NCBI GenBank assembly: GCA_963823995.1
Contig: CAWGNQ010000006.1
Location: forward strand, 503,685 to 567,684
Reading direction: 5' to 3'
Origin: an uncultured Acidobacteriota bacterium
GTDB taxonomy: Bacteria > Acidobacteriota > UBA6911 > RPQK01 > JAPXNP01
DNA length: 64,000 bases
Shown: positions 1 to 64,000 of the stretch, in pieces
How the letters are laid out: each line of letters opens with the position of its first letter
Position numbering within the stretch: the first letter of the stretch is position 1
Position numbers and translations under genes: made by a program
Notes under the pieces: generated by a model
What the model was told of the DNA's origin: nothing
The model's database searches: none
What the model saw: the letters and a program-made list of their open reading frames with translations, nothing else

Positions 1-1908
1 CTTGGCGCCGATAGCGGCCAGCTGCGATTCGAGCTTCTGCTGTCGAGACCGGTAATCGGCGAGTCCCGGGACGCGGTCGGGGATTCGTCTGTAGAAACCC
101 AGGTAGCCGCCGGCCCGATTGAACTCGGCCAGCACATCGAGCGTTTCCACCGGGATCGATTCCACCTCGGGCAGAATCACCGCCTCGTAACGCCCCGTTC
201 CAATGGCCAGTCGTCCGGACTCGATCCGGGCCAGGCGGGTCAACGCGTCGTCGTTGAGAAAATCGAAGTCGAAGCCGGCCGTTCGGAGCCCCTCGACAAG
301 CTCTTCGCCGAGACTTTGTTCGATCGCCTCGTCGAAATGAAATCCTCCGATGCCCTTGCGGGACAGGATGTCGGCCATCGGGATGTAAATCGCGACGCGA
401 TTCACGGCCTCACCCCGGCGAAGAACCGACGCACAACGCCGGACGTAAGCGGCAAGATGGTGATAATGGCGCCACCAGGTGTTGGTCGGATTGATGTGGG
501 TCGACGCGTAGAATCGCCAGCCCGGCAGTCCGGCCTGGAGAGGGGAATAGGAGTAGCCGTGGTTGACGATCTGGTTGATGCCGTCCAGAAACGCCGCGTC
601 GGTCGCGGCCTTCATCATCTCCAGGTTGACCATGAACATCGGCATCCGAAGCCACGTATAGGTCTCGGCCGAGACGACGGGCTTCGAGTAGACGTGAGCG
701 GCGGAGGAGGCGAGCCGACGGTGCCGGATGTTGACCTTGTTGACGTCGCCTCCGAAGATCGTCTCGCCTTCCGGAATGTCGACGGTCCCGTAGGCCTTCA
801 TGATGTCGCCCATGGCCCCGTGGGCTTGGACACGGGAAGGAATTCCCTTCGCTTTGCACCAGTCGGCCAGTCGTCCGAAGAAGTTCTCGAGCGTGAGCTC
901 GGAAAGCGTCTGGTGATAGTCGTACCGGATGCGTTCGGCCGCCTCGTCCGTCGGCTCGATGAGCAGGTGCATTCGCTCGACGAGGTCGTACCCGCGGCGC
1001 TTGCGGAATTCTTCGAGCAAGGAGGGCGTCCAGTCGGCACCGTAGACTTCGAGACTGTCGCAGAAGACATTGTCGAAGACCGGAGCGCGTCGAGCGGCCA
1101 GCTCCTCGAGGGTTCGCTCGCCGGTTGCGTCGAGAAAAAGATCCAGCGACGGCCGGGCGAAGTGGTCGATGACGTAGCCTTCCATGCCGAGCGTGGGGCG
1201 TTTGACCTGCATGTAGGTCGGTGCATCGATGGCGGCGTAGAACCGCCACCTTCCCGCTCCGACCGTCAGCCCTTCGCTTCCCAGCTGTTTGATTTCAGCC
1301 TGACTCAGGATTCGCGATGCCGGCTCGTCGGCGGACTGAACGAGAGATCGTCCGGAGACGGTCGCGACCCGCTCGCCTTCGCCCAGCTCAGCCGCCGGAT
1401 TCCATTGAATCCTCGCCGGACCGTGGAATTCACGGGTCAGGAAGCGGATTCGGCGAGCGGCCTGGTCGAGCTGGACGAAGGGACCGCCGAACGGCCAGCC
1501 GCTGCCGAGCGTCAGATCCACTTCGAGCCCGAGCCGGTTTCCCTGCTCGACGGTAAAGGCGAGAAGGTCGTACCAGCGGGCCGAGAAAAAGGGAATGTTG
1601 AGGATTCCACGGTCGGGATCGTCGATCGCGACCGGATACACGGGTTGGATCTCCGCCCCGCCGATTCCGGCATCGCGCATGCTCTCGAGCTCGCGGGCAA
1701 TTTCACCCCGGGTCACCGCACCGCCGTACCACCACCAGCGCGTCTTCGGCCGGCAGTCGAGAGGAGGTTCGCTCAGGGCGTTCCAGAGAAGATCATGCAC
1801 GTTCGCTGGTCCTGGAGTCTGTGGCGCTCCTCGAACTCTCTTCGAGAGCAGGGGAAGACCCGCGCTGTAGCCAAGGAAAGCCCGCCGATTCAGTTTGCGC
1901 TGTTCCAT
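1..1908 (-). CDS. Secreted glycoside hydrolase, GH106-like (alpha-L-rhamnosidase-type TIM barrel), TAT signal; 3-prime end runs off the window
   Basis: This ORF is missing from the provided track because it has no stop inside the window. Manual reverse-complement translation in the frame ending at position 1 gives a continuous ~636 aa protein starting at ATG 1906-1908: MEQRKLNRRAFLGYSAGLPLL... (twin-arginine motif NRRAFLG), then WWWYGGAVTRGEIARELESMRDAGIGGAEIQPVY, typical of GH106-type hydrolase N-termini. The plus-strand ORF 316..2079 is its antisense. Confidence 0.7.
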   Translation of the reverse strand, partial: MEQRKLNRRAFLGYSAGLPLLSKRVRGAPQTPGPANVHDLLWNALSEPPLDCRPKTRWWWYGGAVTRGEIARELESMRDAGIGGAEIQPVYPVAIDDPDRGILNIPFFSARWYDLLAFTVEQGNRLGLEVDLTLGSGWPFGGPFVQLDQAARRIRFLTREFHGPARIQWNPAAELGEGERVATVSGRSLVQSADEPASRILSQAEIKQLGSEGLTVGAGRWRFYAAIDAPTYMQVKRPTLGMEGYVIDHFARPSLDLFLDATGERTLEELAARRAPVFDNVFCDSLEVYGADWTPSLLEEFRKRRGYDLVERMHLLIEPTDEAAERIRYDYHQTLSELTLENFFGRLADWCKAKGIPSRVQAHGAMGDIMKAYGTVDIPEGETIFGGDVNKVNIRHRRLASSAAHVYSKPVVSAETYTWLRMPMFMVNLEMMKAATDAAFLDGINQIVNHGYSYSPLQAGLPGWRFYASTHINPTNTWWRHYHHLAAYVRRCASVLRRGEAVNRVAIYIPMADILSRKGIGGFHFDEAIEQSLGEELVEGLRTAGFDFDFLNDDALTRLARIESGRLAIGTGRYEAVILPEVESIPVETLDVLAEFNRAGGYLGFYRRIPDRVPGLADYRSRQQKLESQLAAIGAK

Positions 1909-1917
1909 TGCGGTAGT

Positions 1918-1962
1918 GTAGGACAACCTTCCGCGGTTGTCCCGGTGCCCGAAAGAACGGTC
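1918..1962 (+). repeat. Copy 1 of a ~46-bp palindromic element (GTAGGACAACC-N6-GGTTGTCC-CGGTGCCCGAAAGAACGGTC), 10 nt upstream of the start codon of the minus-strand GH gene
   Basis: Perfect 8-bp inverted repeat GGACAACC/GGTTGTCC with a 6-nt loop. About 90% identical to a second copy at 40342-40387. Confidence 0.6.
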
Positions 1963-2209
1963 CCGAGCTTCCCCACGCGCATACCTGGTTTTGATGCACC
2001 GTGCGGCTTTCTCGGTAGCCACTGCTTCGGGCAGCGAGAACGTTTCCCTACTCTAGGGCATTCTTCCATTCCGGTGTAAGATTGGGACCTTGCAACTTCG
2101 AGGTATCGCCAGGACGCGCGGGAACAAAACCGCGCTCGAATGGAGAAGAATCCGATGAAAGATTCTGTTCACTTGCGCAAGGCACGCTCTTACAGCCGCA
2201 CCCATCGTC

Positions 2210-4723
2210 TTGACACTCCTGATCATCCCTTGTTGGCCGCCGCCGGAGGTGTCCGGTCAGAACAACCAGCTCAAGCTCAACGACCAGGGGTACTTCGAGG
2301 AGACCGGTTTCAACGTGTTCGTTTTCAGCGATCAGTACAACGGGATGTTCTTCGACGAGAAGACGGCCGGAATCGAGCTGATCCATCATGGCGTCCGAAC
2401 GGCCACGGGCGGTGCCGTCAGGCTGAAGCCGACCCCCGAGCAATGGGATCAGATTCCGAAAGTCGTCGATCGAAAAGTGGACAAGGCGAGCAACACGATC
2501 GAAGTGACTCTCCGGTATGAAGCTTTCGACTTCGACTCCAGACTCGTCGTCACGCCGAAGGATCAGGGCGTCTCGATCAGCGTCTATCTCGACAAGCCTC
2601 TGCCTGCAGAGCTCGAAGGGCGCACCGGGTTGAATCTCGAGTTTCTGCCCTCCGCCTATTTCGAGAAGACTTATCTGATGGACGGTCAACCCGGAATCTT
2701 CCCGCTCTACCCATCCGGGCCCATGGTCGTGAAGCCCGCCGGTACGCAGATTCGCCAGTTCGAAGGCTACTCGACTTTCGACGATCGAGGGCGGGGCGAA
2801 TACGTGGAGCCTGATCCGATTGCGATCGGCAAGACTTTGGTGCTGGCACCTGAGGATCCGGAACGCCACATTGATATCCACAGTCTCACCGCCGACCTGA
2901 TGCTGCTGGATGGCCGCAATGTCGCGCAGAACGGATGGTTCGTCGTCCGTACCCTGATTCCTGCGAAGGCCACGGGCAAAGTCGCTGAATGGTATCTGCG
3001 GCCCCATACGATCCCCAGCTGGAAGCGGACCCCCGTCATCGGGTTCTCGCAGACCGGATACCATCCCGACCAGCAGAAGATCTCAGTGATCGAGTTGGAC
3101 CGGAACGACACCCCCCTGCCGAAGGCTTCGGTCTATCAGGTGACGGCCTCCGGCGACGAGGTCGAAAAGCTGACGGGTGACGTCAAGCCCTGGGGCGAGT
3201 ACCTTCGCTACCGGTACGCCACCTTCGATTTCAGCTCCGTCAAGGATCCCGGTCTCTACGTCATCAAGTATGGAGATCAGAAGACCGATCCGTTTCCCGT
3301 CGGGCCGGAGGTACATAAGGACATCTGGTACAAGACCCTCGATGTCTGGTTCCCCGTGCAGATGGACCATATGTTCGTCAATGAAGCCTATCGGGTCTGG
3401 CACGGTGCGGCGCATCTGGACGACGCGCGGCAGGCGCCCGTCAACATTCAGCATTTCGACGGCTATCGGATGGGGCCTTCGACCGAGACGAAGTACAAGC
3501 CGGGAGAGCACATTCCGGGACTGAACGTCGGTGGCTGGTTCGATGCCGGAGACTACGACATCCGGACAGGCTCTCATTCCAGTACGATCATGTACCTGGT
3601 CGATACCTGGGAGAATTTCAAACCGGAACGGGACGAGACGCTGGTCGATCAGGCGCGCCGTTTTGTCGACATCCACCACCCGGACGGAAAGGCGGACATA
3701 CTCCAGCAGATCGAGCAGGGCGCGCTGGCACTCGTCGCGCAACACCGGGCCTTCGGCCGGGCGATTCCGGGGATCATCGTTCCTCACCTGCATCAGTATC
3801 ATCACCTCGGTGACGGTTCGACTCAAACGGACGGTCTGCTGTACAACCCGGAACTGGAGCCTCATCAGACCGATGGGTTCAGTAGCGGCACGCCCGACGA
3901 TCGATGGGCCTTCACGAACAAGTCCGCTGCGAACAACTACGTGTCCAGCGCCGCTCTGGCGGCGGCCAGCCGCGCGCTGCGCGGTTTCAACGATCCACTG
4001 GCGGACGAGTGTCTGGCGGATGCTGAAAAGGCCTGGAACGACGAACGCGAGGCGCCTGCTTCCAACGAAGCCGGCTTCATGGCGGCTTTTCGCCAAAGTG
4101 CAGAATTGACGTCGACGCTTCAGTTGCTGATCGCGACGAAGGATCAGAGATATGCAGATCGCTTCGACGAGCTGATCTGGCCCGCCCTGGATCGTGCGCT
4201 GGGTCGAAGCATCTCGACCGCCGTGAGGGCGGTACCGTATCTCGATTCGGCGTTCAAGGAAAAGCTGCAGCCCTATGTCGTCAAATACAAAGACGAGGCC
4301 GCCGGCCTGTACAAGCAGAATCCCTACGGCGTTCCGATCACCACGGGCGGCTGGGCCGGCAATCAGACCGTCATCAACTGGTCTGTCACGAACTATCATC
4401 TCCACAAGGAGTTCCCCGAGATCTTCGGGCCTGAGTATGTCTACCGCGGACTGAATTACATCCTCGGTTGCCATCCGACCTCGAATGTCTCGTTTGTCTC
4501 TGGCGTCGGGACCCGTTCCAAGAAGATTGCCTACGGAAACAACCGCGCCGACTACACTTTCATTGCCGGCGGAGTGGTTCCGGGAGTGCTGGTCCTCAAA
4601 CCGGACTTTCCCGAGAACAAGCTGGACTGGCCCTTCCTCTGGGGTGAGAACGAGTATGTGATCGACATTTGTGCGGAGTACATCCTCCTCTCCAATGCGG
4701 TCGACCACCTGCTGGGCGAGTAG
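2210..4723 (+). CDS. Glycoside hydrolase family 9 (endoglucanase/glucosaminidase-like) with a long N-terminal domain; true start probably ATG 2155 followed by a 1-nt indel
   Basis: Carries the GGWFDAGDYDIRTG GH9 signature and a C-terminal WGENEYVIDICAEY motif. The listed ORF starts at a TTG with a poor N-terminus. The same frame stays open back to 2159 and encodes a signal-peptide-like KILFTCARHALTAAPIVLTLLIIPCW. ATG 2155, with a GGAGAAG Shine-Dalgarno 5 nt upstream, lies 1 nt out of frame, just before an AAA run. Confidence 0.8.
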   Translation: MTLLIIPCWPPPEVSGQNNQLKLNDQGYFEETGFNVFVFSDQYNGMFFDEKTAGIELIHHGVRTATGGAVRLKPTPEQWDQIPKVVDRKVDKASNTIEVTLRYEAFDFDSRLVVTPKDQGVSISVYLDKPLPAELEGRTGLNLEFLPSAYFEKTYLMDGQPGIFPLYPSGPMVVKPAGTQIRQFEGYSTFDDRGRGEYVEPDPIAIGKTLVLAPEDPERHIDIHSLTADLMLLDGRNVAQNGWFVVRTLIPAKATGKVAEWYLRPHTIPSWKRTPVIGFSQTGYHPDQQKISVIELDRNDTPLPKASVYQVTASGDEVEKLTGDVKPWGEYLRYRYATFDFSSVKDPGLYVIKYGDQKTDPFPVGPEVHKDIWYKTLDVWFPVQMDHMFVNEAYRVWHGAAHLDDARQAPVNIQHFDGYRMGPSTETKYKPGEHIPGLNVGGWFDAGDYDIRTGSHSSTIMYLVDTWENFKPERDETLVDQARRFVDIHHPDGKADILQQIEQGALALVAQHRAFGRAIPGIIVPHLHQYHHLGDGSTQTDGLLYNPELEPHQTDGFSSGTPDDRWAFTNKSAANNYVSSAALAAASRALRGFNDPLADECLADAEKAWNDEREAPASNEAGFMAAFRQSAELTSTLQLLIATKDQRYADRFDELIWPALDRALGRSISTAVRAVPYLDSAFKEKLQPYVVKYKDEAAGLYKQNPYGVPITTGGWAGNQTVINWSVTNYHLHKEFPEIFGPEYVYRGLNYILGCHPTSNVSFVSGVGTRSKKIAYGNNRADYTFIAGGVVPGVLVLKPDFPENKLDWPFLWGENEYVIDICAEYILLSNAVDHLLGE

Positions 4724-4791
4724 ATCCGGGCAGGCCGGCCGGATCGATGGCTGCCGGGGGCCGGGACCCCGGCAGCGCGGAGGAGATACCC

Positions 4792-6829
4792 ATGAAATCT
4801 GTTGCCTTTGATGGGGAGGTCCGGAAGGGGACCCCCGACCACGTACTGAGAGTTCTGTCTTTCGCTTTCCTGATCTTCGGGGTGTCGGTCCTGTTCGGAG
4901 CCTGCACCCGACCGTCGCCGGCTTCCGCCGCGGAAGAGACCGTCCAGCCCGGGATTGCCGTGCTCCTCGTCGACACCGACCGTGTCATGGGAGAGATCGA
5001 ACCGGGCGTCTACGGCCAGTTCCTCGAACATATCAACCATTCGGTCGTCGATGGTCTCTATGCCGAGCAGGTCCGGGGCCAGGGATTCGAAGGGAACGAC
5101 TTCGAGACCTACTGGCAGCCCTTTGCCGAGCAGGGCAGTCAGGGAAGCGCGGACGTTGTCGAAGGGCAGTTTCCCAACGGGGAGAAAGGTGTCAGGCTGG
5201 ACGTTTCCGGCGGCACGATCGGCATCCGGCAGCGGCGGATCGACCTCGAGGTGGATCACGACTATGACGGATCGGTCTGGCTCAAGCCCGAAGAGGGATC
5301 AGCGCAGGTTGTTCTTCGAGTGAAGGACTCCACCGGGGTCGTAGTGGCGCAGACGCCTCTCGAGACCCAAGGCTCGGATTGGCAGGAGGCGTCCTACCGC
5401 TTCTCGTGCCCGAAGGCCGACACCGAGGGGATGGTCGAGATCTCCGCCTCGGGAAGCGGGCGGGTGCTGGTGGACTTTCTGTCGATGATGCGGGCCGACG
5501 TGCGTAAAAACGGAATGCTGCGTCCCGACCTCCTCGAGGCACTTCAGGATCTCGAGCCACCGTTCGTCCGCTGGCCCGGCGGATCCTTCGCTTCCTTCTA
5601 CAACTGGAAAGACGGTATCGGCCCTCGGGTATCGCGCAAATACCGCCCCAATGAGCTCTGGGGCAATTACTCCGATTACAACGGATTCGGTGTGGACGAG
5701 TTTATGGAGTTGTGCCGACAGTTGGGGGCGGAGCCGTTGATCTGTCTCAGCGCGACGAGCACGAAGCCCGAGGAAATCCAGAACGCCATGGACTGGGTTC
5801 ACTATGTCAACGACCCGCCCACGACCGAGTGGGGGAAGAAGCGTGCGGAGAACGGCCACGCAGAGCCCTACAATGTGCGTTACTTCCAGATCGACAACGA
5901 GCCGATGAACCACGGCCTGACTCCGGATCAGTACGCTGAGATCGTGAACGTCTATGGGAGTCGGCTGAGGAAGATCGCTCCGGAAGCCAAGATCGTAGCC
6001 TGCGGACAGAAGCGGTCCAACGACATGGTGTGGAGCGAGAAGGTCATCGATGAAGCCGGAGAGAACTTCGACATCCTCGGTTGCCACAACTATGAATACG
6101 AGCCCGAGAACTTCGAGACGGGTCTCCGCCGGATCCAGGATTATCTGGTCAAACTCAGGGATTACGTCAGGGCGTCCGCGCATCCGGACATCAAGCTCGC
6201 CGTGCTGGAGTGGGGCCTGTGCCGGAGCTATGCCTGGCGTGCGGGGCTGCACACGGCGGGCAGTCTGATGATTTACGAGAAGCTGAGCCCCGAGCTGGAG
6301 ATGAGCTGTCCCGCGCTGCTGATGCGGAACACAACGGACGACCCGACCTGGACGGCCTTCATCTACCATGATCATGTCTCATGGTTCCCGGGATCGGGAT
6401 ACGTCGTGGAGAGAGCTGTTTCGGGATCACTTCGCGGAGAAGCATTTCGCATCCACGACCGGGACCTTTGCAGATATCGAGCATCGGAGCGAGTTCTTCG
6501 ATGGCATTGCTCAGATGAAACCCACTGACTGGAAACCCGGAACAGTCGACGCGATCGCTACGGGCAGTGCCGACGGCAAACGCATCGTCATCAAGGCGGT
6601 CAACTACGAGCCGACGAGCAACGTGCTGCTCACCCGGCTTCAGGGTTCCGGAGTGCCCGAGAATGCCGAAGTGAAAGTGTATTCGGTCTCCGCCGGTCTG
6701 GACGACGCCTGTTCGATTGAGAATCCTGGTCGGATTGCTCCTCACGAATCGAGCATGGCTTATTCGAAGGATCTGACGATCGACCTGGATCCCTACGAGG
6801 TGGTCGTGGTGGAGATTACGGCAAGATGA
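4792..6829 (+). pseudogene. GH51 alpha-L-arabinofuranosidase (lipoprotein signal LFGAC) interrupted by a +1 frameshift near 6408-6415; may be an assembly error
   Basis: Start is ATG 4792 with an AGGAGA Shine-Dalgarno 7 nt upstream; signal MKSVAFDG...VLFGACTRP. Catalytic domain shows VRWPGGSFASFYNWKDGIGP and QIDNEPMNHG. Frame 1 turns into nonsense after ...FIYHDHVSWFPGSGYVVE, while ORF 6368..6829 in frame 2 continues with ELFRDHFAEKHF...SADGKRIVIKAVN, the conserved GH51 C-terminal beta-sandwich. The junction sits in a GAGAGAG dinucleotide run. Confidence 0.75.
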
Positions 6830-7073
6830 GTGTCGAGTTTCGGGGGCGCGTTGCCCGAATGGCCTCAGCCGTGGTCTGGTTTGAAATCTCGGTCTACACG
6901 CGAAACCTCGGCGGTTCGATCTCTCGCAAAGCCGCAGAGAACGCAAAGGTTTTCTTTGTCTCTGAGTCCCTCTGCGACCTTGGGACCTTGGCGTGGAATC
7001 GGACCTGCAGGTCTCGACAGCTGGGCGACAAAGGTCAAGGCAGGGTCCAAAGGGTTTGGGCAAGACGCCCCCG

Positions 7074-7102
7074 GGTTCCGAGTTCCGAGGCTCAGAGTTC
7101 CT
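7074..7102 (+). repeat. TTCCGAG heptamer tandem repeat (gttccgag-ttccgag-gctcagag-ttcc) in the GH51/GH29 intergenic region
   Basis: Direct reading. Related copies lie at 15124-15146 (+) and 40485-40506 (-), each just 3-prime of a hydrolase gene on the gene strand. Confidence 0.5.
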
Positions 7103-7152
7103 TCGGCCGCCCATCGAAGAGCCGTGGGGGATGGGAGGACGTCCGCTTCCCC

Positions 7153-8676
7153 CTGGGAAAGCGGAAGCTTCGCGCCTCCGCTTCCGCGCTCCAAAGCGGC
7201 TTCGCCGCAGTATTGCTGCTGATCCGTCTCACTTCTCTCGGCTTTGCTCAAAATGCCGTGCCGCCGCCGCTTCCCGTGATGCCGATTCCCACTGAACGGC
7301 AGCTGGAATGGCAGCAGCGCGAGCTGGCCATGTTCGTCCATTTCACCGTCAACACCTTCACCAACCGGGAATGGGGAGACGGGACCGAGGATCCTGCAAT
7401 CTTCGATCCGTCGGAGCTCGACGTCGTCCAGTGGGTAAAGGCGGCCCGGGAATTCGGTTTTCGTTCCGTCGTCTTGACCGCAAAGCATCACGACGGCTTC
7501 TGTCTCTGGCCCAGTCGCTACACCGATCACTCGGTTCGCAGCAGCCCCTGGCGCGACGGTCGTGGAGACGTGGTGGGCGAACTCGCCCGGGCCTGCTCCA
7601 AGGCCGGGATCCGCTTCGGAGTCTATCTGTCACCCTGGGATCGTCACGAACCGAGCTACGGGAACGAGCTTCAATACAACCTGTACTATCTGGGACAGCT
7701 GCGCGAACTGCTGACGGGCTATGGACCGCTTTCCGAGGTCTGGTTCGACGGCGCTAAAGGTGAAGACGCCCGGGACATGAACTACTATTTTCAGACGTAC
7801 TGGGCCCTGGTCCGCCAGCTGCAACCGGGTGCCGTCATCTTCTCGGACGAAGGCCCCGACGTCCGCTGGATCGGAAACGAGCGCGGAAGCGCCGGCGAGT
7901 CCTGCTGGTCGATGCTGGATCGATCCAGAGTGTCGGTCGGGAAATCCGACACCGATTACCTGAATACGGGCGATCCCGACGGACCACAGTGGGTTCCTGG
8001 AGAAACGGACGTCTCGATCCGCAAAGGCTGGTTCTGGCATCCCGATCAGAAGCCGAAGTCGGTCGGGGAACTCGTTGACATCTACTTTCACTCCGTAGGA
8101 CGAAACAGCGTGCTGCTTCTCAACGTGCCTCCGGACAACCGGGGAAGGCTTCCTGAGCCCGACGTCCGCCGGCTTCGGGAATTTCGGAGCGCTCTGGATT
8201 CGATCTTCCGAAAGGACCTGGCTGCGGGGGCGACCGGTCGGGCCGGCAATGTACGGGGAGGGTCACCCGATTTCGGTGTGGAAAAGACGCTGGACGGTCA
8301 ACTGGAAACCTACTGGGCGACGGATGATGCTGCTCGATCGGCGTGGGTGGAATATGATCTGGGCAAACCCCGCCGCTTCAATGTCTGCCGGTTGCAGGAG
8401 CCGATCCAACTGGGTCAGCGCATCAGGCGCTATCGCCTCGAAGTCGAGACTCCGTCGGGCTGGAAGGCCGTTGCGGAAGGAACGACGATCGGGTACAAGA
8501 AGCTCGACCGATTCGAGCCGGTGGAGGCCCGACGTGTCCGGCTGCGGATTCTGGATTCCCGGGCTTGTCCGTTGCTCGCGGAGTTCGGGCTCTACTTCGA
8601 TCCCGGCCGGGGGACTCGTGCCGCTCGAGCAGCGGCTCGGGGCCTGAAGAAGACAACAGTCCGAGAGCTTCGATGA
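7153..8676 (+). CDS. GH29 alpha-L-fucosidase with C-terminal F5/8 type C (discoidin) domain; start codon unresolved
   Basis: Shows ERQLEWQQRELAMFVHFTVNTFTNREWGDGTE and VVLTAKHHDGFCLWPSRYTDHS (GH29), plus a C-terminal TYWATDD...discoidin-like region. The signal-peptide-like KRKLRASASALQSGFAAVLLLIRLTSLGFAQNA has no in-frame ATG or GTG; CTG 7153 and TTG 7211 are candidates. ATG 7131 is 1 nt out of frame immediately before a C5 homopolymer at 7149-7153. Confidence 0.75.
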   Translation: MGKRKLRASASALQSGFAAVLLLIRLTSLGFAQNAVPPPLPVMPIPTERQLEWQQRELAMFVHFTVNTFTNREWGDGTEDPAIFDPSELDVVQWVKAAREFGFRSVVLTAKHHDGFCLWPSRYTDHSVRSSPWRDGRGDVVGELARACSKAGIRFGVYLSPWDRHEPSYGNELQYNLYYLGQLRELLTGYGPLSEVWFDGAKGEDARDMNYYFQTYWALVRQLQPGAVIFSDEGPDVRWIGNERGSAGESCWSMLDRSRVSVGKSDTDYLNTGDPDGPQWVPGETDVSIRKGWFWHPDQKPKSVGELVDIYFHSVGRNSVLLLNVPPDNRGRLPEPDVRRLREFRSALDSIFRKDLAAGATGRAGNVRGGSPDFGVEKTLDGQLETYWATDDAARSAWVEYDLGKPRRFNVCRLQEPIQLGQRIRRYRLEVETPSGWKAVAEGTTIGYKKLDRFEPVEARRVRLRILDSRACPLLAEFGLYFDPGRGTRAARAAARGLKKTTVRELR

Positions 8677-8680
8677 GACC

Positions 8681-10453
8681 TTGCTGCGGTCCGTCTTGCA
8701 GGATCGCGAAGATCCGTCTATCGTCCTTCCCGAATTGAATGGTCATCCAGCTTCGAATCCGACGGACTCCGAACTGCATCAAGAGCCGTTCAGACGGTAC
8801 TCTCCCCACCTGGTCCCGGTTTTGCTCCTGGCATTTTTGACTCCGATCTTCCTGCATTCCTTCGTGTGTCTCTGGAATCTCGGTGCGACGCCGATCGAGG
8901 GGAGTGACCCCGGTCTCGTAATGTGGACGATCAGTTGGGTCAATCACGCGCTTCTGAATCAGGCGACCGACCTCTTTGCGGCGAACGCTTTCTATCCCTA
9001 TCCGGGAAGCCTCGCCTACTCCGAACACGGTTTCGGGGTAGCGATTCTGGTGAGCCCGTGGTACTGGTTTTCGGATAATCCCGTCGTTCCCTATAATCTG
9101 CTCCTGCTCTTCAGTTACTTCGGCTCCGCGGTCGGGATGTACTGCCTGGCTTTCTACTACACAGGTTCCAGGTGGGCCGCTTTTGTGAGCGGAACGATTT
9201 TCGGGTTCGCCTTCTTTCGGAGCCATCACTTCGGCCATCTGACCCTGATCTGTACAGCCTGGTTTCCACTCTCGATCTGGGCGCTCCACCGATTGCGCGA
9301 TCGGTTTTCCTGGAGACTCGGCGTCGTCTGGGTGGCGGTGACCGCCATGCAGTGCCTGAGCAACTGGTACATCGCCGTCATGCTGGCGTTGACGCTCGGA
9401 TGCTTGACGCTCTTCCTCTGCCTTCGCTCGCCTCGACCGTGGACTTTCCTGCTTCGTATGGCTCCCCTGGCTGGCGCGATTGCGTTGATCATCCTCCCAT
9501 TCGCCCGGCCCTACATGATGCATTCCGTCGACCACAGCATGGAGGAGGGCACGGTTTTTTCCGCCGATGCGATCGATTACGTGACTCCACCCTGGAATAC
9601 CATTGCGGGTCAGTTGCTGGGCAACCAGGGTCACTGGATCTGGGGAGAGAGGACGATCTATCTCGGTCTGGCGGCCTTGCTCCTTGCCGCTGCCGGTCTG
9701 CTTTCGAATCGGCACCGGAACATCGCCTGGTTCTACCTCGGACTGGGAGCCCTCGGCTTCGTGTTCTCCCTGGGACCACGTATGCCCGGTGGGACGCTTC
9801 TGCCGCTGGCGCTGGTCTACAAGGCAGTTCCGTTTCTTGGCCAGTTCCGTGCGACGGCCCGATTCGCCTTCCTCGTCGCCTTCGCGGTCTCGGTCCTCGC
9901 CGGCTTCGCGGCCGCGAAGCTGCGATCGCGACCTGGCCTGCTCGCGACACTGATCATGATCATTCTGGTCGAGTACTTTCCTGTCGGACTCGGCTTCAGA
10001 CCCTGTTCAGCTAAGGCATTTGCGCCAAGGCCCGTCGATTCCTGGCTGAGGGAGCGGAACCCGGAGCCGGTCGGCCCGCCGGGTGATCGCCGACCCCGCC
10101 AGCGCGAACGAAAGGTCGTCCTCGAACTGCCCGACTACAGCGGGACCGATCAATGGCCGAAGGAGAGCCTCTACATGCTCTACTCCACCCAGCACTGGAT
10201 GAATCTGGTCAACGGCTATACACGCTTCTATCCTGCGGACTATGCTGCGGATTTCAGAGCCTACGACGGTTTCCCCGACCCCGGTTCGATCCGGTTCATG
10301 CGACGGCGAGGGATCGACTACCTGGTGGTTCATCTTCAGGCGTATGACGAGCAGAGAAGGGAGCAGTTCCTTTCGGCGCCAGGCCTCGTCCGGCGATTCG
10401 GCGATGACTGCGTCTTCGAAATTTCCGCCCTGCAGCCGTCCGGGGGTGAGTAG
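8681..10453 (+). CDS. Polytopic integral membrane protein, putative GT-C-type glycosyltransferase (YfhO/PMT-like)
   Basis: 590 aa with more than 10 predicted hydrophobic helices (LVPVLLLAFLTPIFL, LLLLFSYFGSAVGMYCLAFYY, etc.) and a soluble C-terminal domain. Starts 4 nt after the GH29 stop. Family assignment is an inference. Confidence 0.45.
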   Translation: MLRSVLQDREDPSIVLPELNGHPASNPTDSELHQEPFRRYSPHLVPVLLLAFLTPIFLHSFVCLWNLGATPIEGSDPGLVMWTISWVNHALLNQATDLFAANAFYPYPGSLAYSEHGFGVAILVSPWYWFSDNPVVPYNLLLLFSYFGSAVGMYCLAFYYTGSRWAAFVSGTIFGFAFFRSHHFGHLTLICTAWFPLSIWALHRLRDRFSWRLGVVWVAVTAMQCLSNWYIAVMLALTLGCLTLFLCLRSPRPWTFLLRMAPLAGAIALIILPFARPYMMHSVDHSMEEGTVFSADAIDYVTPPWNTIAGQLLGNQGHWIWGERTIYLGLAALLLAAAGLLSNRHRNIAWFYLGLGALGFVFSLGPRMPGGTLLPLALVYKAVPFLGQFRATARFAFLVAFAVSVLAGFAAAKLRSRPGLLATLIMIILVEYFPVGLGFRPCSAKAFAPRPVDSWLRERNPEPVGPPGDRRPRQRERKVVLELPDYSGTDQWPKESLYMLYSTQHWMNLVNGYTRFYPADYAADFRAYDGFPDPGSIRFMRRRGIDYLVVHLQAYDEQRREQFLSAPGLVRRFGDDCVFEISALQPSGGE

Positions 10454-10538
10454 AAGCTCGGTGCGGTCTTCATGAGCGCTCCAGGGCCTGACGAGTCTGT
10501 GGATTGCGGCTAGAATCGAGGGTCAGGAGGTAGGCGAA

Positions 10539-13281
10539 GTGTCAGATGGAGACCAGAAAGTGCGGAGAGCGGGATCTAGAAGTACGGCCGTCAGACGTCG
10601 GGTCGCCTGGAGGCCGTTGCTCTGGGTGATCGGAGCGCTGCTGCTCCTTGTTTTGGTCGCGGTGGCCTGCCACCGGTCTCCGAATCTCATCCGTTCAACC
10701 GACCCGGTTGCGTTCTCCCGCAGAGACCATGTCGTGTTGCCGGTGAGCCAGATTCTGAGCCCCGCGGGCGCTCAGGTCGAGCTTCCGGGCCTGCGCCCCC
10801 AGGCTCTGGCCCTGAGCCCGGACGGGCGGGTCCTCCTCACGGCGGGCAAAACGCCTGAGATCATCGTGATCGATCCGGACACCGCCGCCGTCAGACAGAG
10901 GGTTCCTCTGCCCGCCGCTGGACAGGATGTGCCGGCGGATGCGGTCTCCACGCATTTCCTGCAGCCCGACGAAGAGGGTCAGCTGAGCTACACGGGGCTG
11001 GTCTTCTCGCCTGACGGCGGGAGGGCCTACATGTCCGACGTCAACGGCAGCGTCAAGGTGTTTCGGGTTTCGGAGCCGGGAAGCCTGGAACCGCTTCGGT
11101 CGCTGCCGCTTCCTGCCACCGGGCTGGAGCGGCGAGGCGAGCCCATTCCTTCGGGTCTTCGGGTCTCGGAGGATGGGAAGCGCCTCTTCGTCGTGCTGAA
11201 CCTGACCAACCGGCTGGTCGAGCTCGATGCCGCGAGCGGGCGGATCCTGCGCAGGTTTGAGGTCGGAGTCGCCCCGTTCGACGTGATCCTGGCCGATGGA
11301 AAGGCGTATGTGAGCAACTGGGGAGGCCGCCGACCTGAGGCCGACTCCGTCGTCGGTCCGGCCGGGCGGGGCTCCGAGGTGCGCGTCGACCCGAAACGCT
11401 ACGTGGCCTCGGACGGATCGGTCACGGCCATCGATCTCGAGGCCGGTCGCGTGGTTCGGGAGATACCGGTCGGACTGCATTCCTCGGGCCTGGCTCTGAC
11501 GCCGGACCGGCGCTTCCTCGCCGTTGCGAACGCAGCCAGTGACTCCGTTTCGGTGATAGACACAAGAAGAGACGAGGTCGTCGAGACCATCTCCCTGCGT
11601 TGGCAGCCGAGGGACTACTTCGGAGCGAGCCCCAACGCGCTCACCTTCGACTCGACGGGACGGAAGCTCTTCGTCTGCAACGGAACCCAAAACGCCGTTG
11701 CCGTCGTCTCCTTCGATCCGGGACACTCGACCCTGGAGGGAATGATCCCGGTTGGATGGTTTCCGGGGGCGATCCTGTATGACGGCGCTCGAAACGCACT
11801 CGTCGTGGCCAATATCAAGGGGCTCGGTTCCGGACGCCGGACATTCGGACCGGAGGAAGAGGGGTTCAATTCCCGCCAGTACTTCGGTTCGATTTCGGTG
11901 GTCCCGGTCCCGGACGATCGCCAGCTGGTCCGCTACACGAAGACCGTGCGGCGAACTTCCGACGGGAGATCGATCGAAGCCGCACAGTTGCCGGCTCGCC
12001 CGGGACGGGCCGCCCGTCCCGTCCCCGAGCGGGTGGGCGAGCCTTCGGTCTTCAAGCACGTCGTCTACATCATCAAAGAGAATCGTACCTATGATCAGGT
12101 GCTCGGGGATCTCGCCCGGGGCAATGGAGATCCGCGGCTCTGCGTCTTCGGGGAACGGGTGACGCCCAACCTGCACAAAATCGTCAAGGAGTTCGTCCTG
12201 TCTGGACAACACCTACTGTTCGGGGATCCTGAGTGCCGACGGGCATCAGTGGTCGACGACCGCAATGGCAACCGACTATATGGAGAAGTCGTTTGCCGGA
12301 TTCCCTCGAAGCTATCCGGACGGGATGAGCGACGACGACGTCGATGCGCTGGCCTATGCGCCGACCGGATTCATCTGGGACAACGTTCTGGAGCAGGGGA
12401 AGACGCTTCGCGACTACGGTGAATTCTCGATCGCGGAGATCGGATGGACCGATCCGTGGCGGATGCCGCCGCCGACTTTCATCGACTTCTACCGGGACTT
12501 CATCAACAAGACGGGGTTGACCCGGGTGGGGAGTCGACCCGCCATCGAATCTCTGCGTCCCTATCTCGACAGGGAGGTGGGTTGGAGCCTGGATGTTCCG
12601 GAGTTCTCCGGGCCGACCGGTTCATCAAAGAGCTCGGCGAGTTCGAGAAGAGCGGCCGGTTTCCGGATCTCGTCATCATCTGTCTGCCCAACGATCACAC
12701 TTCGGGAACCAAGGAAGGGATGCCGACTCCCGAGGCTCATGTGGCCGACAACGATCTGGCCTTCGGCCGGATCGTCGAGGCGATCAGTCACAGCCGCTTC
12801 TGGAAGGAGACCTGTATCTTTGCGATCGAGGACGATCCGCAGGACGGCTGGGATCATGTCAGTTCCTTCCGGACGACCGCTTACGTGATCAGTCCCTACA
12901 CCCGACGCGGCGCGGTCGTCGGCACGCAATACAACCAGCCCGGCATCCTGCGCACGATCGAACTGATCCTGGGCCTTCCTCCGATGAACCAGATGGATGC
13001 GGCCGCTACGCCGTTGTTCGACTGCTTTCAGGACAAGCCCGACTTCACTCCGTACGATGCCGTCCCGAACAACATCCCGCTCGACCGGCTGAATCCTCCC
13101 GCCAGAGCTGGAAGGACAGTCGTATGCGAGGTATGCGGAGTTGTCGGCGACGCTGCCGTTGGACGAAGTGGACCGGTGCCCGGAAGATCTTCTCAACAGG
13201 ATCCTGTGGCATGCACGGAAAGGGCCGGACGCTCCCTATCCGGAATGGGCAACGACGCCGAACTCCGACGAGGACAAATGA
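10539..13281 (+). pseudogene. YVTN beta-propeller plus phosphoesterase (PF04185-type acid phosphatase / phospholipase C family) protein broken by three single-nt indels; may be an assembly error
   Basis: The N-terminal half is intact (YVTN-type propeller repeats: SPDGRVLLTAG, SEDGKRLFVVLN, TPDRRFLAVANAASDSVSVID), followed by VVYIIKENRTYDQVLGDL (phosphoesterase). The protein continues across ORFs 10539..12422 (frame 3), 12265..12888 (frame 1), 12444..13304 (frame 3), and an unlisted frame-1 tail ELEGQSYARYAELSATLPLDEVDRCPEDLLNRILWHARKGPDAPYPEWATTPNSDEDK ending with TGA at 13279-13281. Junctions lie near 12201 (extra T in ctgtctg), 12613 (missing C in gggccgac) and 13104. Confidence 0.7.
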
Positions 13282-13490
13282 GGGATTCCGAATTTCCATT
13301 TTGACTGGGCACGCAGTTCGCGCCGGAAGGAGAGTCAGGAGTCGACGGCCGTGCAGCGGGTCCCTCACTTCGTTCCGGCTCTGATGCGGCCAATGGAAAA
13401 TCTCGACGCTCTGCCGTCCTTGCGTTGCCGCGCGCTGCCCGCTATTCTCAGATCGATCGTTCGCCCATTCTTCGAAGAAGGGGGCCTTTC

Positions 13491-15092
13491 GTGAGAGTAC
13501 TTTCCGTATCGTTCTTGTCGCTTCGATCCTGATCCTTGCCGGCTGTTCCACTCAGCAACAGGCCGTCGGGACCCCTCCCAACATTCTGTTCATCATGTCG
13601 GACGATCATGGCGAGCAGGCGATTTCGGCGTATGGGAGTCAATTGATCCAGACACCGAATATCGACCGAATCGCCAACGAGGGCGTCCGCTTTACGAGCA
13701 GCTTCGTCACGAACTCGTTCTGCGCCCCCAGCCGCGCCGTCCTTCTGACGGGCAAGTACAGCCACATCAACCGGCTTCGAGACAATCGAGATCAGTTCGA
13801 CGGTAGTCAGATGACTTTCCCGAAGCTGCTCCAGAAGGCCGGATATCAGACGGCGATCGTAGGGAAATGGCATCTCAAGACGGATCCGACGGGCTTCGAT
13901 CTCTGGAAGATTCTGATCGATCAGGGCGAGTACTACAATCCCGACTTCATCGAGATGGGTGAGAAGGTCCATGAGACCGGATACGTCACGGATTTGATCA
14001 CGGACTTCGCTGTCGACTTCCTCGATCATCGAGATCCGAACAAGCCCTTCTGTCTCCTTCTTCACAACAAGGCGCCCCATCGAAACTGGATGCCGAACGC
14101 AAAATACATGGATCTGTATGACGAGCGAGACGATCCCCGAGCCGGAGACGTTCTGGGACGACTATAAGGGCCGGATCGCCGCCCAACAGCAGGACATGCG
14201 CATCGCAGGGATGTACCTGAGCATGGACATGAAGCTCTTCGAGGACGCCTACGGCAAGGAAACCGGAACGGGCGGTCAGGCCGGCTTTCCTGCGGGAATG
14301 GTCTGGAAGATGGAATACAACCGGATGAACGACGAACAGAAAGCCGCCTGGAACGCGCACTACGATAAGGTCAATGAGGAGTACAAGAAGAATCCGCCGA
14401 CGGGAAAGGCCCTGACCGAGTGGAAGTACCAGCGTTTCATGAAGGACTACCTCCGCTGCATCGCCTCGGTGGATGATAATGTGGGTCGAGTTCTCGACTA
14501 CCTCGACGAACACGATCTCGCGAAGAACACGATCGTCGTCTACACCTCGGATCAGGGCTTCTACCTGGGCGAGCATGGCTGGTTCGACAAGCGCTTCATG
14601 TACGAGGAGTCGTTCGAGATGCCGCTCATGATCCGCTATCCGGCCGAGATCGAGGCCGGCCAGGTGTCGGACGATCTGGTCATGAACCTCGATTTCGCAC
14701 CCACCTTCCTCGACTATGCCGGCGTCCCGGTTCCCGAGCAGATGCAGGGAGTTTCCCTGCGGCCGTTGATGGAGGGATCCAGGCCGGACAACTGGCGCGA
14801 GGCCGTCTACTACCACTACTACGAATACCCGCATGGGTGGCACAACGTGAAGCGGCACTACGGAGTCCGGACCGACCGCTACAAGCTGATCCACTTCTAC
14901 AATGATATCGACGTGTGGGAGCTCTATGACCTGCAGAAAGACCCGCACGAGTTGCACAACGTCTACGGACAGCCCGAGTACGCGGACGTCCAGGCCGACC
15001 TCCACGCTAAGCTGAAGGAACTGCAGCAGCAGTACAGGGACACGAACCCGGAATCGGACGAGCTCCCGCCGGTCGAAGTTCCGGGGAAATAG
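13491..15092 (+). pseudogene. Sulfatase (arylsulfatase / N-acetylglucosamine-6-sulfatase-like lipoprotein) with two frame-disrupting indels; may be an assembly error
   Basis: ORFs 13595..14167 (frame 2: FIMSDDHGEQAISAYG...CAPSRAVLLTGKY) and 14118..15092 (frame 3: ...YTSDQGFYLGEHGWFDKR...) are two parts of one sulfatase. The junction lies near 14128-14140 in a gagcgagacga run. Upstream, frame 2 encodes a lipobox signal, ...IVLVASILILAGCSTQQQ, with no start codon. GTG 13491 (Shine-Dalgarno AAGGGGG 6 nt upstream) gives MRVLSVSFL in frame 3 and would join it by a 1-nt shift near 13517-13522. Confidence 0.7.
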
Positions 15093-15123
15093 CGCTGGGG
15101 GCGAGGGCCTGTGTCTGATGTCC

Positions 15124-15146
15124 AAGTTCCGGGTTCCGAGTTCGGT
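15124..15146 (+). repeat. TTCCGAG-type heptamer repeat (agttccg-ggttccg-agttcgg), 30 nt after the sulfatase stop
   Basis: Direct reading; same motif family as 7074-7102 and 40485-40506. Confidence 0.45.
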
Positions 15147-15198
15147 CGACACTGCGGCCTCGACAGACGGTTGGCGAGATTGTGGAAGGTCGAGGGTT

Positions 15199-15227
15199 TT
15201 GACATATTTATGATTCCTCTATATGCT
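15199..15227 (+). promoter_or_regulatory. Sigma70-type promoter: TTGACA, 17-nt spacer, TATGCT; predicts a leaderless vapB transcript starting near ATG 15235
   Basis: TTGACA at 15199-15204, a 17-nt AT-rich spacer, then TATGCT at 15222-15227. It sits in a short low-GC island just upstream of vapBC. Confidence 0.55.
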
Positions 15228-15234
15228 TTTATGC

Positions 15235-15480
15235 ATGAGGACCACCATTGACATCGATGACGATCTCCTTCGTGAGGTGAAGCGCTACGCGGTGGAGAAC
15301 GACCGGACGATGCGCGCGGTCATCGAGGAGGCGCTCCGTTCCGATCTGGTCAGGAGGAAACGGCGCCGGGATGCGCTCGAGGTCGACGAAGTGATCACGT
15401 TCAAAGGACGTGGTACGAAACCAGGCGTCGATCTGGACAGTACAGCGGACTTGCTCGATCTGATGGAGTCGGGTCGGTGA
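15235..15480 (+). CDS. vapB: Type II antitoxin, ribbon-helix-helix VapB family
   Basis: MRTTIDIDDDLLREVKRYAVENDRTMRAVIEEALRS is a classic VapB/RHH N-terminus. Its stop overlaps the vapC GTG start (GTGA overlap). Confidence 0.8.
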   Translation: MRTTIDIDDDLLREVKRYAVENDRTMRAVIEEALRSDLVRRKRRRDALEVDEVITFKGRGTKPGVDLDSTADLLDLMESGR

Positions 15481-15905
15481 CTCTCGTCGACGTGAATGTG
15501 CTCATCTACGCCCACCGCGAAGAGAGCCCTCGGCATCAGGAGTACCGGGATTGGCTCCGGTCATTGTGGGCCGGACCCACCGATTTCGGGGTTTCGGAGC
15601 TGGTGCTCAGCTCGTGCCTGCGGGTTTTGACTCATCCCAAAGTCTTCGATCCCCCAACCCCCCTCGATCGCGCTCTGTCCTACGTGAATCAGGTGCGATC
15701 ACAGCCGAACTGCATTGTCATTACTCCCGGCAACCGGCACTGGGACATCTTCTGTGAACTGTGCGCCAATGCCGAGGTCAAGGGCAATCTCGTCGCCGAC
15801 GCCTACCTGGCCGCGCTGGCCATCGAATCGGGCTGTGAATGGCTGACGACCGATCGGGACTTCGCCCGATTTTCCGGTCTGCGTTGGAGACACCCGCTGG
15901 CTTGA
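15477..15905 (+). CDS. vapC: Type II toxin, PIN-domain ribonuclease VapC
   Basis: 142 aa; MTLVDVNVLIYA...LVADAYLAALAIESGCEWLTTDRDFARF. The PIN-domain acidic residues are present (D5, E?, D99, D118-like). Confidence 0.8.
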   Translation: MTLVDVNVLIYAHREESPRHQEYRDWLRSLWAGPTDFGVSELVLSSCLRVLTHPKVFDPPTPLDRALSYVNQVRSQPNCIVITPGNRHWDIFCELCANAEVKGNLVADAYLAALAIESGCEWLTTDRDFARFSGLRWRHPLA

Positions 15906-16070
15906 TGCCGAGGCAACCCGCAGTCGGCTTGGCGGATGCTCGGGCACGCCGCCCCGGGGCGCCGCCACGACGGGCTCGGCGTCGCAGCCGGCTGATCTTC
16001 GGGACTGGACTTTGCGCCGAGCACCCAACAGAATGGTCGAAGAAGTCGATCCAGTCGCATCGGAGGTCAC

Positions 16071-17744
16071 ATGAAAGGTTTAGGCAAACATCGCAGTCGC
16101 ATTGTCACCGAAGGTCGAAATCGAGCCGGAGCCCGGGCCTTTTTCAAGGCCGTGGGCTTCTCCCACGAGGATCTGTCCAAGCCGATCATCGGCATTGCCA
16201 ATACCTGGATCGAGACCATGCCCTGCAACATCCACCTGCGCGACCTGGCCGCGAAGGTCAAGGAAGGGGTCCGTGCGGCAGGTGGTACGCCCATGGAATT
16301 CAACACGATCGCCATCAGCGACGCGATCACCATGGGGATCGAGGGCATGAAGGCGTCGCTCGTCAGTCGGGAGGTCATTGCCGATTCGATCGAACTGGCC
16401 GGTCGCGGTTATCTGTTCGACGCCATCGTGGCACTGGTCGGTTGCGACAAGACGATACCCGGCGCCGGTATGGCTGCGATCCGCCTGGACGTACCCAGCC
16501 TCGTGCTCTACGGAGGGACGATCTTACCGGGCCACTACCATGGGCGCGACGTCAACATCCAGGACGTCTTCGAGGCGGTCGGGGCCACCGCCGCCGGGAG
16601 GATGTCCGAGGACGAGCTGTACGAACTCGAGGAAGTCGCCTGCCCTGGGCCGGGAGCCTGCGGTGGGCAGTTCACGGCCAACACGATGGCCACTGCCATG
16701 GAGTTTCTCGGTCTTTCCGCGCTGGGAACGGCCAGCACTCCTGCGGCGGATCCGAAGAAGTCCGATGTGGCCGTCCGGTGCGGAGAGCTGATCATCGGAA
16801 TGCTCGAACAGGAGCTGACGCCGAGCCGGATCTTGACGCGGGGAGCTTTCGAGAACGCAATCGCTGGTGTCTCCGCCACCGGGGGCTCGACCAACTCCGT
16901 ACTGCACTTGTTGGCTCTGGCGCGGGAGGCAGGCATCCCGCTCGTCATCGAGGACTTCGACGCGATCAGTCGGAAGATTCCCCTATTGGCCGATCTCAAA
17001 CCATGGGGACGGTACCTGGCGGCCGATCTCTATCGGGCCGGAGGGATCGAGCTGGTCGCGCAACGGCTGGTCGAAGGCGGCTTCGTCGACGGGACTCAGT
17101 TGACTCCCACCGGGCGAACACTCGCGGAGGAGGCGGCGCATGCCTCGGAAACACCAGGTCAGGACGTCGTCCGTGATCTCGAGCATCCGATCAAACGTTC
17201 GGGAGGACTGGTCGTCCTGAAGGGGAATCTCGCGCTCGAAGGGTGCGTTCTGAAGGTCACGGACCGGCGAAAGACGCATCATGTGGGCCCGGCCAGGGTC
17301 TTCGACCGGGAAGAAGATGCCATGGCGGCCGTGACGTCGGATTCGATTCGCCCCGGCGACGTGGTGGTGATCCGCTACGAAGGACCCCGTGGAGGCCCCG
17401 GCATGAGGGAGATGCTCGGTGTGACGGGTGCCATTGTCGGAGCCGGGCTGGGCGAAGAAGTCGCTCTGATCACGGACGGACGCTTCAGCGGGGCGACGCG
17501 AGGACTGATGATCGGGCACGTCGCTCCGGAAGCGGCCCGGGGCGGGACGATCGCACTCCTGCAGGAGGGAGATAAGATCGAGATCGACATCGATTCGCGT
17601 ACGATCAGCGTGCAGGTTTCCGAAGCGGAACTGCAGGTGCGTGCGAAGGCCTGGAAGGCTCCGGGACCACATTACCGGGGCGGAGTCTTCGCGAAGTACG
17701 CGAGGTCGGTGTCCTCCGCCTCCGAGGGCGCGATCACCGTCTGA
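16071..17744 (+). CDS. ilvD: IlvD/EDD-family dehydratase (dihydroxy-acid dehydratase or sugar-acid dehydratase)
   Basis: 557 aa; shows CDKTIPG, ACPGPGACGGQFTANTM, GGSTNSVLHLLALA and RFSGATRG, the 2Fe-2S/4Fe-4S dehydratase signatures. GGAGG Shine-Dalgarno 6 nt upstream of the ATG. The genomic context (CAZymes for arabinose and fucose) leaves a pentonate-dehydratase role possible. Confidence 0.8.
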   Translation: MKGLGKHRSRIVTEGRNRAGARAFFKAVGFSHEDLSKPIIGIANTWIETMPCNIHLRDLAAKVKEGVRAAGGTPMEFNTIAISDAITMGIEGMKASLVSREVIADSIELAGRGYLFDAIVALVGCDKTIPGAGMAAIRLDVPSLVLYGGTILPGHYHGRDVNIQDVFEAVGATAAGRMSEDELYELEEVACPGPGACGGQFTANTMATAMEFLGLSALGTASTPAADPKKSDVAVRCGELIIGMLEQELTPSRILTRGAFENAIAGVSATGGSTNSVLHLLALAREAGIPLVIEDFDAISRKIPLLADLKPWGRYLAADLYRAGGIELVAQRLVEGGFVDGTQLTPTGRTLAEEAAHASETPGQDVVRDLEHPIKRSGGLVVLKGNLALEGCVLKVTDRRKTHHVGPARVFDREEDAMAAVTSDSIRPGDVVVIRYEGPRGGPGMREMLGVTGAIVGAGLGEEVALITDGRFSGATRGLMIGHVAPEAARGGTIALLQEGDKIEIDIDSRTISVQVSEAELQVRAKAWKAPGPHYRGGVFAKYARSVSSASEGAITV

Positions 17745-17745
17745 C

Positions 17746-20076
17746 TCAGGAGAGCGGGGCGCTGAGAGATGCGGTGCTGACTTCCGTGCCGGCGCAGGGA
17801 AACAGGATCGAGAACGTCGTTCCTCGGCCCGGTGCGCTCTCCACCTGAATGGAGCCGTTGTGCTGTCGGACGATGCCGTAGACGGTCGACAAGCCCAGAC
17901 CCGCGCCCCTGCCAAAGGCTTCGGTGGTGAAGAACGGGTCGAAGATCCGTGAGACCGTGTCTGGATCCATTCCCCGGCCGGAATCGGACACCCGAACTTC
18001 GACGTATGTGCCCGGGTCCAGCTCCGAAATCGTCTTGGAGTCGGATGCGTCCAGGCGGCGATTCCGCACGGAGAGGCGGAGTTGCCCACCGTTCGGCATC
18101 GCATTTCGCGCATTGGAGACGAAATTCTCGAGTACCCGCTCGATCAACTGGGTGTCGGCCAGGACCGGAGCGATACCGACGCCGTATTCATACTCCTGCC
18201 GGATTCCCTCACCCGCCAGGCGGGACAGGTTCGGTTGTAGGGCCGAGACGAACTCGGAGAGATCCACCCGGCGGAGATCGAGCAGCAGCTTTCGGCTGAA
18301 GGCGAGCAGTTTCTCGACCAGCCTGGCCGCCCGCAGCCCGGCCATCCGAATCTCCTCGAGATCCTCCTGGATTCCGGCTCCGCTGCGATCCGCCGCGAGC
18401 GCAAGCTCGGTCCGACCATTGATGATCATCAGGAGGTTGTTGAAATCATGGGCAACCCCGCCGGCAAGGTTGCCGACGGCCTCCATCTTCTGCGAGTGCC
18501 GAAGTTGGCTCTCGAGCCGCCTTCGTTCCTCGATGTCTCGAATAACGAGAAGACCCCGCTCTTCTCCGCCGACCGATGATCTCTGGGCCAGCATCTCCGC
18601 CCAGAAACTCGATCCGTCGCAGCGGCGCACGTGGAGTTCGTGCAGGGACGGCGCCGGACTGTGGAGGGCCGTCTCGACCCGCTCGGACCCCTCCTGGACC
18701 AGATCGCAGATGCCCTTCGTCACCAGACCTTCGCAGGAGCATCCCAGAAGCCGGGCCGCCGCCTCGTTGCTCTGGACGATGCGTCCCGTTTCGCCTTCGA
18801 CCAGCAGGATCCCTTCGTCGACGGCATTGAAAATCTCCCTGTAGATCGCTTCCGATCGCAGCAGTCTCTCTTCCGCCCGGACGCGCCGCTCGGCCAGTGA
18901 CAGCGCTTCGCGCGAGAGCAGGACGATCACGAAGGTGCCGGCCAGTACGAAGAGCCCGAGGGCGAGATCCGGATAATTCGGGCGGTCTCCCAGGAGGTAG
19001 CCTCCCAAGCCGAGCACAGGCAGGGAGAAGAGCATCAGATTATCGCGAAACTGCAAGACGGGCAGATAGCCGACGAAGGTGATGGCGATCCAGGCCAGAG
19101 GGCTGAGATCGACTCCGAACAACCAGCCGAAGAACAAAACCGCCGCAAAGCGCAGGCGCGCCACACGCCACTGACCCAGCCGCCTGGATGCGAACTCGTC
19201 CGCCAGGACCAGACCGCAAAGGACGAGGTAGAAGATCAGCACTCTGTCGTCGATCCAGCCCGAGTGAGCCACCAGATCACACAGAAAGGACAGCGAGATC
19301 AACGAGAAACCGGCTTGCCTGAGGACCGACCCGCGGATCAGTTCGGACTCTCGGTTCGGCGGCCCGGGAGCCGACATTCGAATCAGCAGAAACAGACCGG
19401 TGGCGAAAAGCACAGCCAGGACCCCCAGGGAACCTGCGTTGTAACCGTCCCACTCGAACCGAAACTCGCGAATGTCCAATTTGAATCCGTCGGAGGGAGG
19501 GAAGGTGAAGGCCACACTCCGAACCAGGGATGTTTGCAGGACTCCGTCCTGGAGGTCCGGATCGAGATTCGGATCTTCGGACGGTTCGAGATGGTCCAGA
19601 GGGAACTCGGTGCGGGTCCACCCCTGATCGGGGCCGCGAAGCGGGCCGTTGAAGATCTCCCCGTACTCGACATCATGCCGGTGGGTTCGTTCCCGAAGCG
19701 TGACTACGAACTCGGGGATCGTTCCATGGCCGCGCCAATCCAGCGTCAGGCGGGCGCCGAAACGGGGGGCGCCGGACAATTCCGTGACACCGAAGCCGAG
19801 GTACTGGTCCGACCTGGGAATCCCGACCTCCAGGAAGCGCTCGCCCGTTGCCGGCGTCTCCCGGAAGGTCAACGAAGAGTCCTGGAGCAGGTAGAGATAG
19901 ATCGGATACTGCTCGGTGAAGGCACCCAACACGTAACTGCCGGGGTCGATGATCGCCGCCGATCCGCCGGGGGGAAAGAAGAGGATCAGGACGATGATCG
20001 TCACCAGAGGCAGCAGCGCGAAGACTGCAACAACGGTGCGCAGGAGTCCGTTCATGCTCGACAATGCTTGAGACAT
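17746..20076 (-). CDS. Sensor histidine kinase with N-terminal 7TMR-DISM-type extracellular and 7TM module, PAS, HisKA and HATPase domains; no cognate response regulator in the window
   Basis: 776 aa; signal peptide plus a ~200 aa periplasmic domain, then 7 hydrophobic helices, a PAS region (EGILLVEGETGRIVQSNEAAARLLG), the H-box HSQKMEAVGNLAGGVAHDFNN and the ATPase boxes NARNAMPNGG / SGRGM / GLGL. Confidence 0.8.
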   Translation of the reverse strand: MSQALSSMNGLLRTVVAVFALLPLVTIIVLILFFPPGGSAAIIDPGSYVLGAFTEQYPIYLYLLQDSSLTFRETPATGERFLEVGIPRSDQYLGFGVTELSGAPRFGARLTLDWRGHGTIPEFVVTLRERTHRHDVEYGEIFNGPLRGPDQGWTRTEFPLDHLEPSEDPNLDPDLQDGVLQTSLVRSVAFTFPPSDGFKLDIREFRFEWDGYNAGSLGVLAVLFATGLFLLIRMSAPGPPNRESELIRGSVLRQAGFSLISLSFLCDLVAHSGWIDDRVLIFYLVLCGLVLADEFASRRLGQWRVARLRFAAVLFFGWLFGVDLSPLAWIAITFVGYLPVLQFRDNLMLFSLPVLGLGGYLLGDRPNYPDLALGLFVLAGTFVIVLLSREALSLAERRVRAEERLLRSEAIYREIFNAVDEGILLVEGETGRIVQSNEAAARLLGCSCEGLVTKGICDLVQEGSERVETALHSPAPSLHELHVRRCDGSSFWAEMLAQRSSVGGEERGLLVIRDIEERRRLESQLRHSQKMEAVGNLAGGVAHDFNNLLMIINGRTELALAADRSGAGIQEDLEEIRMAGLRAARLVEKLLAFSRKLLLDLRRVDLSEFVSALQPNLSRLAGEGIRQEYEYGVGIAPVLADTQLIERVLENFVSNARNAMPNGGQLRLSVRNRRLDASDSKTISELDPGTYVEVRVSDSGRGMDPDTVSRIFDPFFTTEAFGRGAGLGLSTVYGIVRQHNGSIQVESAPGRGTTFSILFPCAGTEVSTASLSAPLS

Positions 20077-20165
20077 AGTTCGGCCGTGTCTGCCGTTCGA
20101 TCTTAAGATCGGTTCCTCCGGGAAAGACCATTAGGGTTCTGAGACTGGTTGAAGAGGAGTGCTCC

Positions 20166-21443
20166 TCAGCTCTGGAAGAGGACGAGAGTGTTCGGAGGAA
20201 TCTGGGCGTCATTGATCTCGTCGCCGCTGAGGATCGTCCCGTCGGGCAGGCGATAGAAGGTCGATGGATAGTTCCACTTGCGTCCGGCAATTCGGGAGGG
20301 CAGCCGGTTTCGCTTGACGTGCCCGCCGTAGACGTACCCGACCAGAACTCGGGTTCCGGCAGGCAGCGACTCGAGCAGGCGCCGGGTCGAGCGCCTTCGA
20401 TACAGGTCGTGACCGGTTCTCACCATGCCGCTGGGAAGCAGGTAGATGGTGGTGTTACTGTCGAACGCCTCCCCCGCGATTTCATGTCCGCTCTCTCCCA
20501 GTTTTGCTTCGACGAAACCTTCGAAACTCGACTCGTCTTCCTGAGAGACCAAGACAGCGGTGCCCACGGGTATCTGACCCCAGTCCGTAATCTGGTCGCC
20601 GGACTGACGGGTCCCGTTCGGGAAGATGTAGACCGTGTGAGCGCTGTCGTACTGGTCGCGCGCAATGTACCAGGCGGTGCGTCGGGCCGTGATGACATTC
20701 TCGTCGCTGCCGGCGGGCGTGCCGGCAGCCGCGACCCTGGAGGGAGCTGCCGATGCGACTCCTTCACGGAAATGGTAGAGGTAGTGTTGCAGCTCCACAT
20801 CAGCCACCTTGACCCTCCCGGCACGGACATCCGGATCGGATGAGGGACTCGCCGTCAATCCGAGTCTCTGGCGGACATCGGGCCGCGCGAAGATCATGCC
20901 GCATCGTTTCCGGCCACGGTGGTTGAAGGGATAGAAGCGGTTGGGGCGACCGTAGGCAACCATCGAGTGGGTAAGGACGTTCTTGTCCGGAATTTTGTAC
21001 AGGCTTTGCAGTTGTCGGAGAAGCTCCCGGACAGCCCGATACTGTGCGTCAGTGATGTCCTGGTCGTGGTACCCGACGATTTCGATCCCGATCGAGTAGT
21101 TGTCGATCGGGCCGTGACCCTCCCACATGCTCCTGCCTGCATGGGTCGCAATTTTCGACTTGTCGACGACCCGGTACACGCGTCCTTTCTTGGTCACGAA
21201 GTAGTGGGTTTCACCGCGACGCCAGACCTTCCGAAGCGAACCGGTCTCTCCGCCCTCCGTCGTGTGCAGGATGATGTACCTGGTGTGAGGACGTTTCGGA
21301 CGGACGCGGTTTCTGGGACTGAAGTGGTTGCGGATGTCCAGACTGGCGGCGAAGATCTGCGTTCCGGAGATGGCGGCCAGTCCGATCGCCGTACACCAGG
21401 CATGTCGAATGACATCTCTGCGCGAAACTTTCCCTGAATCCAT
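20166..21443 (-). CDS. Secreted amidase_2/PGRP-domain peptidoglycan amidase (N-acetylmuramoyl-L-alanine amidase-like) with a C-terminal repeat domain
   Basis: Amidase_2 core YIILHTTEGG...HYFVTKKGRVYRVV...ATHAG...NYSIGIEIVGYH...AQYRAVRELLRQL. N-terminal signal with an RR motif. The C-terminal ~200 aa hold paired YxxPxGTxxSGD repeats. Confidence 0.7.
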   Translation of the reverse strand: MDSGKVSRRDVIRHAWCTAIGLAAISGTQIFAASLDIRNHFSPRNRVRPKRPHTRYIILHTTEGGETGSLRKVWRRGETHYFVTKKGRVYRVVDKSKIATHAGRSMWEGHGPIDNYSIGIEIVGYHDQDITDAQYRAVRELLRQLQSLYKIPDKNVLTHSMVAYGRPNRFYPFNHRGRKRCGMIFARPDVRQRLGLTASPSSDPDVRAGRVKVADVELQHYLYHFREGVASAAPSRVAAAGTPAGSDENVITARRTAWYIARDQYDSAHTVYIFPNGTRQSGDQITDWGQIPVGTAVLVSQEDESSFEGFVEAKLGESGHEIAGEAFDSNTTIYLLPSGMVRTGHDLYRRRSTRRLLESLPAGTRVLVGYVYGGHVKRNRLPSRIAGRKWNYPSTFYRLPDGTILSGDEINDAQIPPNTLVLFQS

Positions 21444-21561
21444 GTTCGACTGTCATTCGAGGGGTGAGAGAATCAGGTCGTTCGCCCAGCATCCATGCGT
21501 CCCCTGCTACCTCGCTCTCGGACCCCCAACTTCGATATCTGGGCGGGACAGCGCTAGAACC

Positions 21562-22290
21562 CTACCACACTACGGTGCTGTTTCGCGGACCCAGCCGGAA
21601 GTAGAGCTGCCCCTGGAACGGAGTTCTATGCAGCGCTCCGGTGTCGTAGTCGACGATCTTTCGATCGAGAATGCGGAGTCCCGCCGCGTCAATCGTCCGG
21701 GCGATTTCAGCCGGGCTGAACAGGTAACCCCGACCGTGAAGCTTGCGGCTGCCGAAGACCAGGTCGAACTCTCTCGCACCGTTCTCGCTTCGGAAATGGA
21801 CGATGTCGTCGAGAAGGTTGCGGAACAGGGTTGTCCAGCCGTAGGCGCGGGCATTGTAACGATTGTGGACATCCATGTGCAGCGAGCCCCCCGGGGCCAG
21901 GAGGGAGGCCATCGTGCGGAGCGCCGCGACCCGCGCATCGAAGCCTCGAATGTGCCCGAGTACGTTCCACAGACAGGTCATGTTGTCGAAAGTCTGATCG
22001 GGAGGATGAAACTCCTCAATGGGGATGATATGGACACAGGAACATGATTTGCGGCAAAGGGACGCCATGGCCGGGCTCGGTTCGACCATCACCAGGCGCT
22101 CAATCCCGGCTCGGAGCACCAGCCGTTGTGCCCGGACCCCGTCTCCGGCGCCCACGTCGAGCAAGCTGTTTCCGGTCAGCCAGGGGGCGACGAGTCGATC
22201 GATGCTCGCCAGATACGCCGCGCGCCGTCCGGCGTATTCCCGAAAAAAGGGTGCGAGATCGTCATAGAACGCATCGGTTGAGCTCGTCAT
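21562..22290 (-). CDS. Class I SAM-dependent methyltransferase
   Basis: LLDVGAGDGVRAQRL (motif I) and MVEPSPAM (motif II). Divergent from the epimerase/aminotransferase/KamA gene run. Confidence 0.7.
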   Translation of the reverse strand: MTSSTDAFYDDLAPFFREYAGRRAAYLASIDRLVAPWLTGNSLLDVGAGDGVRAQRLVLRAGIERLVMVEPSPAMASLCRKSCSCVHIIPIEEFHPPDQTFDNMTCLWNVLGHIRGFDARVAALRTMASLLAPGGSLHMDVHNRYNARAYGWTTLFRNLLDDIVHFRSENGAREFDLVFGSRKLHGRGYLFSPAEIARTIDAAGLRILDRKIVDYDTGALHRTPFQGQLYFRLGPRNSTVVW

Positions 22291-22407
22291 TCTCCGCGCT
22301 CACGTTAACACAGGGACCAGGAGGCCGGGATTGCCTGCGCACGGGGGGCACCTCGGGCTGCACCCGGTTCGCAGTGGTCGTGCCAACCCGGTTATACTGC
22401 GTGGGAT

Positions 22408-23607
22408 ATGACCGGCAGCTTGCGTCGAATCGCATTCGTCACTACCTCGAGGGCCGACTACGGTCACCTCTACTGGCCCATGAAGGAGGTGCTGCAAGCT
22501 CCGCAGTTGGATCTGTCCCTGATCGTTCTCGGATCGCACCTGTCGCCCGAGTTCGGGCGAACCGTCGGAGAAATCGAACGAGACGGATTTCCGATCACCG
22601 ATCGCATCGAATGTCTGCTCAGTAGCGACAGTGACGTCGGGATGGCCAAGACCATCGGTTTGGCGACACTGAGTCTGGCCGAGGCGTTGGATCGACATCG
22701 ACCCGATCTGCTCGTCCTCATAGCCGACCGGTACGAAATGCTGGCCCCGGCATCGACCGCTCTGGCTCTCCGCATCCCCATCGTACATATCGAGGGTGGG
22801 GAAGTGAGCGAGGGAGCGATCGACGAAGCGGTCCGCAATGCCCTCACCAAATTGAGTCATATTCACTTGACGCCGACCGAAAGCTCGCGACGACGGGTTC
22901 TGGCGATGGGCGAGGAGTCTTGGCGGGTGCACCGGGTCGGCGCTCCTTCCCTCGATCACCTTTATCGGCGTCCGATTCCCGGACGGGAGGAGGTTGAGCG
23001 GGAACTCGGTGTCGATCTCGACATGCCGACGATCCTGGTTCTCTATCACCCTGTGACTCTGGCGCGGGACACTACGTTCGAGGCAGACTCGCTCTACGAG
23101 ATTCTGGCCGGGCTCGAACAGCAGATCCTGTTCTGTTTCCCCAATTCCGACGCCGGTAGTCGCGCACTGATCGAGCGGTCGCGAGTTTTTTGCCGGCATC
23201 ATCCAAAGGCCCGCCTGTTCGTAAATCTGGCACATTTGAAGTACTGGGCGCTGCTGCGACACGTCAGCCTCCTGGTCGGAAACTCGAGCAGCGGCATCAT
23301 GGAAACACCCTCGCTGTCCCTGCCGACGGTCAATGTAGGGATTCGGCAGCGTGGGCGGGAACGAGCCCGCAACGTCATCGACGTGGAATCGGAGCCCGAT
23401 GCGATTCGCAAAGGCATCCTGGAGGCGCTGCGACCTGAATTCCGCGCCTCGCTGGAGGGCCTGGTCAACCCCTATGGAGACGGGCATGCCTCCGAACGAA
23501 TCGTGCGGATCCTGAAAGAGGTCGAACTGGGGGACCGTCTCCTCATCAAGCCCGCGGTTCCGCTGATGCCTTCAGCCGAACCTGTTGCGGCCGTGCAGGA
23601 CCCATGA
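22408..23607 (+). CDS. UDP-N-acetylglucosamine 2-epimerase (hydrolysing), NeuC/LegG-like
   Basis: IAFVTTSRADYGHLYWPMKEVL, HLSPEFGRTVGEIERDGF, HIEGGEVSEGAIDEAVRNALTKLSHIHL and NSSSGIMETPSLSLPTVNVGIRQRGRE match the hydrolysing-epimerase family. Confidence 0.75.
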   Translation: MTGSLRRIAFVTTSRADYGHLYWPMKEVLQAPQLDLSLIVLGSHLSPEFGRTVGEIERDGFPITDRIECLLSSDSDVGMAKTIGLATLSLAEALDRHRPDLLVLIADRYEMLAPASTALALRIPIVHIEGGEVSEGAIDEAVRNALTKLSHIHLTPTESSRRRVLAMGEESWRVHRVGAPSLDHLYRRPIPGREEVERELGVDLDMPTILVLYHPVTLARDTTFEADSLYEILAGLEQQILFCFPNSDAGSRALIERSRVFCRHHPKARLFVNLAHLKYWALLRHVSLLVGNSSSGIMETPSLSLPTVNVGIRQRGRERARNVIDVESEPDAIRKGILEALRPEFRASLEGLVNPYGDGHASERIVRILKEVELGDRLLIKPAVPLMPSAEPVAAVQDP

Positions 23608-24755
23608 CGAAGGTTCCCCTTTCGTCACCCGATATTGGGCGCGAAGAGATCGAGGCGGTCGTCGACGTACTCGGCAGTGCGAGACTGAGCTGGGGTCCGC
23701 GGCTGAAGCAATTCGAAACAGAGTTCGCGCGATTTGTGGGACAGGAGTTTGCTGTTGGAGTCTCCAGCGGAACGGCCGCTCTGCACCTGAGTCTGCTGGC
23801 AGCCGGCGTCGGGGCAGGTGATCTGGTCGTAACCACTCCACTTTCCTTCATCAGCTCCGCCAACGCGGCATTGTACGTGGGTGCACGGCCCGTCTTTGTC
23901 GACGTCGAATCGAGGACAGGGAACCTCGATCCGAATCGGGTCTCCGATTGCGTTCGCAACCTACGCAGCGGCGGTCTGCCTGTTCGAGCCATTCTGCCCG
24001 TACATCTCTTTGGTCATCCCGCTGCAATGAACCCGCTTCTCGAAATTGCCCGGGAGAACGATCTGCTCGTCATCGAGGACGCATGTGAAGCATTGGGTTC
24101 CGAATATCGGGGGCGACAGGTCGGCAGCTTCGGGCATGCATCCGCCTTTGGGTTCTATCCGAACAAGCAGTTGACAACCGGCGAGGGAGGCATCGTCGTC
24201 ACCTCGGATCCAAAATGGGCCGACCTGTTCGAGTCTCTGCGAAACCAGGGGCGGGGCACCGGCTCGTCCGAGGCTGTGGCGGTCCGCCTCGGCTACAACT
24301 ACCGGCTGAATGAGCTGAGCGCCGCGCTCGGACTGGTCCAGTTGCGGCGATTCGACGATCTGCAACGGAAGCGCGCACGGGTCGTCGAATGGTACAGGCA
24401 GCGTCTCGAGGGCATCCATGGCATCGGACTTCCGGAGGTCCTGCCGGAAGCGACTCGAATGTCCTGGTTTCTCTTCCGTGTGATTCTGAGTGGTCCCGAG
24501 GAACGCGCGAGAGTCGAAGGCGCCTTGGCAGAGCGTGGCATTCCATCCCGCGGATACTTCACGCCGATTCACCTGCAGCCTTACTATCGGGAGCATTTCG
24601 GATTTCAGTCGGGCATGTTTCCAATCGCGGAACGTCTGGGAGGTTCTTCCCTGGCGCTTCCCTTTTCCAGCGTCATGACCGAGCAGCAGGTCGACATGGT
24701 CTGCCACGAACTCCGCCAGGTGTTCGAATCGCAGCGCCTGCATGCCGGTCATTGA
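23604..24755 (+). CDS. DegT/DnrJ/EryC1/StrS-family PLP-dependent sugar aminotransferase
   Basis: FAVGVSSGTAALHLSL, VIEDACEALGSEYRGRQVGSFG and SFYPNKQLTTGEGGIVVT (the PLP-lysine region). Overlaps the epimerase by 4 nt (ATGA). Confidence 0.8.
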   Translation: MTKVPLSSPDIGREEIEAVVDVLGSARLSWGPRLKQFETEFARFVGQEFAVGVSSGTAALHLSLLAAGVGAGDLVVTTPLSFISSANAALYVGARPVFVDVESRTGNLDPNRVSDCVRNLRSGGLPVRAILPVHLFGHPAAMNPLLEIARENDLLVIEDACEALGSEYRGRQVGSFGHASAFGFYPNKQLTTGEGGIVVTSDPKWADLFESLRNQGRGTGSSEAVAVRLGYNYRLNELSAALGLVQLRRFDDLQRKRARVVEWYRQRLEGIHGIGLPEVLPEATRMSWFLFRVILSGPEERARVEGALAERGIPSRGYFTPIHLQPYYREHFGFQSGMFPIAERLGGSSLALPFSSVMTEQQVDMVCHELRQVFESQRLHAGH

Positions 24756-24959
24756 CGACACCGCCGGGAAGCTGACCATGACGGCCATGACGGGACCGAT
24801 TGCGTCGCGCTGGTCGTCCCGTCGTGGCGAAAAAGCCTGTGTCAATCCGGTGATGAGAAATCCGCAAAATTCTCTGTTACTTGTCGCCCTGTTCGTGCAT
24901 CATATCAAGCGGCCGTTCGTTCCGCGCGGACATGATGATACGAATGGAGTAGCTTCAAA

Positions 24960-26360
24960 ATGAGACACGTTCGAATGACCGAAAGGAGGAGCGCTACCGC
25001 GCCGTCGATGCCGGCTCGCGAAAGCGAAGCCGAGCTCGACCATCCTCCGCCCCTTCCGACCGCTACGGTGTCCGCACGCTCCGCGCCGACACCATCGGAT
25101 TCTTCTCCTTTTCCCGCAAGACAACCGTTTCCGCAGGCTCAGTGGGCCGACTGGCGCTGGCAGTTGCGTCATCGCATCCGGTCGGTCGAACAGCTCCTGG
25201 AGTATTTTCCCGGAGTCCAGGAAACGGACGCCTTGAGGCAGGCCTCGGACCGATTCCCTCTGGCCGTTACGCCCTACTATGCCTCACTCATCCGCAGCGT
25301 CGGGGTCGACGACCCGGTCTACCAGATGGCGGTGCCCCAAGTCGGAGAGCTCTTCGACGGACCGTTTCTCACCGAAGACCCACTGTCCGAGGATGAAGAC
25401 ATGCCGGTCCCCGGTCTGGTCCATCGCTACCCGGACCGAGCACTTCTGATTGCGACGTCCGCGTGTGCGGTCTACTGTCGTCACTGTACGCGTAAACGGG
25501 TCACGGGCCACCGGGAAACCATGATCAGCCGCACCGATCTGGACCTCGTCATCGGGTATCTGCGGCAGCACCCGGAAATTCGGGATGTCATCGTCTCGGG
25601 CGGAGATCCGCTGACTCTGGCTACCGAGGTACTGGAAGAGATCCTCGCCGCCCTGCGTGCCGTGCCGTCCGTGGAGATCATCCGGATCGGCACCCGAACT
25701 CCGGTGACACTGCCCATGCGCATCACCGATGAGCTCGTCGAGATGCTGCGGCGCTACCACCCGGTCTTCGTCAATGCGCACTTCAATCATCCGGTGGAAC
25801 TGACGGCCGACTCAACCGAGGCCTGCCTCAGACTCGCGGACGCAGGCATTCCCCTCGGCAATCAGTCGGTCCTGCTGCGGGGGGTCAATGATTCCCCACT
25901 GGTCCTCGAGACGCTCTTCCGGTCTTTGTTGCGCATTCGAGTGCGTCCGTACTATCTGTTTCAGTGTGACCTCGTGAGAGGAGTCGAGCATTTCCGTACG
26001 CCCATTTCGAGGGGATTGGAGATCATGGAGTACCTGCGGGGCCGGTTGAGCGGTCTGGCAATTCCGACCTTTGTCGTCGATGCTCCACACGGCGGTGGAA
26101 AGATCCCCCTGCTGCCGACCTATATTCTCTCCATGAGCCCGACCCACACGGTACTGCGCAACTTCGAGGGGCTGATCGTCTCCTATCCGGAACCGGCCGC
26201 CGCGGAGCTCCAGCTTCCCGGTTCGGCCCGCGACGGGACGCGGGGGGGAGTCTGGGAGGTTGCCACAGGAAGGCGGTCCCACCTGCAGCCGGAACAGATG
26301 GAGCGGCAGGAGCGACGGTCCGCGAATGGGCGATCTCGTCGGACAGGTGAACCTCGATGA
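24960..26360 (+). CDS. KamA-family radical-SAM 2,3-aminomutase (lysine 2,3-aminomutase-like) with a Pro/Ser-rich N-terminal extension
   Basis: Radical-SAM CAVYCRHCTRKR (CxxxCxxC), VIVSGGDPL, and the KamA core WQLRHRIRSVEQL...LLRGVNDSP...YYLFQCDLVRGVEHFRT. The substrate (lysine, glutamate or arginine) cannot be read from the sequence by eye. Confidence 0.8.
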   Translation: MRHVRMTERRSATAPSMPARESEAELDHPPPLPTATVSARSAPTPSDSSPFPARQPFPQAQWADWRWQLRHRIRSVEQLLEYFPGVQETDALRQASDRFPLAVTPYYASLIRSVGVDDPVYQMAVPQVGELFDGPFLTEDPLSEDEDMPVPGLVHRYPDRALLIATSACAVYCRHCTRKRVTGHRETMISRTDLDLVIGYLRQHPEIRDVIVSGGDPLTLATEVLEEILAALRAVPSVEIIRIGTRTPVTLPMRITDELVEMLRRYHPVFVNAHFNHPVELTADSTEACLRLADAGIPLGNQSVLLRGVNDSPLVLETLFRSLLRIRVRPYYLFQCDLVRGVEHFRTPISRGLEIMEYLRGRLSGLAIPTFVVDAPHGGGKIPLLPTYILSMSPTHTVLRNFEGLIVSYPEPAAAELQLPGSARDGTRGGVWEVATGRRSHLQPEQMERQERRSANGRSRRTGEPR

Positions 26361-28099
26361 TTCGGATTCGCCGGGTCTACAGCACAGCGCTCTCCGTCGA
26401 TCGACAGCGCCTCGATCAAGTTCGGCAGATCTTCCGGGCGAACTTTCCTTCGGTGGCCGGATATGCCGACACGCTGGCCCACAAGCTCGATCATCCGTTC
26501 AAATACGGCTATCGTACCTTCCTGCTGGTCAGTGAATCGTCGCTCGCCAAGGTCACCGGATTCTCGCTTTTGCTTCATTTGCCGGAGGTCAACAGCACGG
26601 TCCTCGACTTCATCGCGGTCGGTCGAACGATTCGAGGCGGTGGCGTCGGCACTGCCCTCTACGAGTCCACGCAAAGTTACCTGAAATCCATCGGTTCACG
26701 AGGTCTCTACATGGAGGTGCTCCCGGATGATCCCGCGGTCGTCAAGGATCGCCGCGAACTGAGGGAGAATCGGCGTCGACTCGCTTTCTACGAAGCCCAC
26801 GGTGTTTTTCCGGTCATCGGAACCGAATATGAAACGCCCATCGACGAGTCGCCCGCACCCTATCTGCTGTTCGATCCCCTCGGCCGTAAGGGGCCTCTCC
26901 GCCGATCCGAGGCGCGGAACGTCGTACGCCTTCTGCTGGAGCGCAAGTACTCACACGTGGTTCCACCGGCCTATATCGAGCGGGTCGTCGAGTCCTTCAC
27001 GGATGATCCGGTGCGCATGCGGGAGCCGCGCTATGGCGGCGAGAAGCCCGGCCAGGCAATTCCGCGGGTTTCCGGGAGCGAGTTGCTGGCGCGCCCTTTC
27101 ATCCTGGTTTACGATGATCGGCACCGCGTCCACCATGTCCGTGAGCGGGGCTATGTCGAACGCCCGGCGCGCGTCAAGGCGCTGGTCGAGTCACTGCGGC
27201 CGACCGAGCTCTTCAATGTCGAGGCGCCCCGGAATCACGGCGAGAGTGCGATCCGGAGGGTCCATGACGGTGGTTTCGTCTCATATCTGAAGGCCGTCTG
27301 CCGGACCCTGGAGCAGGCGAAGCCGGTCTATCCGTACGTCTTCCCGATCCGACGCCCCGACCGTAAACCCCGGGAGCTGGCCATCCGTGCGGGCTATTAC
27401 TGCATCGATACGTTTACTCCGCTCGACCGGAATGCCTATGAAGCCGCCCGGGCCTCGGTCAATGTGGCCCTGTCCGCCATGGAAAAGCTGATTCGGGACG
27501 GGTCCGGACTCGCCTATGCTTTGTGCCGGCCACCCGGTCACCATGCCGAGCGCAAGGCATTCGGAGGTTTCTGCTATTTCAACAACGCGGCGATTGCCGC
27601 CAGTGAGCTGAGCCGTTTGGGGCCGGTCGCGCTGCTCGACCTCGATTTTCACCACGGAAACGGAACGCAGGACATCTTCTATCGACGATCGGACGTCTTG
27701 ACCGTTTCGGTTCATGGACATCCGAATTACGCCTATCCCTATTTCTCCGGCTTCGGCGATGAGACGGGCGAAGGGGAGGGGAAGGGCTTCAACTTCAATT
27801 TTCCTCTGCCGGAGGAGTCCGGACCCGAGCGTTACTTCGAAACGCTGCAGAAAGCTCTCAAACAGGTTCATCAGTTCAAGCCTCGTTTCCTCGTTGTTTC
27901 GCTCGGCTTCGACACGATGACGGGAGATCCCACCGGGGCCTTTCTGCTGACGGCGGCCTCCCTCCGGGAAATCGGTCGTCGATTGGGGCGCCTGAACCAC
28001 CCGACCCTCGTCGTGCAGGAGGGTGGCTACAACCTGCGTAACCTTCGCCGGGGTGCTGTTGCGTTCTTTTCGGGTTTTGGAGAGGCATTGTGGACCTGA
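26357..28099 (+). CDS. Fusion protein: N-terminal GNAT acetyltransferase plus C-terminal class-II HDAC-like / acetylpolyamine amidohydrolase deacetylase
   Basis: N-terminal GNAT motif A DFIAVGRTIRGGGVGTALYE. C-terminal HDAC signatures CRPPGHHAERKAFGGFCYFNNAAIAA and LDLDFHHGNGTQDIF with the downstream GFDTMTGDP. Overlaps the kamA-like gene by 4 nt. Confidence 0.75.
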   Translation: MIRIRRVYSTALSVDRQRLDQVRQIFRANFPSVAGYADTLAHKLDHPFKYGYRTFLLVSESSLAKVTGFSLLLHLPEVNSTVLDFIAVGRTIRGGGVGTALYESTQSYLKSIGSRGLYMEVLPDDPAVVKDRRELRENRRRLAFYEAHGVFPVIGTEYETPIDESPAPYLLFDPLGRKGPLRRSEARNVVRLLLERKYSHVVPPAYIERVVESFTDDPVRMREPRYGGEKPGQAIPRVSGSELLARPFILVYDDRHRVHHVRERGYVERPARVKALVESLRPTELFNVEAPRNHGESAIRRVHDGGFVSYLKAVCRTLEQAKPVYPYVFPIRRPDRKPRELAIRAGYYCIDTFTPLDRNAYEAARASVNVALSAMEKLIRDGSGLAYALCRPPGHHAERKAFGGFCYFNNAAIAASELSRLGPVALLDLDFHHGNGTQDIFYRRSDVLTVSVHGHPNYAYPYFSGFGDETGEGEGKGFNFNFPLPEESGPERYFETLQKALKQVHQFKPRFLVVSLGFDTMTGDPTGAFLLTAASLREIGRRLGRLNHPTLVVQEGGYNLRNLRRGAVAFFSGFGEALWT

Positions 28100-28174
28100 T
28101 GGATTCCGGGCGGTGAACTGCCTGTTCCGATACCGAATCGATCGGCGGCCGCTTTACCAGGGGGCGATAGGGCA

Positions 28175-29164
28175 ATGAAGACAGGTCTGGTCTACGATCT
28201 ACGCGATGACTATCTGGCCGAAGGCTGGACGGCCGAAGAGGCGGCTGAGTTCGATTCCGTGTCGACGATCGACGCACTCGTGGAGGCATTGGGCACTCTG
28301 GGGCACGATGTCGAGCGGATCGGGCATGCTCGGCGCCTTTGTGCCCGAATCGTCGAGGGTGCTCGATGGGATCTCGTCTTCAATATCGCGGAGGGCGTGA
28401 AGGGGAGAAGTCGCGAGGCTCAGGTTCCGGCCCTGCTCGAACTGTTCGACATTCCCTATACTTTTTCCGATCCGCTGGTCTGTGCGGCAACCCTCGACAA
28501 AGCCGTTGCGAAGCGGCTGGTCCGTGATGCCGGTCTGCGGACGCCTGATTTCGTTGTTCTCCGCAACCCTGCGGAGATTGCGTCGGTCGACCTGGTTTTT
28601 CCGCTCTTCGTCAAGCCTCTTGCGGAAGGAACGGGGAAGTGGATCGACTCGACTTCAAGGGTCGAGGATCACGAGGGTCTGCAGAGCGTCTGCATGAGTC
28701 TCCTGGCCCGCTCCGGCCAGCCCGTTTTGGTCGAGGAGTACCTCCCGGGTCGGGAGTTTACGACGGGGATCGTCGGTACCGGCTCCCGGGCACAGATCGT
28801 TGGCAGCATGGAGATCACCATCCGCCAGAGCGCCGGAACGGCCGATTATTCCTACACAGTCAAGCAGGAGTGGCGGGAGTTGTGCGACTATCCCGTCCTG
28901 GAGCCGGGAGGGCTGAAGGACGAGGTCGAGAGACTCGCACTGGATTCCTACCTCGCCCTCGAGTGCCGGGACTTGGCCCGGGTGGACCTGCGGCTGGATC
29001 GCGACGGACGCCCCTCCTTCGTCGAGATCAATCCGCTGCCGGGCTTGAATCCCGTCTATTCCGATTTGCCGATTCTCTCGCGCCTGAACGGATGGGAGTA
29101 CGTTGACATCATTCGGGCGGTCGTGGACAGTGCCCTGGAACGGCATGAAGGAGGTGGGCGATGA
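28175..29164 (+). CDS. ATP-grasp ligase, D-alanine-D-alanine ligase (Ddl)-like
   Basis: FPLFVKPLAEGTGKWI, VLVEEYLPGREFTTGIVG and RVDLRLDRDGRPSFVEINPLPGL are ATP-grasp motifs of Ddl-type amino-acid ligases. 329 aa. Confidence 0.7.
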   Translation: MKTGLVYDLRDDYLAEGWTAEEAAEFDSVSTIDALVEALGTLGHDVERIGHARRLCARIVEGARWDLVFNIAEGVKGRSREAQVPALLELFDIPYTFSDPLVCAATLDKAVAKRLVRDAGLRTPDFVVLRNPAEIASVDLVFPLFVKPLAEGTGKWIDSTSRVEDHEGLQSVCMSLLARSGQPVLVEEYLPGREFTTGIVGTGSRAQIVGSMEITIRQSAGTADYSYTVKQEWRELCDYPVLEPGGLKDEVERLALDSYLALECRDLARVDLRLDRDGRPSFVEINPLPGLNPVYSDLPILSRLNGWEYVDIIRAVVDSALERHEGGGR

Positions 29165-30699
29165 AGCCGGCTGAGGTCCTGATTCTCCACAACCTGCCGG
29201 CGGAGCAACCAGCTGTGGGCCTGGAGCGATTTCCGGAATCGGATGAGGGGGTTCTCCGTGAGGCAGCTGCGGTCGCAGACGCCCTTGTGCGGCTCGACGT
29301 CGGATTTCGCAGGGCCGGCGTTCGCACCTTCGAAGACGTGGTCAGTGCCGTCTCGGGAGGGAGAGAATGGCTGGTCGTGAACCTCGTCGAGAGTCTGGGG
29401 GCTGATGCCGCCGACGCCTGCTACGTCCCGATGGTGTGTCGTGCTTTGGGGCGGCAGTTCACCGGAAGTGACAGCCGTTGTCTTGCGATGACCCTGGACA
29501 AGAATCTGGCGAAGTGCGTCTTGCGGTCGCAGGGTGTGCGGACGCCGCAATGGCTTTTCGTGCCTCGCGGCAGTGACGTCGTGACGCACCCGGATCTCGT
29601 TTTTCCGGTCATCGTCAAGCCGGTCGCCGCGGATGCCAGCGAAGGCATCGACCCGGCTTCTGTCGTGAGGCAGCCGGGCATGGAACTGGTGTCGGCCATC
29701 CGGAGGATCCACGAGCGGATGGGACAGGACGCCCTGATCGAGGAGTTTGTGGCGGGCAGAGAATTCAATATTTCGCTTCTTCAGCGAGGCACCGCTCTCG
29801 AAGTCCTGCCGCCGGCGGAGATCGAGTTCGTCGACTTTCCGGCGGGAAAGCCTCGTATTGTGGACTATGCGGCCAAATGGCTTCCCGCCACCTTCGAGTA
29901 CCGGAACACGGTTCGAAAGGTCCCTGCCGAAGTGGACGGACCTCTGGCAAGCGAGATCCGATCGATCGCCCTGGCCGCTTGGGCCGCGGCCGGATGCGGA
30001 GACTATGCGCGGGTGGATCTGAGACTCGACGGCCAGGGAGTGCCGTTTGTCCTTGAAGTGAATGCGAACCCCGATATTTCCCCGGATGGCGGTTTTTCGG
30101 CGGCTCTCGAGGCCGCCGGTGTGACGTTTGCGGACTTTGTGGCGAGTCTCCACGAGAATGCTTCGGCCCGAAGGCGTCCCCTGCAGCTACCGACTCGACG
30201 GATCACGGTCGATGACCGTCTTCGGATTCGCAGGACCGAGGCCGGTGACCGGGACGGGATCGTCAGCCTTCTTTCGGCGACGGGCTTTTTCAAACCGGAC
30301 GAGCTCACGGTCGCAGCTGAAGTGCTTGACGGGACCGTTGCACCGGACAGCACGCATTATCAGTCCTACACGTGCGAGCAGGACGGTTTTCCGGTCGGGT
30401 GGGTCTGCTGGGGCCCCACACCCTGCACGCAGGGAACGTTCGATCTCTACTGGCTGGCAGTCTCGCCGCTCGAGCAGGGGAGGGGCATCGGGAGGCTTCT
30501 GATGCAGTTTGCCGAGGAAAGCATCCGGGACCAGGGTGGGAGGATCATCGTGGTCGAGACCGCCGGCCGCTCGGAGTACGCACCGACGCGGGCGTTCTAT
30601 ACGAGAATCGGCTACTGGGAGCAGGCAAGACTGGTCGACTTCTATGCTCCCGGTGACGACAAGGTCCTTTTCACGAAGCAGTTTCCGCTCGGTGTCTGA
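29161..30699 (+). CDS. Fusion protein: Ddl-like ATP-grasp ligase plus C-terminal GNAT acetyltransferase
   Basis: ATP-grasp: FPVIVKPVAADASEGI, LIEEFVAGREFNISLL and RVDLRLDGQGVPFVLEVNANPDIS. The C-terminal ~170 aa form a GNAT (LAVSPLEQGRGIGRLLMQFA). Overlaps the previous gene by 4 nt. Confidence 0.75.
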   Translation: MKPAEVLILHNLPAEQPAVGLERFPESDEGVLREAAAVADALVRLDVGFRRAGVRTFEDVVSAVSGGREWLVVNLVESLGADAADACYVPMVCRALGRQFTGSDSRCLAMTLDKNLAKCVLRSQGVRTPQWLFVPRGSDVVTHPDLVFPVIVKPVAADASEGIDPASVVRQPGMELVSAIRRIHERMGQDALIEEFVAGREFNISLLQRGTALEVLPPAEIEFVDFPAGKPRIVDYAAKWLPATFEYRNTVRKVPAEVDGPLASEIRSIALAAWAAAGCGDYARVDLRLDGQGVPFVLEVNANPDISPDGGFSAALEAAGVTFADFVASLHENASARRRPLQLPTRRITVDDRLRIRRTEAGDRDGIVSLLSATGFFKPDELTVAAEVLDGTVAPDSTHYQSYTCEQDGFPVGWVCWGPTPCTQGTFDLYWLAVSPLEQGRGIGRLLMQFAEESIRDQGGRIIVVETAGRSEYAPTRAFYTRIGYWEQARLVDFYAPGDDKVLFTKQFPLGV

Positions 30700-30945
30700 C
30701 CGCTCCAGCAGGTACGACTCGATCTCGTCCCAGTAGCCCTGGTCGACGCGGACCTGCTTACAGGACGAGCAGATGGACATCAGACCTCGCTCGATCGGCG
30801 CCCATAGACGAAAAAAGGGCGCCGCGATTGTGCTGCAAGCAGCAGTATTCGCGGCGCCCTGGACGAAGCCGTTACCTGGAATGCCGGACGGCGGGTTGCG
30901 CCGTCCGGTCATGGCGGCGAACATCCTCCGTGATCAATTCGAAGA

Positions 30946-31293
30946 TCAGCGCGAGGCGTGGGCCGCCTGTTGAATGGGCATACCCGCTTCCCGCCAGGCC
31001 TTCATCCCGCCTTCATAGCGGTCGACATGCTCGTAACCTTCCGACTCCAGTTTCTTGGCGGCGGTTTCGGAGGCCGTACAGTCGGACCCGGCACAGTAGA
31101 CGACGATTCGGTGCTCCTTATTCTCCGCTCGTCTGCCGACTTCTCTCAGGAAATCTTCGCGTTCGAGCGGAATGTTCAGTGAGCCCGGAATATGTCCCTC
31201 ATCAAAACTATCCTCGCCCAGCACGTTGATCAAAAGGAAGTCCTCTTTGCGCTTTCTCATATCTTTCAATTCGTCAGTTGACAGCTTTCTCAT
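30946..31293 (-). CDS. Single-domain rhodanese-like sulfurtransferase
   Basis: 115 aa; FLLINVLGEDSFDEGHIPGSLNIP...IVVYCAGSDCTAS (rhodanese active-site loop with Cys). GGAAGGAAAGG Shine-Dalgarno 5 nt upstream of the ATG. Confidence 0.7.
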   Translation of the reverse strand: MRKLSTDELKDMRKRKEDFLLINVLGEDSFDEGHIPGSLNIPLEREDFLREVGRRAENKEHRIVVYCAGSDCTASETAAKKLESEGYEHVDRYEGGMKAWREAGMPIQQAAHASR

Positions 31294-31600
31294 AATGACC
31301 TTTCCTTCCTGATCCTCTGTGACGATAAGTCACATTGGATCATATATTTAAATGATCATATATCTATGTTTCCGAAAATTCGTTGCGAGCACTGTAAAGT
31401 GCCATTTACATAGTCATACAACCAACAAATTAATTATATCAATGGATAGGTCGCATTTCAAAGATGGCTTTGCTGACGTCGAGTCACAGTCACACCACAG
31501 CTCATATAGCATCACAGCCGTGATGATCGGAGGCACCCCGCTCTGTCGCGGGCCGGGTTCGGCGACGCGACACCGCTTCACTGAGGTACTTCTCGCGCTA
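31294..31600. other. AT-rich ~300-bp non-coding spacer between the encapsulin and rhodanese genes, carrying the direct repeats GATCATATAT (31339-31348 and 31354-31363)
   Basis: GC content is strikingly lower than the surroundings. There is no convincing ORF (the listed 107-aa and 77-aa ORFs have no support). A 7-bp inverted repeat TGTCGCG...CGCGACA lies at ~31539-31567, just 3-prime of the encapsulin stop. Confidence 0.5.
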
Positions 31601-32404
31601 TTGCGTCTTCCACTGAATGGGAATGACGGCTGTGCCGTCGAGGACACGAAACGTGAATGTCTCGGTGAAGTATAGCTGGACCTTCCTGGTGTCGTGGTGG
31701 TGGTAGCCGATGGCCAAGTCCTGCCCCAAGGTCAGCTTCATGTCCCCGCCGCGCAAGGAGACGAGCACGGTCTCCTGGAGGAACGGACTGAGGATGATCG
31801 GATTCCCGAGCAGCCGTTCGAGGTGCGTCTTCAGCGGGTAGCACTGGTTGTGTTCGCTGATGCCCTGCCAGAGCTTCGAACCGGCGACCAGAACGTAAGG
31901 CCCATCCACGCCGTTCCGAGCGAATTTGGTGATCCCCACTGCTACGGCCTCGAGCAGGTTTGCGGGATCACCGGAAAAGCTGAGTTCGTCGTACTTGCTG
32001 CACTCGCGCAGACCTTTGATCCCACCGGCGGAAAAACCGTGGTAGATCGCCTGTTCTTCGAACATCGCGATCTTGCGGGCGGCATCTTCCAGGGGGAGGA
32101 GATCGATCGCCTCGTCGCCCCGGGAGGCATTGTCCAGCTCCCAGACATCCAGTTCGAAAAGAATACGAGACTCGATGAGGGGACGAACGGCTCGGATTCC
32201 AAATCCGACTTCTCCCATCGAGGCCTCGTCGGCGTTTGTAAGGCGGCCCAGGGGAACGGCCGAGTAGTCCCATCCGTGGGGACCTGCCACATCGACGATC
32301 CGACGTCCGGACAGGGATGCCCGCAGGACCTCCTGTGCTCGGTGGTCGATGGACTTCCAAGCGGCTTCGGTGATGGGTGCGAGTTCTCTTCTCAAGATGT
32401 TCAT
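31598..32404 (-). CDS. Family 1 encapsulin nanocompartment shell protein (linocin M18-like, HK97 fold)
   Basis: MNILRRELAPITEAAWKSIDHRAQEVLRASLSGRRIVDVAGPHGWDYSAVPLGRL...ILFELDVWELDN...GPYVLVAGSKLW...GQDLAIGY...QLYFTETFTFRV aligns along its whole length with T. maritima-type encapsulins. AAGGAG Shine-Dalgarno 6 nt upstream. Confidence 0.9.
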   Translation of the reverse strand: MNILRRELAPITEAAWKSIDHRAQEVLRASLSGRRIVDVAGPHGWDYSAVPLGRLTNADEASMGEVGFGIRAVRPLIESRILFELDVWELDNASRGDEAIDLLPLEDAARKIAMFEEQAIYHGFSAGGIKGLRECSKYDELSFSGDPANLLEAVAVGITKFARNGVDGPYVLVAGSKLWQGISEHNQCYPLKTHLERLLGNPIILSPFLQETVLVSLRGGDMKLTLGQDLAIGYHHHDTRKVQLYFTETFTFRVLDGTAVIPIQWKTQ

Positions 32405-32439
32405 CGTCGACTCCTTTGACTCTGTACCCGGAGGCGGGG

Positions 32440-32799
32440 CTATTCGTTCAGTTCCCTGAGACCACCGATGCTCAGCCCCTCTCCCGGAGATCCTCCTTCA
32501 GCTGAATCCGAGTCCTCTCCGATCGAGGTGATGTCTCCCTCGGTAAACAGGTAGGTGTGCATTCGTGCGTCCCAGCCCGGCATGTTGCGTCGCAACCATT
32601 CGAGCGTCATGCAGGCATGTTCCATTTCCTCGTCTCGATTGTGGGCGAGGATGGCCTTCAGCTCCTCGTTGTCGGACGATGCGATACGCTGCTGGTACCA
32701 GTCTACAGCTTCGACTTCCTCGATCAGACTGCGCAGGGCCCGTACGTAATCGCGGTCCTGCTCAGACATTTGCTCCGGCGGCTCGTGGTAATCGGTCAT
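32440..32799 (-). CDS. Encapsulated ferritin-like cargo protein (EncFtn/Flp) with C-terminal encapsulin targeting peptide
   Basis: The start is set at the internal ATG 32799 (GGGAGG Shine-Dalgarno 5 nt upstream). EEVEAVDWYQQRIASSDNEELKAILAHNRDEEMEHACMTLEWLRR is nearly identical in pattern to characterised EncFtn proteins. The C-terminal EGLSIGGLRE matches the GSLxIGSL cargo-loading motif. Confidence 0.85.
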   Translation of the reverse strand: MTDYHEPPEQMSEQDRDYVRALRSLIEEVEAVDWYQQRIASSDNEELKAILAHNRDEEMEHACMTLEWLRRNMPGWDARMHTYLFTEGDITSIGEDSDSAEGGSPGEGLSIGGLRELNE

Positions 32800-33070
32800 C
32801 TGAACCTCCCGTCGGTTTGTTGGATTTTCAATCGGCGGCGGTGTGAGCCCAACGACTCTCGAATCGAGCCCTGCTGGCAAGCGGAAAAAGTTGTCTACAA
32901 ATGACTTACATGGTGCCGCCGCTTTCAGTATACAGAGCTGCGGAGGAAACCGACAAGCGATGGGGACGAATACCGGAGAGCGCCACCCCGACTTGCCAAC
33001 TCCGGCCCGGGCCGGTCGCCAAGGGCTGAGGAGTTCCTGGAAAGGAGACCGGAGCCTGGAAACGGGAAAA

Positions 33071-33114
33071 GTGATCGTCCGTGTCCGTCCGCGTCCGTCC
33101 GTGAGTGTCCGTGT
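33071..33114. repeat. Imperfect GTCCGT/GTGTCC hexamer microsatellite (~7 units) immediately 3-prime of the GH5 stop
   Basis: gtgatcGTCCGTGTCCGTCCGCGTCCGTCCGTGAGTGTCCGTGTC, read directly. The pyrimidine/purine strand asymmetry excludes a hairpin. Confidence 0.6.
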
Positions 33115-35517
33115 CTACTGGGAGGAGCGTTGGAACTCCAGCCGTCCGAGATTGTAGCCTCCCACGGGCATCTCGAGCCGCAGCGTGTGGTTCCCCGCGT
33201 TCAGGAGAAGACCGACGAGGTGTAGGGACATCCAGTTCTGCCAGCCACCGGTCAGGGGAACCGGAATCGGCTGCGGCGAAAGTGCCGTGCCGTCCCACCG
33301 GACCTGCAATCGACCTCCGGTCTGCGGCGTAGCGACCCGGATCTCCAGGTCGTAGAGCCCGGTCTCACCGACATTCACGGTATAGGAGAGCCACTCGCCG
33401 GTCTCGATCCAGCCCACGTCGAAGGGCGCGCCATCCGGATCGGTCGAGGTCTCGATGTCGACCCCGTCGTTGCGATATTGCCACCCCATGTTCCAGGGCG
33501 TACTGTCGACGTAGTTGTCCCGCTGTGAGCGTCCGTCGTGATAGGAAGTTCCGTCGGTTCCCAGGTCGTAGTCGACCGCATCGATCACGCCGGGAATCGT
33601 CAGTTCGCGAGAGGGAACCGGGGCGGTGCCGCGATTCGGATCGAACAGCGCAAACAAAACATCCGGATGCTCGGTGCAGGATGAGAGTGCGAGATGGTCG
33701 GCCATATCGAGGAGCGCCGTTCGGGCCGAATCGGCCGTCGGACGAACGGTCGTGCGACCTTCCCAGTAATCCAGAAGGCTCTGGTAATCGGGAGGGATGG
33801 GCGCGGAGACCGGGCTCGAGATCGTTTCGAGCTTCTTGTGGGTCCACCAGCACCAACCGATGTCGCCGCGTTCAACCAAGTCCACCGATTGAGTCGCCCA
33901 GACATTCGAATTCTCTCCGAACTCCCCGAGCCACAAAGGCGCCTGCGTGGTCTGCCGGAGATTCAGGAATGCCTGGATGGAGTTCCGGTCGGTCCCGTTC
34001 CAGTACTTGTGAAAGCTGTAGACGAGGTTCGAATCGAACGGTGGAGTGAGATTCGAGAAATCCGTGGCGTACCAGCTCCCCTCTATGAAGAGTATATGGT
34101 CGGGATCGACCTCACGAACGGCACTCGCCAGTCGGATGTAGAGGGACCGGAGATCCTGATTGCTCGTTCCCTGGGGCATGACCGGCTCGTTCAGCAGGTC
34201 GTAGCCGATCAACCAGGGATCATCGGCGAACCGGCGGGCGATCTCCCGCCAGATGCGCACGCTGAGATCGCGATGCGATTGACCGGCAGCGCCCCAGAGA
34301 AGAGCGCCTGTATCCTCCGGACTGTCCGAGATGTTGTCGCCGTTTTGTCCGCCCGGTGCACAGTGCATGTCGAGGACGACCGCAAGGCCGTGGCGACCAC
34401 ACCAGTCGAGGAGACGCCTCAGCAGAAGAAAGCCTTCCTCCCTGAAGCCGTCGCTCGACGGATCGTAGATGTCGAGGTAGTGGAACGGCAGACGAATCGA
34501 ATTGAAGCCCCAGCGAGCGATCTGGTCGATGTCCGCTTCGGTCACGTAGCATTCCCGGTAACGGGCGAAGAATTCACGCGTCGTCTCTTCACCGGCCAGG
34601 TCCTGGATCATGTTCCGGATCGAGGTCGGCGATCCGTACCCGGGCAAGTGCAGGATGTAACCTTCGGGGACCAGCCAGCCGCCGAGGTTGATGCCCCGAA
34701 GGAGAATCGGGTCACCGAGCGGGTCGAGGATGCGAGTCTGCGCTGTCCGGAAATAGCCGGAGGTCGGGGAGGGGAGTGTCATCAGGGCCCCGTCGGCCCC
34801 CCGCTGGACGAGAGCCATCGTCGCGACGGGTCCTCCCTGTGTGACCTCCAGCGTCATACTTCCGAGGAACGGGGCGGGATGCTCCTCGAAATAGGTCTTG
34901 AAGAATTCGGCTTCCGTGATGAATTTGCTGAGTTGTCGATGAGGCTCGAGCGTGATATCCCCTTCGGTCACGACCTCACCGGCGGAGTCCTGAAGTGAGG
35001 TGTGCACCTTTGTTGAACGTGTGCCGGGATTGTAGATCGCGACGGCTGTGCTCTCGCTTTGCGTGACCCGGACGACCTGTCGTTGACTTGCTGCGGCCGT
35101 CGAAGCAGGGACGGAGACGAGGTGCCCCAGAACTTCGTAGACCAGGATCCCCGTCAGCGAGGCCCCGGGCGGAGCGAAGCTCACCACAACGGTGCCGTTC
35201 AGAAGCGCACCCGTTCCGTCGGTCTGAAGCTCGAACGTCCCGAGAGGTGGAATTTCGAAAGAGGCCGAACTGAGATCGGTACCGCCGATCGGGACTGTCA
35301 AAGCCGTGCTGTCGGGAGCGAAGAACCGGATCTCACCCGAGACGGCAGCCTGACTCTGATTCATCAAGGTCAATCGGCTGCGGTTCGGAAGGCCACCCTC
35401 GACGGTGCCGTTGACGAACTGCGGGAAGAGCAGATTGGCTCCCCAGGCGGTGGAAATGTCCGGGTAAACGAGGAACGCAAAGTAGACCACAAGGAGGATT
35501 TCAACAGCTCGACGCAT
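33115..35517 (-). CDS. Secreted GH5 endo-glycanase (cellulase family) with an N-terminal Ig-like region and a C-terminal CBM6/35-like domain
   Basis: The start is set at the internal ATG 35517 (MRRAVEILLVVYFAFLVYPDISTAWG signal). GH5 motifs GINLGGWLVPEGY, FNSIRLPFHY, AVVLDMHCAPGGQNG and LIGYDLLNEPV. The C-terminal TGGRLQVRWDGT...GGYNLGRLEF is CBM-like. Confidence 0.75.
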   Translation of the reverse strand: MRRAVEILLVVYFAFLVYPDISTAWGANLLFPQFVNGTVEGGLPNRSRLTLMNQSQAAVSGEIRFFAPDSTALTVPIGGTDLSSASFEIPPLGTFELQTDGTGALLNGTVVVSFAPPGASLTGILVYEVLGHLVSVPASTAAASQRQVVRVTQSESTAVAIYNPGTRSTKVHTSLQDSAGEVVTEGDITLEPHRQLSKFITEAEFFKTYFEEHPAPFLGSMTLEVTQGGPVATMALVQRGADGALMTLPSPTSGYFRTAQTRILDPLGDPILLRGINLGGWLVPEGYILHLPGYGSPTSIRNMIQDLAGEETTREFFARYRECYVTEADIDQIARWGFNSIRLPFHYLDIYDPSSDGFREEGFLLLRRLLDWCGRHGLAVVLDMHCAPGGQNGDNISDSPEDTGALLWGAAGQSHRDLSVRIWREIARRFADDPWLIGYDLLNEPVMPQGTSNQDLRSLYIRLASAVREVDPDHILFIEGSWYATDFSNLTPPFDSNLVYSFHKYWNGTDRNSIQAFLNLRQTTQAPLWLGEFGENSNVWATQSVDLVERGDIGWCWWTHKKLETISSPVSAPIPPDYQSLLDYWEGRTTVRPTADSARTALLDMADHLALSSCTEHPDVLFALFDPNRGTAPVPSRELTIPGVIDAVDYDLGTDGTSYHDGRSQRDNYVDSTPWNMGWQYRNDGVDIETSTDPDGAPFDVGWIETGEWLSYTVNVGETGLYDLEIRVATPQTGGRLQVRWDGTALSPQPIPVPLTGGWQNWMSLHLVGLLLNAGNHTLRLEMPVGGYNLGRLEFQRSSQ

Positions 35518-35614
35518 TGCGCCCGAGTCTAACAGTCCTCGTCGCGAAATCGCCAGCGAAAGCGGGTCGGGAGCGGAGGGAGCCGTGAGTTCCCGGCGCT
35601 GCTTCCGATCTTCG

Positions 35615-37312
35615 TCAGTACCGTTCTTGCCCGGGGAGCAGCGGATCCAGAGGGGAGGCATACCAGGAAGATCCTCCCTCGACCAGGTTCCAGCCCCAGT
35701 CGACCGAGAGGCCCAGGCCCAGAGGCGTACGCACTCGTAACTCGACTCCGGCATCTGCAAGCCAGCCCTGTGACCGTGGCGTACGCGGTGCTCCCCACGC
35801 CCTTCCAAAATCGAGAAACGGGGCCAGTTCGATGTCGAGCAGGCCGTTGCTCCACAGCCGCTTCTCGATTTCCGAGCGGACCAGATGCTTCCGCGTACCG
35901 AACGGGGCATTGCCTTTGAATCCGTCGAATGTAGCGATGTGGCCACGCAATCCCGTGGGATCATCACGGTCGAATCCGATGAAGAAGAGCGCATCGAGGG
36001 CCGGAGAGCCTCCAATAACGCCGCCCCGATAGGCCAGCCCCACCCGCCAGTCGAGCTCTCCCGGATCGAGATACGCGGATAGATCTGCGCCTCCTTCAAA
36101 CCGGATCATCCGCGTGCGCCGGCCAGCCAGGGTGCCTCTGCCGGTCAAGCGGCCGAGTGCCCTCAGCTCGAGCCGGTGCTTCGGCAGGTAGACCAGAGTT
36201 CTTTCGAGGCTCGTAGAATATTCGAGTGACCAGCCGTTCCAGTGCAAGGCGCCGGGCGTCGGCTCATGACTCCCGAAATTGAATTTCCTCCACACCAGGC
36301 GGGGGCCGCCGGACCAGTGCCAGCGGGCACCCGGGATCCAGTCGAGCTGAAAGCCGATCGACCTGTGCTCGAGCCCATAGACAGGAAACTGCCCGTTGCG
36401 ATCGGGTCCGTTGCCCCGCAGCTTCCAGTCCTCGTCTCGGAGGTCGGTTCCGAGAGACCAGCGCCACTGAGGATGGAGGGCAAACGGCCTTTCCAGGCGG
36501 CTCAGTAGCCTCTCTTTGCGAGCATCCCAACGAAAGAGCGTGTTGAGGTTCATCGCGGCTCGGTCCAGGTTGAACAAATCGGCGTGGATCGTCTGGTAGG
36601 GAAGTCCGCGCGCTGCCGAAAACAGCGCAGACTTCCTTCCGCCGAGCAAACCACGTCGTTCGAGCGCCGAAACGATGACCGTGAATCTCGAGTCCCGGTC
36701 CGGGTCGAGGCGGACGTTCAGACCCGTGTAAAGATGGAGTGTCGTCAGCTCCGCCAGCGTGTCGCGCAGCTCCTGCAATCGAAGAGTCTCTCCGGGTACG
36801 ATCGGAATGAGCCGGTTCCGGAGCAGAGGATCCAATCGCGTCCCCGACTCCAGTCTGACCCCCGAGATTTTCGGCTTGTCGATTCGATTCCAGAACTCCA
36901 AAGTCGAGGGGAGGTCTCCGCTGAGATAGCAGGTCGTACCGAGAAGGTCGAGGGCATAGGGATCTCCCGGGTTGAGGTGTAGGGCCCGCTCGACAAATCG
37001 TCGGGCCCGGTCCAGGTCACGGACTGTAAATGCCAACCCTCCCAGCTCGAGAGGAAAGCGGTAGTCGTCCGGAAAGCGCTCGCGCCCCGTTTCGAGGGTC
37101 GACCTGGCCGATTCGCTCCGGCCCAAACGAGCCTCCGCGAGCCCCCGGTAGTAGAGGACATCGGCGGCAGGAAGCGGCAGCCCGTCGGTCAGTTGCAGCA
37201 CTTCGTTCCAGCGCCCTGCCTGTGCGAGCCGACGCAGATCCTCGCGGTCCTCGGAAGGCCCGGCAAGCAGGGTACACGTAAGACTCAGAAGCAGAACTGT
37301 GCTGCGGAGCAT
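35615..37312 (-). CDS. TPR-repeat protein with a C-terminal outer-membrane beta-barrel-like domain (Omp85/ShlB-like)
   Basis: Signal MLRSTVLLLSLTCTLLAG. TPR-like helices (YYRGLAEARLG, RALHLNPGDPYALDLLG). The C-terminal half is rich in alternating hydrophobic/aromatic beta-strand patterns and ends in an aromatic residue. Domain family is an inference. Confidence 0.5.
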   Translation of the reverse strand: MLRSTVLLLSLTCTLLAGPSEDREDLRRLAQAGRWNEVLQLTDGLPLPAADVLYYRGLAEARLGRSESARSTLETGRERFPDDYRFPLELGGLAFTVRDLDRARRFVERALHLNPGDPYALDLLGTTCYLSGDLPSTLEFWNRIDKPKISGVRLESGTRLDPLLRNRLIPIVPGETLRLQELRDTLAELTTLHLYTGLNVRLDPDRDSRFTVIVSALERRGLLGGRKSALFSAARGLPYQTIHADLFNLDRAAMNLNTLFRWDARKERLLSRLERPFALHPQWRWSLGTDLRDEDWKLRGNGPDRNGQFPVYGLEHRSIGFQLDWIPGARWHWSGGPRLVWRKFNFGSHEPTPGALHWNGWSLEYSTSLERTLVYLPKHRLELRALGRLTGRGTLAGRRTRMIRFEGGADLSAYLDPGELDWRVGLAYRGGVIGGSPALDALFFIGFDRDDPTGLRGHIATFDGFKGNAPFGTRKHLVRSEIEKRLWSNGLLDIELAPFLDFGRAWGAPRTPRSQGWLADAGVELRVRTPLGLGLSVDWGWNLVEGGSSWYASPLDPLLPGQERY

Positions 37313-37332
37313 GGACGTCGACCCTCAGAGGA

Positions 37333-37866
37333 TCAGTCTACCGATCCGGGCAGTGCAAGCAGAGTCCAGTTGCCGGACGCTTTCCAGCGCTTCACGAAAT
37401 CGGACCGGGGGATGGCCAGAAGCTTGCGCTGGGCCGGATCATTCAGGTAGAGAAGCCCCTCGTCCGTATCGATGCCGACGACGACCACGAAATGAGCAAG
37501 GTCGTCGTCGGTTCCATTCGAAAGGCAAACGATCAAAGGGCGCCCTCTTGCCAGGTGATGTTCGAGATCCCGCTCTTCACCCTGAAAGATGAAGGTCCGG
37601 AAGCCGGTGCGCCTCAGGGCGTTTTCCAGAGCGGCTCCTGTGACGCCCAATTGCGGGTCCGCCTTCAAGGATTCCAGAGGGGAGGTCTTCGACGGTACCG
37701 TGTGACGCCCTCCCGTTCCCAAGGCATCCCAGTACTGTTCCACCATCGCTGCCGCAGCCGGACCGCAACCCCCGGGACCTTGAGCCACGAACGGAACGTC
37801 GATCCACTTTCCGGATGCTGCGGCCACCGTGACCTGCAGGGAGAGGAGCAACGGGACGGCCCACAT
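37333..37866 (-). CDS. Secreted peptidase C39-like domain protein (double-glycine-peptidase-related, PF13529-like)
   Basis: The start is set at the internal M (MWAVPLLLSLQVTVAAASG). IDVPFVAQGPGGCGPAAAAMV (the Cys in a QxxxCG context) and the later LAHFVVVVGIDTDEGLLYLNDP (His region) resemble C39-like domains. Confidence 0.5.
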   Translation of the reverse strand: MWAVPLLLSLQVTVAAASGKWIDVPFVAQGPGGCGPAAAAMVEQYWDALGTGGRHTVPSKTSPLESLKADPQLGVTGAALENALRRTGFRTFIFQGEERDLEHHLARGRPLIVCLSNGTDDDLAHFVVVVGIDTDEGLLYLNDPAQRKLLAIPRSDFVKRWKASGNWTLLALPGSVD

Positions 37867-37891
37867 TCTCCGCCTCACTTGGCAACAGGCC

Positions 37892-38293
37892 TCAGTCGGC
37901 AACAAGGATGAGTACGATGACGGCGGTGCCCAGAGCGATCAGGATGTACGTAATCTGCTGATTGGTCAGAGCCCCTGCACGGACGTCCCTTTGGACGCGA
38001 TCGACCTGATCGGCGAGTCGAGCCAGTTCAGCGTCGCTGAGGGCCGGCACCGCCGCGGTGACCTGCTCGGGGTCGAGGCTCGTCTTCGCAAAGGCATCCC
38101 TGGCGACATCGGATTCGAAGAAACGCTGGATCGCCCGAACGTTGGCTTCGCGCTGGAAAGCTTTCTGCTGGATCGCCCCGCTGAGATCCTTCGATGAGAC
38201 GATATGGTCCTGTTCCCCGGCGGAGAAGATCTCACTGGAGAGTGTGCAGAGGCCGATCACTAAAGCAAGTACGAAAGTTCGTCGTTTCGTCAT
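37892..38293 (-). CDS. Small exported protein of unknown function (N-terminal signal or anchor plus C-terminal TM helix)
   Basis: MTKRRTFVLALVIGLCTLSS...ITYILIALGTAVIVLILVAD; no recognisable domain. Confidence 0.4.
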   Translation of the reverse strand: MTKRRTFVLALVIGLCTLSSEIFSAGEQDHIVSSKDLSGAIQQKAFQREANVRAIQRFFESDVARDAFAKTSLDPEQVTAAVPALSDAELARLADQVDRVQRDVRAGALTNQQITYILIALGTAVIVLILVAD

Positions 38294-38521
38294 TATGAAA
38301 CTCCTCACTGAAGAAGCATTTTGATGGTCGTCGATCTCAGGGTCTGGCCAGTCCACCGTGGACCTTCCGGCCCGGTCGTCCGAAGACCTGAGTGCACTTA
38401 AATCTAAGGATAGCAGGATTTGCTGCAACCAGAGAACAGTCGCCGGCCTCTGGCATTCGCCTGCGCACGAGTGTACTCTCGCAGTCGCAATCTCGAGCCA
38501 TCACATGACGGGAGAATTGAC

Positions 38522-40345
38522 ATGAGTCGCCGTTCTATCCATGTTTCGATTTGCACCCTTGTGACCTTCCTCGTCTTGGTCTCTGCAGGCATGGCCCAGT
38601 CGACCGGCTGGCAACGCGGACAAGGCCCTCTTTCGACGCGCTGGACCAGCCAGGTGTTACCGGCGAACGTGCATCCCGAGTATCCCCGTCCCCAACTGGT
38701 CCGTGATGACTGGCAAAGCCTGAACGGCCTTTGGGACTACGCGATTCGACCCACGAATGCCCCTGCACCTTCGGAGCACTTCGACGGACAGATCCTCGTC
38801 CCGTTTTCCATTACATCGGCCCTTTCGGGTGTCATGGATCAGGTGGGGCCGGGGAACATGCTCTGGTATCGCAGGAGTTTCGAAATTCCGAGTCGTTGGA
38901 GGACGGGACGAGTTCTCCTGCACTTTGGGGCTGTCGACTGGGCTGCGACGGTCTGGGTCAATGGCCACCAGGTCGGCTCCCATGAGGGCGGGTATACGCC
39001 GTTCAGCTGTGATGTGACCTCGGCGTTGGCGGATTCGGCGGGCCAGGAGGTCGTGGTCTCGGTCTGGGACCCGACCGATGCGGGATTCCAACCCCGGGGG
39101 AAGCAAGTACGGAATCCGCACGGTATCTGGTACACACCGACGACCGGGATTTGGCAGACGGTCTGGGCCGAAACCGTCCCCGACACTTACATCGAAGCCA
39201 TTCGGATAACTCCCGACGTCGATGCCGGGGCTCTTCGGCTCTTGGTTCATACGAACCAGAAAACAGCAGGGGTCACCGTCAGGGCCGAGGTTGTCGACGA
39301 CGGCACCGTCGCCTCGGCAACCGGTCGCGCCGGCGACCAGATCGTGCTGGAGATCGATCATCCCAGGCTCTGGTCCCCCGAGACACCCTTCCTCTACGAC
39401 CTGCATGTTTCGCTGATCCGGAACGGGCAAAGCATCGACAGCGTCAAGAGCTACTTCGGCATGAGGAAGATCAGTCTCGGAAAGGGCCCGGACGGCGTGC
39501 TTCGCCTCCTTCTCAACGACAAGGCCCTTTTCCAGTTCGGTCCGCTCGACCAAGGCTTCTGGCCTGACGGCATCTACACGGCGCCGACCGACGAGGCGCT
39601 GCGCTACGACATCGAGGTCACCAAACGGCTCGGATTCAACATGATTCGCAAACATGTCAAGATCGAGCCCGAACGCTGGTACTACTGGGCGGACAAGCTG
39701 GGGATCCTGGTCTGGCAGGATATGCCGAGCGGCGATGCCTACATCCGTCCGAACGAGCCGGACATAACGCGCGTTGCGCAGTCCGCCTACCACTTCGACC
39801 GGGAGTTGAAGGAACTGATCGACAGCCGATACAACCACCCCTCGATCGTGATGTGGGTGCCGTTCAATGAAGGGTGGGGGCAATTCGAGACCGGCCGGAT
39901 CACAAGCTGGATCAAGAACTACGATCCGAGCCGACTGGTCGACAGCACCAGCGGCTGGGCCGACCGGGGCGTTGGAGACGTACACGACATCCACGCCTAT
40001 CCGGGTCCCACGGCTCCGGTCGTCGAACCCTATCGGGCCGTCGTGTTGGGGGAGTTCGGCGGGCTGGGTCTTCCGCTTCCGGGTCATACCTGGCAGTCGG
40101 AGGACAACTGGGGATATCGAAGCTTCAAGAATGCCCAGGAATTGACGGACGCCTACGTGCAGCTCCTCGAGAAGCTGAAGCCGCTCGTTGCCGACCGCGG
40201 CCTGGCAGCGGCCGTCTATACGCAGACGACCGACGTAGAAGTCGAAGTGAACGGGTTGATGACTTACGACCGGGCGGTCGTCAAGATGGACCAGGAGAAG
40301 GTCCGGCAGGCGAACGAGGAGTTATACGGAAAGGTTCCGGAGTAG
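38522..40345 (+). CDS. Glycoside hydrolase family 2 (beta-galactosidase/beta-mannosidase/glucosaminidase-like), secreted
   Basis: The start is set at ATG 38522 (GGGAGA Shine-Dalgarno; signal [26 protein letters not shown]). GH2 sugar-binding region [25 protein letters not shown] barrel with [32 protein letters not shown] and [12 protein letters not shown]. Confidence 0.75.
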
Positions 40346-40387
40346 GACAACCGTCCCCGGTTGTCCCGGTGCCCCGAAAGAACGGTC
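40342..40387 (+). repeat. Copy 2 of the ~46-bp palindromic element, starting at the GH2 stop codon
   Basis: gtaggacaaccgtccccggttgtcccggtgccccgaaagaacggtc: same 8-bp stem as copy 1, with a different loop and one extra C. Confidence 0.6.
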
Positions 40388-40484
40388 TCAGCACGACCCC
40401 CACGGATGCCGAGGCTTCGATGCGCCTTCCAGCTCTTCCGGTGCCCGCAGTTGCGGCAATCGGACAAGCAAGGATGCTTATCCT

Positions 40485-40506
40485 ACTCGGAACTCGGAAC
40501 TCGGAG
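40485..40506 (-). repeat. Three tandem TTCCGAG heptamers (read on the minus strand), just 3-prime of the GH127-like gene stop
   Basis: The plus strand reads ctcggaactcggaactcggag. Confidence 0.5.
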
Positions 40507-40507
40507 A

Positions 40508-43006
40508 CTACTCCCCGACGCGCCACTCGTAGACACCCGACGACGCTTCGGGGCGGGACTGGATGACGATCCGAACCGCGCGGGCCTGGACGGGCGCAAA
40601 GTCCACACGGCTGAACCGGTTCTCTTCGATCGGGTAGTCTCCGGAAGCGGAAACCGGTCGCCAGCTTTGCCCGTCGGACCAGAGAATCTGCCAGCTCTGG
40701 GGAAGCTCCACTTCGCCGTCGTAAACGAAGAATGCTTCGCTCGATGTTAACCGTCTGACTTCAGGAAAGTTGTACTGGATCCACTCGGCCGTGCCCGGGT
40801 GCGATCGGAACGTTGCTTTGGGGGCATCCTGGTGTCCGGCAGTCGGGACGACGCCGTCGTTGACCGCCGAAATCTGGTCTTCGTGCCAGATAAAGGACGC
40901 CACCGGCGGACTGGTGGACACACTCCAGACCTTTCCTTCTTCACCGGGCCCGGCGATCCGCGGGAAGGCCGAGATTCTCAAGCGGGCGGCACCCATGGGA
41001 ATCAGGCGCACCTGTTCGGCCGGGGCCTCCGACCGGACGGGACTTTGCCCGATTGCTCCGACGAGACCGTTCGACTCGAGCTGCCACTCGGGAATCCTCC
41101 TGGCGCGTGCCTCGAGCTCGATGGGTGCAGCATCGAGCTCGAACGGCTGATCGGCAATGGGCCCGTCCTTCTCGACGATCTTGAAGGAGGTCTGCGGCTG
41201 ATCCGGATCGACGATCAGGCCATAGTTCCAGGCCGATGCAGGATAGACTTCGTAAGCCGGCCACTGATCCGTTCCGCCATACTTCTCCCAACGCTCCTCG
41301 ATTCTCAACGAGTAGGTCAGCGGTCCCCGGCTCACCGAGATGGAATCCTTGTTCCTGGTCCAGTCCTTGACTCGGATCTTCATCGGAAAGCGGAGTCGAA
41401 CCACGTCCCCGGCCTGCCAGCTGCGGTTGAGCTCTAGCCAGGGTCCACGGCTGTTTCCGGGCGAAAGCTTCCGGCCGTTGAGTTCGATCTCGACCTCGTC
41501 GCTCCATCCGGGAATGCGAAGATAGAGCGGAAAGGAAACCGGCTTTTCGGTCGAGACCCGAAATTCGATTCGGTCCCTGAACGGATAGTCGGTCGACTCT
41601 TCGATCTTCACCCGGGTTCCGTCACCCACCCGTGCGCTCACGGAGTTGGGTGCATAGAGAACGGCGGCCAGACCGTTGCCGCGCGTTGCCATCCAGAGGC
41701 TCTCGGCAAAGTAAGGCCAGCCGAAGGCCACGTTGTGCTGGCAGCAGCGGTAGCGCCAGGGGTTGTAGGAAAGCGTGTCGCCGGTGTTCTCCAACAGTGG
41801 GCTCTTGCTCTGGCGGTCCAGCTGGACCATGTTCGGCGCCGTCAGATAATGAAGTCCCCGTAGATTGGGTGTCATCGAGGCGGGAAACGAGTTGAAGGCG
41901 ATCTCCTCGGCACGGTCGGCCCACTTCGGGTCGCCGGTGATGCGAGTCAGCATCTCGTCGCTGTGCATGAACTCCGCCATTGTGCATGTTTCTGCCGCCT
42001 GGCGGGGTCCGGTGAAACCGGGCCGGGCGTTCTCGTCGGCTCCGAACATGCCTCCCGGAACCTGTCCGTAAGTTCCCATAAAGGTCTCGTAATTTCGGAT
42101 GGTCGCCTCCAGGTGACGCGGGTCGTGGGACTGTTGGAAGTACTGGGCCGGTTCGCGGAAGCCTTGTGCGAGGTTGACGCCGTGCCAGGTCGGGATGTCT
42201 GCCGACCAGTCGGCCGTCTGCTCGTGATTGATCCGGGCAAGATCGAGCAGCCACGCCTCACCGGTGCGATTGTAGAGCCAGTAGATACTGTCGAGGTTGT
42301 CGCCCGCCCTCCAATGCTGCCAGGTGCCCTGGACGAAGACGTCCAGCGGAACCGTCGTCTGCCACTTGAAGTAGCGCCTCATCAAGGTCAGCACCCGGTC
42401 GTCGCCGGTCGCGTCGTAGTAGGTGCGCAATACGTAGAGCATGATCATGTTCGGCCAGAGATCGTTATCGGTCGTGTGTGACACGGCCGCCTCCTCGAGG
42501 TTGGTGCGCGGTCCGAAAAATCCGTCCTTTCCCTGGCTCGAGATCACGCCCTCGATCCACTTCCTGCTTTCGTCGATGATTCGCTGGTCATTCATGATGA
42601 AGCCGAGAGCCGTGAAGCCGCGAAGCCAGTAGGGAACCTCTTCCCATCCGTGTTCGCCCCGGCCGACCGGACTGACCCAGGCATTACCGTTGATGCTGCA
42701 CCAGTCGCTGACTTCCGTGAGATTTCCGACAAAACCGTCGGCCATGAGCCGGAGCTGAGCCCGGATCCAACCGTGAGGCTCAATGCTCCCGATGGGGAGG
42801 GCGAGCAGAGGGTTTGCCGTGAGCGGATCCCGATTGCCCACATAGAATTCGTTGCTGCCGCTCTTGGGCGGGCTTGCGACGAATCGGGCGTCGGCAGGCG
42901 GATCCGACTGGGCTCCGGAGACGGCCGGCGCAAGGATCAGTCCTGGCAACAAGAGAATCGGGGCCAGGAACCAGAGACGTTTCGACTGGAGCTCTCTGAT
43001 TGTCAT
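40508..43006 (-). CDS. DUF1680 / GH127-like glycoside hydrolase (beta-L-arabinofuranosidase family) with a C-terminal discoidin-like domain, secreted
   Basis: The start is set at the internal ATG 43006 (MTIRELQSKRLWFLAPILLLPGLILAPAVSGAQ). Large (alpha/alpha)6-type domain with the NPWRYRCCQHNVAFGWPYF Cys-Cys motif reminiscent of the HypBA1 catalytic Cys pair. The C-terminal beta-sandwich ends ...SGVYEWRV. Confidence 0.6.
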   Translation of the reverse strand: MTIRELQSKRLWFLAPILLLPGLILAPAVSGAQSDPPADARFVASPPKSGSNEFYVGNRDPLTANPLLALPIGSIEPHGWIRAQLRLMADGFVGNLTEVSDWCSINGNAWVSPVGRGEHGWEEVPYWLRGFTALGFIMNDQRIIDESRKWIEGVISSQGKDGFFGPRTNLEEAAVSHTTDNDLWPNMIMLYVLRTYYDATGDDRVLTLMRRYFKWQTTVPLDVFVQGTWQHWRAGDNLDSIYWLYNRTGEAWLLDLARINHEQTADWSADIPTWHGVNLAQGFREPAQYFQQSHDPRHLEATIRNYETFMGTYGQVPGGMFGADENARPGFTGPRQAAETCTMAEFMHSDEMLTRITGDPKWADRAEEIAFNSFPASMTPNLRGLHYLTAPNMVQLDRQSKSPLLENTGDTLSYNPWRYRCCQHNVAFGWPYFAESLWMATRGNGLAAVLYAPNSVSARVGDGTRVKIEESTDYPFRDRIEFRVSTEKPVSFPLYLRIPGWSDEVEIELNGRKLSPGNSRGPWLELNRSWQAGDVVRLRFPMKIRVKDWTRNKDSISVSRGPLTYSLRIEERWEKYGGTDQWPAYEVYPASAWNYGLIVDPDQPQTSFKIVEKDGPIADQPFELDAAPIELEARARRIPEWQLESNGLVGAIGQSPVRSEAPAEQVRLIPMGAARLRISAFPRIAGPGEEGKVWSVSTSPPVASFIWHEDQISAVNDGVVPTAGHQDAPKATFRSHPGTAEWIQYNFPEVRRLTSSEAFFVYDGEVELPQSWQILWSDGQSWRPVSASGDYPIEENRFSRVDFAPVQARAVRIVIQSRPEASSGVYEWRVGE

Positions 43007-43136
43007 AACGTTGGTCCTCCCTCCGACGACACCTGCGCCGTCGCGGCGCCCGAAGCCGAGCGAGGCGCAAAGACGGGAATCAGAACCGTAACAAGGAAAA
43101 CGTAAGGATGGCACTGCCCCATGGTTTGCATCACCG

Positions 43137-43694
43137 CTAACTTAGCACAAGCCTGAACTTTCCGGGGGCGACCTGAATTCGCAACTCTCTCGGATCGGAG
43201 ATCAGTCCTTCTCCGGTCATTTTGAGTGTCGATTCCTTCGTAGTCCAGCAGAGGTAAAAGAACTGAAGCCTCGGCAAGCGTACCTCGCTGAGAAAGGCGC
43301 GCAGTTCGTCAGTCGACATGAAGGTAGCGGCCACCTCGGACAGACAGGGGAAGTCTCGAACCCGTTCCAGATCCACTCCGACCTCTGCGCCACTGAAGGT
43401 CAAAAGCGCCAGATCTTCACAATGGGTGCTGCTGAAGTGGATTGGGGACTCCGCAGGAACAAAGGGAACGGAAGGCTTGCCGCGCGACGAATACTCGAAG
43501 CGGATCTCGGTCGATCTTCCGCAGCCATAGCGCTCGAACAAAATCCGAAGGGCGGCGCGCTGGACGATGAATCGTCGCTCGTCCTCCCGCAACTTGAAAG
43601 CGCTAATCCGTTTGCGCTCGCCATCGCTGAGCAGGCGCTCGAGATCCCCGACCGTTCGGTCACCCGGGCAGAAGTCGACGGCCCAGACGTGCAC
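43137..43694 (-). CDS. 4-prime-phosphopantetheinyl transferase, Sfp/EntD type
   Basis: GVDLERV (motif 2) and WTTKESTLK (motif 3, W/F-x-x-KE-S/A-x-x-K). 185 aa. Confidence 0.7.
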   Translation of the reverse strand: MHVWAVDFCPGDRTVGDLERLLSDGERKRISAFKLREDERRFIVQRAALRILFERYGCGRSTEIRFEYSSRGKPSVPFVPAESPIHFSSTHCEDLALLTFSGAEVGVDLERVRDFPCLSEVAATFMSTDELRAFLSEVRLPRLQFFYLCWTTKESTLKMTGEGLISDPRELRIQVAPGKFRLVLS

Positions 43695-43796
43695 TGTGTC
43701 TCCGGGAGGGATCGGAGAAACCGGCCCCGGTTTCCAGTGAATTATGGGAATCTCGCGCGAGATGAAGGCCCTCGAGTCGAGCAGATCCGCATTCGG

Positions 43797-44792
43797 TTAA
43801 TGTCCCCGGGGTGCAGTCACGATCGCGTTTTGAGTCACCGTTGGAATGATTCCAAGCAGACCGTAGCCGAGCGTTTTCACGGCGCTACCAGGAATAAAGA
43901 TGATGTCGTTGGGCCGGACGGGAAAATCGGGCTGCCTTCCCTGGAGGATGGCGGCAAAATCGACCTTCAGTTCCTGTCTGGAGCCGGAGGCGTTATACCG
44001 AACCAGCATTCCCTTGCTCATCTTTGCTGTTCGGGTCGGGCCGCCGGCCTGAGCGAGAGCTTGCGAAACCAGGAGTTTCTTGCCTTCCGGTATTTCGAAG
44101 GAACCCGCCTTCCCGACATCACCCACCACGAAGAAGAACTCGGTCTTTCTCTGCGGGACGTACAGGATGTCCCCTGCCTGAAGTTCCAGGTCGAGGTCGA
44201 GGCGTCCCCCTTCCAGGAGAGACTTGAGGTCGATCGGGATGATCCTGAACTGTTCGTTCGCCGACTGCTCGGTCTCCCCGGCAGGAGGACTCTGGCGTGG
44301 ACTTCTGGACTTCTGGCGGTAGAGGTAACCGGTCCGCTGTGCCACATCGTTGACTCCTCCCGCCATCGTGATCAGATCCATCACATGGAGACGACCGGTC
44401 GTCAGGTACTGTCCCGGCAGTCCGACTTCGCCGATAATGTAGACGGGACGGGCCCGGTACTGAGCGATGAGAACCTGTACCTGCGGATCCCGCACGAGCC
44501 CCTTCTTCTGAAGCTCCTCACGGATACTTGCGGTAAGTTCCGGTACGGTCATGTCGGTGACCGACAGAATCCCCAGGTGTGGGAGGTGGATCTTGCCGGA
44601 ATTACTGATCCTGACCGTCTTCGAGAGCTGATCCAGTCCCATCACCCTCACATTGAGCTGATCACCGGGCCCGAGTTGATAGTCTGCGGTCCGGACAGTG
44701 TCCGGCGGTGTCTCGCCCATTTCCTGGAAATTTCCGAGAGCAGCCGGGAGCTGCAGACAATAGGCGAGTGCAATCAGTAAAGAGAATCTCAC
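43797..44792 (-). CDS. Polysaccharide export protein, Wza/GfcE-like (Poly_export plus SLBB domains), paralog 1
   Basis: Signal; PGDQLNVRVMG (Poly_export PxDxL motif); SLBB repeats. The C-terminal 100 aa are ~70% identical to the upstream paralog. Confidence 0.75.
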   Translation of the reverse strand: MRFSLLIALAYCLQLPAALGNFQEMGETPPDTVRTADYQLGPGDQLNVRVMGLDQLSKTVRISNSGKIHLPHLGILSVTDMTVPELTASIREELQKKGLVRDPQVQVLIAQYRARPVYIIGEVGLPGQYLTTGRLHVMDLITMAGGVNDVAQRTGYLYRQKSRSPRQSPPAGETEQSANEQFRIIPIDLKSLLEGGRLDLDLELQAGDILYVPQRKTEFFFVVGDVGKAGSFEIPEGKKLLVSQALAQAGGPTRTAKMSKGMLVRYNASGSRQELKVDFAAILQGRQPDFPVRPNDIIFIPGSAVKTLGYGLLGIIPTVTQNAIVTAPRGH

Positions 44793-44862
44793 GAGTACCT
44801 CACAGTCCAGCGACCGGGCCGCGGCGCACCGATCAACACGATGATCAAGGGCGGCGACGTGA

Positions 44863-45933
44863 TCAAGGAATGACTCCGTAGATCAGTGCGCTTTGAGCGA
44901 TTCGCGGAATGACTCCGAGCAGGCCATATCCCACGGTTTTGGCCGTGCTTCCCGGGATGAATATGATGTCGTTCGACTGCACGTCGAAGTCCGCGTGCCT
45001 GCCGTTCAGGATCGCCGCAAAGTCAACGGGGAGCTCCTTACGCTCACCGGATTCGGAATAGCGCACCAGGATGCCGTCGCTCATCTTGGCGGTCTTGGTT
45101 GGACCTCCTGCCGAAGCGATGGCCTGAGTGACACGCAATTTGTGCTCTTCCGGGATCTCGAATGCACCCGGGCGGCCAACATCGCCCACGACGTAGCAGA
45201 GTTCGACCTTTCGCTCCGGAATCAGGATGACGTCGCCTGACCGAAGAGCAGGATTGGGCACGAGTAAACGCCCTTCCTTCAGCGGCTCGAGGTCGATTTT
45301 GATGACCTCCGTTCCCGGGGTCGTGCGCACGCTGCCGGGATCGATCTTTTCCGTCGACGGGGGAAGGGGAGCCTGCGTCTCTCCGCGCCTTTGCAGGTAT
45401 CCGTAACGATCGGCGGTGAAGTCAAGCCCTCCGGCGAGCAGTAGGGCGTCCATCAGATAAAGTTGTTGGGTCATCATATACTGCCCCGGGCGGTCCACCT
45501 CGCCCAGAACGTAGACGGGTTTCGCTTTGTACTCCACCACCGAGACGAGGACTTCAGGATGCTTGATGAGCTTCCTTTCGCGCAGTTTATCGGCGATCGT
45601 ATTTTCGAGTTCGGTGGCCGTCAACTCGGCGGCAGTGAGGGTCCCTATGAAAGGCAGGCTGATCTCTCCGGCGTTGCCCACGCGGACCGACTGTGCAAAA
45701 TTGTCGAGTCCGACGACTTCCAGGTCCAAAAGATCACCTGCTCCAATCCGGTAATCTGCCGACTCTCCCGGCAGCCGCAGAAAATTGAGCTCGCGATTGT
45801 TCTGCACCAGACTGTCCGGTCTCGTATAGTCCGGCGTGACCACGACCGGGGGCTCGTTGACTTGCGCCAATCCCGTTCCGGCAAAAAGCAGGAGGACGAC
45901 GAGGACGGGCGTCATCGTGCCGAGGCAGCGCAT
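44863..45933 (-). CDS. Polysaccharide export protein, Wza/GfcE-like, paralog 2 (tandem duplicate)
   Basis: The start is set at the internal ATG 45933 (MRCLGTMTPVLVVLLLFAGTGLAQ). IGAGDLLDLEVVG; the C-terminus GDVGRPGAFEIPEEHKLRVTQAIASAGGPTKTAKMS...IIFIPGSTAKTVGYGLLGVIP parallels paralog 1. Confidence 0.7.
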   Translation of the reverse strand: MRCLGTMTPVLVVLLLFAGTGLAQVNEPPVVVTPDYTRPDSLVQNNRELNFLRLPGESADYRIGAGDLLDLEVVGLDNFAQSVRVGNAGEISLPFIGTLTAAELTATELENTIADKLRERKLIKHPEVLVSVVEYKAKPVYVLGEVDRPGQYMMTQQLYLMDALLLAGGLDFTADRYGYLQRRGETQAPLPPSTEKIDPGSVRTTPGTEVIKIDLEPLKEGRLLVPNPALRSGDVILIPERKVELCYVVGDVGRPGAFEIPEEHKLRVTQAIASAGGPTKTAKMSDGILVRYSESGERKELPVDFAAILNGRHADFDVQSNDIIFIPGSTAKTVGYGLLGVIPRIAQSALIYGVIP

Positions 45934-46125
45934 GGAGAGCGGTTCGGCGTCCCCGTGTGGGAGACACCCCCGTCGCGCGTCGGTTGTGGGTTGATGGAGG
46001 ATGCCGATGCGACTCAGTGGAATTTTGGAGATCATGCCTACTTCGCTCATCGGAGAATGAATTTCAGTCATTATAGGAGCGCCTTTTCATTTGCTTCAAT
46101 AAATATGGGCCGGCAGGGTAGCGAC

Positions 46126-47109
46126 TTATCCCCACCTACGATAGTTGAAGATGACTTTGCTTCCATCCGATTCAAGGTGAAAAGGAAGTTCCTGAAGGCT
46201 GCTGAGTGCCGAACGCACTCCGTCCTGATGTTCACGCGGACAATAGATGAGCAGGAAACCTCCCCCGCCGGCACCGGTGATCTTCCCTCCCATGGCGCCG
46301 GCCCGAAGTGCCGCTTGATAGATCGTGTCGATGTCTCCGTTGGTGACCCGACTGGCCAGTTGCTTCTTCAGTTGCCAGGCGGAGTCCAGCAGGCGACCAA
46401 ACTCATCGAGCTCACCCGCTTCAAGGCATTTCCGGGCGGTCAAGGCGAGCGCTTTCAGCTCTCGCAAGACATCCATGCGTGACTCGATCTGCTGGACCTG
46501 TTCTGTGAGAATCGTCTCGGAGCGGCGCGTAACATTCGTAAAAAACAGCAGCAGATTGCGGTTAAGCCGACGTCCGAGGTTTTCCGGCAGGTTGAGAGAC
46601 TCGACCTCGATCTCTCCATTGGGCTGAAACCGGATGAACCTCTGACCCCCGAAGGCCGCGATGTACTGATCCTGATAACCGATCGGCTTGTGCAATGTTG
46701 CGATTTCGATCTCACAGGCCTCCCTGGCCAGTGATTCCGCGTCGCGCGTCACTCCGCGGTGCTGGTACATGGCATTGAGCAGACCGACGGTCACGGTGCT
46801 CGATGACCCCATCCCCGAACCGGCCGATGGGATGTCCCCCATGGTGGATATCTCGATGCCCTCTCGAACCCCCGTCTTCCTCAGGCATTCCCTCACCAGT
46901 TCATGCTGGAGCTCGTCGATGTCGTCGACCAGTTCGGTCTTCGTGTAACCAACCCGGATCTTTCGATCGAATCTCCTTTTAATGATTACGAAAATATACC
47001 GATCGACGGCCGAGGTCAGGACCCAACCTCCTTCCTTTTGAAAGAACTGCTCGAAGTCCGTTCCACCTCCGAAGAAACTGATCCTAAGAGGTGTCTGTGT
47101 GATGATCAT
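46126..47109 (-). CDS. GHMP-family sugar kinase (D-glycero-D-manno-heptose-7-phosphate kinase HddA-like)
   Basis: [13 protein letters not shown] (N-terminal HddA-like), [18 protein letters not shown] (GHMP ATP-binding motif) and [16 protein letters not shown]. Confidence 0.7.
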
Positions 47110-47289
47110 CGCAGATGCCTCTCTATGGGTGCGTCAGCGACCGAAGAAGGACCCGAAATCCTGGACCCCGAGTCTCCCGTTGTCGGTTGGTCGACGAGAC
47201 ACGAGATGCGTGTGGGAATGATCACAACGCTCTGGCGTTCTTGTATGCTAAAAATGCCTTTCTCGAAACCAGAGATCGGATGTTCAGCC

Positions 47290-49479
47290 ATGCCAGTTCG
47301 CCTGCTCACCAGCGCTTTGATTGCCTGGGTCACGCTATCCATTCCCTTGTTCGGAGGGACCTATTATGTCGCACCGGTCGGCTCGGACGGGTCTGCAGGA
47401 ACGAGCCTTCAGCCGTGGGCTACGTTCGAACGTGCATGGCAGACGATTCAGCCTGGCGATACACTGGTCCTCAAGGATGGGACTTACTACCAGAGCCTCG
47501 AACCACCCCTCGGAGGGACTTCGGCCGCACCGATCACGATCAGGGCCGAACACGAAGGAATGGCCGTCATCGACGGGCAGCACCAGCGGACACCCATACT
47601 GCTGCGAAATTACAGGGGTGCTGACTACTTTGTCGTGGAGGGGCTGGTGGCCAGGAACGGGTCCATTCCGCCCCTGCCCCAGTGCGTCATCTGCATCGAG
47701 ACAGACCACAATGTCTTTCGCCGGGTCTCTGCCTACAACGCAGCGACTGACTACAACACGACAGTTATCAGTCTGGGGAGTTCCGCCGACCACAACCTTG
47801 TCGAAGACTGTGTTGCGGCCGGCTCCGGTCGCAAGATGATCAACATCTATAAGGGGCACGACAACACGATTCGTCGTTGTCTGGCCTACTGGACCGGCTG
47901 GAACGGAGGCGAGAGCTGCCAGGACTGGCCCAATGGGGGCAACATCCACATCTACAATGCCAGCGACAACATCATCGAAAACTGCATTGCCATCGGTCCG
48001 GTGGGAAAATGGTCCGTGCTGGTCCAAGCGAACGCCGATCAGGCCGTCGCAGTCGGGAATCGGGTGCTGGGTACCATAGCTATCGACGCCGGGGTGGATC
48101 CGGACGGTTCGGTCATCGTGTGGCCGCGCACCCGCCCCCAGCCGACCATGTGCGATCCTGCGAAGGTCATCGATTTCGAGAACTGGCCCGAACACAGGGT
48201 CGGCTTCCGGCTCCATGGGCAAGGACTTGCCGAAGTCCGGAACAATACATTCCAAGATGTCTTCGCCTGGCGGAACGGAAGCCACGGCTTTTCGGTTCAG
48301 GTATCCAGCAATTTCTCCAACAACAGGCTCGTGCGGGCCACGCTGGTTTCGAACGGACTGGGGCTCTCCACGAAAGGAGGCGGCACCGGTACGGACGTCC
48401 TCTCGGAAGATCTGGCCAACGTCTCGGTGACCGATTGCTGGATTGGCACCATTCGAAATGGAAACGGCGTCGATGAACCTCCTCGAAGGGGAAGCGGAGC
48501 CAAACTGACGCATCGTTACGTGGACGGAGTGCTCATGGACGGATCCACGGGACAGCCGCCGCAACCCCTTTGGCCTTGGCCGATGGAAAGCCGAACTCGC
48601 AAGGAACTGGGGATTTCGGTGACAAACCTTATCGCGAGTGCGATTCCCTCCCAGGTCTCCCCAACCTCCGATCGGCCGTTCAGCAATCTCTCGCTGGCGA
48701 CCCGGTTCCATTCGTTTGGAACGGCTGTGGCTGGAACGGCGGTGACCGACGCAATCAGGCTCGAGAACCAGGGCACGGAGTCGATGGTGGTCACAGGGTA
48801 CGACTTCGAAAACGCTTCGGGGGCCTTCGGTGTGGCGAACGGCACCTGTCCGCCGCCTCCTTTCTCTCTGGAATCCAACGGTTCTTGTTCCTTGGACTTC
48901 TCGTTCGATCCCCTTACGGACGGTCCGGCGGCAGCCTCTTTTTCCGTCCAGTCGCCCGATCTTTCTCCTTATCCCGGACCACCCGAGGTCTATCTTTCCG
49001 GAATCGGCAGAAAACAACCTCTGTCCGAAGATGTTCCGGGGAAGATCGAAGTCGAACATTTCAGGAACTCCGGGGGCAACTTTCGGCTCAGCCCCACCGC
49101 CGACGGTGGCACCCTGAAACTGTCGAACATTGCGGCCGGCAGTTGGACGGAGTATGAGGTGGATGTTGCCGTCGACGGCAATTATGCTGTGTCCGTTCGG
49201 GCGGCTTCGGGAATGAGGACCGGTGACAGACGATTGGATATCCAGGTCGACGGAACAACGCTCGGTTCGTTTTTTCTGCCGTTCACTGGAGGCTGGGAAG
49301 ACTTCGCGGACAGCGCGATTGCGATGATCCACCTGCACGCCGGCAAGCACGTCTTGCGAATCCTGATGCAGACGGGCGGTTTCGATGTCAATTACATTTC
49401 CCTTTCCTTGCCTGCCGCCTCGGCGCCGACAAGTCCGCGGCGGTTGCGGTTCCGGGATTTCGGTGAAGGGGGAGAGTAA
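47290..49479 (+). CDS. Secreted right-handed parallel beta-helix protein (pectate-lyase-fold polysaccharide lyase/hydrolase candidate) with a C-terminal CBM6-like domain
   Basis: The start is set at ATG 47290 (MPVRLLTSALIAWVTLSIPLFGG). Repeated NxxxNC / GxxxIxN rungs (HDNTIRRCLAY, SDNIIENCIAIG, SNNRLVRATLVSNG). C-terminal YEVDVAVDGNYAVSVRAASG...VDGTTLGSFFLPFTGGWEDFAD is typical of CBM6/35. Enzyme activity is an inference. Confidence 0.5.
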   Translation: MPVRLLTSALIAWVTLSIPLFGGTYYVAPVGSDGSAGTSLQPWATFERAWQTIQPGDTLVLKDGTYYQSLEPPLGGTSAAPITIRAEHEGMAVIDGQHQRTPILLRNYRGADYFVVEGLVARNGSIPPLPQCVICIETDHNVFRRVSAYNAATDYNTTVISLGSSADHNLVEDCVAAGSGRKMINIYKGHDNTIRRCLAYWTGWNGGESCQDWPNGGNIHIYNASDNIIENCIAIGPVGKWSVLVQANADQAVAVGNRVLGTIAIDAGVDPDGSVIVWPRTRPQPTMCDPAKVIDFENWPEHRVGFRLHGQGLAEVRNNTFQDVFAWRNGSHGFSVQVSSNFSNNRLVRATLVSNGLGLSTKGGGTGTDVLSEDLANVSVTDCWIGTIRNGNGVDEPPRRGSGAKLTHRYVDGVLMDGSTGQPPQPLWPWPMESRTRKELGISVTNLIASAIPSQVSPTSDRPFSNLSLATRFHSFGTAVAGTAVTDAIRLENQGTESMVVTGYDFENASGAFGVANGTCPPPPFSLESNGSCSLDFSFDPLTDGPAAASFSVQSPDLSPYPGPPEVYLSGIGRKQPLSEDVPGKIEVEHFRNSGGNFRLSPTADGGTLKLSNIAAGSWTEYEVDVAVDGNYAVSVRAASGMRTGDRRLDIQVDGTTLGSFFLPFTGGWEDFADSAIAMIHLHAGKHVLRILMQTGGFDVNYISLSLPAASAPTSPRRLRFRDFGEGGE

Positions 49480-49614
49480 CCGGAAGTGGGCTTGACCGTG
49501 ATGACGACCTCCGATCCTGTCTTGGTTTTCTGCAACCGCATGACCAGCCTGATGCGTTTCCGGCATCGGAACGGGAAGGCGGCGGGCAGGGTCCGACGCG
49601 GATCGCGCCACCAG

Positions 49615-52095
49615 ATGCCCGCGATCGCCTTTCTGACGGTTGTCAGCCTGTCCACGATCGGCTTGTCGGCACCGGTTCTGAGCTCCGTCGAATCCGCCGG
49701 CGACGTGGGGAGGTTCGAGAAGTTCGAGGTGACATTCCAAGTGACCTCCACAGTCGCCCAGAACCTCCAGTGGCCTTATGACGGTGCGCCTCCGCGTGGC
49801 GTCGAAGAAGGCGTCGGAATCTCGGTCGATGCTCTCTTCACTCCCGACGGCTGGCAGACGGTCTACAGCCAGCCCGGTTTTCTCTTTCGAGACTTCGTCG
49901 ACGAGATCCGGGACGGCAAGGCCTGGCTCTATCCCACGGATCGAACCTCCTGGAAGGTCCGTTTTGCACCCGATCGGACTGGAAGTTGGCAATTCAAAAT
50001 CCGGGTGACAGACGCGTCGGGAACGGTCGTGAGTGGACCCCGCTCCTTCAGCGTTCACGACTCTCCGAGTCCCGGTTTCCTCCATGTCAGCACCGCCGAT
50101 CCACGGTACTTTGAATTCGATGACGGAAGCCCCTTCGTCGGATTGGGCTTTCAAGGATCGAAGTTGACAGAAGCCGATTTCCAGAAGATGAAGGAAAACG
50201 GCATCCAACTCGTTCGTGTCTGGCTCGGGCCGCTCTCGATCTTCGGTTCCCAGTGGAATCCCTACTACGAGATCCGGAATACGTACCTGGGGTACGTTCC
50301 CAGGGCGGGAGTGCTTCCTTTCACGGACGACGTCACCGGCCAAACGTCGATCAAATTGAGAATCGACTACGAGCCGGCCGGCAACAGTGGTTGGTTCGAC
50401 GCTTGCCGCGTGATCGGCTACTGGGGCACTCCAACGGAAGTCAAGCCGCACACACGCTATCGGATCCAGGTCACTTACCGAGGCTTCAATATCGAGGGGC
50501 CGAGGGATCCCTCGCATCCCGCGTTCGGACTGGTCGTGAAAACGGATGTGGCTTCTTCGGACTTCCAGCGCTCGTTCGACGGCGGCATAGGACGAACGCT
50601 GACGAACCATGGCCAGAACGCGCCCGACGCCTGGAATGTTCTGGAAGGCAGTTGGGATTCGGGGAGCCGGAACTTCCTGCCCAAGTTTTTCATGGTGCTG
50701 GAGAATGTTAGGAATGGACAGGTTTACATCGATCGATTCTCGATGCGCGAGGATCTGGGCGACGGAAGTCTCGGTCCCGAGATCATGCACAAGCCTTCGA
50801 TGCAGCACCTCCACTACTTTCAGCAGCGGAACTCGTTCTACCTGGACAAGGTCGTCGCCTGGGCCGAGAAGTATGGGGTCTATCTCAAGCTCGTCGTGCT
50901 CGAGAAGGGCGAGAAGATCATGAACAAGATCGACTTCAACGGCGAGTTTGCGCAGGACGATGAACAATTTTTCTATGGCAACTATCGAGAAGTCACCAAA
51001 GTTCGTTGGCTCCAGCAGGCCTGGTGGCGATATCTGCAGGCGCGGTGGGGTTACTCGCCGAGCATCCATTCGTGGGAGCTCTTGAACGAGGGCGATCCAG
51101 TCAACGCTCGGCACTACGCTCTGACCGACGAGTTTGGCAAATACATGCACTGCAGGGTCTTTGGCGCTCCGGTCGGATCGGGCGACGCATCCCGATGCAC
51201 CTATCAGCATCCCGACAGCCACCTGATCACAACGTCCTTTTGGCATTCGCTTCCGGCGGATCGATTCTGGTCGAACTCGGCCTATCCGAATGTCGATTAC
51301 GTGGACCTGCACGCCTACATCAGCACCGGATGGATCACCGATCCGGAAATCGAGACCGACGCCGCGCGCTACCATCTCGCCTACAGCAAGGAGGCCCGCG
51401 AAAACGTCGACTACTACGCGGAGCGGAATGGTCTGGCAACCAAGCCGATCATCCGCGGAGAGGCGGGAATCGACCGCCTCTCCGTACAGCAGGAGAATCC
51501 AAAGCTGGCACAGGACCGGCAGGGAATCTGGTTGCACAATCTCACGTGGTCTCAACTCGACGCCGGGGCCATGCTGGAGCTGTATTGGTGGGGACAAAAT
51601 CGCGAAACCCTCGAGGGACCGGACGGCAAACCGGGGCTTTATGAGATCTATCGGACGTTTGACCATTTCGTCCGGGACGTACCTCTCAACAATGGCCACT
51701 ATCACAGCATCTCGTTGCATTCGTCGAACGACCAGTTGCGTGTGGAGGGTCAGCAGGACGATCAGGCGGGCCGTGCACATCTGTGGATCCAGAACAAGGC
51801 GCACACCTGGAACAAGGTCGTTGACGGAGTGGCCATCGCACCCGCCTCGGGCAACCTGCAACTCGATGGCTTTGCCGCAGACGGTTACTATCGCCTTACC
51901 TGGTTCGATACCTATTCGATCGCCGCGGATCCAACTCCGACGCGGGTCGAGACCATTCAGGCATCCTCCGCAGGTGTCCTCACGATTCCGATCGTCAGTC
52001 TCGTGTCGGACGTTGCCCTGAAGATCTCCGGGGGGCAGCCCGTGCCGGAGGGTACACCGGCGCGCCCCAAGAATTTGCGGGCGTTCCGCCCCTGA
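49615..52095 (+). CDS. GH5-like TIM-barrel glycoside hydrolase with an N-terminal DUF5060-type beta-sandwich
   Basis: The start is set at the internal ATG 49615 (MPAIAFLTVVSLSTIGLSAPVLS). WKVRFAPDRTGSWQF (DUF5060-like), then a barrel with NGIQLVRVWL, WELLNEGD and YVDLHAY, consistent with a clan GH-A fold. Family is an inference. Confidence 0.5.
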   Translation: MPAIAFLTVVSLSTIGLSAPVLSSVESAGDVGRFEKFEVTFQVTSTVAQNLQWPYDGAPPRGVEEGVGISVDALFTPDGWQTVYSQPGFLFRDFVDEIRDGKAWLYPTDRTSWKVRFAPDRTGSWQFKIRVTDASGTVVSGPRSFSVHDSPSPGFLHVSTADPRYFEFDDGSPFVGLGFQGSKLTEADFQKMKENGIQLVRVWLGPLSIFGSQWNPYYEIRNTYLGYVPRAGVLPFTDDVTGQTSIKLRIDYEPAGNSGWFDACRVIGYWGTPTEVKPHTRYRIQVTYRGFNIEGPRDPSHPAFGLVVKTDVASSDFQRSFDGGIGRTLTNHGQNAPDAWNVLEGSWDSGSRNFLPKFFMVLENVRNGQVYIDRFSMREDLGDGSLGPEIMHKPSMQHLHYFQQRNSFYLDKVVAWAEKYGVYLKLVVLEKGEKIMNKIDFNGEFAQDDEQFFYGNYREVTKVRWLQQAWWRYLQARWGYSPSIHSWELLNEGDPVNARHYALTDEFGKYMHCRVFGAPVGSGDASRCTYQHPDSHLITTSFWHSLPADRFWSNSAYPNVDYVDLHAYISTGWITDPEIETDAARYHLAYSKEARENVDYYAERNGLATKPIIRGEAGIDRLSVQQENPKLAQDRQGIWLHNLTWSQLDAGAMLELYWWGQNRETLEGPDGKPGLYEIYRTFDHFVRDVPLNNGHYHSISLHSSNDQLRVEGQQDDQAGRAHLWIQNKAHTWNKVVDGVAIAPASGNLQLDGFAADGYYRLTWFDTYSIAADPTPTRVETIQASSAGVLTIPIVSLVSDVALKISGGQPVPEGTPARPKNLRAFRP

Positions 52096-52130
52096 CCATG
52101 AGCGTGACGTTCCAGTGGCGACTGAGAACG

Positions 52131-53162
52131 TCATGACTCCGCTGCGGACAGGAGGATCTCTAGGATCCTGCGCCGCATCTCTTCCAACTCGAACTTCTCC
52201 TCGACGATTTCCCGCAGCCGGTCGCGATGTGCCTGCCGGTCGGCATCCGTTGAGTGAACGTGCCGGGTGATCTTCTCGATCAGTTCCGATTCGGTCGCAT
52301 AGACGTATTCCGACGGCAGGATCTCATCGACACCGTCCCAAAAATGAGCCAGACAATGGCAGCCGGACGCCATCGCCTCGACCAGGGCATTCTGTTGCCC
52401 TTCCCAGTAGCTGTTCGAGATGAAGATGTCGATGTCCCGGAACCAGGCTACTGGGTCGGTCACCCATCCGTGGAAGACGACCGAGTCCGTCAGGTCCAGC
52501 CGTTTGATGGCGCCCTTCACGCTCGTGAAATAGCGTTCATTCTCTCCGCCGGGCCTGGGGTCACCGCCCAGATGGAGCCGCAGATGGAAGCCGCGTCTGT
52601 GGAGTTCCGCAAGCGAGAGAATCATTTCATAGACTCTCTTGATCGGAACCAGGTCGCAGAGCATTCCAAGATTGCCCCGAAACGTCCGGCTCTTCGAATC
52701 GATGGCGGGAAGAACTTTCCCGCAGGGGACGACGGACGTACTCGTGGAGTTGGGAAGGCGGCTTCGAAAATTCCGCTCCATCGCCCGACTCACGAGAATT
52801 ACGCGGCTGACGCGGTCCCAGCGCACGTGACCGGCAAACTCGAATAGCTCCCAAGAATGAAGTCGTGTGATGAGCGGCGTTGTTGACGACACCAGGGAGG
52901 CCTCAATCAGGAGGCGTCCAGCCCATTCGAAGAAGACCACATCATGGCGGCGAAGAAACGAACGAAGCTCCCGCCCCAGCCGCCAACGGTTGATTCGGGT
53001 CTGAGCGAGAGGTGGATGCCAGTCGTCGAAAGAGAACACGTCGACCTCGAAGTAGCGCCGCCAGTCCTCAAGGAGGTCCCCGATGAAACGCCGGTTTCCA
53101 TCGATTACGACGCCAAGTTTCAGCAGCGGGCCGCCTCCCGATCCACGAACAGTCTGTTCCAC
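52131..53162 (-). CDS. GT4-family glycosyltransferase
   Basis: The start is set at GTG 53162 (MEQTVRGSGGGPLLKLGVVIDG). The ORF as listed (to 53327) has an Arg-rich N-terminus that overlaps asnB and is unlikely to be real. EGQQNALVEAMASGCHCLA is the GT4 EX7E region. Confidence 0.65.
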   Translation of the reverse strand: MEQTVRGSGGGPLLKLGVVIDGNRRFIGDLLEDWRRYFEVDVFSFDDWHPPLAQTRINRWRLGRELRSFLRRHDVVFFEWAGRLLIEASLVSSTTPLITRLHSWELFEFAGHVRWDRVSRVILVSRAMERNFRSRLPNSTSTSVVPCGKVLPAIDSKSRTFRGNLGMLCDLVPIKRVYEMILSLAELHRRGFHLRLHLGGDPRPGGENERYFTSVKGAIKRLDLTDSVVFHGWVTDPVAWFRDIDIFISNSYWEGQQNALVEAMASGCHCLAHFWDGVDEILPSEYVYATESELIEKITRHVHSTDADRQAHRDRLREIVEEKFELEEMRRRILEILLSAAES

Positions 53163-54982
53163 AATTCGAAACTGATGAGGATTCCGATCGGGCGCGACAA
53201 GGACTCGCCGGCCATGTGGCGTCGAACGAGAGCGGTCAGGGACTCCGGAACGAAATAGCCCCTCTCCAGCGCGCGATCGCTCAGGAGCAGTTCTTCTGCC
53301 CAGGGTCGCAAAACGGTGCGAAGCCACTGATCATAGTCGGCGTACGGGCGGGCACGGGGTGAGGCGACTCCGGAAATGCCGGCGGCCCGGAGCCTCCAGC
53401 GCAACTGCCTGACGAAGCGGAGCCCCAGACTCTGGAAGCAATCCGCTAGCGGAAGGCCGTCCTCCGTCGTTGGCACTTTGGCCAGGGCGGGGTGGCAGTC
53501 GACGAGAAAGGCTTTGATCAACGAGCGGTTCCAGCGGACTCCCGGCGGCAGGTTCAGGACATAGTCGACCAGGTCGTTGTCGCAAAAGGGCGTCCGCACG
53601 AGAGTTCGGCTTCGGACCAGCTGTACACCGTGTAGGATGAATCGACGTTGGCGCTGGAGCAGATCGAAGTGATTCTGCCGATTCGCGGTCAGGCTCGATG
53701 AAGACCGGCCGAGACTCTTCTTGAATCCCTCGTACAGAGGGTGTTCGATTTCCCTGAGAACTCCTGGAGCGAGCAGCGTCTTCTGCTCTTCCTCTCCAAA
53801 CAGGGTGACCGTCTCGTGGAAGAGTTGGGTCGCAGATGTTTCCGGGTCGCTGCCGTTCCAGAGCCCAAGATGAAGGTGGCCACCCAGCAGGGCGTCACCG
53901 AGGAAACCCTTGAACAGAATTCGAACTCTCTCCGCCTGCCGGTCCAGATTCGCCAGGGCGTGCATGTGGACGACGCTCTCCATGCCGTCGGTCAAAATCA
54001 CTCCCTGTTCCGCACTGTGCTTGAGGTAAGTAGGATCCAGGACGTGAAAATGGTGGGCATTGCCGTTCAAACGGGCCAGACGCCGAGCCAACCGGGCATC
54101 GTCGCAGCCGGGTTGACCAAAAGTAAAGCTGACCTGATTCGCGGGATCGGCGACGTCGGAAAGAAGTGCCAAAAGCACCCGTGAATCGAGACCTCCGCTC
54201 AGCAGGATGCCGCTCTCCTCACTCCTGTCCTGTGCCTGCCGCCGCATCGCCTGTCGGAGCAGGTCCGTCAAATCGGAGACACACTCCTCCCACGAACCTG
54301 GCAGCCGGTCCTCACGGAATTGAAGGTCGAAGTAGCGGTGGACCTGGATCTGGTCGCGTTCGAAAACGACCAGCGAACCCGGAGGCACGAGTCGGATGCC
54401 GGACACGAGGGTCCGTTCGTCGAGCACGAACTCGAAGGAGAGCAGCTGGCTGAGCGCCGTGGCATCTACTCGGGGTTCGAGGGAGCGGTCGGCAAGCAGA
54501 GAGCGAATTCCGGCGCCAAAGAGGAAGCGGTCTGGCGTCAGTGCGTAGTAGAGCGGCAACGTTCCGAGCCGATCACAGGCCAGAATCAGGCGTGCCGTCC
54601 GGGCGTCCCATACGGCAGCCGCGAAAGCTCCGTTCAGCTGCTCGGCAAAGAAGAGGCCCGATTCCTCATAAAGATGGGGGACGAGGCCGAGCGGGTCGTC
54701 TGTTGCCGGTTCGTGTCCGGTCCGGACGAGTCTCCGACGGATCGCCTGGACATCGAAGATCTCACCCTCCACGACCGCACAGATACTTCGCGCTTCATTC
54801 CAGAAGGGCTGTCGGGGCGTTCCGAGGAAATTCAAACATGTCCGTCCTAGTCCGACTCCTTTTGCGGCGTACACGTCAGTCGAATAGGAGGGCAACTCCG
54901 TCAGCGCCCGGCCCATGCAGTCAAGTAGTCCGGGCTGTCCGGTCGAGGCTGTGCGATCGACGAATCCAAAGAGTCCTGGCAT
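53120..54982 (-). CDS. asnB: Asparagine synthetase (glutamine-hydrolysing), AsnB-like, embedded in a polysaccharide locus
   Basis: N-terminal Ntn glutaminase (MPGLFGF...C at position 2 after Met removal...). ILLSGGLDSRVLLALL PP-loop. 620 aa. Confidence 0.75.
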   Translation of the reverse strand: MPGLFGFVDRTASTGQPGLLDCMGRALTELPSYSTDVYAAKGVGLGRTCLNFLGTPRQPFWNEARSICAVVEGEIFDVQAIRRRLVRTGHEPATDDPLGLVPHLYEESGLFFAEQLNGAFAAAVWDARTARLILACDRLGTLPLYYALTPDRFLFGAGIRSLLADRSLEPRVDATALSQLLSFEFVLDERTLVSGIRLVPPGSLVVFERDQIQVHRYFDLQFREDRLPGSWEECVSDLTDLLRQAMRRQAQDRSEESGILLSGGLDSRVLLALLSDVADPANQVSFTFGQPGCDDARLARRLARLNGNAHHFHVLDPTYLKHSAEQGVILTDGMESVVHMHALANLDRQAERVRILFKGFLGDALLGGHLHLGLWNGSDPETSATQLFHETVTLFGEEEQKTLLAPGVLREIEHPLYEGFKKSLGRSSSSLTANRQNHFDLLQRQRRFILHGVQLVRSRTLVRTPFCDNDLVDYVLNLPPGVRWNRSLIKAFLVDCHPALAKVPTTEDGLPLADCFQSLGLRFVRQLRWRLRAAGISGVASPRARPYADYDQWLRTVLRPWAEELLLSDRALERGYFVPESLTALVRRHMAGESLSRPIGILISFELWNRLFVDREAARC

Positions 54983-54989
54983 GAGTCGT

Positions 54990-56393
54990 TCAGAAGATCC
55001 GTTTCAGCAGGGATCGTCGCAGCAGTGAGTGCAGGCCCCGGTTGAGGATCTGGCCGGGTTGATACCATACGCCGCGCAGGGCGGCAGACGCTACTTCACG
55101 GCTCTGACCCTTGTGGTGAAGCGAAAAGGCTCTGTTGATCAAACAGAGTCCACGCAGCCGGCGGACGAAGGGCCGCCCGAGTACGAGGGTGAGAGACGGA
55201 TCGAGAGCCCTCAGCACCCCGTCGGCAGACTTCGCTCCGAATTCCGATTCGTAGATCGAGATCTGATCCGCCAGCTCATGTAACAAGTCCGGCGGCTCCT
55301 GCGTCCACCGATAGTCCCGGGCTTTCGAGGCGTATGCTTGGCCCGCCTCCAGGCGGCCCCAGAACAGAGCTCGGATCATTTTGACCAGAAATCCATAAGC
55401 GATCGCCCTTTCGGCCTGCTTCCGAAGACTTCGTTGGCTCTCCGGGAGCTGTTCGAACATGCTGGACATGATCGCAACATGATCAGCGCTGTCGTCGGCA
55501 ATCGCCAGAGAAAGGAACATGTTCACGAGCTCGCAAGGATTACCCTCGACGACACCCGCCCTCAGGCGCACGGCATCCTCCAGGAACTGCCTGCCCTCCT
55601 GTGTTCGATGCTGCACGAAGGCATGGAAGGCGAGGACCATCGCCTGGTGGGCCATGCCGGCGTCGCGCGCCTCCGCGGATCCTTCGGGACACCTCGGGTC
55701 GGCTGTGAGCCGGGCGAGTGTGGCGTTGGCTTCCTCGAACCGTTCCCGGAGGTTCTTGCGGTATCGGTTCGAATGATGCCGCCTGTAGTTCAGGATTCGA
55801 TCGACACTGGCAAATCGGCACCCGGCCAGCGCCAGGCGGGCAGGGAACTCCAGGTCCTCGCTCCCGTTCACGCACGCCTCGTCGAACAGATCGACGGCCA
55901 CGGCCCAGTTCCGGCGCATCACCATATCGCTCGGAGCAAACGGAAATCCAGCCAGGAAATCGAGGAATCCGACCGAAAGGGGTGGGCGACTGAGGTTTCT
56001 GATTGTGTCCGAGGAATAGTTCAGCTCGTAACGGCCGTTGTAGGTGACTCCGACCTCCGGGTGCTCGTTCAGGAAGGCCGCGTGCGTCGCGAGCTTCTCC
56101 GGGTGGAAATAGTCGTCGGCATCGAGGAAAGCAATCCAGTCTCCATTGGAGTAACGAATTCCGGTGTTACGGGTGGCCGGAAGCCCCCTGTTCTCAGGAT
56201 GTTCCACGAGATGGATGCGGGGATCCGAGAACATGTCGACGACATGCGAAGTACTATCGGGAGAAGCGTCGTTGACGACGACGATCTCCAATTTGCCAAA
56301 AGTCTGGTTCAGGACGCTTCGAATCGCGTCGGCAAGGAATTCCGCTTGGTTGTAGGCGGGGATGACGATGCTGAAAGCCGGGGAATGCTCCAT
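54990..56393 (-). CDS. GT2-family glycosyltransferase with a C-terminal extension
   Basis: FSIVIPAYNQAEFLADAIRSVLNQTF, VVNDASPD and the DxD-like FLDADD. Confidence 0.8.
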   Translation of the reverse strand: MEHSPAFSIVIPAYNQAEFLADAIRSVLNQTFGKLEIVVVNDASPDSTSHVVDMFSDPRIHLVEHPENRGLPATRNTGIRYSNGDWIAFLDADDYFHPEKLATHAAFLNEHPEVGVTYNGRYELNYSSDTIRNLSRPPLSVGFLDFLAGFPFAPSDMVMRRNWAVAVDLFDEACVNGSEDLEFPARLALAGCRFASVDRILNYRRHHSNRYRKNLRERFEEANATLARLTADPRCPEGSAEARDAGMAHQAMVLAFHAFVQHRTQEGRQFLEDAVRLRAGVVEGNPCELVNMFLSLAIADDSADHVAIMSSMFEQLPESQRSLRKQAERAIAYGFLVKMIRALFWGRLEAGQAYASKARDYRWTQEPPDLLHELADQISIYESEFGAKSADGVLRALDPSLTLVLGRPFVRRLRGLCLINRAFSLHHKGQSREVASAALRGVWYQPGQILNRGLHSLLRRSLLKRIF

Positions 56394-56396
56394 GAT

Positions 56397-57245
56397 TCAG
56401 ACGATGTCGGCGAAAAGATGCTCGACCTTCCGAAACAATCCGTAGCCGGCGATGAAGATCACGACGGAGAGCACCAGCGAGACCATGAATGACGACCCAG
56501 GGAGAACTCCTGAGATGAGCACATCTCGATAGGCCTGAAGGATGCCGACCATCGGGTTCAGTAGATAGAAGCGCCGGTAAGGTTCGGGCACCATCGTCAC
56601 GGGATAGATGATCGGCGAGGCGTAGAACCAGATCTGAATGCCGAGCGCCAGCAACGATTTCACGTCGCGATAGAAGACATTGAGCGCTGAACAAGTCAGC
56701 CCGATTCCAGCGATCAGCAGGAGCTGGACGATCAGAATCAAAGGCAGAAACAGCCATGGGATCGTGAAGATCGGAAGCTGGTAGACGATCAGCAGGACTA
56801 CGAAGACCACGGCCGCGACGAAGAAGTCGGTAAATCTGGCCAGCATGGCCGCGATCGGCAGTACTTCGCGCGGAAGATAGATTTTCGTGATCAGGTTCAT
56901 GTTGAGCACCAACGAGTCCGCCATGTCCTGAAGCGAGTTCGAAAGCAGTGTCCAAGGAATGACGCCCACGAAGGAGAAGAGGATGTAGGGTGTGTCGCCG
57001 GTATTGACTCGAACGAACCGGGTAAACACGATCGTCAGAATAATCACCGAGACGGCCGGCTGAATGACGGCCCAAAGCCAACCAAGCAACGATTGCTGGT
57101 ACCTGCCACGGATCGTCCGACCTGTCCAGGCCCAAAGCAGTTCCTTGGACTTCAGTAACCGGGTCAAGGTAGCCGACTCCTGGGTCTGCACGAAGGTTCC
57201 CGGTAAATCAGCCTCTTTCATGTTTCCATTCCCGATTGGGCTCAA
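56397..57245 (-). CDS. wzm: ABC-2 type polysaccharide exporter permease (Wzm/KpsM/TagG family)
   Basis: 6 TM helices. The N-terminal LKSKELLWAWTGRTIRGRYQQSLLGWLWAVIQP is characteristic of Wzm. Confidence 0.75.
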   Translation of the reverse strand: MSPIGNGNMKEADLPGTFVQTQESATLTRLLKSKELLWAWTGRTIRGRYQQSLLGWLWAVIQPAVSVIILTIVFTRFVRVNTGDTPYILFSFVGVIPWTLLSNSLQDMADSLVLNMNLITKIYLPREVLPIAAMLARFTDFFVAAVVFVVLLIVYQLPIFTIPWLFLPLILIVQLLLIAGIGLTCSALNVFYRDVKSLLALGIQIWFYASPIIYPVTMVPEPYRRFYLLNPMVGILQAYRDVLISGVLPGSSFMVSLVLSVVIFIAGYGLFRKVEHLFADIV

Positions 57246-58416
57246 AAACCCCGTTCATCTCCTGATGACTCAGAACAGAACCTGCGACGTAGAAGAGCGG
57301 CGAAGTCGCAGAGTGCAGACCGAACGAGTCGCTTTCGTCCCGCGCAATCACCTGAGCGTAATAGGCCCCTCCATACAACTGGATGGGATCCAGGCGTAAG
57401 GTTACGATCCCTTCCCCACGTTGCAGGGCAAAAGACAGGTCATCCAGTCGGGAACGGATCATGCAACAGGTTAATCCATCCGATCGTAGGATTCGGACGA
57501 CCAGCTGCACGACCGTGTCCGCAAAGGCAATGTAGTGGATCTGAAGCACGGCAGGTTTGGATGAGGACAAACCGACGTGGTCGGGGGCCGGCAAAACTTC
57601 GACCCGTGAAATCTCGACCTCTTTGTCGTCGAACTCCACCTCATCGATCTCGAGCTTGCGAGCTCGCTCATGCTGAATGTCGCGGTCATATCGCTCGATG
57701 ACTTCCGCTGCCCGACCCTGAAGGACCAGGCGACCTTTCTGGATGTAAATGGCGGATTCACAGACCGACTGAACCAGCCAAAGGTTGTGAGAAACGAAGA
57801 TGATGCTCGTTCCTTTAGCCAGCAATTCGGCAATCCTGTCCATGCAGCGCTTTCGAAAAGTCGCGTCCCCGACGGCCAGCACCTCGTCGACCAGGAGAAT
57901 CTCAGGTTCGATGCAGGCGGCGACGGAGAATCCGAGACGCACTGCCATTCCCGAGGAATAGCGTTTCACGGGTGTGTCGATGAAGTCCTCGAGCTCAGAA
58001 AAGGCGACGATTTCATCGAAGCGTCTTCGAATCTCGCTTCGGGGCAGGCCCAGGATCGCTCCGTTCAAGAAGATGTTCTCGCGACCCGTAAGATCGGGGT
58101 GGAATCCTGCCCCCAGTTCGATCAACGCGGAGAGCCGGCCATGGATGCTGATCGTTCCCGAGGTCGGTCGAGTGATCTTGGCCAACAGCTTCAGGATAGT
58201 CGTCTTTCCGGCGCCATTCGGACCCACCAGTGCAAGGGACTGTCCCCGGTTGAGATCGAACGACACATCCCGAACCGCCCAAAGCTCTTGACGGGCTGTC
58301 GTCCCGTCCCTTCTCACCAATTTTCTGAGTGAGTTGGAAACGAGCGTCGGGAGACTCGTCCGGCTCAAGCCGAGGCGGTATCGTTTGAAAACTGCCCTGA
58401 ACTGAACCGTCTTCAC
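57208..58416 (-). CDS. wzt: ABC polysaccharide exporter ATPase with a C-terminal carbohydrate-binding domain (Wzt type)
   Basis: The start is set at GTG 58416, which overlaps the upstream stop as GTGA. Walker A GPNGAGKTT; signature LSGGM-like YSSGMAVRL; Walker B ILLVDEVLAVGD. A C-terminal ~150 aa beta-sandwich (Wzt_C-like) is present. Confidence 0.75.
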   Translation of the reverse strand: MKTVQFRAVFKRYRLGLSRTSLPTLVSNSLRKLVRRDGTTARQELWAVRDVSFDLNRGQSLALVGPNGAGKTTILKLLAKITRPTSGTISIHGRLSALIELGAGFHPDLTGRENIFLNGAILGLPRSEIRRRFDEIVAFSELEDFIDTPVKRYSSGMAVRLGFSVAACIEPEILLVDEVLAVGDATFRKRCMDRIAELLAKGTSIIFVSHNLWLVQSVCESAIYIQKGRLVLQGRAAEVIERYDRDIQHERARKLEIDEVEFDDKEVEISRVEVLPAPDHVGLSSSKPAVLQIHYIAFADTVVQLVVRILRSDGLTCCMIRSRLDDLSFALQRGEGIVTLRLDPIQLYGGAYYAQVIARDESDSFGLHSATSPLFYVAGSVLSHQEMNGVFEPNREWKHERG

Positions 58417-59285
58417 CAGAGCGTTTTCCTTGCGCGGCCCGGCACATCGACGAGGGCCGCAGACTCCTGGTAGACTCGCTCGCACCTACGCTCGACGATT
58501 CTCTGCTCTCGTCGGGTCAGGGCATTTCTCTTGCCGACGCTCCGGGTGTGAATGTACTCCCCATATTCTGGCTTGTAGCGCAATCTCGCAAACCGATAGA
58601 GGAACGGAAGGAGCGTCTCCTTTTCGGTGACGAGTGCATCATAGTCGACGACCAGGATATTCTCCCTGCCGAGGGCCTTCCTGAGGATCGAGAGTTGTGC
58701 CAGTTTCCAGCTGTATAAGGCACATGCCTTCTCGAGGGACTCGATCCGGGCGCCCCCGATCGTCCTGTAAAACCGGCCCCTCAGACCGGCCATTCCAGGG
58801 AGCACCGCTTGCTCGAAGGTACGATTCAGAGCTTCCGAGGGCCAGTTGTAGGCGAGCGAGAAAACTGTTGAATACGGATTCCGCAGAACCCAGATCATCT
58901 GGAAATCGCCCTTGTACTGCAGGTACTCAGGGTATGACTCGTCGACATACGTGGTTTGAAAACAGTAACGCCCCGATGCATCGGATTCGGCCATGCCGGC
59001 AAGGAGCAAGGCTCCGGAAAGTTCATCATCTCCTTCAACCCAGTGGGGAGTCATCCCCTCACTCTGGTTGAAGAGTCGGGCCAGCATCGTGGTCCCGGAC
59101 CGTTGGCATCCCGTGATCAGAAGAGCGTTTCGAAATTCCGGCAGCCGTTTCAGGAGATTCTTTGGCCGAGATCCGACGGCGGAGCGAAACTGCCGCCAAC
59201 TCGCGATCCGAGGTTGCTCCGCCTCCCTGTGGCTCGTGGGTGCTGTCGCTTTCATTTCCACGTTCAATTTCGGGATACTCCGCAA
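58413..59285 (-). CDS. Sulfotransferase-family protein (PAPS-dependent)
   Basis: LLITGCQRSGTTMLARL is a 5-prime-PSB-like P-loop. Size and context fit a polysaccharide sulfotransferase. The start could be the internal M at 59255. Confidence 0.6.
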   Translation of the reverse strand: MRSIPKLNVEMKATAPTSHREAEQPRIASWRQFRSAVGSRPKNLLKRLPEFRNALLITGCQRSGTTMLARLFNQSEGMTPHWVEGDDELSGALLLAGMAESDASGRYCFQTTYVDESYPEYLQYKGDFQMIWVLRNPYSTVFSLAYNWPSEALNRTFEQAVLPGMAGLRGRFYRTIGGARIESLEKACALYSWKLAQLSILRKALGRENILVVDYDALVTEKETLLPFLYRFARLRYKPEYGEYIHTRSVGKRNALTRREQRIVERRCERVYQESAALVDVPGRARKTLW

Positions 59286-59369
59286 GCGCCCCGGCTTCCT
59301 TCTTCAATTACTTTGCGATAATACCGTTTGACGCCGACCGGTCTTCACTCCGAAACGAACTTCACCCGC

Positions 59370-60428
59370 TCAGGAGCGATGCCGCACAGATCCGGACTTC
59401 TCAGCTTCATACAGAGCGGTCATAATTCGTTCAATGCTGCGACGAAAAGTTACACGGTTCACCATCAACTCGTAGGCTCTCTCGACGAACTCCTGGCGCT
59501 CCGTTTCATGCTCGAGGTAGTGGAGAATGGAGCTTGGAATCTGGTCCGGAGAAACCGAAATGTAGTGGACATTCGGCTGATAATCGGTACAGTGTTCCTG
59601 AAGGGGTTCCGAAACAACCAGCGATCGATTTGACATGGCCATCGCGAGCCGCGACATGTTGTCGTCGTACCAGGTTCGGGTGATGTTTAGGGTAATCGTC
59701 GAGCGGTTCAAGAGCACCGTTCGGTCGTGTCCGAAGGCGTACGGATTCTCTTCGTTGTCCGCCACATGCATACGGACGCCCTCCTTCTCGATTTCCGACC
59801 GAACTCGATCCAAGAGTCGGCTTCGTCTGCCCGAACCCCTCTTCCCGATCCAGAGCACATCGATATCCCTCTCCAATTGAAGGTCGTCGTACCAGTCAGG
59901 AATACTGCCCCAGGGAGCCGCCACCACGGGGATGCCGCGCGCTCTGTGGAGTCGTGCATACACCTCGGATGCGTCGGCGAGGACGTGTAGCAGTCCCTTT
60001 TGCCAGGCGTAGTGGTAGTCTCCGACATACCGAAATCGAAGCAATCGACGGTCGAGAAAAGAACCGGCAACACGCTTGAGACCGTTGTGTCTTCTGACGA
60101 TCCTCCCGACTCCGGATCTCATAGAAGCGAGGAACATGGTCAACGGGAGAGGAATCCGCAGATCGGGAAAGCCTTCCAGGTTCCACTGGATCGTGACAGG
60201 AGGTGGTGATTTGCCGGCTGCTTCTTCGAGACGTGGAAGCAGATCGCCGTATGGCGCAAATAGAAAGACGACGTCCACCCCCTCCGGGACCGGATCCTGG
60301 GGTCCGAAGTAGATCACAGTGTGGCCCAGCGACGTTAGTGCCGAGCCGATCGCGCGGGCGCACTCGTCGCTCGGAGCAGACCATTCCACGACCGCGACCC
60401 GCCGACTGGGCTCGGTTGGCTTGCCCAT
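59370..60428 (-). CDS. CgeB-like / GT1-fold putative glycosyltransferase
   Basis: The start is set at ATG 60428 with a GGAGGTGG Shine-Dalgarno 9 nt upstream. DIDVLWIGKRGSGRRSRLL...LNRSTITLNITR resembles DUF3880/CgeB-type GT domains. Weak assignment. Confidence 0.4.
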   Translation of the reverse strand: MGKPTEPSRRVAVVEWSAPSDECARAIGSALTSLGHTVIYFGPQDPVPEGVDVVFLFAPYGDLLPRLEEAAGKSPPPVTIQWNLEGFPDLRIPLPLTMFLASMRSGVGRIVRRHNGLKRVAGSFLDRRLLRFRYVGDYHYAWQKGLLHVLADASEVYARLHRARGIPVVAAPWGSIPDWYDDLQLERDIDVLWIGKRGSGRRSRLLDRVRSEIEKEGVRMHVADNEENPYAFGHDRTVLLNRSTITLNITRTWYDDNMSRLAMAMSNRSLVVSEPLQEHCTDYQPNVHYISVSPDQIPSSILHYLEHETERQEFVERAYELMVNRVTFRRSIERIMTALYEAEKSGSVRHRS

Positions 60429-60459
60429 GTTTACGCCACCTCCTGACGTGGAGTATAAG

Positions 60460-61788
60460 TCATTGGTCAATTCCGACCATGTGCCAGAGGCCTGCTCTCA
60501 CTCTAGCTCTTAGCCGGAACTCCAAACGCTTCCGCCAGGGATCCTCATGACCGGCTCGATCGGGGGCCGGTTGCGGATCGGCGGCCCAGGAAAGGGCTTC
60601 CCTCGTCGTCTCCTCGAAGGAGAGCTTCGTTCTGGCGATCTCCTGGGCAGTGGACTTCATTCGTAGCCTCAATGCTTCGTCACGTGACGATTTCAGAATC
60701 GCCTCGCCCAATCCCTGCCAGTCGCCCACCTCGAAGCACAGGCCCGCTCCCCATGAACTTAAGAGATTGCTCAGTTCCGAACCGGTGCTGGACAAGACGG
60801 GTAAACCGGCCCCGATCATTTCCACTAATCGAGTTCTTGTACCGTAGATCGTTTCGTAATGCATGGCATCGATGTTGAGCCCCAGATCGCTCAGAAGATA
60901 AAAGTCGGCCACCTTCTGCCACGGTTGCCAACCCACGAGATGAAAATGGTCCCGGTGCGAAGATGCTGCGATCATGTTCTGTAGTTCCGAGTAGACTGTC
61001 TGTGGCGCTTCGTATGTGCTCTCCCCCACGGAAACGTAGTGGACGCGCGGGTTTCTCCGCATCGCGAATTCCATTCCGCGAAACAGTGTCTCAACGTCAG
61101 TCCAGGTGTTGTACCCACCGCACCAGAGAACCAGGAAATCGTCAGGCGATATATTCAGCTTGTCTCCCCACGTCCATTTCGGTTCTTCCTGTTGTCGGCC
61201 CGGGGAAGGTGCCGACCCGGGAAGAATGACCCGCGAAAACTCATAACCGAAGTTCTCCCGAGTCAGGCGCCCGGCCATGGCCATCTCTCCGACCAGCATG
61301 TGCTTCTGCGGGACACCGCAGACCGAAAAGAGATCCCCGCTCCGAAGAACTTCCTTCATGAAGGCAACCGAAGTGGTCATTCCCCGGTTCGACTGCTTCC
61401 GGAAGCAGTAGGCCTGCTGGATGGTGAGCATATCGCCATAGATATCCATCCACCGGGGCCGATCGGTCCGAAGCTTGGTCGAGTAGAGGCAATGCGAAAA
61501 GTTGATGGAGAAGATGCAGTCGGGTCCGACACGGTCATGAGCCCTCTGGAGTTCTCCGGCCCAGCCCTGTCGTCCAAAGGGAATCGAGATACAGCGGACG
61601 TTCGGCCATGGAAGTCGGTTCGTCGCGAGAACGAGTTCCTGACCGTGGATTCCGGCACAGAATTCGATCTCATGTCCGGCGAGGGCGAGTGGCTCGAGGA
61701 ATTGCCAGGTACGGTAGTGACCGGCGTCGATGCGCTGATCGCCGAGCAGATGAGGCGTCGGATAACCGATCAACAGTATTTTCGCCAC
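60460..61788 (-). CDS. GT1/GT4-family glycosyltransferase (442 aa)
   Basis: MAKILLIGYPTP... The C-terminal domain ETIYGTRTRLVEMIGAGLPVLSSTGSELSNLL is a GT-B nucleotide-binding region. Confidence 0.6.
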   Translation of the reverse strand: MAKILLIGYPTPHLLGDQRIDAGHYRTWQFLEPLALAGHEIEFCAGIHGQELVLATNRLPWPNVRCISIPFGRQGWAGELQRAHDRVGPDCIFSINFSHCLYSTKLRTDRPRWMDIYGDMLTIQQAYCFRKQSNRGMTTSVAFMKEVLRSGDLFSVCGVPQKHMLVGEMAMAGRLTRENFGYEFSRVILPGSAPSPGRQQEEPKWTWGDKLNISPDDFLVLWCGGYNTWTDVETLFRGMEFAMRRNPRVHYVSVGESTYEAPQTVYSELQNMIAASSHRDHFHLVGWQPWQKVADFYLLSDLGLNIDAMHYETIYGTRTRLVEMIGAGLPVLSSTGSELSNLLSSWGAGLCFEVGDWQGLGEAILKSSRDEALRLRMKSTAQEIARTKLSFEETTREALSWAADPQPAPDRAGHEDPWRKRLEFRLRARVRAGLWHMVGIDQ

Positions 61789-61818
61789 GTTCTCCTCCGT
61801 CCGGGCAGACGCCGCGGT

Positions 61819-62856
61819 TTACAGGTGTCCGAAGAGGTCGAGGTTCTCCTCGATCCAGTGGTAAAGGCGGGTCACACCTTCCCTGACCGAAATCCGGGGT
61901 CGCCAGTCCAGCTCCCGCTCAGCCTTGCCAATGTCGCTGATGTAGATCGGTTGGTCGCCCGGCCTCCAAGCTGCGTAGGCGACTTCGAGATCATGTCCGA
62001 GCAACTCCTCCAGGAGACTCGAAAACTCCCGCCAGATGCTAATCGTGTTTCCCGCGCCTCCTCCGATATTGTAGATTCGGCCTCGGGCCGTGTCGATCTT
62101 CGAGACGATGGACTCATAGGCATCCAGAAGATCGTCGATGAAGAGCACGTCGCGCACTTGCTTGCCGTTCCCGAAGATGGAGATGGATCGCCGCTTGAGC
62201 GCTGCAATGATGAACCACGCCAGCCACCCCTGATCTTCGACTCCGAACTGTCGGTATCCATAGATACAGCTCTGACGCACGACGACCGTCCTGAGCCCGT
62301 AGATCCTCGCGTAGTCTCTGGTGTACTGGTCTCCGGCCCCCTTGGAGCACCCGTAGGGTGAATGAAAGTCGACAGCCTGAGTCTCCGGAATGCCTCTGGA
62401 CAGATGCTTGAAACGGTATCGGCTTTCTTCTTCGACGACCTCGACCGCGTCGAGCTCTCCGTAGACCTTGTTGGTGCTCGCGTAGATCACGACCGGGTCG
62501 TCTCCGTTCTCGCGAGCGGATTCCAGGACGTTGAACGTGCCGAGGGCATTCGCTTCGAAGTCGAGTCTTGGACTGCAGACCGAGGAGGTGACGGCGACCT
62601 GGCCGGCCAGATGGTACACGCGTGACGCACCCCGCATCGCGTCTCTCAGACGAGGATAATCGGTGATGTCTGCGCGGACGAAGCTCAAAGCGTCGGAAAA
62701 ATGATGTTCCCTCAGCCAGGACACATTGGCTTCACATCCTGATCGAGAGAGGTTGTCGTAAACGACGACTCTATGACCGGACTCCAGCAACCGGTGAACC
62801 AGATTCGAGCCGATGAATCCTGCGCCTCCCGTAATCAAAACCTTTTCTTGCGTCAC
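61819..62856 (-). CDS. NAD-dependent epimerase/dehydratase (extended SDR; CDP-/UDP-sugar epimerase-like)
   Basis: The start is set at GTG 62856 (GGGAGG Shine-Dalgarno; 4-nt overlap with the upstream stop). VLITGGAGFIGSNL (Rossmann fold) and YGCSKGAGDQY (catalytic YxxxK). The listed ORF start at 63255 adds an implausible Arg/Gly-rich 133 aa. Confidence 0.8.
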   Translation of the reverse strand: MTQEKVLITGGAGFIGSNLVHRLLESGHRVVVYDNLSRSGCEANVSWLREHHFSDALSFVRADITDYPRLRDAMRGASRVYHLAGQVAVTSSVCSPRLDFEANALGTFNVLESARENGDDPVVIYASTNKVYGELDAVEVVEEESRYRFKHLSRGIPETQAVDFHSPYGCSKGAGDQYTRDYARIYGLRTVVVRQSCIYGYRQFGVEDQGWLAWFIIAALKRRSISIFGNGKQVRDVLFIDDLLDAYESIVSKIDTARGRIYNIGGGAGNTISIWREFSSLLEELLGHDLEVAYAAWRPGDQPIYISDIGKAERELDWRPRISVREGVTRLYHWIEENLDLFGHL

Positions 62857-64000
62857 CGAGATCCTCCCGCTTCGTCCTGTGCCTGCATCGATCCTTCGTC
62901 GGAGCGGCGAGTCGGGAACCGCTTCGATTCGGGTCGAATCGGAGACGGACCCTCGAACGCCTTCTGGAGACTTCGGATACCTTCGAATGCGGCTTCCAGG
63001 TCGTCGACCATCCGCTCCAGGCTGAAATTCCGTCGGACCTCGTCCCGCCCGGCTCGGGCCAGCCGGTGGCATAGGCGAGGATCGTGGAGGATCCGGCGAA
63101 TCTGAGCTGCCAGTCCCTCCGGATCTCCCGCTCGGAAGGTCAAGCCGTTCTCGTTGTCCCGGAGGAGCTCGCCGGTCCCCCCGGTCGTCGTTCCGATGAC
63201 CATCAGTCCCGCCGCCATCGCCTCGAGCGCGACTCGGGCGAACGGCTCTTCCCATTCGGAAGGGAACAGCAGGACATCATAGCCCTCCAGGATCCCGGGT
63301 ATGGCGGCGCGATCGACCGAACCCCGGAATCGCACATGGCTCTGCAGTCCGTGACGGTAGACTTGTCTCTCAAGGCGGGCGAGATAGTCGCGATCACCAC
63401 TCCCGTAGAAGTCGATCGAAAAGCATTCGCCCCACTGCGTCAGGATGCGTGCCGATTCCACAGCTGTGTGAACACCCTTCTCATGAGCCATCCGGCCGAC
63501 GTAGACCAGGCGGATCCGATTGGCTCCGTCGACGCCGGGCACCTCCCGGTCCGTGCCGATCAGGTCGGTTCCACCATAGATAATGGTTCCGTGGGCGGCT
63601 CGAACGCCGAGGGAAATCAGTTGCTTCCGGACCGCCCTCGAAACGAAGAAGGGATGCGTCAAGGAGAGGGGGTATTCCTCGAAATCGTCCGTCATTCGAG
63701 CCAGCACCGAGTACAACAGACGCTTGGCCCATGCCGCATACCTGCGACGTGCCGGAGCCTGCAATTGTTGCCGGAAAGCACTGGGGAGTGAAGGCCAGTA
63801 GTCACAGAAGTAGTAGGCCACTCTGTCTTTCATCAGTCGTTCGATGAGTGCCGGGACAGCACGGTGGATGTTCCACATCCCCCATATCAGCACGACCTCC
63901 GGTGACGTCTGCTCGAGGATCCTTCGGGTCTGCTCCAGGTTTTCCGTGACCAGAGACTTCTGCCGAAGTATCCGCCCAATCGAAGAAGAAAGCCCGTTCG
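62853..64000 (-). CDS. GT4-family glycosyltransferase; 5-prime end beyond the window
   Basis: The reading frame stays open upstream of the listed GTG 63893 to the window edge (...LEQTRRILEQTSPEVVLIWGMWN...). The C-terminal domain FPSEWEEPFARVALEAMAAGLMVIGTTTGGTGELL is the GT4 EX7E motif. Confidence 0.7.
   Translation of the reverse strand, partial: NGLSSSIGRILRQKSLVTENLEQTRRILEQTSPEVVLIWGMWNIHRAVPALIERLMKDRVAYYFCDYWPSLPSAFRQQLQAPARRRYAAWAKRLLYSVLARMTDDFEEYPLSLTHPFFVSRAVRKQLISLGVRAAHGTIIYGGTDLIGTDREVPGVDGANRIRLVYVGRMAHEKGVHTAVESARILTQWGECFSIDFYGSGDRDYLARLERQVYRHGLQSHVRFRGSVDRAAIPGILEGYDVLLFPSEWEEPFARVALEAMAAGLMVIGTTTGGTGELLRDNENGLTFRAGDPEGLAAQIRRILHDPRLCHRLARAGRDEVRRNFSLERMVDDLEAAFEGIRSLQKAFEGPSPIRPESKRFPTRRSDEGSMQAQDEAGGSR

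Follow-up and report, generated by a model that had tools for sequence, protein, structure and literature searches.

GTAG-headed hairpin doublets, probably mobile repeats of the REP/REPIN class, beside glycoside-hydrolase genes of an uncultured Acidobacteriota bacterium

The REP and BIME sequences of Escherichia coli are known to be bound by IHF, gyrase and Pol I. GTAG-tagged REPs form head-head dimers with a separation of 20-100 bp, according to the survey by Di Nocera, De Gregorio and Rocco (2013; PMC3733652). They are mostly placed at under 20 bp from the 3' ends of genes that converge, and they 'often provide the stop codon (TAG)'. The same survey lists GTAG REPs for Proteobacteria, Cyanobacteria, Chloroflexi and the PVC superphylum, and for Acidobacteria only TIR-flanked transposases (TIRYTs). 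A published rule for REP prediction looks for a stem of 7 bp or more, paired throughout and with a loop of 2-5 nt, that has GT[AG]G at a distance of 0-2 nt (PMC6006769). Class 3 TnpA_Y1-associated hairpins of Acidobacteria and Planctomycetes were described in that study as atypical, with a CnGA foot and with about 600 of them in Solibacter usitatus (Quentin et al. 2018, PMC6006769).

The 64-kb window studied here (the whole stretch of DNA that was analysed, from an uncultured Acidobacteriota bacterium) contains near-identical copies of a palindromic repeat at positions 1918-1962 and 40342-40387, both on the plus strand. Over 46 nt the copies differ by 2 substitutions and 1 indel (~93% identity), which bears out the initial annotation, where they had been placed at these positions, in this shared orientation, with ~90% identity. 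The pattern GGACAACC-N6-GGTTGTCCCGGTGCCC has two exact matches in the window (1921-1950 and 40345-40374, both plus strand), and its chance expectation from 100 dinucleotide shuffles was 0.00. Folding of the first 25 nt gave a hairpin with a perfect 8-bp stem and a 6-nt loop for copy 1 and a hairpin with a 9-bp stem and a 4-nt loop for copy 2. Alignment with related elements showed that the two sites are collinear over ~134-145 bp (1918-2051 and 40342-40486). The similarity of the right flanks is not significant when taken alone (26 of 300 shuffles) and was accepted only once the family alignments had given collinear homology. When mismatches were allowed, the search also detected a third hairpin, GTAGGATAAGCATCCTTGCTTGTCC, which is diverged and lies on the minus strand (40462-40486). 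The repeat had been described as 46 bp long, a length that has to be revised; since the homology runs on to a second, inverted GTAG hairpin, the 46-bp repeats are left ends only. We consider it very probable that they are the left ends of ~134-145-bp non-autonomous mobile elements of the REP/REPIN class, each consisting of two inverted 25-nt GTAG hairpins separated by a spacer of ~95 nt. The element is laid out as GTAG-hairpin, tail (..CCGAA[AC]GAAC..), spacer (..TTCGATGCGCC..TTTCCCGG..GCCGC..) and inverted hairpin-CTAC. The features of the two sites and of the adjoining genes are the following.

1..1908, minus strand: gene of the GH106 alpha-L-rhamnosidase family with an N-terminal NRRAFL twin-arginine motif; runs past the left end of the window
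1918..2051, plus strand: element 1, a REP doublet (REPIN-like) with decayed right arm, from full-length alignment with element 2 and the intact elements of contigs L005 and L021
1918..1942, plus strand: left REP of element 1, with GTAG head, 8-bp stem GGACAACC/GGTTGTCC and loop TTCCGC
1943..1962, plus strand: left-arm tail of element 1, CGGTGCCCGAAAGAACGGTC, conserved (family consensus ..CCGAA[AC]GAAC..)
2031..2051, minus strand: right REP of element 1, decayed; its hairpin lacks about 9 nt and the CTAC foot is kept at 2048-2051, from alignment
38522..40345, plus strand: GH2 gene, whose last two codons and stop (CCG GAG TAG) coincide with the element's terminal CCGAGTAG motif
40342..40486, plus strand: element 2, a REP doublet between the convergent GH2 (plus) and GH127 (minus) genes
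40342..40366, plus strand: left REP of element 2, with GTAG head, 9-bp stem and loop TCCC
40367..40387, plus strand: left-arm tail of element 2, CGGTGCCCCGAAAGAACGGTC, conserved
40462..40486, minus strand: right REP of element 2, GTAGGATAAGCATCCTTGCTTGTCC, with a compensated C>G / G>C stem variant and one G-T wobble
40487..40507, plus strand: three tandem TCGGAAC heptamers touching the right foot of element 2, from the sequence
40508..43006, minus strand: gene of the GH127 beta-L-arabinofuranosidase family, its stop 21 nt from the right foot of element 2

The left-arm tail recurs behind the left REPs of contigs L005, L013, L021, L023, L051 and L052. The TCGGAAC heptamers at 40487..40507 may be part of the end of element 2 or of its target, and tandems of this heptamer (GTTCCGA or GTTTCGA on the other strand) abut the REP foot or tail in independent copies, namely in the window, at 4193-4228 of L051 and at about 2760-2790 of L052. 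The tetranucleotide CCGA precedes the GTAG head, 3-4 nt further out, in about one third of the family copies, and recalls the CnGA foot of the class 3 TnpA_Y1 hairpins of Acidobacteria (PMC6006769).

The TAG of the GTAG head of copy 2 is the GH2 stop codon (40343-40345), in agreement with the earlier observation that this copy begins exactly at the stop. Element 1 sits between the divergent GH106 (minus) and GH9 (plus) genes; copy 1 lies 9 nt from the ATG at 1908..1906 of GH106 and ~240 nt from the GH9 start, and the TAT-secreted glycoside-hydrolase gene that had been placed 10 nt from it is this minus-strand GH106 gene. The GH106 start at 1908..1906 is probable and not certain, because the gene caller on a 98%-identical contig begins the gene at a GTG 36 codons downstream. 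Pfam called no TAT signal on the GH106 N-terminus, whose twin-arginine motif is read from the sequence alone. We found no intrinsic terminator-like site at 1700-2400 or 40200-40700 and no T-run after either hairpin; a sigma-70 promoter scan around both copies gave no match, and neither did Rfam at the gathering threshold over the whole window. The start of GH9 looks frameshifted (window 2155-2250): its ATG at 2155 and the body of the gene are in different frames. Contig L046, 98% identical to the window, is one A shorter at ATGAAG and one base longer at CCCTCTG, so each assembly would carry one homopolymer-type indel inside the signal peptide; GH9 homologues are ~855 aa long, as against the 824 aa called in the window. 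The window as a whole is a polysaccharide-degradation neighbourhood with GH106, GH9, an ASD1-domain protein, a GH29 fucosidase with F5/8 type C domains, a GH5 cellulase with CBM6/35, GH2 and GH127, and genes for a TPR protein with a C39/C70 peptidase and for polysaccharide export are present too. NCBI assigns close homologues of its GH2 and GH9 to Acidobacteriota, in keeping with the origin of the window.

The initial annotation had proposed folding and covariation as checks on the hairpins, and both support them. Our search pattern fixed eight stem pairs and left the six central bases free, so the 9th pair is the only unbiased test of the stem. Of 39 distinct sequences, 32 have a Watson-Crick pair here (G-C, T-A or A-T), and the 10th pair in the same set is at chance level. 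The family hairpin is therefore one of 9 bp with a 4-nt loop, since the 9th pair is kept and the next inward pair is not distinguishable from chance. In the covariation set, which consists of sequences related by descent and chosen by a palindromic pattern, 95% of the cells are paired, double-sided changes occur in 5 of 9 pairs and the covariation score was reached by none of 500 shuffles. Most stem variants are compensated (GGACAAGC/GCTTGTCC, GGACAGGC/GCCTGTCC, GGGCAACT/AGTTGCCC) or are G-T wobbles, and the orthologue of the right REP of element 2 in contig L051 carries a compensatory A-T to G-C change in the 9th pair. As judged from these alignments, it is not sequence alone but also structure that is maintained in the stem. 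An intact doublet from contig L005 (4359-4503) folds end to end as one long hairpin (-46.6 kcal/mol, z = -6.96); the window copies fold into local hairpins only, because their right arms are decayed.

Copies beyond the window were sought with the stem plus CCGGTG in genome contigs, where nine loci were found. Eight of them were rejected as chance coding matches (Streptomyces, an actinobacterium, Archangium) that have neither the GTAG head nor the tail, and only L005, a contig of an Acidobacteriota metagenome-assembled genome (MAG), was informative. It bears nine GTAG hairpins in 8 kb, arranged as three head-head doublets of ~145 bp and a head-tail tandem array. A metagenome scan returned 36 contigs, soil metagenomes being among the sources; L013, L021, L023 and L040 bear the same long family, and several hairpins are present per 1-2-kb metagenome contig. 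In the home genome there are three hairpins in the 64-kb window and none in an extra 3 kb upstream. REP doublets were seen in the window (two), in L005 (three), in L021 and in L051. GTAG stands on one strand only in 3/3 window hairpins and in 9/9 L005 hairpins. The invariance of GTAG among the matches is in part a consequence of the search pattern, which included it; the orthologues found independently, by synteny, have GTAG in L050, L051 and L052 and a decayed CTAG in L053. Other sub-families share the GGACAACC/GGTTGTCC stem (L012, L019, L020, L025-L027, L044; L015, L018, L042). One has the loop TCTCCA and forms tight head-head doublets 1-10 nt apart, and another is a 'double-foot' perfect palindrome, GTAG...CTAC.

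The TAG of the head is the exact end of long verified genes in several contigs: GH2 in the window, two TPR/thioredoxin genes in L005, DnaE in L025 and GcvP in L015. A search for further copies and a tabulation of their flanking genes had been suggested at the outset, together with the caution that two copies only, with no conservation in relatives, would suggest a local duplication; the copies in L005, in the metagenome contigs and at orthologous sites contradict this. No consistent direct repeat that could be a target-site duplication was present in the flanks of five full-length copies or in the window flanks. In a REPIN-RAYT system (REPtron), a single-copy RAYT gene is flanked by the REPs themselves. 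A search of 429 kb (the window plus 54 loci) for a Y1/RAYT transposase, by phmmer with a possibly inexact E. coli RAYT query, found none, and scans of the same 429 kb for HUH...Y(x3-4)NP and class-3-style motifs found no RAYT. A literature search for the string GTAGGACAACC returned unrelated primer matches only.

The junction between GH2 and GH127 could be compared in five contigs with GH2 orthologues, where the site is filled, decayed or empty.

L047: GH2 amino-acid identity 100%; identical element at the junction
L050: GH2 identity 78%; element on the stop codon, contig ending in the left REP (5828-5850)
L051: GH2 identity 77%; element there
L049: GH2 identity 80%; decayed remnant, stop codon now TAA
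L048: GH2 identity 75%; empty site, genes 21 nt apart

The junction is 162 nt long in the window and in L047, which have the element, versus 21 nt in L048, which is without it. The element is thus present or absent at an otherwise orthologous site, the pattern by which a mobile element is recognised. The GH2 C-terminus reads ...LYEQMK-TAG in the empty lineage versus ...PE-TAG in the filled lineages, and the CCG/CCC-GAG-TAG of the filled lineages coincides with the CCGAGTAG terminus found on several other copies. Because of this coincidence, it is most likely that the element re-terminated GH2 on insertion and gave it its last two codons and stop.

At the GH106/GH9 junction, element 1 is at the orthologous site in L046 (98% DNA identity), L052 (90% GH9 identity) and L053 (87%), in different states of erosion. 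The L046 copy has lost its 3' arm and shows 13 differences in ~35 nt amid near-identity, the L052 copy has one mismatch and one wobble, and in L053 head and stem are both lost; L054, a contig with a 76% GH9 orthologue, has different synteny and gives no information on this site. It had been proposed that a hairpin at copy 1 occludes the ribosome-binding region of GH106. We found no Shine-Dalgarno sequence in or beside the stem, and the hairpin is broken in L046 and in L053. Since neither a 98%-identical strain nor an 87% relative has it intact, the copy-1 hairpin is not a conserved regulatory feature, and its lack of conservation argues against an essential role there. The block at 2050-2125 (ACTCTAGGGCA..TTCCGGTGTAAGATTGGGACC.TGCAACTTCGA) is conserved far better than the adjoining REP doublet in the window, L046, L052 and L053, and this is probably where the divergent GH106 and GH9 genes have their actual promoter or regulatory region. 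Positions 1936-1966 of the window equal copy 2 exactly and yet are very different from 5118-5145 of L046, which suggests gene conversion between the copies, or decay or an assembly error in L046. Elsewhere the window and L046 diverge most at 5600-6600, with 141 differences in ~1 kb as compared with fewer than 6 in most other bins of 200 nt, and at 13000-14200 (with a gap at 13259-13392).

The hairpins have the sequence-level properties by which GTAG-tagged REPs are recognised. GTAG adjoins the 5' side of the hairpin foot, on one side only, where a GT[AG]G at 0-2 nt is expected; the 25-nt unit lies within the 20-40 nt typical of these palindromes, and its fully paired stem of 8 or 9 bp exceeds the 7 bp required and is closed by a short loop; and the elements are extragenic, just 3' of genes, element 2 being 0 and 21 nt from two stop codons. 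The defining property of REPINs, two inverted REPs able to form one long hairpin, is seen in the intact L005 doublet. The suggestion of a dispersed REP-type element is thereby strengthened, with a GTAG head directly on a 9-bp hairpin, head-head doublets, tandem arrays and copies scattered in other genomes. An association with glycoside-hydrolase genes had been suggested as well, possibly as the operator of a shared regulator, and in its explicit form the GGACAACC-N6-GGTTGTCC palindrome would bind a dimeric transcription factor that co-regulates these genes. An 8-bp inverted repeat with a 6-bp spacer near four GH genes of the window is what such an operator could look like, but copy 2 lies between the 3' ends of convergent genes, tandem arrays and doublets reach nine hairpins in 8 kb in L005, L048 has the orthologous GH2/GH127 pair with no element, and the GH106/GH9 pair is more likely to be regulated from the block at 2050-2125, whose conservation is much better. 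The same element also stands behind DnaE, GcvP and TPR/thioredoxin genes. We regard the operator as extremely unlikely, and rule it out because genes other than glycoside hydrolases end on the TAG of the head, copy 2 is placed between 3' ends and the L048 site is empty. The unrelated genes that adjoin family copies in related Acidobacteriota likewise indicate an ordinary mobile repeat and not a regulator of sugar degradation. That the similarity is a local two-copy duplication or due to chance, with no wider family, has next to no likelihood: the window does hold only two clear copies, but the chance expectation is zero matches, an independent MAG and several metagenome contigs have the family as well, and relatives whose neighbouring genes have 77-90% amino-acid identity carry orthologous copies.

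Two further readings concern how the element moves and why its hairpins persist. A length of ~145 bp, inverted 25-nt ends and a filled versus an empty site would also suit a MITE with 25-bp terminal inverted repeats moved by a DDE transposase. Consistent target-site duplications were not found, however, each terminal repeat is itself a GTAG-footed hairpin, and single hairpins, head-tail tandems and double-foot forms also occur, as is the behaviour of REPs, so that a MITE is very improbable. A reading as an integron attC-like site was also discarded, since the tails of the arms lack complementarity, the core sites depart from RYYYAAC/GTTRRRY and the genes on either side are chromosomal and syntenic. 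Alternatively, the hairpins could be kept for roles in RNA, as stem-loops at the 3' ends of GH2 and GH127 that block exonucleases or stall the terminating ribosome and as a 5'-UTR hairpin that affects the initiation of GH106; such roles would be exapted and are compatible with a REP origin. They are ascribed to REPs in the literature (PMC3733652; PMC6006769). The stems tolerate G-T wobble variants, the GH2 and GH127 stops are 0 and 21 nt from element 2, a search between these two convergent genes found no intrinsic terminator, and the window, L047, L050 and L051 all keep the left REP at the GH2 stop. Against this, neither the 98% strain L046 nor L053 has an intact copy-1 hairpin, copy 1 sequesters no Shine-Dalgarno sequence, L048 has the same gene pair without the element and L049 let its element decay. 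We consider retention for an RNA role unlikely, though with a real chance.

If the repeats are REP doublets of the GTAG type, a Y1 HUH transposase (RAYT/TnpA_REP-like) would be expected, by analogy with the established model for characterised REPs, to bind the hairpin and to cut and copy the element as single-stranded DNA. The GTAG tetranucleotide at the foot could then serve as a guide or cleavage site for the transposase, and the doublet (REPIN) would be the mobilised unit. Mobilisation is a step that we infer, because no RAYT transposase was found in the 429 kb. Both window copies would be old, vertically inherited insertions that are now decaying. Element 2 would have landed on the 3' end of GH2, its terminal CCGAG-TAG now giving the last two codons and the stop. 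Protection of the GH2/GH127 mRNA by 3' hairpins, or an effect of a GH106 5'-UTR hairpin, would be a by-product, if there is any, and not the reason for the sequence. A more specific proposal, to which we give a small probability, is that the family represents an uncatalogued Acidobacteriota GTAG-REP lineage in which a CCGAG-TAG module (sometimes after GTTCCGA heptamers) inserts on gene ends and adds Pro-Glu-stop, with a class-3 TnpA_Y1/TIRYT (CnGA foot) and not a canonical RAYT as the mobiliser. If true, class-3/TIRYT mobilisation would link the 'atypical' acidobacterial hairpins to classical REPs.

The comparison removes a false regulatory lead, the palindrome being neither a glycoside-hydrolase operator nor a riboswitch-like control element. 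The kind of element is well known; what is added is a GTAG-REP/REPIN family in Acidobacteriota. A canonical family of this type in uncultured Acidobacteriota is new with respect to the 2013 survey (PMC3733652), and later surveys may list one. The 2013 survey lists no GTAG REPs for Acidobacteria, and the hairpins that the 2018 study describes there are CnGA-footed. The graded orthologous sites (empty, intact and decayed) form a small natural series on persistence, stop-codon donation and erosion. The repeats appear to break short-read assemblies, since the L050 contig ends inside a REP hairpin, and they are worth masking in regulatory-motif searches of these genomes.

Among the known systems, the family resembles the GTAG-tagged REPs as PMC3733652 describes them. 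Shared features are a GTAG, unpaired or half-paired, that adjoins one end of a short-looped stem of 6-13 bp, head-head dimers with GTAG outside, tandem groups, an extragenic position near convergent 3' ends, donation of the TAG stop, G-T pairs and complementary stem variants; the stem GGACAACCG/CGGTTGTCC itself is absent from the text of the survey, Figure 1 aside. As in REPINs (Bertels and Rainey 2011, PMC3116915; PMC3337134), two inverted REPs and a spacer make up the element, intact copies form one long hairpin, and copies remain at orthologous sites through long divergence, decaying where they stand. Unlike in REPINs, only the 25-nt ends pair, because the two arms carry different internal tails; unlike the REPIN/RAYT pairing, no cognate RAYT was found in 429 kb and the window copies are degenerate. 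The E. coli REP/BIME system with TnpA_REP (RAYT; structure 4ER8, cited in PMC6006769) has a GTAG guide tetranucleotide 5' of the foot and a hairpin of similar size, whereas the E. coli REP stem is bulged and longer than that of the present family. The class 3 TnpA_Y1 hairpins (PMC6006769) belong to the same phylum, and the CCGA before GTAG in about one third of our copies is a further likeness; their foot is CnGA, however, while the foot here is the canonical GTAG, with CCGA 3-4 nt further out. With the ends of IS200/IS605 elements and their miniature derivatives the family shares subterminal hairpins with an adjacent tetranucleotide and the lack of a target-site duplication, but the left-end and right-end hairpins of IS200/IS605 have the same orientation and those of the doublets described here are inverted.

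Follow-up and report, generated by a model that had tools for sequence, protein, structure and literature searches.

Eight single-base insertions and deletions break four genes of a glycan-degradation cluster in a 64,000-nucleotide stretch of DNA (the window) from an uncultured Acidobacteriota bacterium (GCA_963823995.1 CAWGNQ010000006.1:503685-567684). Comparison of assembled sequences indicates that these indels are probably consensus artefacts of mixed strains in a long-read metagenome assembly, and not lesions in the organism; the reading is less firm for three events that occur in two assemblies. Co-occurring strains would share an identical backbone, with alleles that differ by about 8-10% in three kb-scale parts of the cluster; the assembler would have collapsed the haplotypes; and single-base insertions and deletions would have entered the consensus when it was polished with the mixed reads. 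At some sites, to judge from the few that were interpreted, both alleles of a variable position, or neither, may have been written into the consensus. Contig naming and context point to a Flye-type pipeline, probably Nanopore. Through such a mechanism, the four genes would be intact in the cells.

Soil metagenomes with notable microdiversity have been assembled by Nanopore-only Flye with one Medaka round (PMC12313526), and consensus indels are known to cause frameshifts at coverage below about 40x (PMC9262707).

Eight events in four genes

The window was aligned with intact syntenic orthologues (L001, from an Acidobacteriota MAG; L002; L003; and L095) by tblastn and a purpose-written frameshift-aware aligner. 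All four are intact and unshifted at the event sites. With single-base edits at 2160, 6413, 12201, 12602, 13099, 13131, 13504, and 14126, four genes become full-length (Table 1): GH9, GH51, a fusion of a YncE propeller with a phosphoesterase, and a sulfatase, each with one terminal stop. The restored ORFs share 76-83% amino acid identity with intact orthologues, and their Pfam domains are continuous. After the eight edits, no nonsense codons, truncations, or insertion sequences are left in the four genes.

A preliminary description of this DNA had counted at least eight such indels within the first ~15 kb, and had proposed frameshift-aware alignment to homologues as a check. The alignment recovered eight events, with a different breakdown among genes. 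One indel in GH51, one internal and one start indel in the sulfatase, and a GH9 start lying 1 nt out of frame beside a homopolymer are all confirmed; the phosphoesterase, described with three indels, has four (12201, +1; 12602, -1; 13099, -1; 13131, -1); and the proposed 1-nt displacement of the GH29 start was not established. The downstream ~49 kb was also correctly described as free of such indels: none specific to the window was found in 14.4-64 kb by comparison with a sister contig or with Logan contigs. Under uniform placement, the chance of all eight events falling in the first 15.1 kb is P = 1e-5.

Table 1. Genes, frame-disrupting events, and strain-variable (hot) segments in the window
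Feature	Coordinates	Strand	Remarks
GH9 endoglucanase-like gene (CelD_N + Glyco_hydro_9)	2155..4723	+	Pfam; corrected ORF 855 aa
GH51-type alpha-L-arabinofuranosidase (ASD1_dom + Alpha-L-AF_C)	4792..6829	+	corrected 719 aa
GH29 alpha-L-fucosidase + F5/8 type C gene	6826..8676	+	intact as called, 616 aa
Bifunctional YncE-type beta-propeller/phosphoesterase (alkaline-phosphatase-family) gene	10539..13281	+	corrected 914 aa
Sulfatase + SGSH_C gene	13491..15092	+	corrected 533 aa; Pfam
Event 1, +1: extra A, AAA where AA expected, right after ATG 2155	2158..2160	+	
Event 2, +1: extra G, GAGA[G]AG	6413..6413	+	not in contig_15880 nor L001
Event 3, +1: extra base, CTG[T]CTG	12201..12201	+	also in contig_15880
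Event 4, -1 after 12602 (GGA^GTT), plus three 1-nt deletions 12570-12576	12570..12603	+	
Event 5, -1: CCTCC^CGCC	13099..13100	+	also in contig_15880
Event 6, -1: GAGG^TATG	13131..13132	+	contig_15880 differs
Event 7, net -1 (or +2) in CTTTCCGT	13504..13505	+	also in contig_15880
Event 8, +1: extra base, GAG[C]GAG	14126..14126	+	not in contig_15880 nor L001
Possible ninth event: frame-3 ATG 7131, then C5 run 7149-7153	7131..7153	+	common to both assemblies
Hot segment A: GH106-GH9 intergenic region + GH9 signal peptide	1933..2231	.	dense substitutions/indels vs contig_15880
Hot segment B: GH51 C-terminal half	5502..6716	.	vs contig_15880
Hot segment C: phosphoesterase half of fusion, intergenic region, sulfatase N-terminal half	11888..14393	.	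vs contig_15880

The sister contig is contig_15880 (911 kb; ENA ERZ25039500). In the GH9 gene (85% amino acid identity to L001), the extra A separates the start codon from the frame of the rest of the gene; comparison of the N-terminus with L001 and the sister contig shows that the latter does not have it. In GH51, the reading frame passes from 1 to 2 at the extra G. The sulfatase encodes a lipoprotein signal peptide and an intact CAPSR motif, and its Pfam Sulfatase match becomes one continuous stretch once the frame is corrected; event 7 lies four codons past the GTG start at 13491.

Thousands of relatives encode the fusion as one ORF of ~900 aa, and the window's Pfam Phosphoesterase match is likewise one continuous stretch in the corrected frame. 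Event 3 sits within a 170-nt stretch that does not vary between the window and the sister contig. The three deletions next to event 4 sum to -3 and keep the frame; here the sister contig has the C at 12603 and a -1 of its own at about 12575. Event 5 adjoins a 2-nt substitution difference between the contigs. Event 6, 32 nt beyond, is a -1 in the window and a +1 in the sister contig (GAGGAATATG); both assemblies are therefore wrong at 13131, in opposite directions.

The GH29 gene is identical in the two assemblies, and gene callers give the same product. An in-frame ATG lies at 6826 and shares bases with the GH51 stop (ATGA), as in L002. The weak coding signature over 6826-7140 leaves the true start uncertain. 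Removal of one C from the C5 run at 7149-7153, past the out-of-frame ATG at 7131, would bring a good predicted signal peptide into frame with GH29, so this run is a possible ninth frameshift event.

Several other candidates were rejected. Aligner events at 8600 and 8682 (before DUF6311), 10535 (before the phosphoesterase), and 13358 (before the sulfatase) arise from aligned non-coding ORF extensions. Three downstream ORF pairs (33115-36099/35615-37312, 46903-49479/49486-52095, and 52131-53327/53120-54982) resembled frameshifts, but gene calls from three other assemblies identify them as distinct genes or as antisense shadow ORFs.

Strain-variable segments

The window and the sister contig are nearly identical over tens of kb, except in three hot segments. 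There are no differences over 2232-5501, one substitution over 14394-27744, and 16 substitutions with no indels over 19161-40699. The hot segments together span 4.0 kb and hold 246 of the 256 substitutions and 53 of the 54 indel columns; alleles within them diverge by about 8-10%. All eight window events fall inside (P = 4e-10 under uniform placement). The regional confinement of the events is thus explained by the three strain-variable segments, where substitutions are dense and mostly synonymous and the many indels have both signs. Segment B alone carries 134 substitutions, 87 of them at third codon positions, along with 11 frameshifts in the sister contig.

The sister contig has three of the eight window events (12201, 13099, and 13504) in common and lacks the other five. 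It has ~21 frameshifts of its own in the same four genes: one in GH9, 11 in GH51, four in the phosphoesterase, and five in the sulfatase.

One of these boundaries recurs in Logan k-mer contigs. Run ERR11594398 carries the window's own alleles, and its contigs match the window perfectly outside the hot segments (100% identity over 8026-11887 and 14583-16226); they are 15-25 kb long across 17.35-57.9 kb and short in the first 17 kb. One contig (L096) stops at 11887, one base ahead of the first variable site at 11888, and the contigs of both runs break at 14583. These breaks fit branching of the assembly graph, as read from contig data that do not include allele frequencies. A look-up of a guessed partial Logan gene product within these segments found nothing. 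No publication was found for ERZ25039500, ERR11594398, or ERR11523667; a Danish long-read soil project is a surmise.

Selection on the corrected frames

Between the window and the sister contig, the four broken genes differ by 225 substitutions, distributed 49/22/154 over the codon positions of the corrected frame (p = 7e-29; 68% at third positions). The substitutions are therefore real variation filtered by selection, and the frames were under purifying selection while the haplotypes diverged. Moreover, the bias persists past the common frameshifts (sulfatase, 9/2/38; phosphoesterase, 6/3/22), so the lesions cannot predate haplotype divergence.

Alternative explanations

Sequencing or assembly error had been proposed at the outset, on the grounds that the junctions fall in homopolymers or short repeats. 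The error itself is supported; the homopolymer argument fails. The longest runs touching the eight sites (3, 1, 1, 1, 3, 2, 2, and 1 nt) match the background distribution and show no enrichment. A run-length miscall is the likely appearance at the GH9 AAA site alone, with 13099 and 13504 as possible further cases. The events do resemble Nanopore/Flye/Medaka consensus indels, in that single-base indels split intact conserved genes and fragment the public annotation, an error class described previously (PMC9262707) and one at which polishing has been aimed (PMC12313526). In the classic form, however, such indels are tied to homopolymers and spread genome-wide according to coverage, whereas these are non-homopolymeric and confined to 4 kb of strain-variable segments. 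The site contexts thus argue against simple run-length error and fit a consensus drawn from a mixed pile. Ordinary homopolymer or low-coverage read error over a local coverage dip, unrelated to strain variation, might account for the AAA/AA length change in GH9 and for the 2-3 nt runs touched by 13099 and 13504, and indels are known to persist in Nanopore bins of low coverage (PMC9262707). As an account of all eight events it is extremely improbable: a chance loss of coverage would not strike these three segments again in another assembly, nor would it coincide with dense synonymous variation and with k-mer contig breaks at the segment edges in two samples.

The preliminary description had offered genuine decay of the polysaccharide-utilisation island as an alternative, with the genes pseudogenised in the species and the indels of both contigs all real. 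In both assemblies, frameshifts do affect several adjoining genes of one functional cluster (glycoside hydrolases, sulfatase, and phosphoesterase), and indels predominate, as they do in many real pseudogenes. Decay is nevertheless very improbable. It needs ~5 independent frameshifts in one lineage and ~18 in the other, in the time that over 50 kb of flanking sequence acquired only ~30 substitutions and one indel. It leaves the opposite-sign indels at one site (13131) to be explained. No nonsense codons, truncating deletions, or insertion-sequence insertions accompany the frameshifts; the 49/22/154 distribution indicates purifying, not relaxed, selection; the intervening GH29 and DUF6311 genes are untouched, as identical neighbours; and the five window-specific events are missing from the sister contig. 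Programmed ribosomal frameshifting or phase variation would likewise change frame within a gene, but was rejected: the sites lack a slippery heptamer, their repeat tracts do not exceed 3 nt, one gene has several shifts of both signs, and the orthologues read straight through.

In a mixed case, the events at 12201, 13099, and 13504, and perhaps the GH29 C5 run, would be real recent inactivating mutations, and the five window-specific events artefacts. These common events are identical in two assemblies, apparently from different samples, with flanking alleles that match two different runs, and this counts against a wholly artefactual origin. So does the position of 12201, in a locally invariant stretch where an artefact of a mixed pile is less expected. 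Searches for an intact copy from the same strain also count against it, since none was found in JGI metagenomes or among 5.8 billion proteins. With the phosphoesterase N-terminal part as query, the best JGI match reached only 65% amino acid identity (80 matched loci show that the fusion normally is one ORF); the corrected full-length protein found nothing better than 81% identity among the 5.8 billion; and a 160-aa query centred on 12201, seeking read-through fragments, gave nothing above 85%. An intact 916-aa Logan protein (P0128, L095) belongs to another species (81.6% nucleotide identity) and served only as a frame reference. Against the mixed case, variation past the common frameshifts is still strongly third-position biased in the corrected frame; 13099 and 13504 lie only 1-7 nt from variable sites; and a systematic error can appear in both assemblies, which probably share one technology and pipeline. 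We consider it unlikely.

Artefacts of mixed strains, the preferred reading, have a parallel in the collapsed haplotypes of metagenome assemblies. Here too, divergent segments break up a backbone that is otherwise identical, de Bruijn contigs stop at the edge of a segment, and the two assemblies differ over these segments in both mosaic and indels. The difference is that the haplotypes are known here solely from two consensus sequences and k-mer contigs.

Implications

One further reading is conceivable, but quite unlikely: the mosaic, which takes in GH51, the sulfatase, the phosphoesterase fusion, and the promoter region of GH106/GH9, would be real biology and reflect recombination-driven allelic diversity in the glycan-degradation cluster of co-occurring Acidobacteriota strains. 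The common indels (12201, 13099, 13504, and perhaps C5 7149-7153) would then have inactivated the phosphoesterase and sulfatase of this lineage very recently.

As predicted, annotation has fragmented these genes. Public calls on the 1.53-Mb source contig comprise a truncated GH9 of 824 aa without signal peptide (P0133), GH51 pieces of 578 and 104 aa (P0130 and P0132), a phosphoesterase of 627 aa, and sulfatase pieces of 190 and 324 aa. In addition, many fragments of 170-280 aa from the ~900-aa phosphoesterase family occur on long ENA contigs, which hints that the same problem is common.

The fragments of the four genes already stand as separate products in public protein collections, and counts of carbohydrate-active enzymes, sulfatase inventories, and pseudogene estimates are therefore distorted for this Acidobacteriota genome. 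Together, a cluster of frameshifts, synonymous-dense segments relative to a sister assembly, and k-mer contig breaks provide a flag, applicable without reads, for collapsed strain variation as opposed to gene decay.

Frameshifts and corrected reading frames

The window has a GC content of ~60% and is Acidobacteriota-like. Its gene order was read from Pfam scans of stop-to-stop ORFs (see table). A search covering a single genome from each species identified a fully syntenic, intact relative, locus L001 (Acidobacteriota MAG, CAVRSV010000025; 66-90% amino acid identity), and two further, partial syntenic loci, L002 and L003.

When the relatives' ORFs served as tblastn queries, the frame switched inside the GH51, phosphoesterase fusion, and sulfatase genes. 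Frameshift-aware protein alignment, the check proposed in the preliminary description, was run against these relatives with a purpose-written protein-to-DNA aligner and, together with nucleotide alignments, placed eight events. Undoing the eight restores ORFs of 855, 719, 914, and 533 aa with a terminal stop only. The total of eight thus agrees with the preliminary description, which had assigned three events to the phosphoesterase; four were found, two of them 32 nt apart. After correction, the Sulfatase profile gives one continuous match (1-301 of 301, 187 bits), as does the Phosphoesterase profile (278 residues). Three further 1-nt deletions in the phosphoesterase gene (12570-12576) are in-frame in sum.

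Genes (Pfam, in order), frameshift events, and differences from the sister contig in the window
Class	Feature	Position	Description
Gene	GH106	start ATG 1908	first; minus strand
Gene	GH9 with CelD_N domain		second, after GH106
Gene	GH51-type arabinofuranosidase		third
Gene	GH29 with F5/8 type C domain		fourth
Gene	DUF6311/YfhO-like membrane protein		fifth
Gene	YncE beta-propeller/phosphoesterase fusion		sixth
Gene	Sulfatase with SGSH_C domain		seventh
Gene	VapB/PIN pair, then IlvD		last
Frameshift	GH9	AAA 2158-2160	+1; immediately 3' of ATG 2155
Frameshift	GH51	6413	+1; GAGA[G]AG
Frameshift	Phosphoesterase fusion	12201	+1; CTG[T]CTG
Frameshift	Phosphoesterase fusion	12602	-1
Frameshift	Phosphoesterase fusion	13099	-1
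Frameshift	Phosphoesterase fusion	13131	-1
Frameshift	Sulfatase	~13504	-1 (or +2); 4 codons past GTG start 13491
Frameshift	Sulfatase	14126	+1
Window vs contig_15880		2232-5501	0 differences
Window vs contig_15880		6717-11887	6 substitutions
Window vs contig_15880		14394-27744	1 substitution
Window vs contig_15880		19161-40699	16 substitutions, 0 indels
Window vs contig_15880		44991-64000	2 substitutions, 1 indel

A frameshift proposed earlier at the GH29 start is unnecessary: an in-frame ATG is available at 6826, and a 616-aa protein is called in two assemblies. This called start overlaps the GH51 stop as ATGA (6826-6829), as it does in L002, which suggests translational coupling of GH51 and GH29, provided that translation does begin at this upstream ATG. 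A putative GH29 event stays plausible in the C5 run (7149-7153) downstream of ATG 7131, because 6826-7140 appears only weakly coding. The putative signal-peptide region also overlaps a hairpin-bearing motif, GCGGAAGC...GCTTCCGC...CCAAAGCGGCTTCGCCGCAG (7156-7210). The same motif occurs at the GH29 N-terminus in L003 and in L095, another relative's locus, and within an extra intergenic insert of the sister contig (L006 7195-7244); candidate explanations are a small repeated element and a conserved leader.

Comparison with a sister contig

Look-ups of the exact IlvD and GH29 proteins did not retrieve the source contig of the window itself; they matched contig_15880 (ENA ERZ25039500, 911 kb), which is almost identical to the window (see table). 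Its differences from the window concentrate in three hot segments, 1933-2231, 5502-6716, and 11888-14393, which amount to 4.0 kb and hold 246 of the 256 substitutions and 53 of the 54 indel columns. All eight window events lie inside these segments (P = 4e-10 under uniform placement). Five of them (2160, 6413, 12602, 13131, and 14126) are missing from contig_15880, which has ~21 different frameshifts in these four genes (GH9, 1; GH51, 11; phosphoesterase, 4; sulfatase, 5). At site 13131, the two deviate in opposite directions, with one base too few in the window and one too many in contig_15880.

Substitutions between the two contigs fall 49/22/154 by codon position in the corrected frame (chi-square p = 7e-29), and about two thirds are synonymous; therefore, these are genuine haplotype differences built up under purifying selection, not noise. 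Downstream of frameshifts common to both contigs, the sulfatase (9/2/38) and the phosphoesterase (6/3/22) keep the same bias: both frames were being translated during haplotype divergence.

Between the phosphoesterase and sulfatase genes, the intergenic DNA (13282-13490) varies in structure among strains and is ~274 nt longer in contig_15880 (L006 6918-7325). The extra DNA is bordered by inverted arrays of tandem 7-8-nt units (GATTTGA.../...GAAAATCG). Similar arrays are present in L001 (14590-14860); the window has a remnant only.

Logan k-mer contigs from run ERR11594398 carry the window alleles, and those from ERR11523667 the contig_15880 alleles. Over 17.35-57.9 kb, the ERR11594398 contigs reach 15.3 and 25.3 kb and differ from the window by 6 substitutions and 0 window-specific indels; those retrieved for the first 17 kb are all short. 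Two of these short ERR11594398 contigs, L096 (8026-11887) and L094 (14583-16226), are 100% identical to the window. These comparisons show that the window consensus is accurate outside the hot segments.

A de Bruijn graph breaks at variable sites when one sample holds two alleles. L096 ends one base 5' of 11888, the first variable site of the third hot segment, and Logan contigs of both runs begin exactly at 14583. Such breaks suggest within-sample heterogeneity at the hot segments. Breaks in one or both runs also occur at 8025/8026, 14582/14583, 16226-16232, and ~32600, where the long-read contigs agree; these hint at further haplotypes present in the samples and in neither consensus.

Indel differences outside the hot segments are confined to 45057, where an extra base in contig_15880 leaves its Poly_export gene 342 aa long instead of 402 aa, and 52030, where Logan contig L090 is without a C and a hypothetical gene is thereby extended to 927 aa instead of 869 aa. 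At each site, the remaining assemblies with coverage match the window (at 52030, contig_15880 and the ERR11523667 Logan contig).

Elsewhere in the window, the VapB antitoxin/PIN-domain toxin pair (15223-15905), between the sulfatase and IlvD genes, has the same sequence in both long-read contigs and two Logan contigs. The minus strand at 30946-32799 encodes a rhodanese, then an encapsulin shell protein (Linocin_M18, 268 aa), then an EncFtn-like cargo protein (119 aa), an arrangement resembling an operon for an encapsulated-ferritin nanocompartment. At 44000-64000, a large exopolysaccharide or capsule cluster includes genes for Poly_export, an ABC-2 transporter, several GT2/GT4 glycosyltransferases, asparagine synthase, and MBOAT, and adjoins Pel9A-like/CBM6, GH127, GH2, and GH5 genes.

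Origin of the frameshifts

Danish soil metagenomes have been assembled from Nanopore reads only, with Flye and one Medaka polish, and their microdiversity has been reported (PMC12313526). In such Nanopore consensus sequences, frameshifting indels persist below ~40x coverage (PMC9262707). We infer a platform and pipeline of this type, with which three things are consistent: the name contig_15880, the ENA analysis record, and the identity of the closest relative. A search for a link between the accessions and the Danish study found none.

Most likely, the frameshifts do not represent a biological feature. The assembler would merge haplotypes 8-10% apart, and polishing on the mixed read pile would then insert or delete bases at or close to variable positions. 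Possible examples are 14126 (GAG[C]GAG), read as C in contig_15880 and as G in L001, and 12602 (GGA^GTT), with C in contig_15880 against T in L002; this interpretation draws on a few sites. Sequencing or assembly error, favored in the preliminary description, is supported, by way of strain-heterogeneity collapse and not of homopolymers. Its homopolymer argument fails because run lengths touching the eight sites (3, 1, 1, 1, 3, 2, 2, and 1 nt) match background.

Genuine decay of the whole island, the alternative offered earlier, is very improbable. It would require ~5 and ~18 independent real frameshifts in lineages ~30 substitutions apart over >50 kb, all confined to segments that also differ by synonymous changes; purifying selection in the corrected frame, and the absence of five of the eight events from contig_15880, likewise leave it unsupported. 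A mixed case, in which the shared events are real, very recent lesions, is unlikely. Events 12201, 13099, and 13504, like the putative GH29 event, are the same in both assemblies, and 12201 sits in a 170-nt stretch without variation; alternatively, they would be recurrent systematic errors. No intact same-strain copy was found in the sequence collections searched; an intact 916-aa Logan protein (P0128, from L095) was rejected as belonging to another species.

Consequences for annotation

As the preliminary description predicted, annotation has fragmented these genes: public calls on the source of the window, a 1,533,905-bp contig (NCBI and ENA), are 824, 578+104, 627, and 190+324 aa. The practical value of these results lies in annotation hygiene, and in a read-free diagnostic for such consensus error. 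Beyond the window, a protein search of the YncE/phosphoesterase family (~900 aa) returned many 170-280 aa fragments on ENA contigs of 40-770 kb, which suggests that long-read metagenome assemblies widely fragment genes of this family through frameshifts.

Follow-up and report, generated by a model that had tools for sequence, protein, structure and literature searches.

A four-gene cassette at positions 24960–30699 on the forward strand of the window (the whole 64,000-nucleotide stretch of Acidobacteriota DNA analysed here) is proposed to be self-contained, to be separate from the adjacent neuC and degT genes and to direct the synthesis of a small N-acetylated amide of beta-lysine. We give this reading, which was derived from sequence comparisons, slightly better than even odds (approximately 0.55). 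The original prediction of an undescribed pathway was partly upheld: the cassette, comprising KamA, two non-canonical Ddl-like ligases, a GNAT and a GNAT-HDAC fusion, is conserved and had no match in the families or literature searched. None of the curated families describes it, nor was it described in the full-text literature searched for aminomutase or beta-lysine in combination with ATP-grasp, GNAT, Ddl, polyamine or individual taxa; an earlier comparative-genomics prediction is possible.

Locus organisation and encoded enzymes

All seven open reading frames of the original prediction are present at their predicted positions, and every domain assigned to them was recovered in profile searches with Pfam and NCBIfam. 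A methyltransferase is encoded on the reverse strand (21562–22290). On the forward strand are located the genes for NeuC (22408–23607), DegT (23604–24755), the KamA/LAM-type lysine 2,3-aminomutase (24960–26360, 466 amino acids), the GNAT-HDAC fusion (26357–28099; divergent GNAT approximately residues 1–215, HDAC domain approximately 267–575), the Ddl-like ATP-grasp ligase 1 (Ddl1, 28175–29164, 329 amino acids) and the Ddl-like ligase 2 fused to a GNAT (Ddl2-GNAT, 29161–30699; ligase residues 1 to approximately 340, GNAT approximately 355–512). Elsewhere in the window, an open reading frame of 1599 amino acids is found at 47335–52134. The six co-directional genes have five junctions instead of the six implied by the prediction; the predicted gaps of 75 and 204 nt were confirmed, the latter separating degT from kamA, while three 4-nt overlaps (23604–23607, 26357–26360 and 29161–29164) were found rather than the four predicted.

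KamA, the putative supplier of beta-lysine, contains Radical_SAM and LAM_C domains, scores 316 bits with the KamA subfamily model TIGR00238 (cut-off 199) and matches PDB entry 2A5H at 4.5e-136. Alignment to 2A5H revealed that the CxxxCxxC motif, R134, D293, D330 and K337 are all retained, and none of the 64 cassette KamA sequences departs from C125, C129, C132 or the latter four residues. K337 of 2A5H is the PLP-binding lysine and R134 the carboxylate-binding residue, while D293 and D330 bind the epsilon-ammonium group of lysine. In glutamate 2,3-aminomutase, the positions equivalent to D293 and D330 are occupied by K and N. The invariance of D293, D330, R134 and K337 rules out glutamate and arginine as substrates; the models for glutamate aminomutase (433 bits, cut-off 650) and arginine aminomutase (356 bits, cut-off 600) also fall far short. 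From the products initially considered, beta-glutamate and beta-arginine thus drop out, and we strongly infer lysine as substrate and beta-lysine as product. An EpmB-type modifier of EF-P was rejected as well, as the enzyme scores 248 bits with TIGR03821 (cut-off 369), LAM_C is present and tblastn recovered no efp gene from the window or from the 88 related loci (1.48 Mb).

Both ligases contain Dala_Dala_lig_C (PF07478) with scores over the cut-off (3.3e-24 for ligase 1). They reach only 143 and 106 bits with a Ddl model of cut-off 243, and ligase 1 stays below every Ddl cut-off. The ATP/Mg residues K97, K144, E180, E187, K215, R255, D257, E270 and N272 are invariant in both ligase families. 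The D-Ala pocket, assessed at H63, S150, Y216, S281 and L282, is altered: E takes the place of H63 in both ligases, and in ligase 1 Y216 is Q or E and S281-L282 are changed too. In Ddl2, G276 is D, and only Ddl1 retains E15. The Ddl2 pocket signature (E63, A150, W216, D276, D280, G282) is invariant across phyla. Three pocket types varying by lineage were found for Ddl1, so that the product may not be uniform. The AF2 model of ligase 2 (pLDDT 88.7) has a Ddl fold, and DdlA and DdlB were the best Foldseek matches (target-normalised TM-scores of approximately 0.8). With scores below the Ddl cut-offs and the D-Ala pocket lost, ordinary Ddl or cell-wall enzymes, an objection anticipated in the original prediction, were dismissed. 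To judge from these sequence features, the two large families annotated as 'D-alanine--D-alanine ligase' are certainly mis-named; that of ligase 2 includes 1288 clusters (50% identity) at E ≤ 1e-30.

In the GNAT-HDAC protein, the deacetylase domain was identified at 3.8e-75 (Hist_deacetyl) and contains the tandem His, the Asp-His-Asp zinc ligands and the catalytic Tyr in a GGY motif. Its closest relatives are polyamine deacetylases (APAH, HDAC10). The N-terminal GNAT match is weak (8.4e-5), and a sequence profile of this domain gave only marginal GNAT matches in the PDB. A GNAT fold and the acetyl-CoA motif Q/RxxGxG/A were found, and the C-terminal GNAT of ligase 2 matches PDB entry 2R7H at 7e-33. 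The fusion of an APAH/HDAC10-like domain to a GNAT implies that a terminal aliphatic amine is reversibly N-acetylated.

Conservation of the cassette

The cassette was compared with 86 related loci, and adjacency was counted over 80 genome loci. A core set of KamA, Ddl-like ligases 1 and 2 and GNAT recurs in more than 10 bacterial phyla, among them Acidobacteriota, Planctomycetota, Verrucomicrobiota, Chloroflexota, Bacteroidota, Gemmatimonadota, Myxococcota, Spirochaetota, Sumerlaeota and Proteobacteria, and the cassette is present in at least 596 species-level genomes. KamA adjoins Ddl1 and Ddl2(-GNAT) in 63 of the 80 genome loci, again from more than 10 phyla, which is more than chance. The carriers seen are all MAGs, mainly from non-saline soil, groundwater and digesters according to the record titles. 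Bacteroidota and Gemmatimonadota show the order Ddl1-Ddl2-GNAT-KamA and the order is rearranged in Spirochaetaceae too, with the gene set intact. Ddl2 and GNAT form one fused protein in Acidobacteriota and the PVC phyla and are separate proteins in the other lineages, and natural Ddl1-Ddl2 tandem proteins were found; these fusions tie the three activities together. Some of the cassettes include the GNAT-acetylpolyamine-amidohydrolase fusion as a dedicated accessory gene, and three out of three independently chosen homologues are encoded inside cassettes.

Among 75 co-directional neighbours screened, the only recurrent ones are the split GNAT and a TetR regulator, which is encoded upstream of the cassette in at least 18 loci; no recurrent transporter, resistance, NRPS or precursor-peptide gene was found among them. 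In a variant from Thermodesulfobacteriota, the ligase-ligase-GNAT trio is encoded in one operon with a pyruvoyl arginine decarboxylase, with or without an agmatinase and a deoxyhypusine-synthase-like gene, which links the trio to polyamine metabolism. This variant has no adjacent KamA; beta-lysine may therefore not be obligatory for the ligases. Where KamA is missing from other loci, no enzyme that might replace it as supplier was found.

Predicted product and alternative explanations

Lysine is probably the starting point from which the cassette makes an acetylated beta-lysine amide. KamA would convert L-lysine to (3S)-beta-lysine, as indicated by its conserved catalytic and substrate-binding residues, and each of the paralogous Ddl-like ligases would form an amide bond via an acyl-phosphate. 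The more acidic pockets in place of the D-Ala pockets suggest cationic substrates, e.g. beta-lysine or a different di- or polyamine. An amino group of the product may be N-acetylated by the GNAT domain of Ddl2-GNAT, and the GNAT-APAH fusion may remove and restore the acetyl group on a terminal aliphatic amine of this compound, serving as a reversible switch of charge or activity. A TetR repressor would control the operon in other lineages. The product would be a small N-acetylated di- or tri-amide containing beta-lysine, possibly a cytoplasmic metabolite resembling polyamines or acting as a compatible solute. A link to polyamines is suggested by one lineage and by domain similarity. More tentatively, the compound may be a hitherto unrecognised, phylogenetically widespread primary metabolite, an acetylated cationic oligo-amide of beta-lysine that is a surrogate or partner of polyamines, with the GNAT-APAH protein as charge switch, TetR as sensor and an analogue in Thermodesulfobacteriota built on agmatine or putrescine.

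Alternatively, the ligases might modify a protein such as a translation factor or ribosomal protein with beta-lysine and a second residue, followed by acetylation, as an ATP-grasp alternative to EpmA/EpmB or RimK. Deoxyhypusine synthase, agmatinase and arginine decarboxylase form the IF5A hypusination set in some archaea. The occurrence of the Thermodesulfobacteriota ligases beside a similar gene set, the known role of beta-lysine in EF-P, faint TTL and RimK Pfam matches of some homologues and EF-G or LepA genes close to the cassette at a few loci are in line with this explanation. It is nevertheless unlikely in view of the lack of efp in the regions searched and of a KamA that is of the long LAM type with LAM_C rather than EpmB; in addition, the closest structural relatives of the ligases are small-molecule Ddl enzymes, and an APAH-type deacetylase together with TetR suits small-molecule metabolism better. 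TetR and the core-genome placement as such fit a metabolite and a macromolecule modification alike and do not separate the two.

A polymer or envelope component, either a cyanophycin-like oligo- or poly-beta-lysine or an unusual dipeptide of the peptidoglycan stem or cross-bridge, is still less probable. The ligases belong to the lineage of Ddl, the maker of a cell-wall dipeptide, the pair recalls two-site polymer synthetases, and a muramoyl-alanine amidase gene is located near the window cassette and an SLT gene near the Thermodesulfobacteriota variant. These neighbours, however, are lineage-specific, genes for a Mur ligase, a flippase or export are not among the recurrent neighbours of the cassette, the ligases lack the D-Ala-binding residues, and a polyamine-type deacetylase is difficult to place in a wall pathway.

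The original prediction had further proposed a single six-gene operon and, as one possible product, a peptidyl-aminosugar or mycothiol-like conjugate. NeuC contains an Epimerase_2 domain and exceeds the cut-off of the NeuC_NnaA equivalog (424 versus 236 bits). The DegT domain was confirmed at 3.7e-111, and the protein misses the cut-offs for PseC (294 versus 423) and LegC (264 versus 420). The full enzyme set for legionaminic, pseudaminic or sialic acid (4,6-dehydratase, aminotransferase, N-acetyltransferase, hydrolysing 2-epimerase, NeuB-type synthase and CMP-transferase) is incomplete, with no synthase, dehydratase or CMP-transferase gene called at approximately 6–41 kb of the window. That all six genes and the methyltransferase build one aminosugar-linked beta-amino-acid conjugate is very improbable, even though in the window the genes lie side by side in one direction and the arrangement is repeated in L003 and L004. 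These two loci are from the closest relatives (66–85% amino acid identity), where the unrelated flanking amidase, rhodanese and encapsulin genes are equally syntenic. NeuC, DegT and the methyltransferase accompany the cassette only there and were not found beside it in the third Acidobacteriota locus (L028) or any other phylum, which leaves the aminosugar reading without comparative support. Beyond the closest relatives, the predicted synteny thus applies to the last four genes but not to neuC and degT, and neither a glycosyltransferase nor an enzyme using nucleotidyl sugars is encoded in the cassette. Membership of NeuC, DegT and the divergent methyltransferase in the pathway is not supported, and they appear to be mere neighbours. 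A 13-bp inverted repeat (24784–24828, forward strand) in the 204-nt gap directly 3' of the degT stop codon forms a hairpin and marks a likely boundary between the neuC-degT unit and the cassette, which is suggestive only because a T-run is absent. Equally suggestive is a weak promoter-like motif for kamA, TTGTCG-N16-TATCAA (24880–24907, forward strand), read by eye 52 nt 5' of the ATG, which is preceded by GGAG at 24946–24949. A scan for consensus promoters and terminators gave nothing beyond the expectation from shuffled sequences and did not call this motif, and no riboswitch or other RNA element was found with Rfam between 20000 and 32500.

An ordinary ablAB-like route to the osmolyte N-epsilon-acetyl-beta-lysine, with KamA and a GNAT acting and the ligases as unrelated neighbours, is hardly credible: AblA (TIGR03820) is the top-scoring model for KamA and GNAT domains are present, but no partner of KamA is more constant than the ligases, which occur fused to GNAT and to one another, neither GNAT matches an AblB-type model at E ≤ 1, and the habitats of the carriers are mainly non-saline.

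Relation to known pathways and significance

As already noted in the original prediction, the locus does not correspond to ablAB, given a KamA score of 506 bits, 19 below the AblA cut-off of 525, and the lack of an AblB-type GNAT. A lysine 2,3-aminomutase and a GNAT are shared with ablAB and with kamA-yodP-yodQ of Bacillus subtilis; the latter includes a deacetylase as well, which is of the M20 type in contrast to the HDAC/APAH-type enzyme of the cassette. Compared to ablAB, the cassette adds two obligatory, fused ATP-grasp ligases and TetR, and its GNATs are not of the AblB type. In NAGGN synthesis (Ngg and AsnO), Ngg likewise combines GNAT and ATP-grasp in one protein, resulting in an NRPS-free, N-acetylated dipeptide-type cytoplasmic solute. 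The domain order of Ngg (GNAT N-terminal, ATP-grasp C-terminal) is reversed in the cassette, where the ATP-grasp is of Ddl lineage, and the two are set apart by domain order and models: the NCBIfam hits were all Ddl-type or generic GNAT, and no Ngg-type model was among them. The cassette has an extra ligase and an aminomutase, and no recurrent amidotransferase partner was found among its neighbours.

In the pyrrolysine pathway (PylB-PylC-PylD), a radical-SAM lysine mutase is followed by the Ddl-like ATP-grasp enzyme PylC, which joins the product to an amine. PylB is a carbon-skeleton mutase, whereas KamA is a PLP-dependent 2,3-aminomutase; furthermore, PylD is missing from the cassette, acetyltransferase and deacetylase are added, and PylC structures were not among the PDB sequence matches of the ligases. 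The GNAT-fused HDAC domain is closest to the APAH and HDAC10 deacetylases of the acetylpolyamine cycle, which act with a SpeG/SSAT-type GNAT, but the fusion is dedicated to the beta-lysine and ATP-grasp genes and its substrate is probably not a classical polyamine. Leupeptin is made independently of NRPS by discrete ligases and an acetyltransferase, with N-acetyl capping. Negamycin is derived from beta-lysine, with an ATP-grasp enzyme encoded in its cluster (bioRxiv 10.1101/2025.05.27.656397). The cassette shares stand-alone, NRPS-independent ligases with both, the likeness to leupeptin being by description only, and differs from them in lacking a reductase, a hydroxylase, an N-N-forming enzyme and export or resistance genes. 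It is broadly distributed, largely single-copy and located in core-genome contexts, whereas secondary-metabolite clusters are narrow.

The known bacterial fates of beta-lysine are, to our knowledge, few, namely the fermentation of lysine, the osmolyte acetyl-beta-lysine, the modification of EF-P and a small number of antibiotics. The cassette would add a further, NRPS-independent one, and functions would be assigned to two large ligase families annotated as D-alanine--D-alanine ligase. It defines a compact, testable four-gene unit, with two confusing genes dropped from the design of heterologous expression, and its carriers belong to poorly studied yet environmentally dominant phyla, i.e. Acidobacteriota, Planctomycetota, Verrucomicrobiota, Chloroflexota, Gemmatimonadota and Bacteroidota.

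Gene content and distribution of the cassette

All seven genes of the region were found in a mechanical ORF list with identical coordinates, and every domain named in the original prediction was recovered with Pfam and NCBIfam. Next to a divergently transcribed class-I methyltransferase gene (MTase, 21562-22290, minus strand), six plus-strand genes encode a hydrolysing UDP-GlcNAc 2-epimerase (NeuC, 22408-23607; NeuC_NnaA 424 bits versus a cut-off of 236), a DegT-family aminotransferase scoring below the PseC and LegC cut-offs (DegT, 23604-24755), a KamA-family radical-SAM enzyme with a LAM_C domain (KamA, 24960-26360), a 580-aa GNAT-HDAC fusion (26357-28099; HDAC domain 3.8e-75, weak N-terminal GNAT 8.4e-5), a 329-aa Ddl-like ATP-grasp ligase (Ddl1, 28175-29164; Dala_Dala_lig_C) and a second, 512-aa ligase with Dala_Dala_lig_C fused to a GNAT (Ddl2-GNAT, 29161-30699). 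The predicted gaps of 204 and 75 nt stand, while the four predicted 4-nt overlaps are three, six genes having five junctions.

KamA, both ligases and the GNAT, joined in a subset by GNAT-HDAC, are referred to as the cassette. Relatives of the ligase-GNAT fusion are encoded in at least 596 species-level genomes, and the family comprises 1288 clusters (50% identity) at E<=1e-30. The locus set was built from an alignment of 23 fusion homologues, followed by retrieval of related genome loci; the best 80 loci, out of at least 596 species-level genomes, were compared. All loci were searched by tblastn with the window proteins, and gene content was then assigned at the ORF level. KamA adjoins both ligases in 63 of the 80 loci, and several others end on the relevant side. 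The cassette occurs in Acidobacteriota (the label of the nearest relatives of the window among the matches listed), Planctomycetota (Phycisphaerae, Sedimentisphaerales, Pirellulales), Verrucomicrobiota/Kiritimatiellia/Lentisphaerae, Chloroflexota/Dehalococcoidia, Bacteroidota/Ignavibacteria, Gemmatimonadota, Myxococcota, Eisenbacteria and Alpha- and Gammaproteobacteria. The gene set is kept despite rearranged order: KamA-Ddl1-Ddl2-GNAT in most lineages, Ddl1-Ddl2-GNAT-KamA in Bacteroidota and Gemmatimonadota. Core genes such as those for RecJ, PyrD, RF-1, L31 and IlvD surround it. Among the compared loci it has no recurrent export or resistance genes as neighbours, and 75 co-directional neighbours yielded no recurrent members beyond the accessory genes named here. 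One of these is a TetR-family gene, which directly precedes KamA in at least 18 loci.

A Lentisphaerae locus (L024, 8187-9680, minus strand) carries the ligase-GNAT fusion without KamA or Ddl1, divergent from a gene for a class-III (omega-amine) aminotransferase; the same enzyme class is also encoded in the kamA operon of B. subtilis.

Neighbouring genes in the window

The original prediction treated all six co-directional genes as one unit, which did not hold for the first two. NeuC, DegT and MTase adjoin the cassette only in the two nearest relatives among the 80 loci (L003 and L004), and all three are missing from a third acidobacterial locus (L028) that carries the cassette. Their linkage is very probably background synteny and not functional, because amidase, rhodanese and encapsulin genes are likewise collinear in L003 and L004. 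The 204-nt spacer between DegT and KamA contains a 13-bp hairpin directly 3' of the DegT stop codon, a weak promoter-like motif and a GGAG ahead of KamA; further hairpins lie downstream of the last cassette gene. NeuC and DegT (22408-24755, plus strand), a NeuC/LegG-type 2-epimerase and a PseC/LegC-like aminotransferase with a 4-nt overlap, form an orphan pair: no other nonulosonic-acid genes (dehydratase, NeuB-type synthase, CMP-transferase) were found within about 16 kb upstream and 10 kb downstream.

Genes for a rhodanese, a family-1 encapsulin (Linocin_M18, 6.9e-83) and an EncFtn-like cargo protein follow one another on the minus strand (30946-32800). They run convergently towards the cassette, a T-run terminator hairpin lies at 30816-30860, and the arrangement is syntenic in L003 and L004. 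For a sulfatase/SGSH_C ORF (14118-15092, plus strand), the match to the sulfatase profile is confined to the C-terminal portion of the profile, and with a public gene call of 217 aa the gene may be truncated; a VapB-PIN toxin-antitoxin pair follows directly (15223-15905, plus strand). The regions 33115-40700 and 6800-8700 form a polysaccharide-degradation neighbourhood encoding a GH5 cellulase with CBM6/CBM35, GH2, GH127, an alpha-L-fucosidase with F5/8 type C domain and a C39-like peptidase with a TPR protein. A 1599-aa ORF (47335-52134, minus strand) has no identical gene product recorded in the assembly collection.

The aminomutase and the two ligases

KamA aligns over 393 residues with lysine 2,3-aminomutase of Clostridium subterminale (PDB 2A5H, whose numbering is used; 4.5e-136). 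The CxxxCxxC motif, R134, D293, D330 and K337 are retained in the window protein and in 64 of 64 cassette orthologues. In this family D293 and D330 bind the epsilon-ammonium group of lysine, and both are replaced in glutamate 2,3-aminomutase. The original prediction had left lysine, glutamate and arginine as options; with the lysine-type residues conserved throughout, beta-lysine is strongly inferred as the product. EpmB and glutamate or arginine mutases were ruled out by NCBIfam model scores.

Ddl1 and Ddl2, paralogues sharing 32% identity, have Ddl enzymes as their closest solved relatives. Ordinary Ddl function was rejected, as both score far under every curated Ddl cut-off and the D-Ala pocket is replaced. 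Pocket positions refer to E. coli DdlB, its numbering checked only at E15. On this reference, the ATP, Mg and transition-state residues are all invariant in both ligases, and H63 is an invariant E in both. E15 is E or D in Ddl1 and lost in Ddl2, Y216 is E/Q/W/R in Ddl1 and W in Ddl2, G276 is G in Ddl1 and D in Ddl2, and S281-L282 is changed in Ddl1 and A/G-G in Ddl2. The Ddl2 signature is essentially invariant in all lineages, and Ddl1 pockets fall into three types specific to particular lineages. With their additional acidic residues, the pockets suggest that the substrates are cationic.

Depending on the phylum, Ddl2 and GNAT form one protein or two, and tandem Ddl1-Ddl2 proteins exist. Two matched ATP-grasp stretches were seen in proteins of 640-730 aa (P0457, P0459, P0461, P0474, P0476, P0486, P0490-P0492, P0497, P0506 and P0507); Pfam identified two Ddl-type domains in four of four checked (P0457, P0461, P0491, P0497). 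In P0461, the N-terminal half is of Ddl1 type (52% identical to the window Ddl1) and the C-terminal half of Ddl2 type. Given these natural fusions, the Ddl1, Ddl2 and GNAT activities very probably work together.

Acetylation, a decarboxylase-linked variant and the proposed pathway

The GNAT of ligase 2 is homologous to an uncharacterised Desulfovibrio GNAT (PDB 2R7H, 7e-33). The HDAC domain retains its catalytic motifs and is preceded by a divergent GNAT, for which 2R7H is again a structural match, here the second-best. This common match suggests that the GNAT-HDAC fusion adds acetyl groups to, and removes them from, amines of the type handled by the cassette GNAT. About a dozen of the 80 loci carry the fusion, invariably within the cassette, and three of three independently chosen homologues (Spirochaetaceae, Sumerlaeota, Planctomycetaceae) likewise lie in cassettes.

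Thermodesulfobacteriota/Deltaproteobacteria have the Ddl1-Ddl2-GNAT trio without adjoining KamA (L050, 3968-10760; L083-L085, about 6400-10650). Immediately 5' of the trio is a gene for a pyruvoyl-dependent arginine decarboxylase, sometimes accompanied by agmatinase and deoxyhypusine-synthase-like genes, and on the 3' side follow genes for a UbiE-like methyltransferase and another GNAT; RecJ/SLT and PyrK/PyrD flank the operon. Its Ddl1 pocket type is that of the KamA-linked Bacteroidota and Gemmatimonadota cassettes. The variant may correspond to the beta-lysine cassette but be based on agmatine or a polyamine. Its neighbours, although from one lineage, together with the deacetylase resembling acetylpolyamine amidohydrolase (APAH)/HDAC10, are the best available clue, not proof, that di- or polyamine-like compounds are the substrates of the ligases.

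In the proposed pathway, KamA would convert lysine to beta-lysine, Ddl1 and Ddl2 would form two ATP-dependent amide bonds, and the GNAT fused to ligase 2 would N-acetylate the product, which the GNAT-APAH fusion could optionally re-acetylate or deacetylate. A TetR repressor would govern the operon in many lineages. That the ligases instead modify a protein is unlikely: 1.48 Mb of loci contain no efp gene, KamA is of the long LAM type, and the Ddl enzymes closest to the ligases act on small molecules. A role in the cell wall or another polymer, for which recurrent partner genes are missing from the loci, is less probable still, and a plain ablAB system is very improbable, being contradicted by the ligase-ligase and ligase-GNAT fusions. 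For the amide pathway, the core-genome contexts and the lack of recurrent export or resistance genes favour a cytoplasmic primary metabolite (polyamine-like or a compatible solute) rather than an antibiotic.

NCBIfam has no equivalog that gives a name to the ligases, to the GNATs or to the HDAC fusion, and their database entries carry generic titles ('GNAT family N-acetyltransferase', 'D-alanine-D-alanine ligase', 'histone deacetylase family protein'). No description of the gene combination was found in the literature searched. Judged from its sequences, the cassette is a widespread, aminomutase-fed system for a putative small amide built by ATP-grasp and GNAT enzymes independently of NRPS.

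Follow-up and report, generated by a model that had tools for sequence, protein, structure and literature searches.

A GNAT acetyltransferase fused to an ApaH-like deacetylase is a conserved, accessory partner of a lysine 2,3-aminomutase/ATP-grasp ligase module

INTRODUCTION

AcuA and AcuC, a GNAT acetyltransferase and an HDAC-type deacetylase that control acetyl-CoA synthetase, are separate proteins, and AceK and GlnE are single-chain regulators with opposing activities. In Bacillus subtilis, the yodT-yodS-yodR-yodQ-yodP-kamA operon encodes a lysine 2,3-aminomutase together with the GNAT YodP and the deacetylase YodQ, an M20/ArgE-type peptidase family member that is separate from the GNAT and is not of the HDAC type; the same operon carries transaminase and CoA-transferase genes and no ATP-grasp ligases. 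Ngg, a fusion of a GNAT and an ATP-grasp domain, makes N-acetylglutaminylglutamine, an N-acetylated peptide osmolyte.

The bacterial acetylpolyamine amidohydrolases (ApaH) constitute "cluster 4" in the classification of Graf et al. 2024 (PMC11532494). Here, we analyze a fusion of a GNAT domain to a deacetylase of the ApaH-like branch, encoded within a 64,000-nucleotide (nt) stretch of DNA (the window) from an uncultured Acidobacteriota bacterium. Each half is a member of a thoroughly studied superfamily, and we found no literature that describes or assays a single chain with opposing acetyl activities, nor any on this fusion or on the aminomutase/ligase/GNAT module that accompanies it.

RESULTS

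A single open reading frame encodes an acetyltransferase and a deacetylase

The fusion gene directly follows, and overlaps, a gene for a lysine 2,3-aminomutase:

24960..26360, + strand, lysine 2,3-aminomutase (KamA/AblA-like radical SAM enzyme; Pfam Radical_SAM and LAM_C), core module gene
26357..28099, + strand, GNAT-deacetylase fusion gene, 580 amino acids (aa) in a single chain

The fusion reading frame is intact and open over 580 codons, and its ATG overlaps the TGA stop of the aminomutase gene as ATGA, which confirms the 4-nt overlap reported in a preliminary description of this DNA. All of the motifs quoted there are found in this frame: IAVGRTIRGGGVGTALYE at aa 86-103, RPPGHHA at aa 391-397, GFCYFNN at aa 404-410, DLDFHHGNGTQ at aa 428-438, and GFDTMTGDP at aa 517-525. 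The domain layout given in that description needs revision in two details: the deacetylase core spans about 330 aa (aa 249-580) instead of the proposed 400, and the GNAT core of about 165 aa is followed by a conserved helical extension. The AlphaFold model of the whole chain has a pTM of 0.85.

A frameshift or misassembly joining two genes had been raised as a way in which the single-polypeptide claim could fail. Relatives that span the full length number more than 120; they are 571-614 aa long and share 58-82% identity with the fusion, and at least 568 species genomes match its residues 1-578 at 47-65% identity. Because full-length relatives occur in so many genomes and phyla with their catalytic residues kept, the fusion is not an artifact. 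It is, as judged from sequence, a real and conserved bifunctional enzyme, kept under selection, in which both domains look catalytically competent.

Relatives of the fusion and of its neighbors are currently annotated as "histone deacetylase family protein," "AcuC-like," "D-alanine--D-alanine ligase," and "ablB," all four of which are probably misleading. A PADLOC search for anti-phage defense families returned zero matches for the four proteins compared.

The N-terminal domain retains the acetyl-CoA loop and a candidate catalytic pair

The N-terminal part of the chain consists of a GNAT fold and a family-specific extension:

26357..26851, + strand, GNAT acetyltransferase core, aa 1-165, with the GNAT alpha/beta fold
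26633-26650, + strand, GNAT motif A RGGGVG, aa 93-98, acetyl-CoA pyrophosphate loop (Q/R-x-x-G-x-G/A)
26777-26803, + strand, GNAT motif B RLAFYEAHG, including Y145
26852..27040, + strand, family-specific extension, aa 166-228, with one strand, two helices, and a DDPV..R.PRY motif

The assignment of this domain to the GNAT family holds by profile search by a small margin (PF00583; score, 23.3 bits; cutoff, 20.7); many fusion relatives likewise have PF13508 or PF00583, and an NCBIfam search with the fusion GNAT gave no family match. The nearest structures include RimI and Ard1, which are protein N-terminal acetyltransferases. Across 78 relatives, G96, G98, D124, and F144-Y145-E146 are invariant and E120 is Glu in 77. 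E120 is the candidate general base. E120 and Y145 align with the catalytic positions of RimI (WLEV and LYE), and conservation of this pair predicts acetyl-CoA-dependent N-acetyl transfer.

The low profile score and the lack of an NCBIfam family could also be read to mean that catalysis is confined to one of the two domains, the GNAT serving, for instance, as an acetyl-CoA/CoA sensor or as a scaffold that regulates the deacetylase or dimerizes with it. In keeping with such an arrangement, the L1 lid of the deacetylase is shortened (see below), and the N-terminal part may have assumed a structural function where substrates enter the deacetylase. Retention of the acetyl-CoA loop glycines and of the Glu/Tyr pair in all or nearly all of the 78 relatives, drawn from many phyla, makes it most improbable.

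The extension has invariant residues of its own (L170, D173, L194, Y206, and R222 among 38 diverse relatives), has a pLDDT above 90 in both predicted models, and matches no PDB sequence. A short low-confidence linker separates it from the deacetylase domain, for which it is probably an interface.

The neighboring genes encode a beta-lysine-forming enzyme and two divergent ligases

The aminomutase aligns with PDB entry 2a5h (E, 4.5e-136), scores 315.6 bits against the KamA family model TIGR00238 (cutoff, 199.2), and falls just under the cutoff of the AblA model TIGR03820 (506.3 against 525.4 bits). In the 2a5h alignment it keeps the CxxxCxxC motif, D293, D330, and K337 of the Clostridium enzyme (CAVYCRHC, GGGK, QCD, and VVDAP). 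D293 and D330 bind the epsilon-amine of lysine, and K337 is the pyridoxal phosphate (PLP) lysine. Since the epsilon-amine-binding residues are kept, beta-lysine is likely a building block of the pathway.

Downstream of the fusion lie the remaining module genes:

28175..29164, + strand, ATP-grasp ligase 1 (Ddl-like; Pfam Dala_Dala_lig_C, E 3.3e-24), core module gene
29161..30195, + strand, ATP-grasp ligase 2 (Ddl-like paralogue; Pfam Dala_Dala_lig_C, E 1.6e-22), aa 1-345 of the ORF 29161..30699, core module gene
30196..30699, + strand, core module GNAT (Pfam Acetyltransf_1, E 9.7e-11), aa 346-512, fused to ligase 2

Ligase 1 keeps the DdlB catalytic set (K97, K144, E180, E187, K215, R255, D257 in 40 of 41 sequences, E270, and N272), as does ligase 2. 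We compared the Ddl substrate positions E15, S150, Y216, and S281/L282: across the two ligases, Y216 becomes E or W, L282 becomes D or G, and S150 becomes T or A. In ligase 1, position 216 is mostly E and D replaces L282; ligase 2 has A for S150, W for Y216, and D or C for G276, substitutions that indicate a substrate pocket different from that of ligase 1. Both proteins fall under every NCBIfam Ddl cutoff (best scores, 143 and 106 bits against 243). Given these scores and the altered substrate residues, we rejected true D-alanine--D-alanine ligase identity and refer to them as Ddl-like ligases.

The core GNAT is a separate gene in many other genomes (e.g., locus L003). It matches PDB entry 2r7h, a structural-genomics "putative D-alanine N-acetyltransferase of GNAT family," with an E value of 7e-33; the fusion N-domain is only about 19-21% identical to that entry. 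The NCBIfam AblB model, which we take to be TIGR03827, matched neither domain at E values up to 10, and both gave only weak RimI or generic GNAT hits.

The fusion is widespread and is an accessory to the module

Genomes with the fusion belong to Planctomycetota, Spirochaetota, Desulfobacterota, Dehalococcoidia, Nitrospirota, Bacteroidota, Calditrichota, and Proteobacteria. The architecture had been called unusual, which is so relative to characterized enzymes only, for the fusion is common among environmental anaerobes.

We examined well-flanked loci, defined by at least 5 kb on each side (44 seeded with the fusion and 27 with Ddl1). Fusion-seeded loci contained the aminomutase in 32 of 44 cases (73%), two ATP-grasp genes in 30, and the core GNAT in 31, with the order of the module genes reshuffled among phyla; the remaining 12 had no module gene within 5-10 kb, and the fusion may thus also act independently of the module. 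Additional gene fusions tie the same parts together, joining the N-type GNAT and deacetylase to a core-type GNAT (P0136 and P0156) or a Ddl-like ligase to an N-type GNAT (P0168). The proposed link to a beta-lysine pathway is strengthened by this shuffled yet conserved neighborhood and by these fusions, with beta-lysine itself standing as a likely building block.

The reverse search gave a different picture. All 27 Ddl1-seeded loci had the aminomutase, and only 2 had the fusion within 10 kb of the module, the distance at which absence was judged; the other 25 are modules of aminomutase, ligase(s), and GNAT without it. No other neighbor was conserved except a TetR regulator. Phylogenetically, aminomutases of fusion-bearing modules are interspersed with those of fusion-less ones, and the two sorts reach 79-82% identity. 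Given these absences and this interleaving, the fusion is an accessory enzyme, and an obligatory protection and deprotection step is not supported.

This result bears directly on the model put forward in the preliminary description, in which an acetyl group would protect an amine, for example of beta-lysine, during ligation and the deacetylase would then unmask it. The fusion would on that model be an obligatory biosynthetic step. Acetyl protection is known from arginine biosynthesis (ArgA/ArgE), from puromycin biosynthesis, and from Pseudomonas beta-lysine catabolism via N6-acetyl-beta-lysine, and these precedents, the ATGA coupling to the aminomutase gene, and the conserved synteny would all suit such a cycle. 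An obligatory cycle is not borne out: close relatives differ in carrying the fusion, fusion-less modules have no conserved substitute deacetylase nearby, and the module already has a GNAT of its own. We consider this model quite unlikely.

The deacetylase domain resembles ApaH and differs at polyamine-binding positions

The C-terminal domain carries a complete zinc-dependent deacetylase active site:

27101..28096, + strand, zinc-dependent deacetylase of the ApaH-like branch, aa 249-580
27539-27544, + strand, His dyad H395-H396
27644-27652, + strand, zinc ligands D430 and H432
27911-27913, + strand, zinc ligand D519
27929-27937, + strand, family signature P525-T526-G527
28028-28030, + strand, catalytic tyrosine Y558 (GGY motif)

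This domain matches PF00850 with an E value of 3.8e-75, and H395, H396, D428, D430, H432, D519, and Y558 are invariant in the 78 relatives. In both sequence and fold it is most similar to ApaH enzymes, to which its identity is roughly 50% by eye on the printed alignment; our references were PsApaH (9gkz), Marinobacter APAH (6phr), and Mycoplana ramosa ApaH (MrApaH; 3q9b). The fusion and ApaH have in common the His-His dyad, the Asp-His-Asp zinc site, and the GGY tyrosine. The extended L2 loop that confers polyamine specificity in ApaH is kept with an alignment gap of a single residue, and R332 within it (ApaH R95) is invariant across the 78 relatives. The aromatic tunnel residues have counterparts as well, F405 for ApaH Y168 and Y460 for ApaH F225. 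The AlphaFold model has low confidence in several active-site loops (aa 328-352 and 393-405).

Several other positions differ. The PIS gatekeeper motif of ApaH (PEG in HDAC10) is replaced by P525-T526-G527, invariant in the 78 fusion relatives. MrApaH E106, which lies at the end of L2 and binds the distal polyamine nitrogen, corresponds to A342 (A, P, or S in 76 of 78), and MrApaH E117 corresponds to F353 (F in 76 of 78). The Arg95-Asp163 salt bridge between subunits of the head-to-head ApaH dimer is not conserved, with K400 in place of D163 (63 of 78 relatives have R or K). In the alignment with PsApaH, the stretch facing the L1 hairpin has 7 fewer residues in the fusion, and the model has low confidence there (aa 260-268). 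Only the fusion has an N-terminal GNAT and extension, and the gene contexts differ as well, being beta-lysine for the fusion and polyamine catabolism for ApaH. PsApaH itself has His at the MrApaH E106 position.

These replacements weaken the earlier suggestion of an acetylpolyamine substrate. General polyamine homeostasis, in which putrescine, cadaverine, and spermidine would be acetylated and deacetylated with no specific tie to beta-lysine, draws on the identity of the best solved relatives and on the roughly one-quarter of well-flanked loci that lie away from the module. With the ApaH residues for polyamine charge binding and specificity replaced, the L1 hairpin shortened, nearly three-quarters of the loci adjoining the beta-lysine module, and no polyamine biosynthesis or transport genes recurring near the fusion, we regard this role as very unlikely.

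Graf et al. equate Gly117 of PsApaH with the peptide-backbone-binding Asp101 of HDAC8 (PMC11532494), and the fusion residue aligned with Gly117 is Phe353. This residue, the retained L2 loop and its arginine, and the closeness to ApaH predict a deacetylase of the small-molecule type. The same features count against a protein substrate, which other observations would accommodate. A writer/eraser of protein lysine (or N-terminal) acetylation could act on a pathway enzyme, for example on the catalytic lysine of a ligase or of the aminomutase, and switch the module off and on in the manner of AcuA and AcuC acting on acetyl-CoA synthetase, with both activities in one polypeptide as in AceK or GlnE. 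A patchy accessory distribution is typical of regulators, opposing activities are both conserved on one chain, RimI and Ard1 are among the nearest GNAT structures with E120 and Y145 at RimI catalytic sites, and JGI labels relatives "AcuC-like/GNAT." ApaH enzymes, moreover, keep some activity toward acetyl-lysine peptides (PMC11532494). The deacetylase is nevertheless nearest to ApaH and not to AcuC or HdaH, and the covalent fusions to parts of the biosynthetic module fit a pathway enzyme at least equally well; we consider a protein switch unlikely.

DISCUSSION

The reading that we tentatively favor, as quite possible if short of probable, is that the fusion is an accessory tailoring, turnover, or switch enzyme that sets the acetylation of the module's beta-lysine product. 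For the substrates, the nitrogen acted on, the balance of the two activities, and the physiological role, we infer the following scheme. Lysine 2,3-aminomutase would supply beta-lysine, usually two different Ddl-type ATP-grasp ligases would form amide bonds, and the separate 2r7h-type GNAT would place an acetyl group onto a pathway compound, giving what is presumably an acetylated beta-lysine peptide. The deacetylase domain would then most likely N-deacetylate an acetamido-alkyl arm, either on the product or on a late intermediate, for which an N-epsilon-acetyl-beta-lysine moiety is the obvious candidate, and the fusion GNAT domain would acetylate a free amine on the same molecule. The net effect would be to fix or shift where the beta-lysine compound is acetylated and thereby to alter its charge; the compound could be an osmolyte or resemble a polycation.

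If both activities worked on one nitrogen, they would constitute a futile cycle unless regulated. In a bolder version of this scheme, which we hold to be rather doubtful, the single chain is a writer/eraser that toggles the acetylation, and with it the charge and activity, of an undiscovered beta-lysine metabolite made by the aminomutase, two-ligase, and GNAT module of anaerobic sediment bacteria, and the helical extension couples the two sites such that one is active at a time.

The module (aminomutase, usually two Ddl-like ligases, and GNAT) occurs in hundreds of species of Planctomycetota, Desulfobacterota, Spirochaetota, Dehalococcoidia, and others. Once its product is identified and the fusion's function understood, anoxic sediments could prove to contain a new compatible solute or polyamine-like metabolite. 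Such work could also establish a further class of substrates for ApaH-type deacetylases, marked by the PTG signature, supply a natural example of opposing activities held back from futile cycling, and correct the present annotations of the fusion and module proteins.

Comparison with the described systems places the locus among several of them. As in AblA/AblB-type pairs, an aminomutase gene, for which AblA is the best model, adjoins GNAT genes, and the difference is that neither GNAT matches the AblB model. Beyond such a pair, there are ATP-grasp ligases, usually two, and at this locus a deacetylase, so we expect a product more elaborate than acetyl-beta-lysine. The yod-kamA operon shares the combination of aminomutase, GNAT, and deacetylase, so acetylation and deacetylation around beta-lysine recur. 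The logic of Ngg matches the ORF at 29161..30699, with its ATP-grasp ligase and GNAT; Ngg differs in its ATP-grasp and GNAT subfamilies and in having no beta-amino acid and no deacetylase. The fusion resembles AcuA/AcuC in pairing a GNAT with a classical zinc deacetylase and differs in that AcuC falls in another deacetylase cluster (2c) and no protein substrate is indicated, and it resembles AceK and GlnE in combining addition and removal on one chain. A toggle of the kind outlined above would be a small-molecule counterpart of AceK or GlnE.

Organization of the probable fusion operon

The gene encoding the GNAT-deacetylase fusion lies second in a run of four that, judged from their sequence, look like a single operon, since we found no convincing terminator within 24960..30699 and terminator-like matches there fall below chance expectation.

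24960..26360, + strand, lysine 2,3-aminomutase (2a5h, E 4.5e-136)
26357..28099, + strand, fusion of a GNAT acetyltransferase to a zinc deacetylase (580 open codons)
28175..29164, + strand, Ddl-like ATP-grasp ligase 1
29161..30699, + strand, Ddl-like ATP-grasp ligase 2 fused to a second GNAT

The aminomutase conserves the radical-SAM CxxxCxxC motif, the PLP lysine, and D293 and D330, two residues that we take from the literature on these enzymes to bind the epsilon-amine of lysine. Its TGA overlaps the ATG of the fusion gene (ATGA), the 4-nt overlap reported in the preliminary description. In alignments with E. coli DdlB, the two ligase families retain the ATP-grasp catalytic set (K97, K144, E180, E187, K215, R255, D257, E270, and N272). 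At the substrate positions, they are unlike Ddl and unlike each other: ligase 1 has mostly E at Y216 and D at L282, and ligase 2 has A at S150, W at Y216, and D or C at G276. Given these differences, the two ligases would be expected to make two different amide bonds. The second GNAT, hereafter the core GNAT, is a close homolog of PDB 2r7h (E 7e-33), a structural-genomics protein with no assigned function. Its similarity to the N-terminal domain of the fusion (hhalign probability 95.9%, 21% identity) is at the ordinary GNAT-to-GNAT level, and we dropped the idea of a specific paralogy between the two.

Two further ideas were set aside. Some ablA genes carry Na+ or c-di-AMP riboswitches (PMC9337991), which could have served as a clue to physiology; Rfam had no match in the window and, over 12 module loci, gave a partial tRNA only. 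Membership in a defense system was dropped as well, as PADLOC returned no matches.

Immediately upstream of the operon (22408..24755, + strand) are a NeuC-type hydrolyzing UDP-GlcNAc 2-epimerase gene (TIGR03568, 424 bits, above the cutoff) and an overlapping gene for a PseC/LegC-like aminotransferase, which together resemble a portion of a pathway for nonulosonic acids or amino sugars. Across 81 related loci NeuC never occurs and a PseC-like match, a weak one, occurs once, so we regard the position of these sugar genes as incidental. Downstream of the operon are an ordinary rhodanese-domain gene (30946..31293, - strand) and a classical encapsulated-ferritin pair, with the encapsulin shell gene (31598..32404, - strand; Linocin_M18, E 6.9e-83) directly downstream of an EncFtn-like ferritin gene (32440..32880, - strand; E 2.7e-40). 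Other neighbors, all on the - strand, have no link to the fusion: a 994-aa protein of the GH5 cellulase family that carries CBM6/CBM35 modules (33115..36099), a PAS-domain histidine kinase (17746..20076), an Amidase_2 (N-acetylmuramoyl-L-alanine amidase) protein (20166..21443), and a SAM methyltransferase (21562..22290).

The fusion is intact, widespread, and conserved in both active sites

All of the motifs quoted in the preliminary description are present in the fusion protein.

aa 21-127, Acetyltransf_1 (Pfam, 23.3 bits against a threshold of 20.7, a slim margin)
aa 86-103, GNAT motif A
aa 267-572, Hist_deacetyl (Pfam, E 3.8e-75)
aa 391-397, RPPGHHA
aa 404-410, GFCYFNN
aa 428-438, DLDFHHGNGTQ
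aa 517-525, GFDTMTGDP

NCBIfam models gave zero matches to the protein. Between its two domains is a conserved, family-specific extension (aa 166-228) consisting of two helices and a DDPV..R.PRY motif, for which a PDB search returned nothing similar, followed by a short low-confidence linker. In the AlphaFold model (m36137018aa6e), confidence is very low at aa 328-352, the L2 loop, and at aa 393-405, which hold the invariant catalytic His pair; both of these deacetylase loops are very highly conserved in sequence all the same. Both loops may need a dimer partner, bound metal or substrate, or contact with the GNAT domain to become ordered.

Searching 5.8 billion proteins, we identified over 120 relatives of full length (571-614 aa) with 58-82% identity and 97-100% coverage, which carry names such as "histone deacetylase family protein," "GNAT family N-acetyltransferase," and "AcuC-like enzyme/GNAT." The cluster nearest to the window, 79% identical, has a member labeled Acidobacteriota, and labels of Phycisphaerae or Spirochaetes go with relatives further away. 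In a scan limited to one genome for each species, we counted at least 568 genomic matches. The best 80 of these share 47-65% identity across fusion residues 1-578 and are distributed across Planctomycetota (Phycisphaerae and Sedimentisphaerales), Spirochaetota, Desulfobacterota, Dehalococcoidia, Nitrospirota, Bacteroidota, Calditrichota, Lentisphaerota, and Proteobacteria. Relatives of the same length in so many phyla exclude a frameshift or mis-assembly as the origin of the fusion, and with it the prospect, raised earlier, that a corrected assembly would reveal two genes. One full-length fusion (L033, 47% identity) is on a contig labeled Nanoarchaeota archaeon with only a distant KamA-like gene (27%) nearby, which could be a binning error or horizontal transfer. 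Looking for the N-terminal domain as a stand-alone protein among 1.84 billion representatives, we obtained many matches of 100-300 aa that are indistinguishable from contig-end fragments.

We then compared 78 full-length relatives from many phyla. In the GNAT domain, G96 and G98 of the acetyl-CoA loop, D124, and Y145 are invariant, and position 120 is Glu in 77 of the 78; E120 and Y145 correspond in the alignment to the WLEV and LYE positions in RimI. Deacetylase residues H395, H396, D428, D430, H432, D519, and Y558 are likewise invariant. With their catalytic residues conserved, both domains look catalytically competent, and a GNAT domain without catalytic function is, of the explanations considered here, highly improbable.

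The deacetylase has its own specificity signature

The best solved relatives of the deacetylase domain by sequence are acetylpolyamine amidohydrolases (ApaH), namely, 6phr from Marinobacter (E 3.5e-75), 9gkz (PsApaH), 3men, and 3q9b (Mycoplana ApaH). Graf et al. 2024 (PMC11532494) described the defining features of ApaH "cluster 4," and we transferred these to the fusion family via the printed alignments.

ApaH features and their counterparts in the fusion family
Extended L2 loop and Arg95: retained, R332 invariant
N-terminal L1 hairpin: 7 residues shorter
Glu106, which in Mycoplana ApaH binds the distal nitrogen of the polyamine: A342 (A/P/S in 76 of 78)
Glu117 in Mycoplana ApaH, which is Gly117 in PsApaH: F353 (Phe in 76 of 78)
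Asp163, dimer salt-bridge partner: K400 in the window (R/K in 63 of 78)
Gatekeeper motif, PIS in ApaH and PEG in HDAC10: invariably PTG, P525-T526-G527

The equivalent of position 353 in HDAC8 is Asp101, which grips the peptide backbone (Graf et al., PMC11532494). With ApaH features partly kept and partly replaced, the domain combines ApaH architecture with a specificity signature of its own. This signature argues against classical polyamines as substrates and, more weakly, against proteins. The earlier suggestion that the fusion acts on acetylpolyamines thus loses ground, as the residues with which ApaH binds polyamines are replaced. A part in general polyamine homeostasis is improbable, disfavored both by these residues and by the genomic context described below. 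A protein-acetylation switch acting on the enzymes of the pathway is also unlikely, though the best placed of the alternatives.

The fusion is an accessory to a beta-lysine module

To place the fusion in its genomic context, we examined 44 loci from genomes, collected with the fusion as the seed and flanked on both sides by 5 kb or more. An aminomutase is nearby in 32 of these, two ATP-grasp genes in 30, and a core GNAT in 31; the remaining 12 lack any module gene. These frequencies back the proposal that the fusion shares a pathway with the aminomutase and ATP-grasp genes. Gene order and orientation vary by phylum, and the core GNAT may stand alone or be fused, as would be expected if the genes were linked by function and not inherited together as a block. 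Additional fusions bind parts of the module together: P0136 (762 aa) and P0156 (738 aa) join an N-type GNAT, the deacetylase, and a core-type GNAT, and P0168 (540 aa), possibly truncated by a contig end, reads as a Ddl-like domain followed by an N-type GNAT. No gene recurs beside the stand-alone fusions, whose neighbors include components of ABC transporters, CorA, a sulfatase, a methyltransferase-type DNA-binding protein, and an unrelated GNAT.

Seeding with ligase 1 gave a different picture. Among 27 metagenomic loci flanked on both sides by 5 kb or more, all have an aminomutase, 23 have two ATP-grasp genes and 4 have one, and 22 have a core GNAT, yet only 2 have the fusion. In addition, aminomutases of fusion-bearing and fusion-free modules, with the fusion scored in 10-kb neighborhoods of the module, interleave in sequence (for example, L004/L085, 79% identity; L081/L108, 81.5%; L043/L138, 78%). 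This asymmetry and interleaving identify the aminomutase, ligase(s), and GNAT as the core and the fusion as an accessory gene that has been repeatedly gained or lost. The fusion is functionally tied to the module, yet dispensable for the module's existence.

The ligase 1 loci that appear to have a single ATP-grasp gene beside the aminomutase (L109, L135, L144, and L154) may represent a simpler form of the module. No other deacetylase recurs beside the module; the sole recurrent extra gene encodes a TetR regulator, found in 8-9 Phycisphaerae-type loci. In many Planctomycete-type versions of the module it is directly upstream of the aminomutase, as in L004 (8003-8608) and 7-8 further Phycisphaerae-type loci and also in L085, L089, L091, and L093-L095. 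In the window, which lacks the regulator, sugar genes occupy that place.

These results divide the earlier interpretation. A bifunctional-looking fusion tied to the module stands; an obligatory cycle of protection and deprotection on the beta-lysine amine is rather improbable with the fusion in 2 of 27 ligase 1 loci. We tentatively favor, with confidence just short of balanced, a role in which the fusion sets or relocates an acetyl group, and hence the charge, of a beta-lysine compound made by the module. The deacetylase domain would strip acetyl from an acetamido-alkyl arm of the product or a late intermediate, whereas acetyl would be added by the GNAT domain to a free amine on that same compound. 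N-epsilon-acetyl-beta-lysine, for example, has an acetylated amino-alkyl chain like ApaH substrates but ends in a carboxylate or amide with no second cationic amine, which would fit the two lost acidic residues and the basic gain at position 400.

Comparison with known systems

Full-text searching, with incomplete coverage such that an earlier description is possible, turned up no publication on either the fusion or the module. The most comprehensive survey of bacterial deacylases does not discuss GNAT fusions, and in it GNATs come up only in the introduction and the reference list. The aminomutase of the module resembles AblA of the acetyl-beta-lysine pathway, but that pathway has no counterpart of the ATP-grasp ligases, and for neither GNAT of the locus did AblB appear among matches with E values as high as 10. 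A Pelobacter genome paper names an ablA/ablB pair by analogy only. AcuA/AcuC is a pair of a GNAT and an HDAC-type enzyme but consists of separate proteins acting on a protein substrate. The yodT..kamA operon of B. subtilis encodes an aminomutase, a GNAT, and a nonhomologous M20-type deacetylase, so acetyl on/off chemistry around beta-lysine has precedent. ApaH resembles the fusion deacetylase, yet the latter fails several features that define ApaH. The fusion is not categorically new: it brings known folds and chemistry together in an undescribed single-chain combination, bears a specificity signature of its own, and is attached to an uncharacterized pathway. It is also widespread, consistently mis-annotated, and open to experiment, and points to a putative beta-lysine metabolite.
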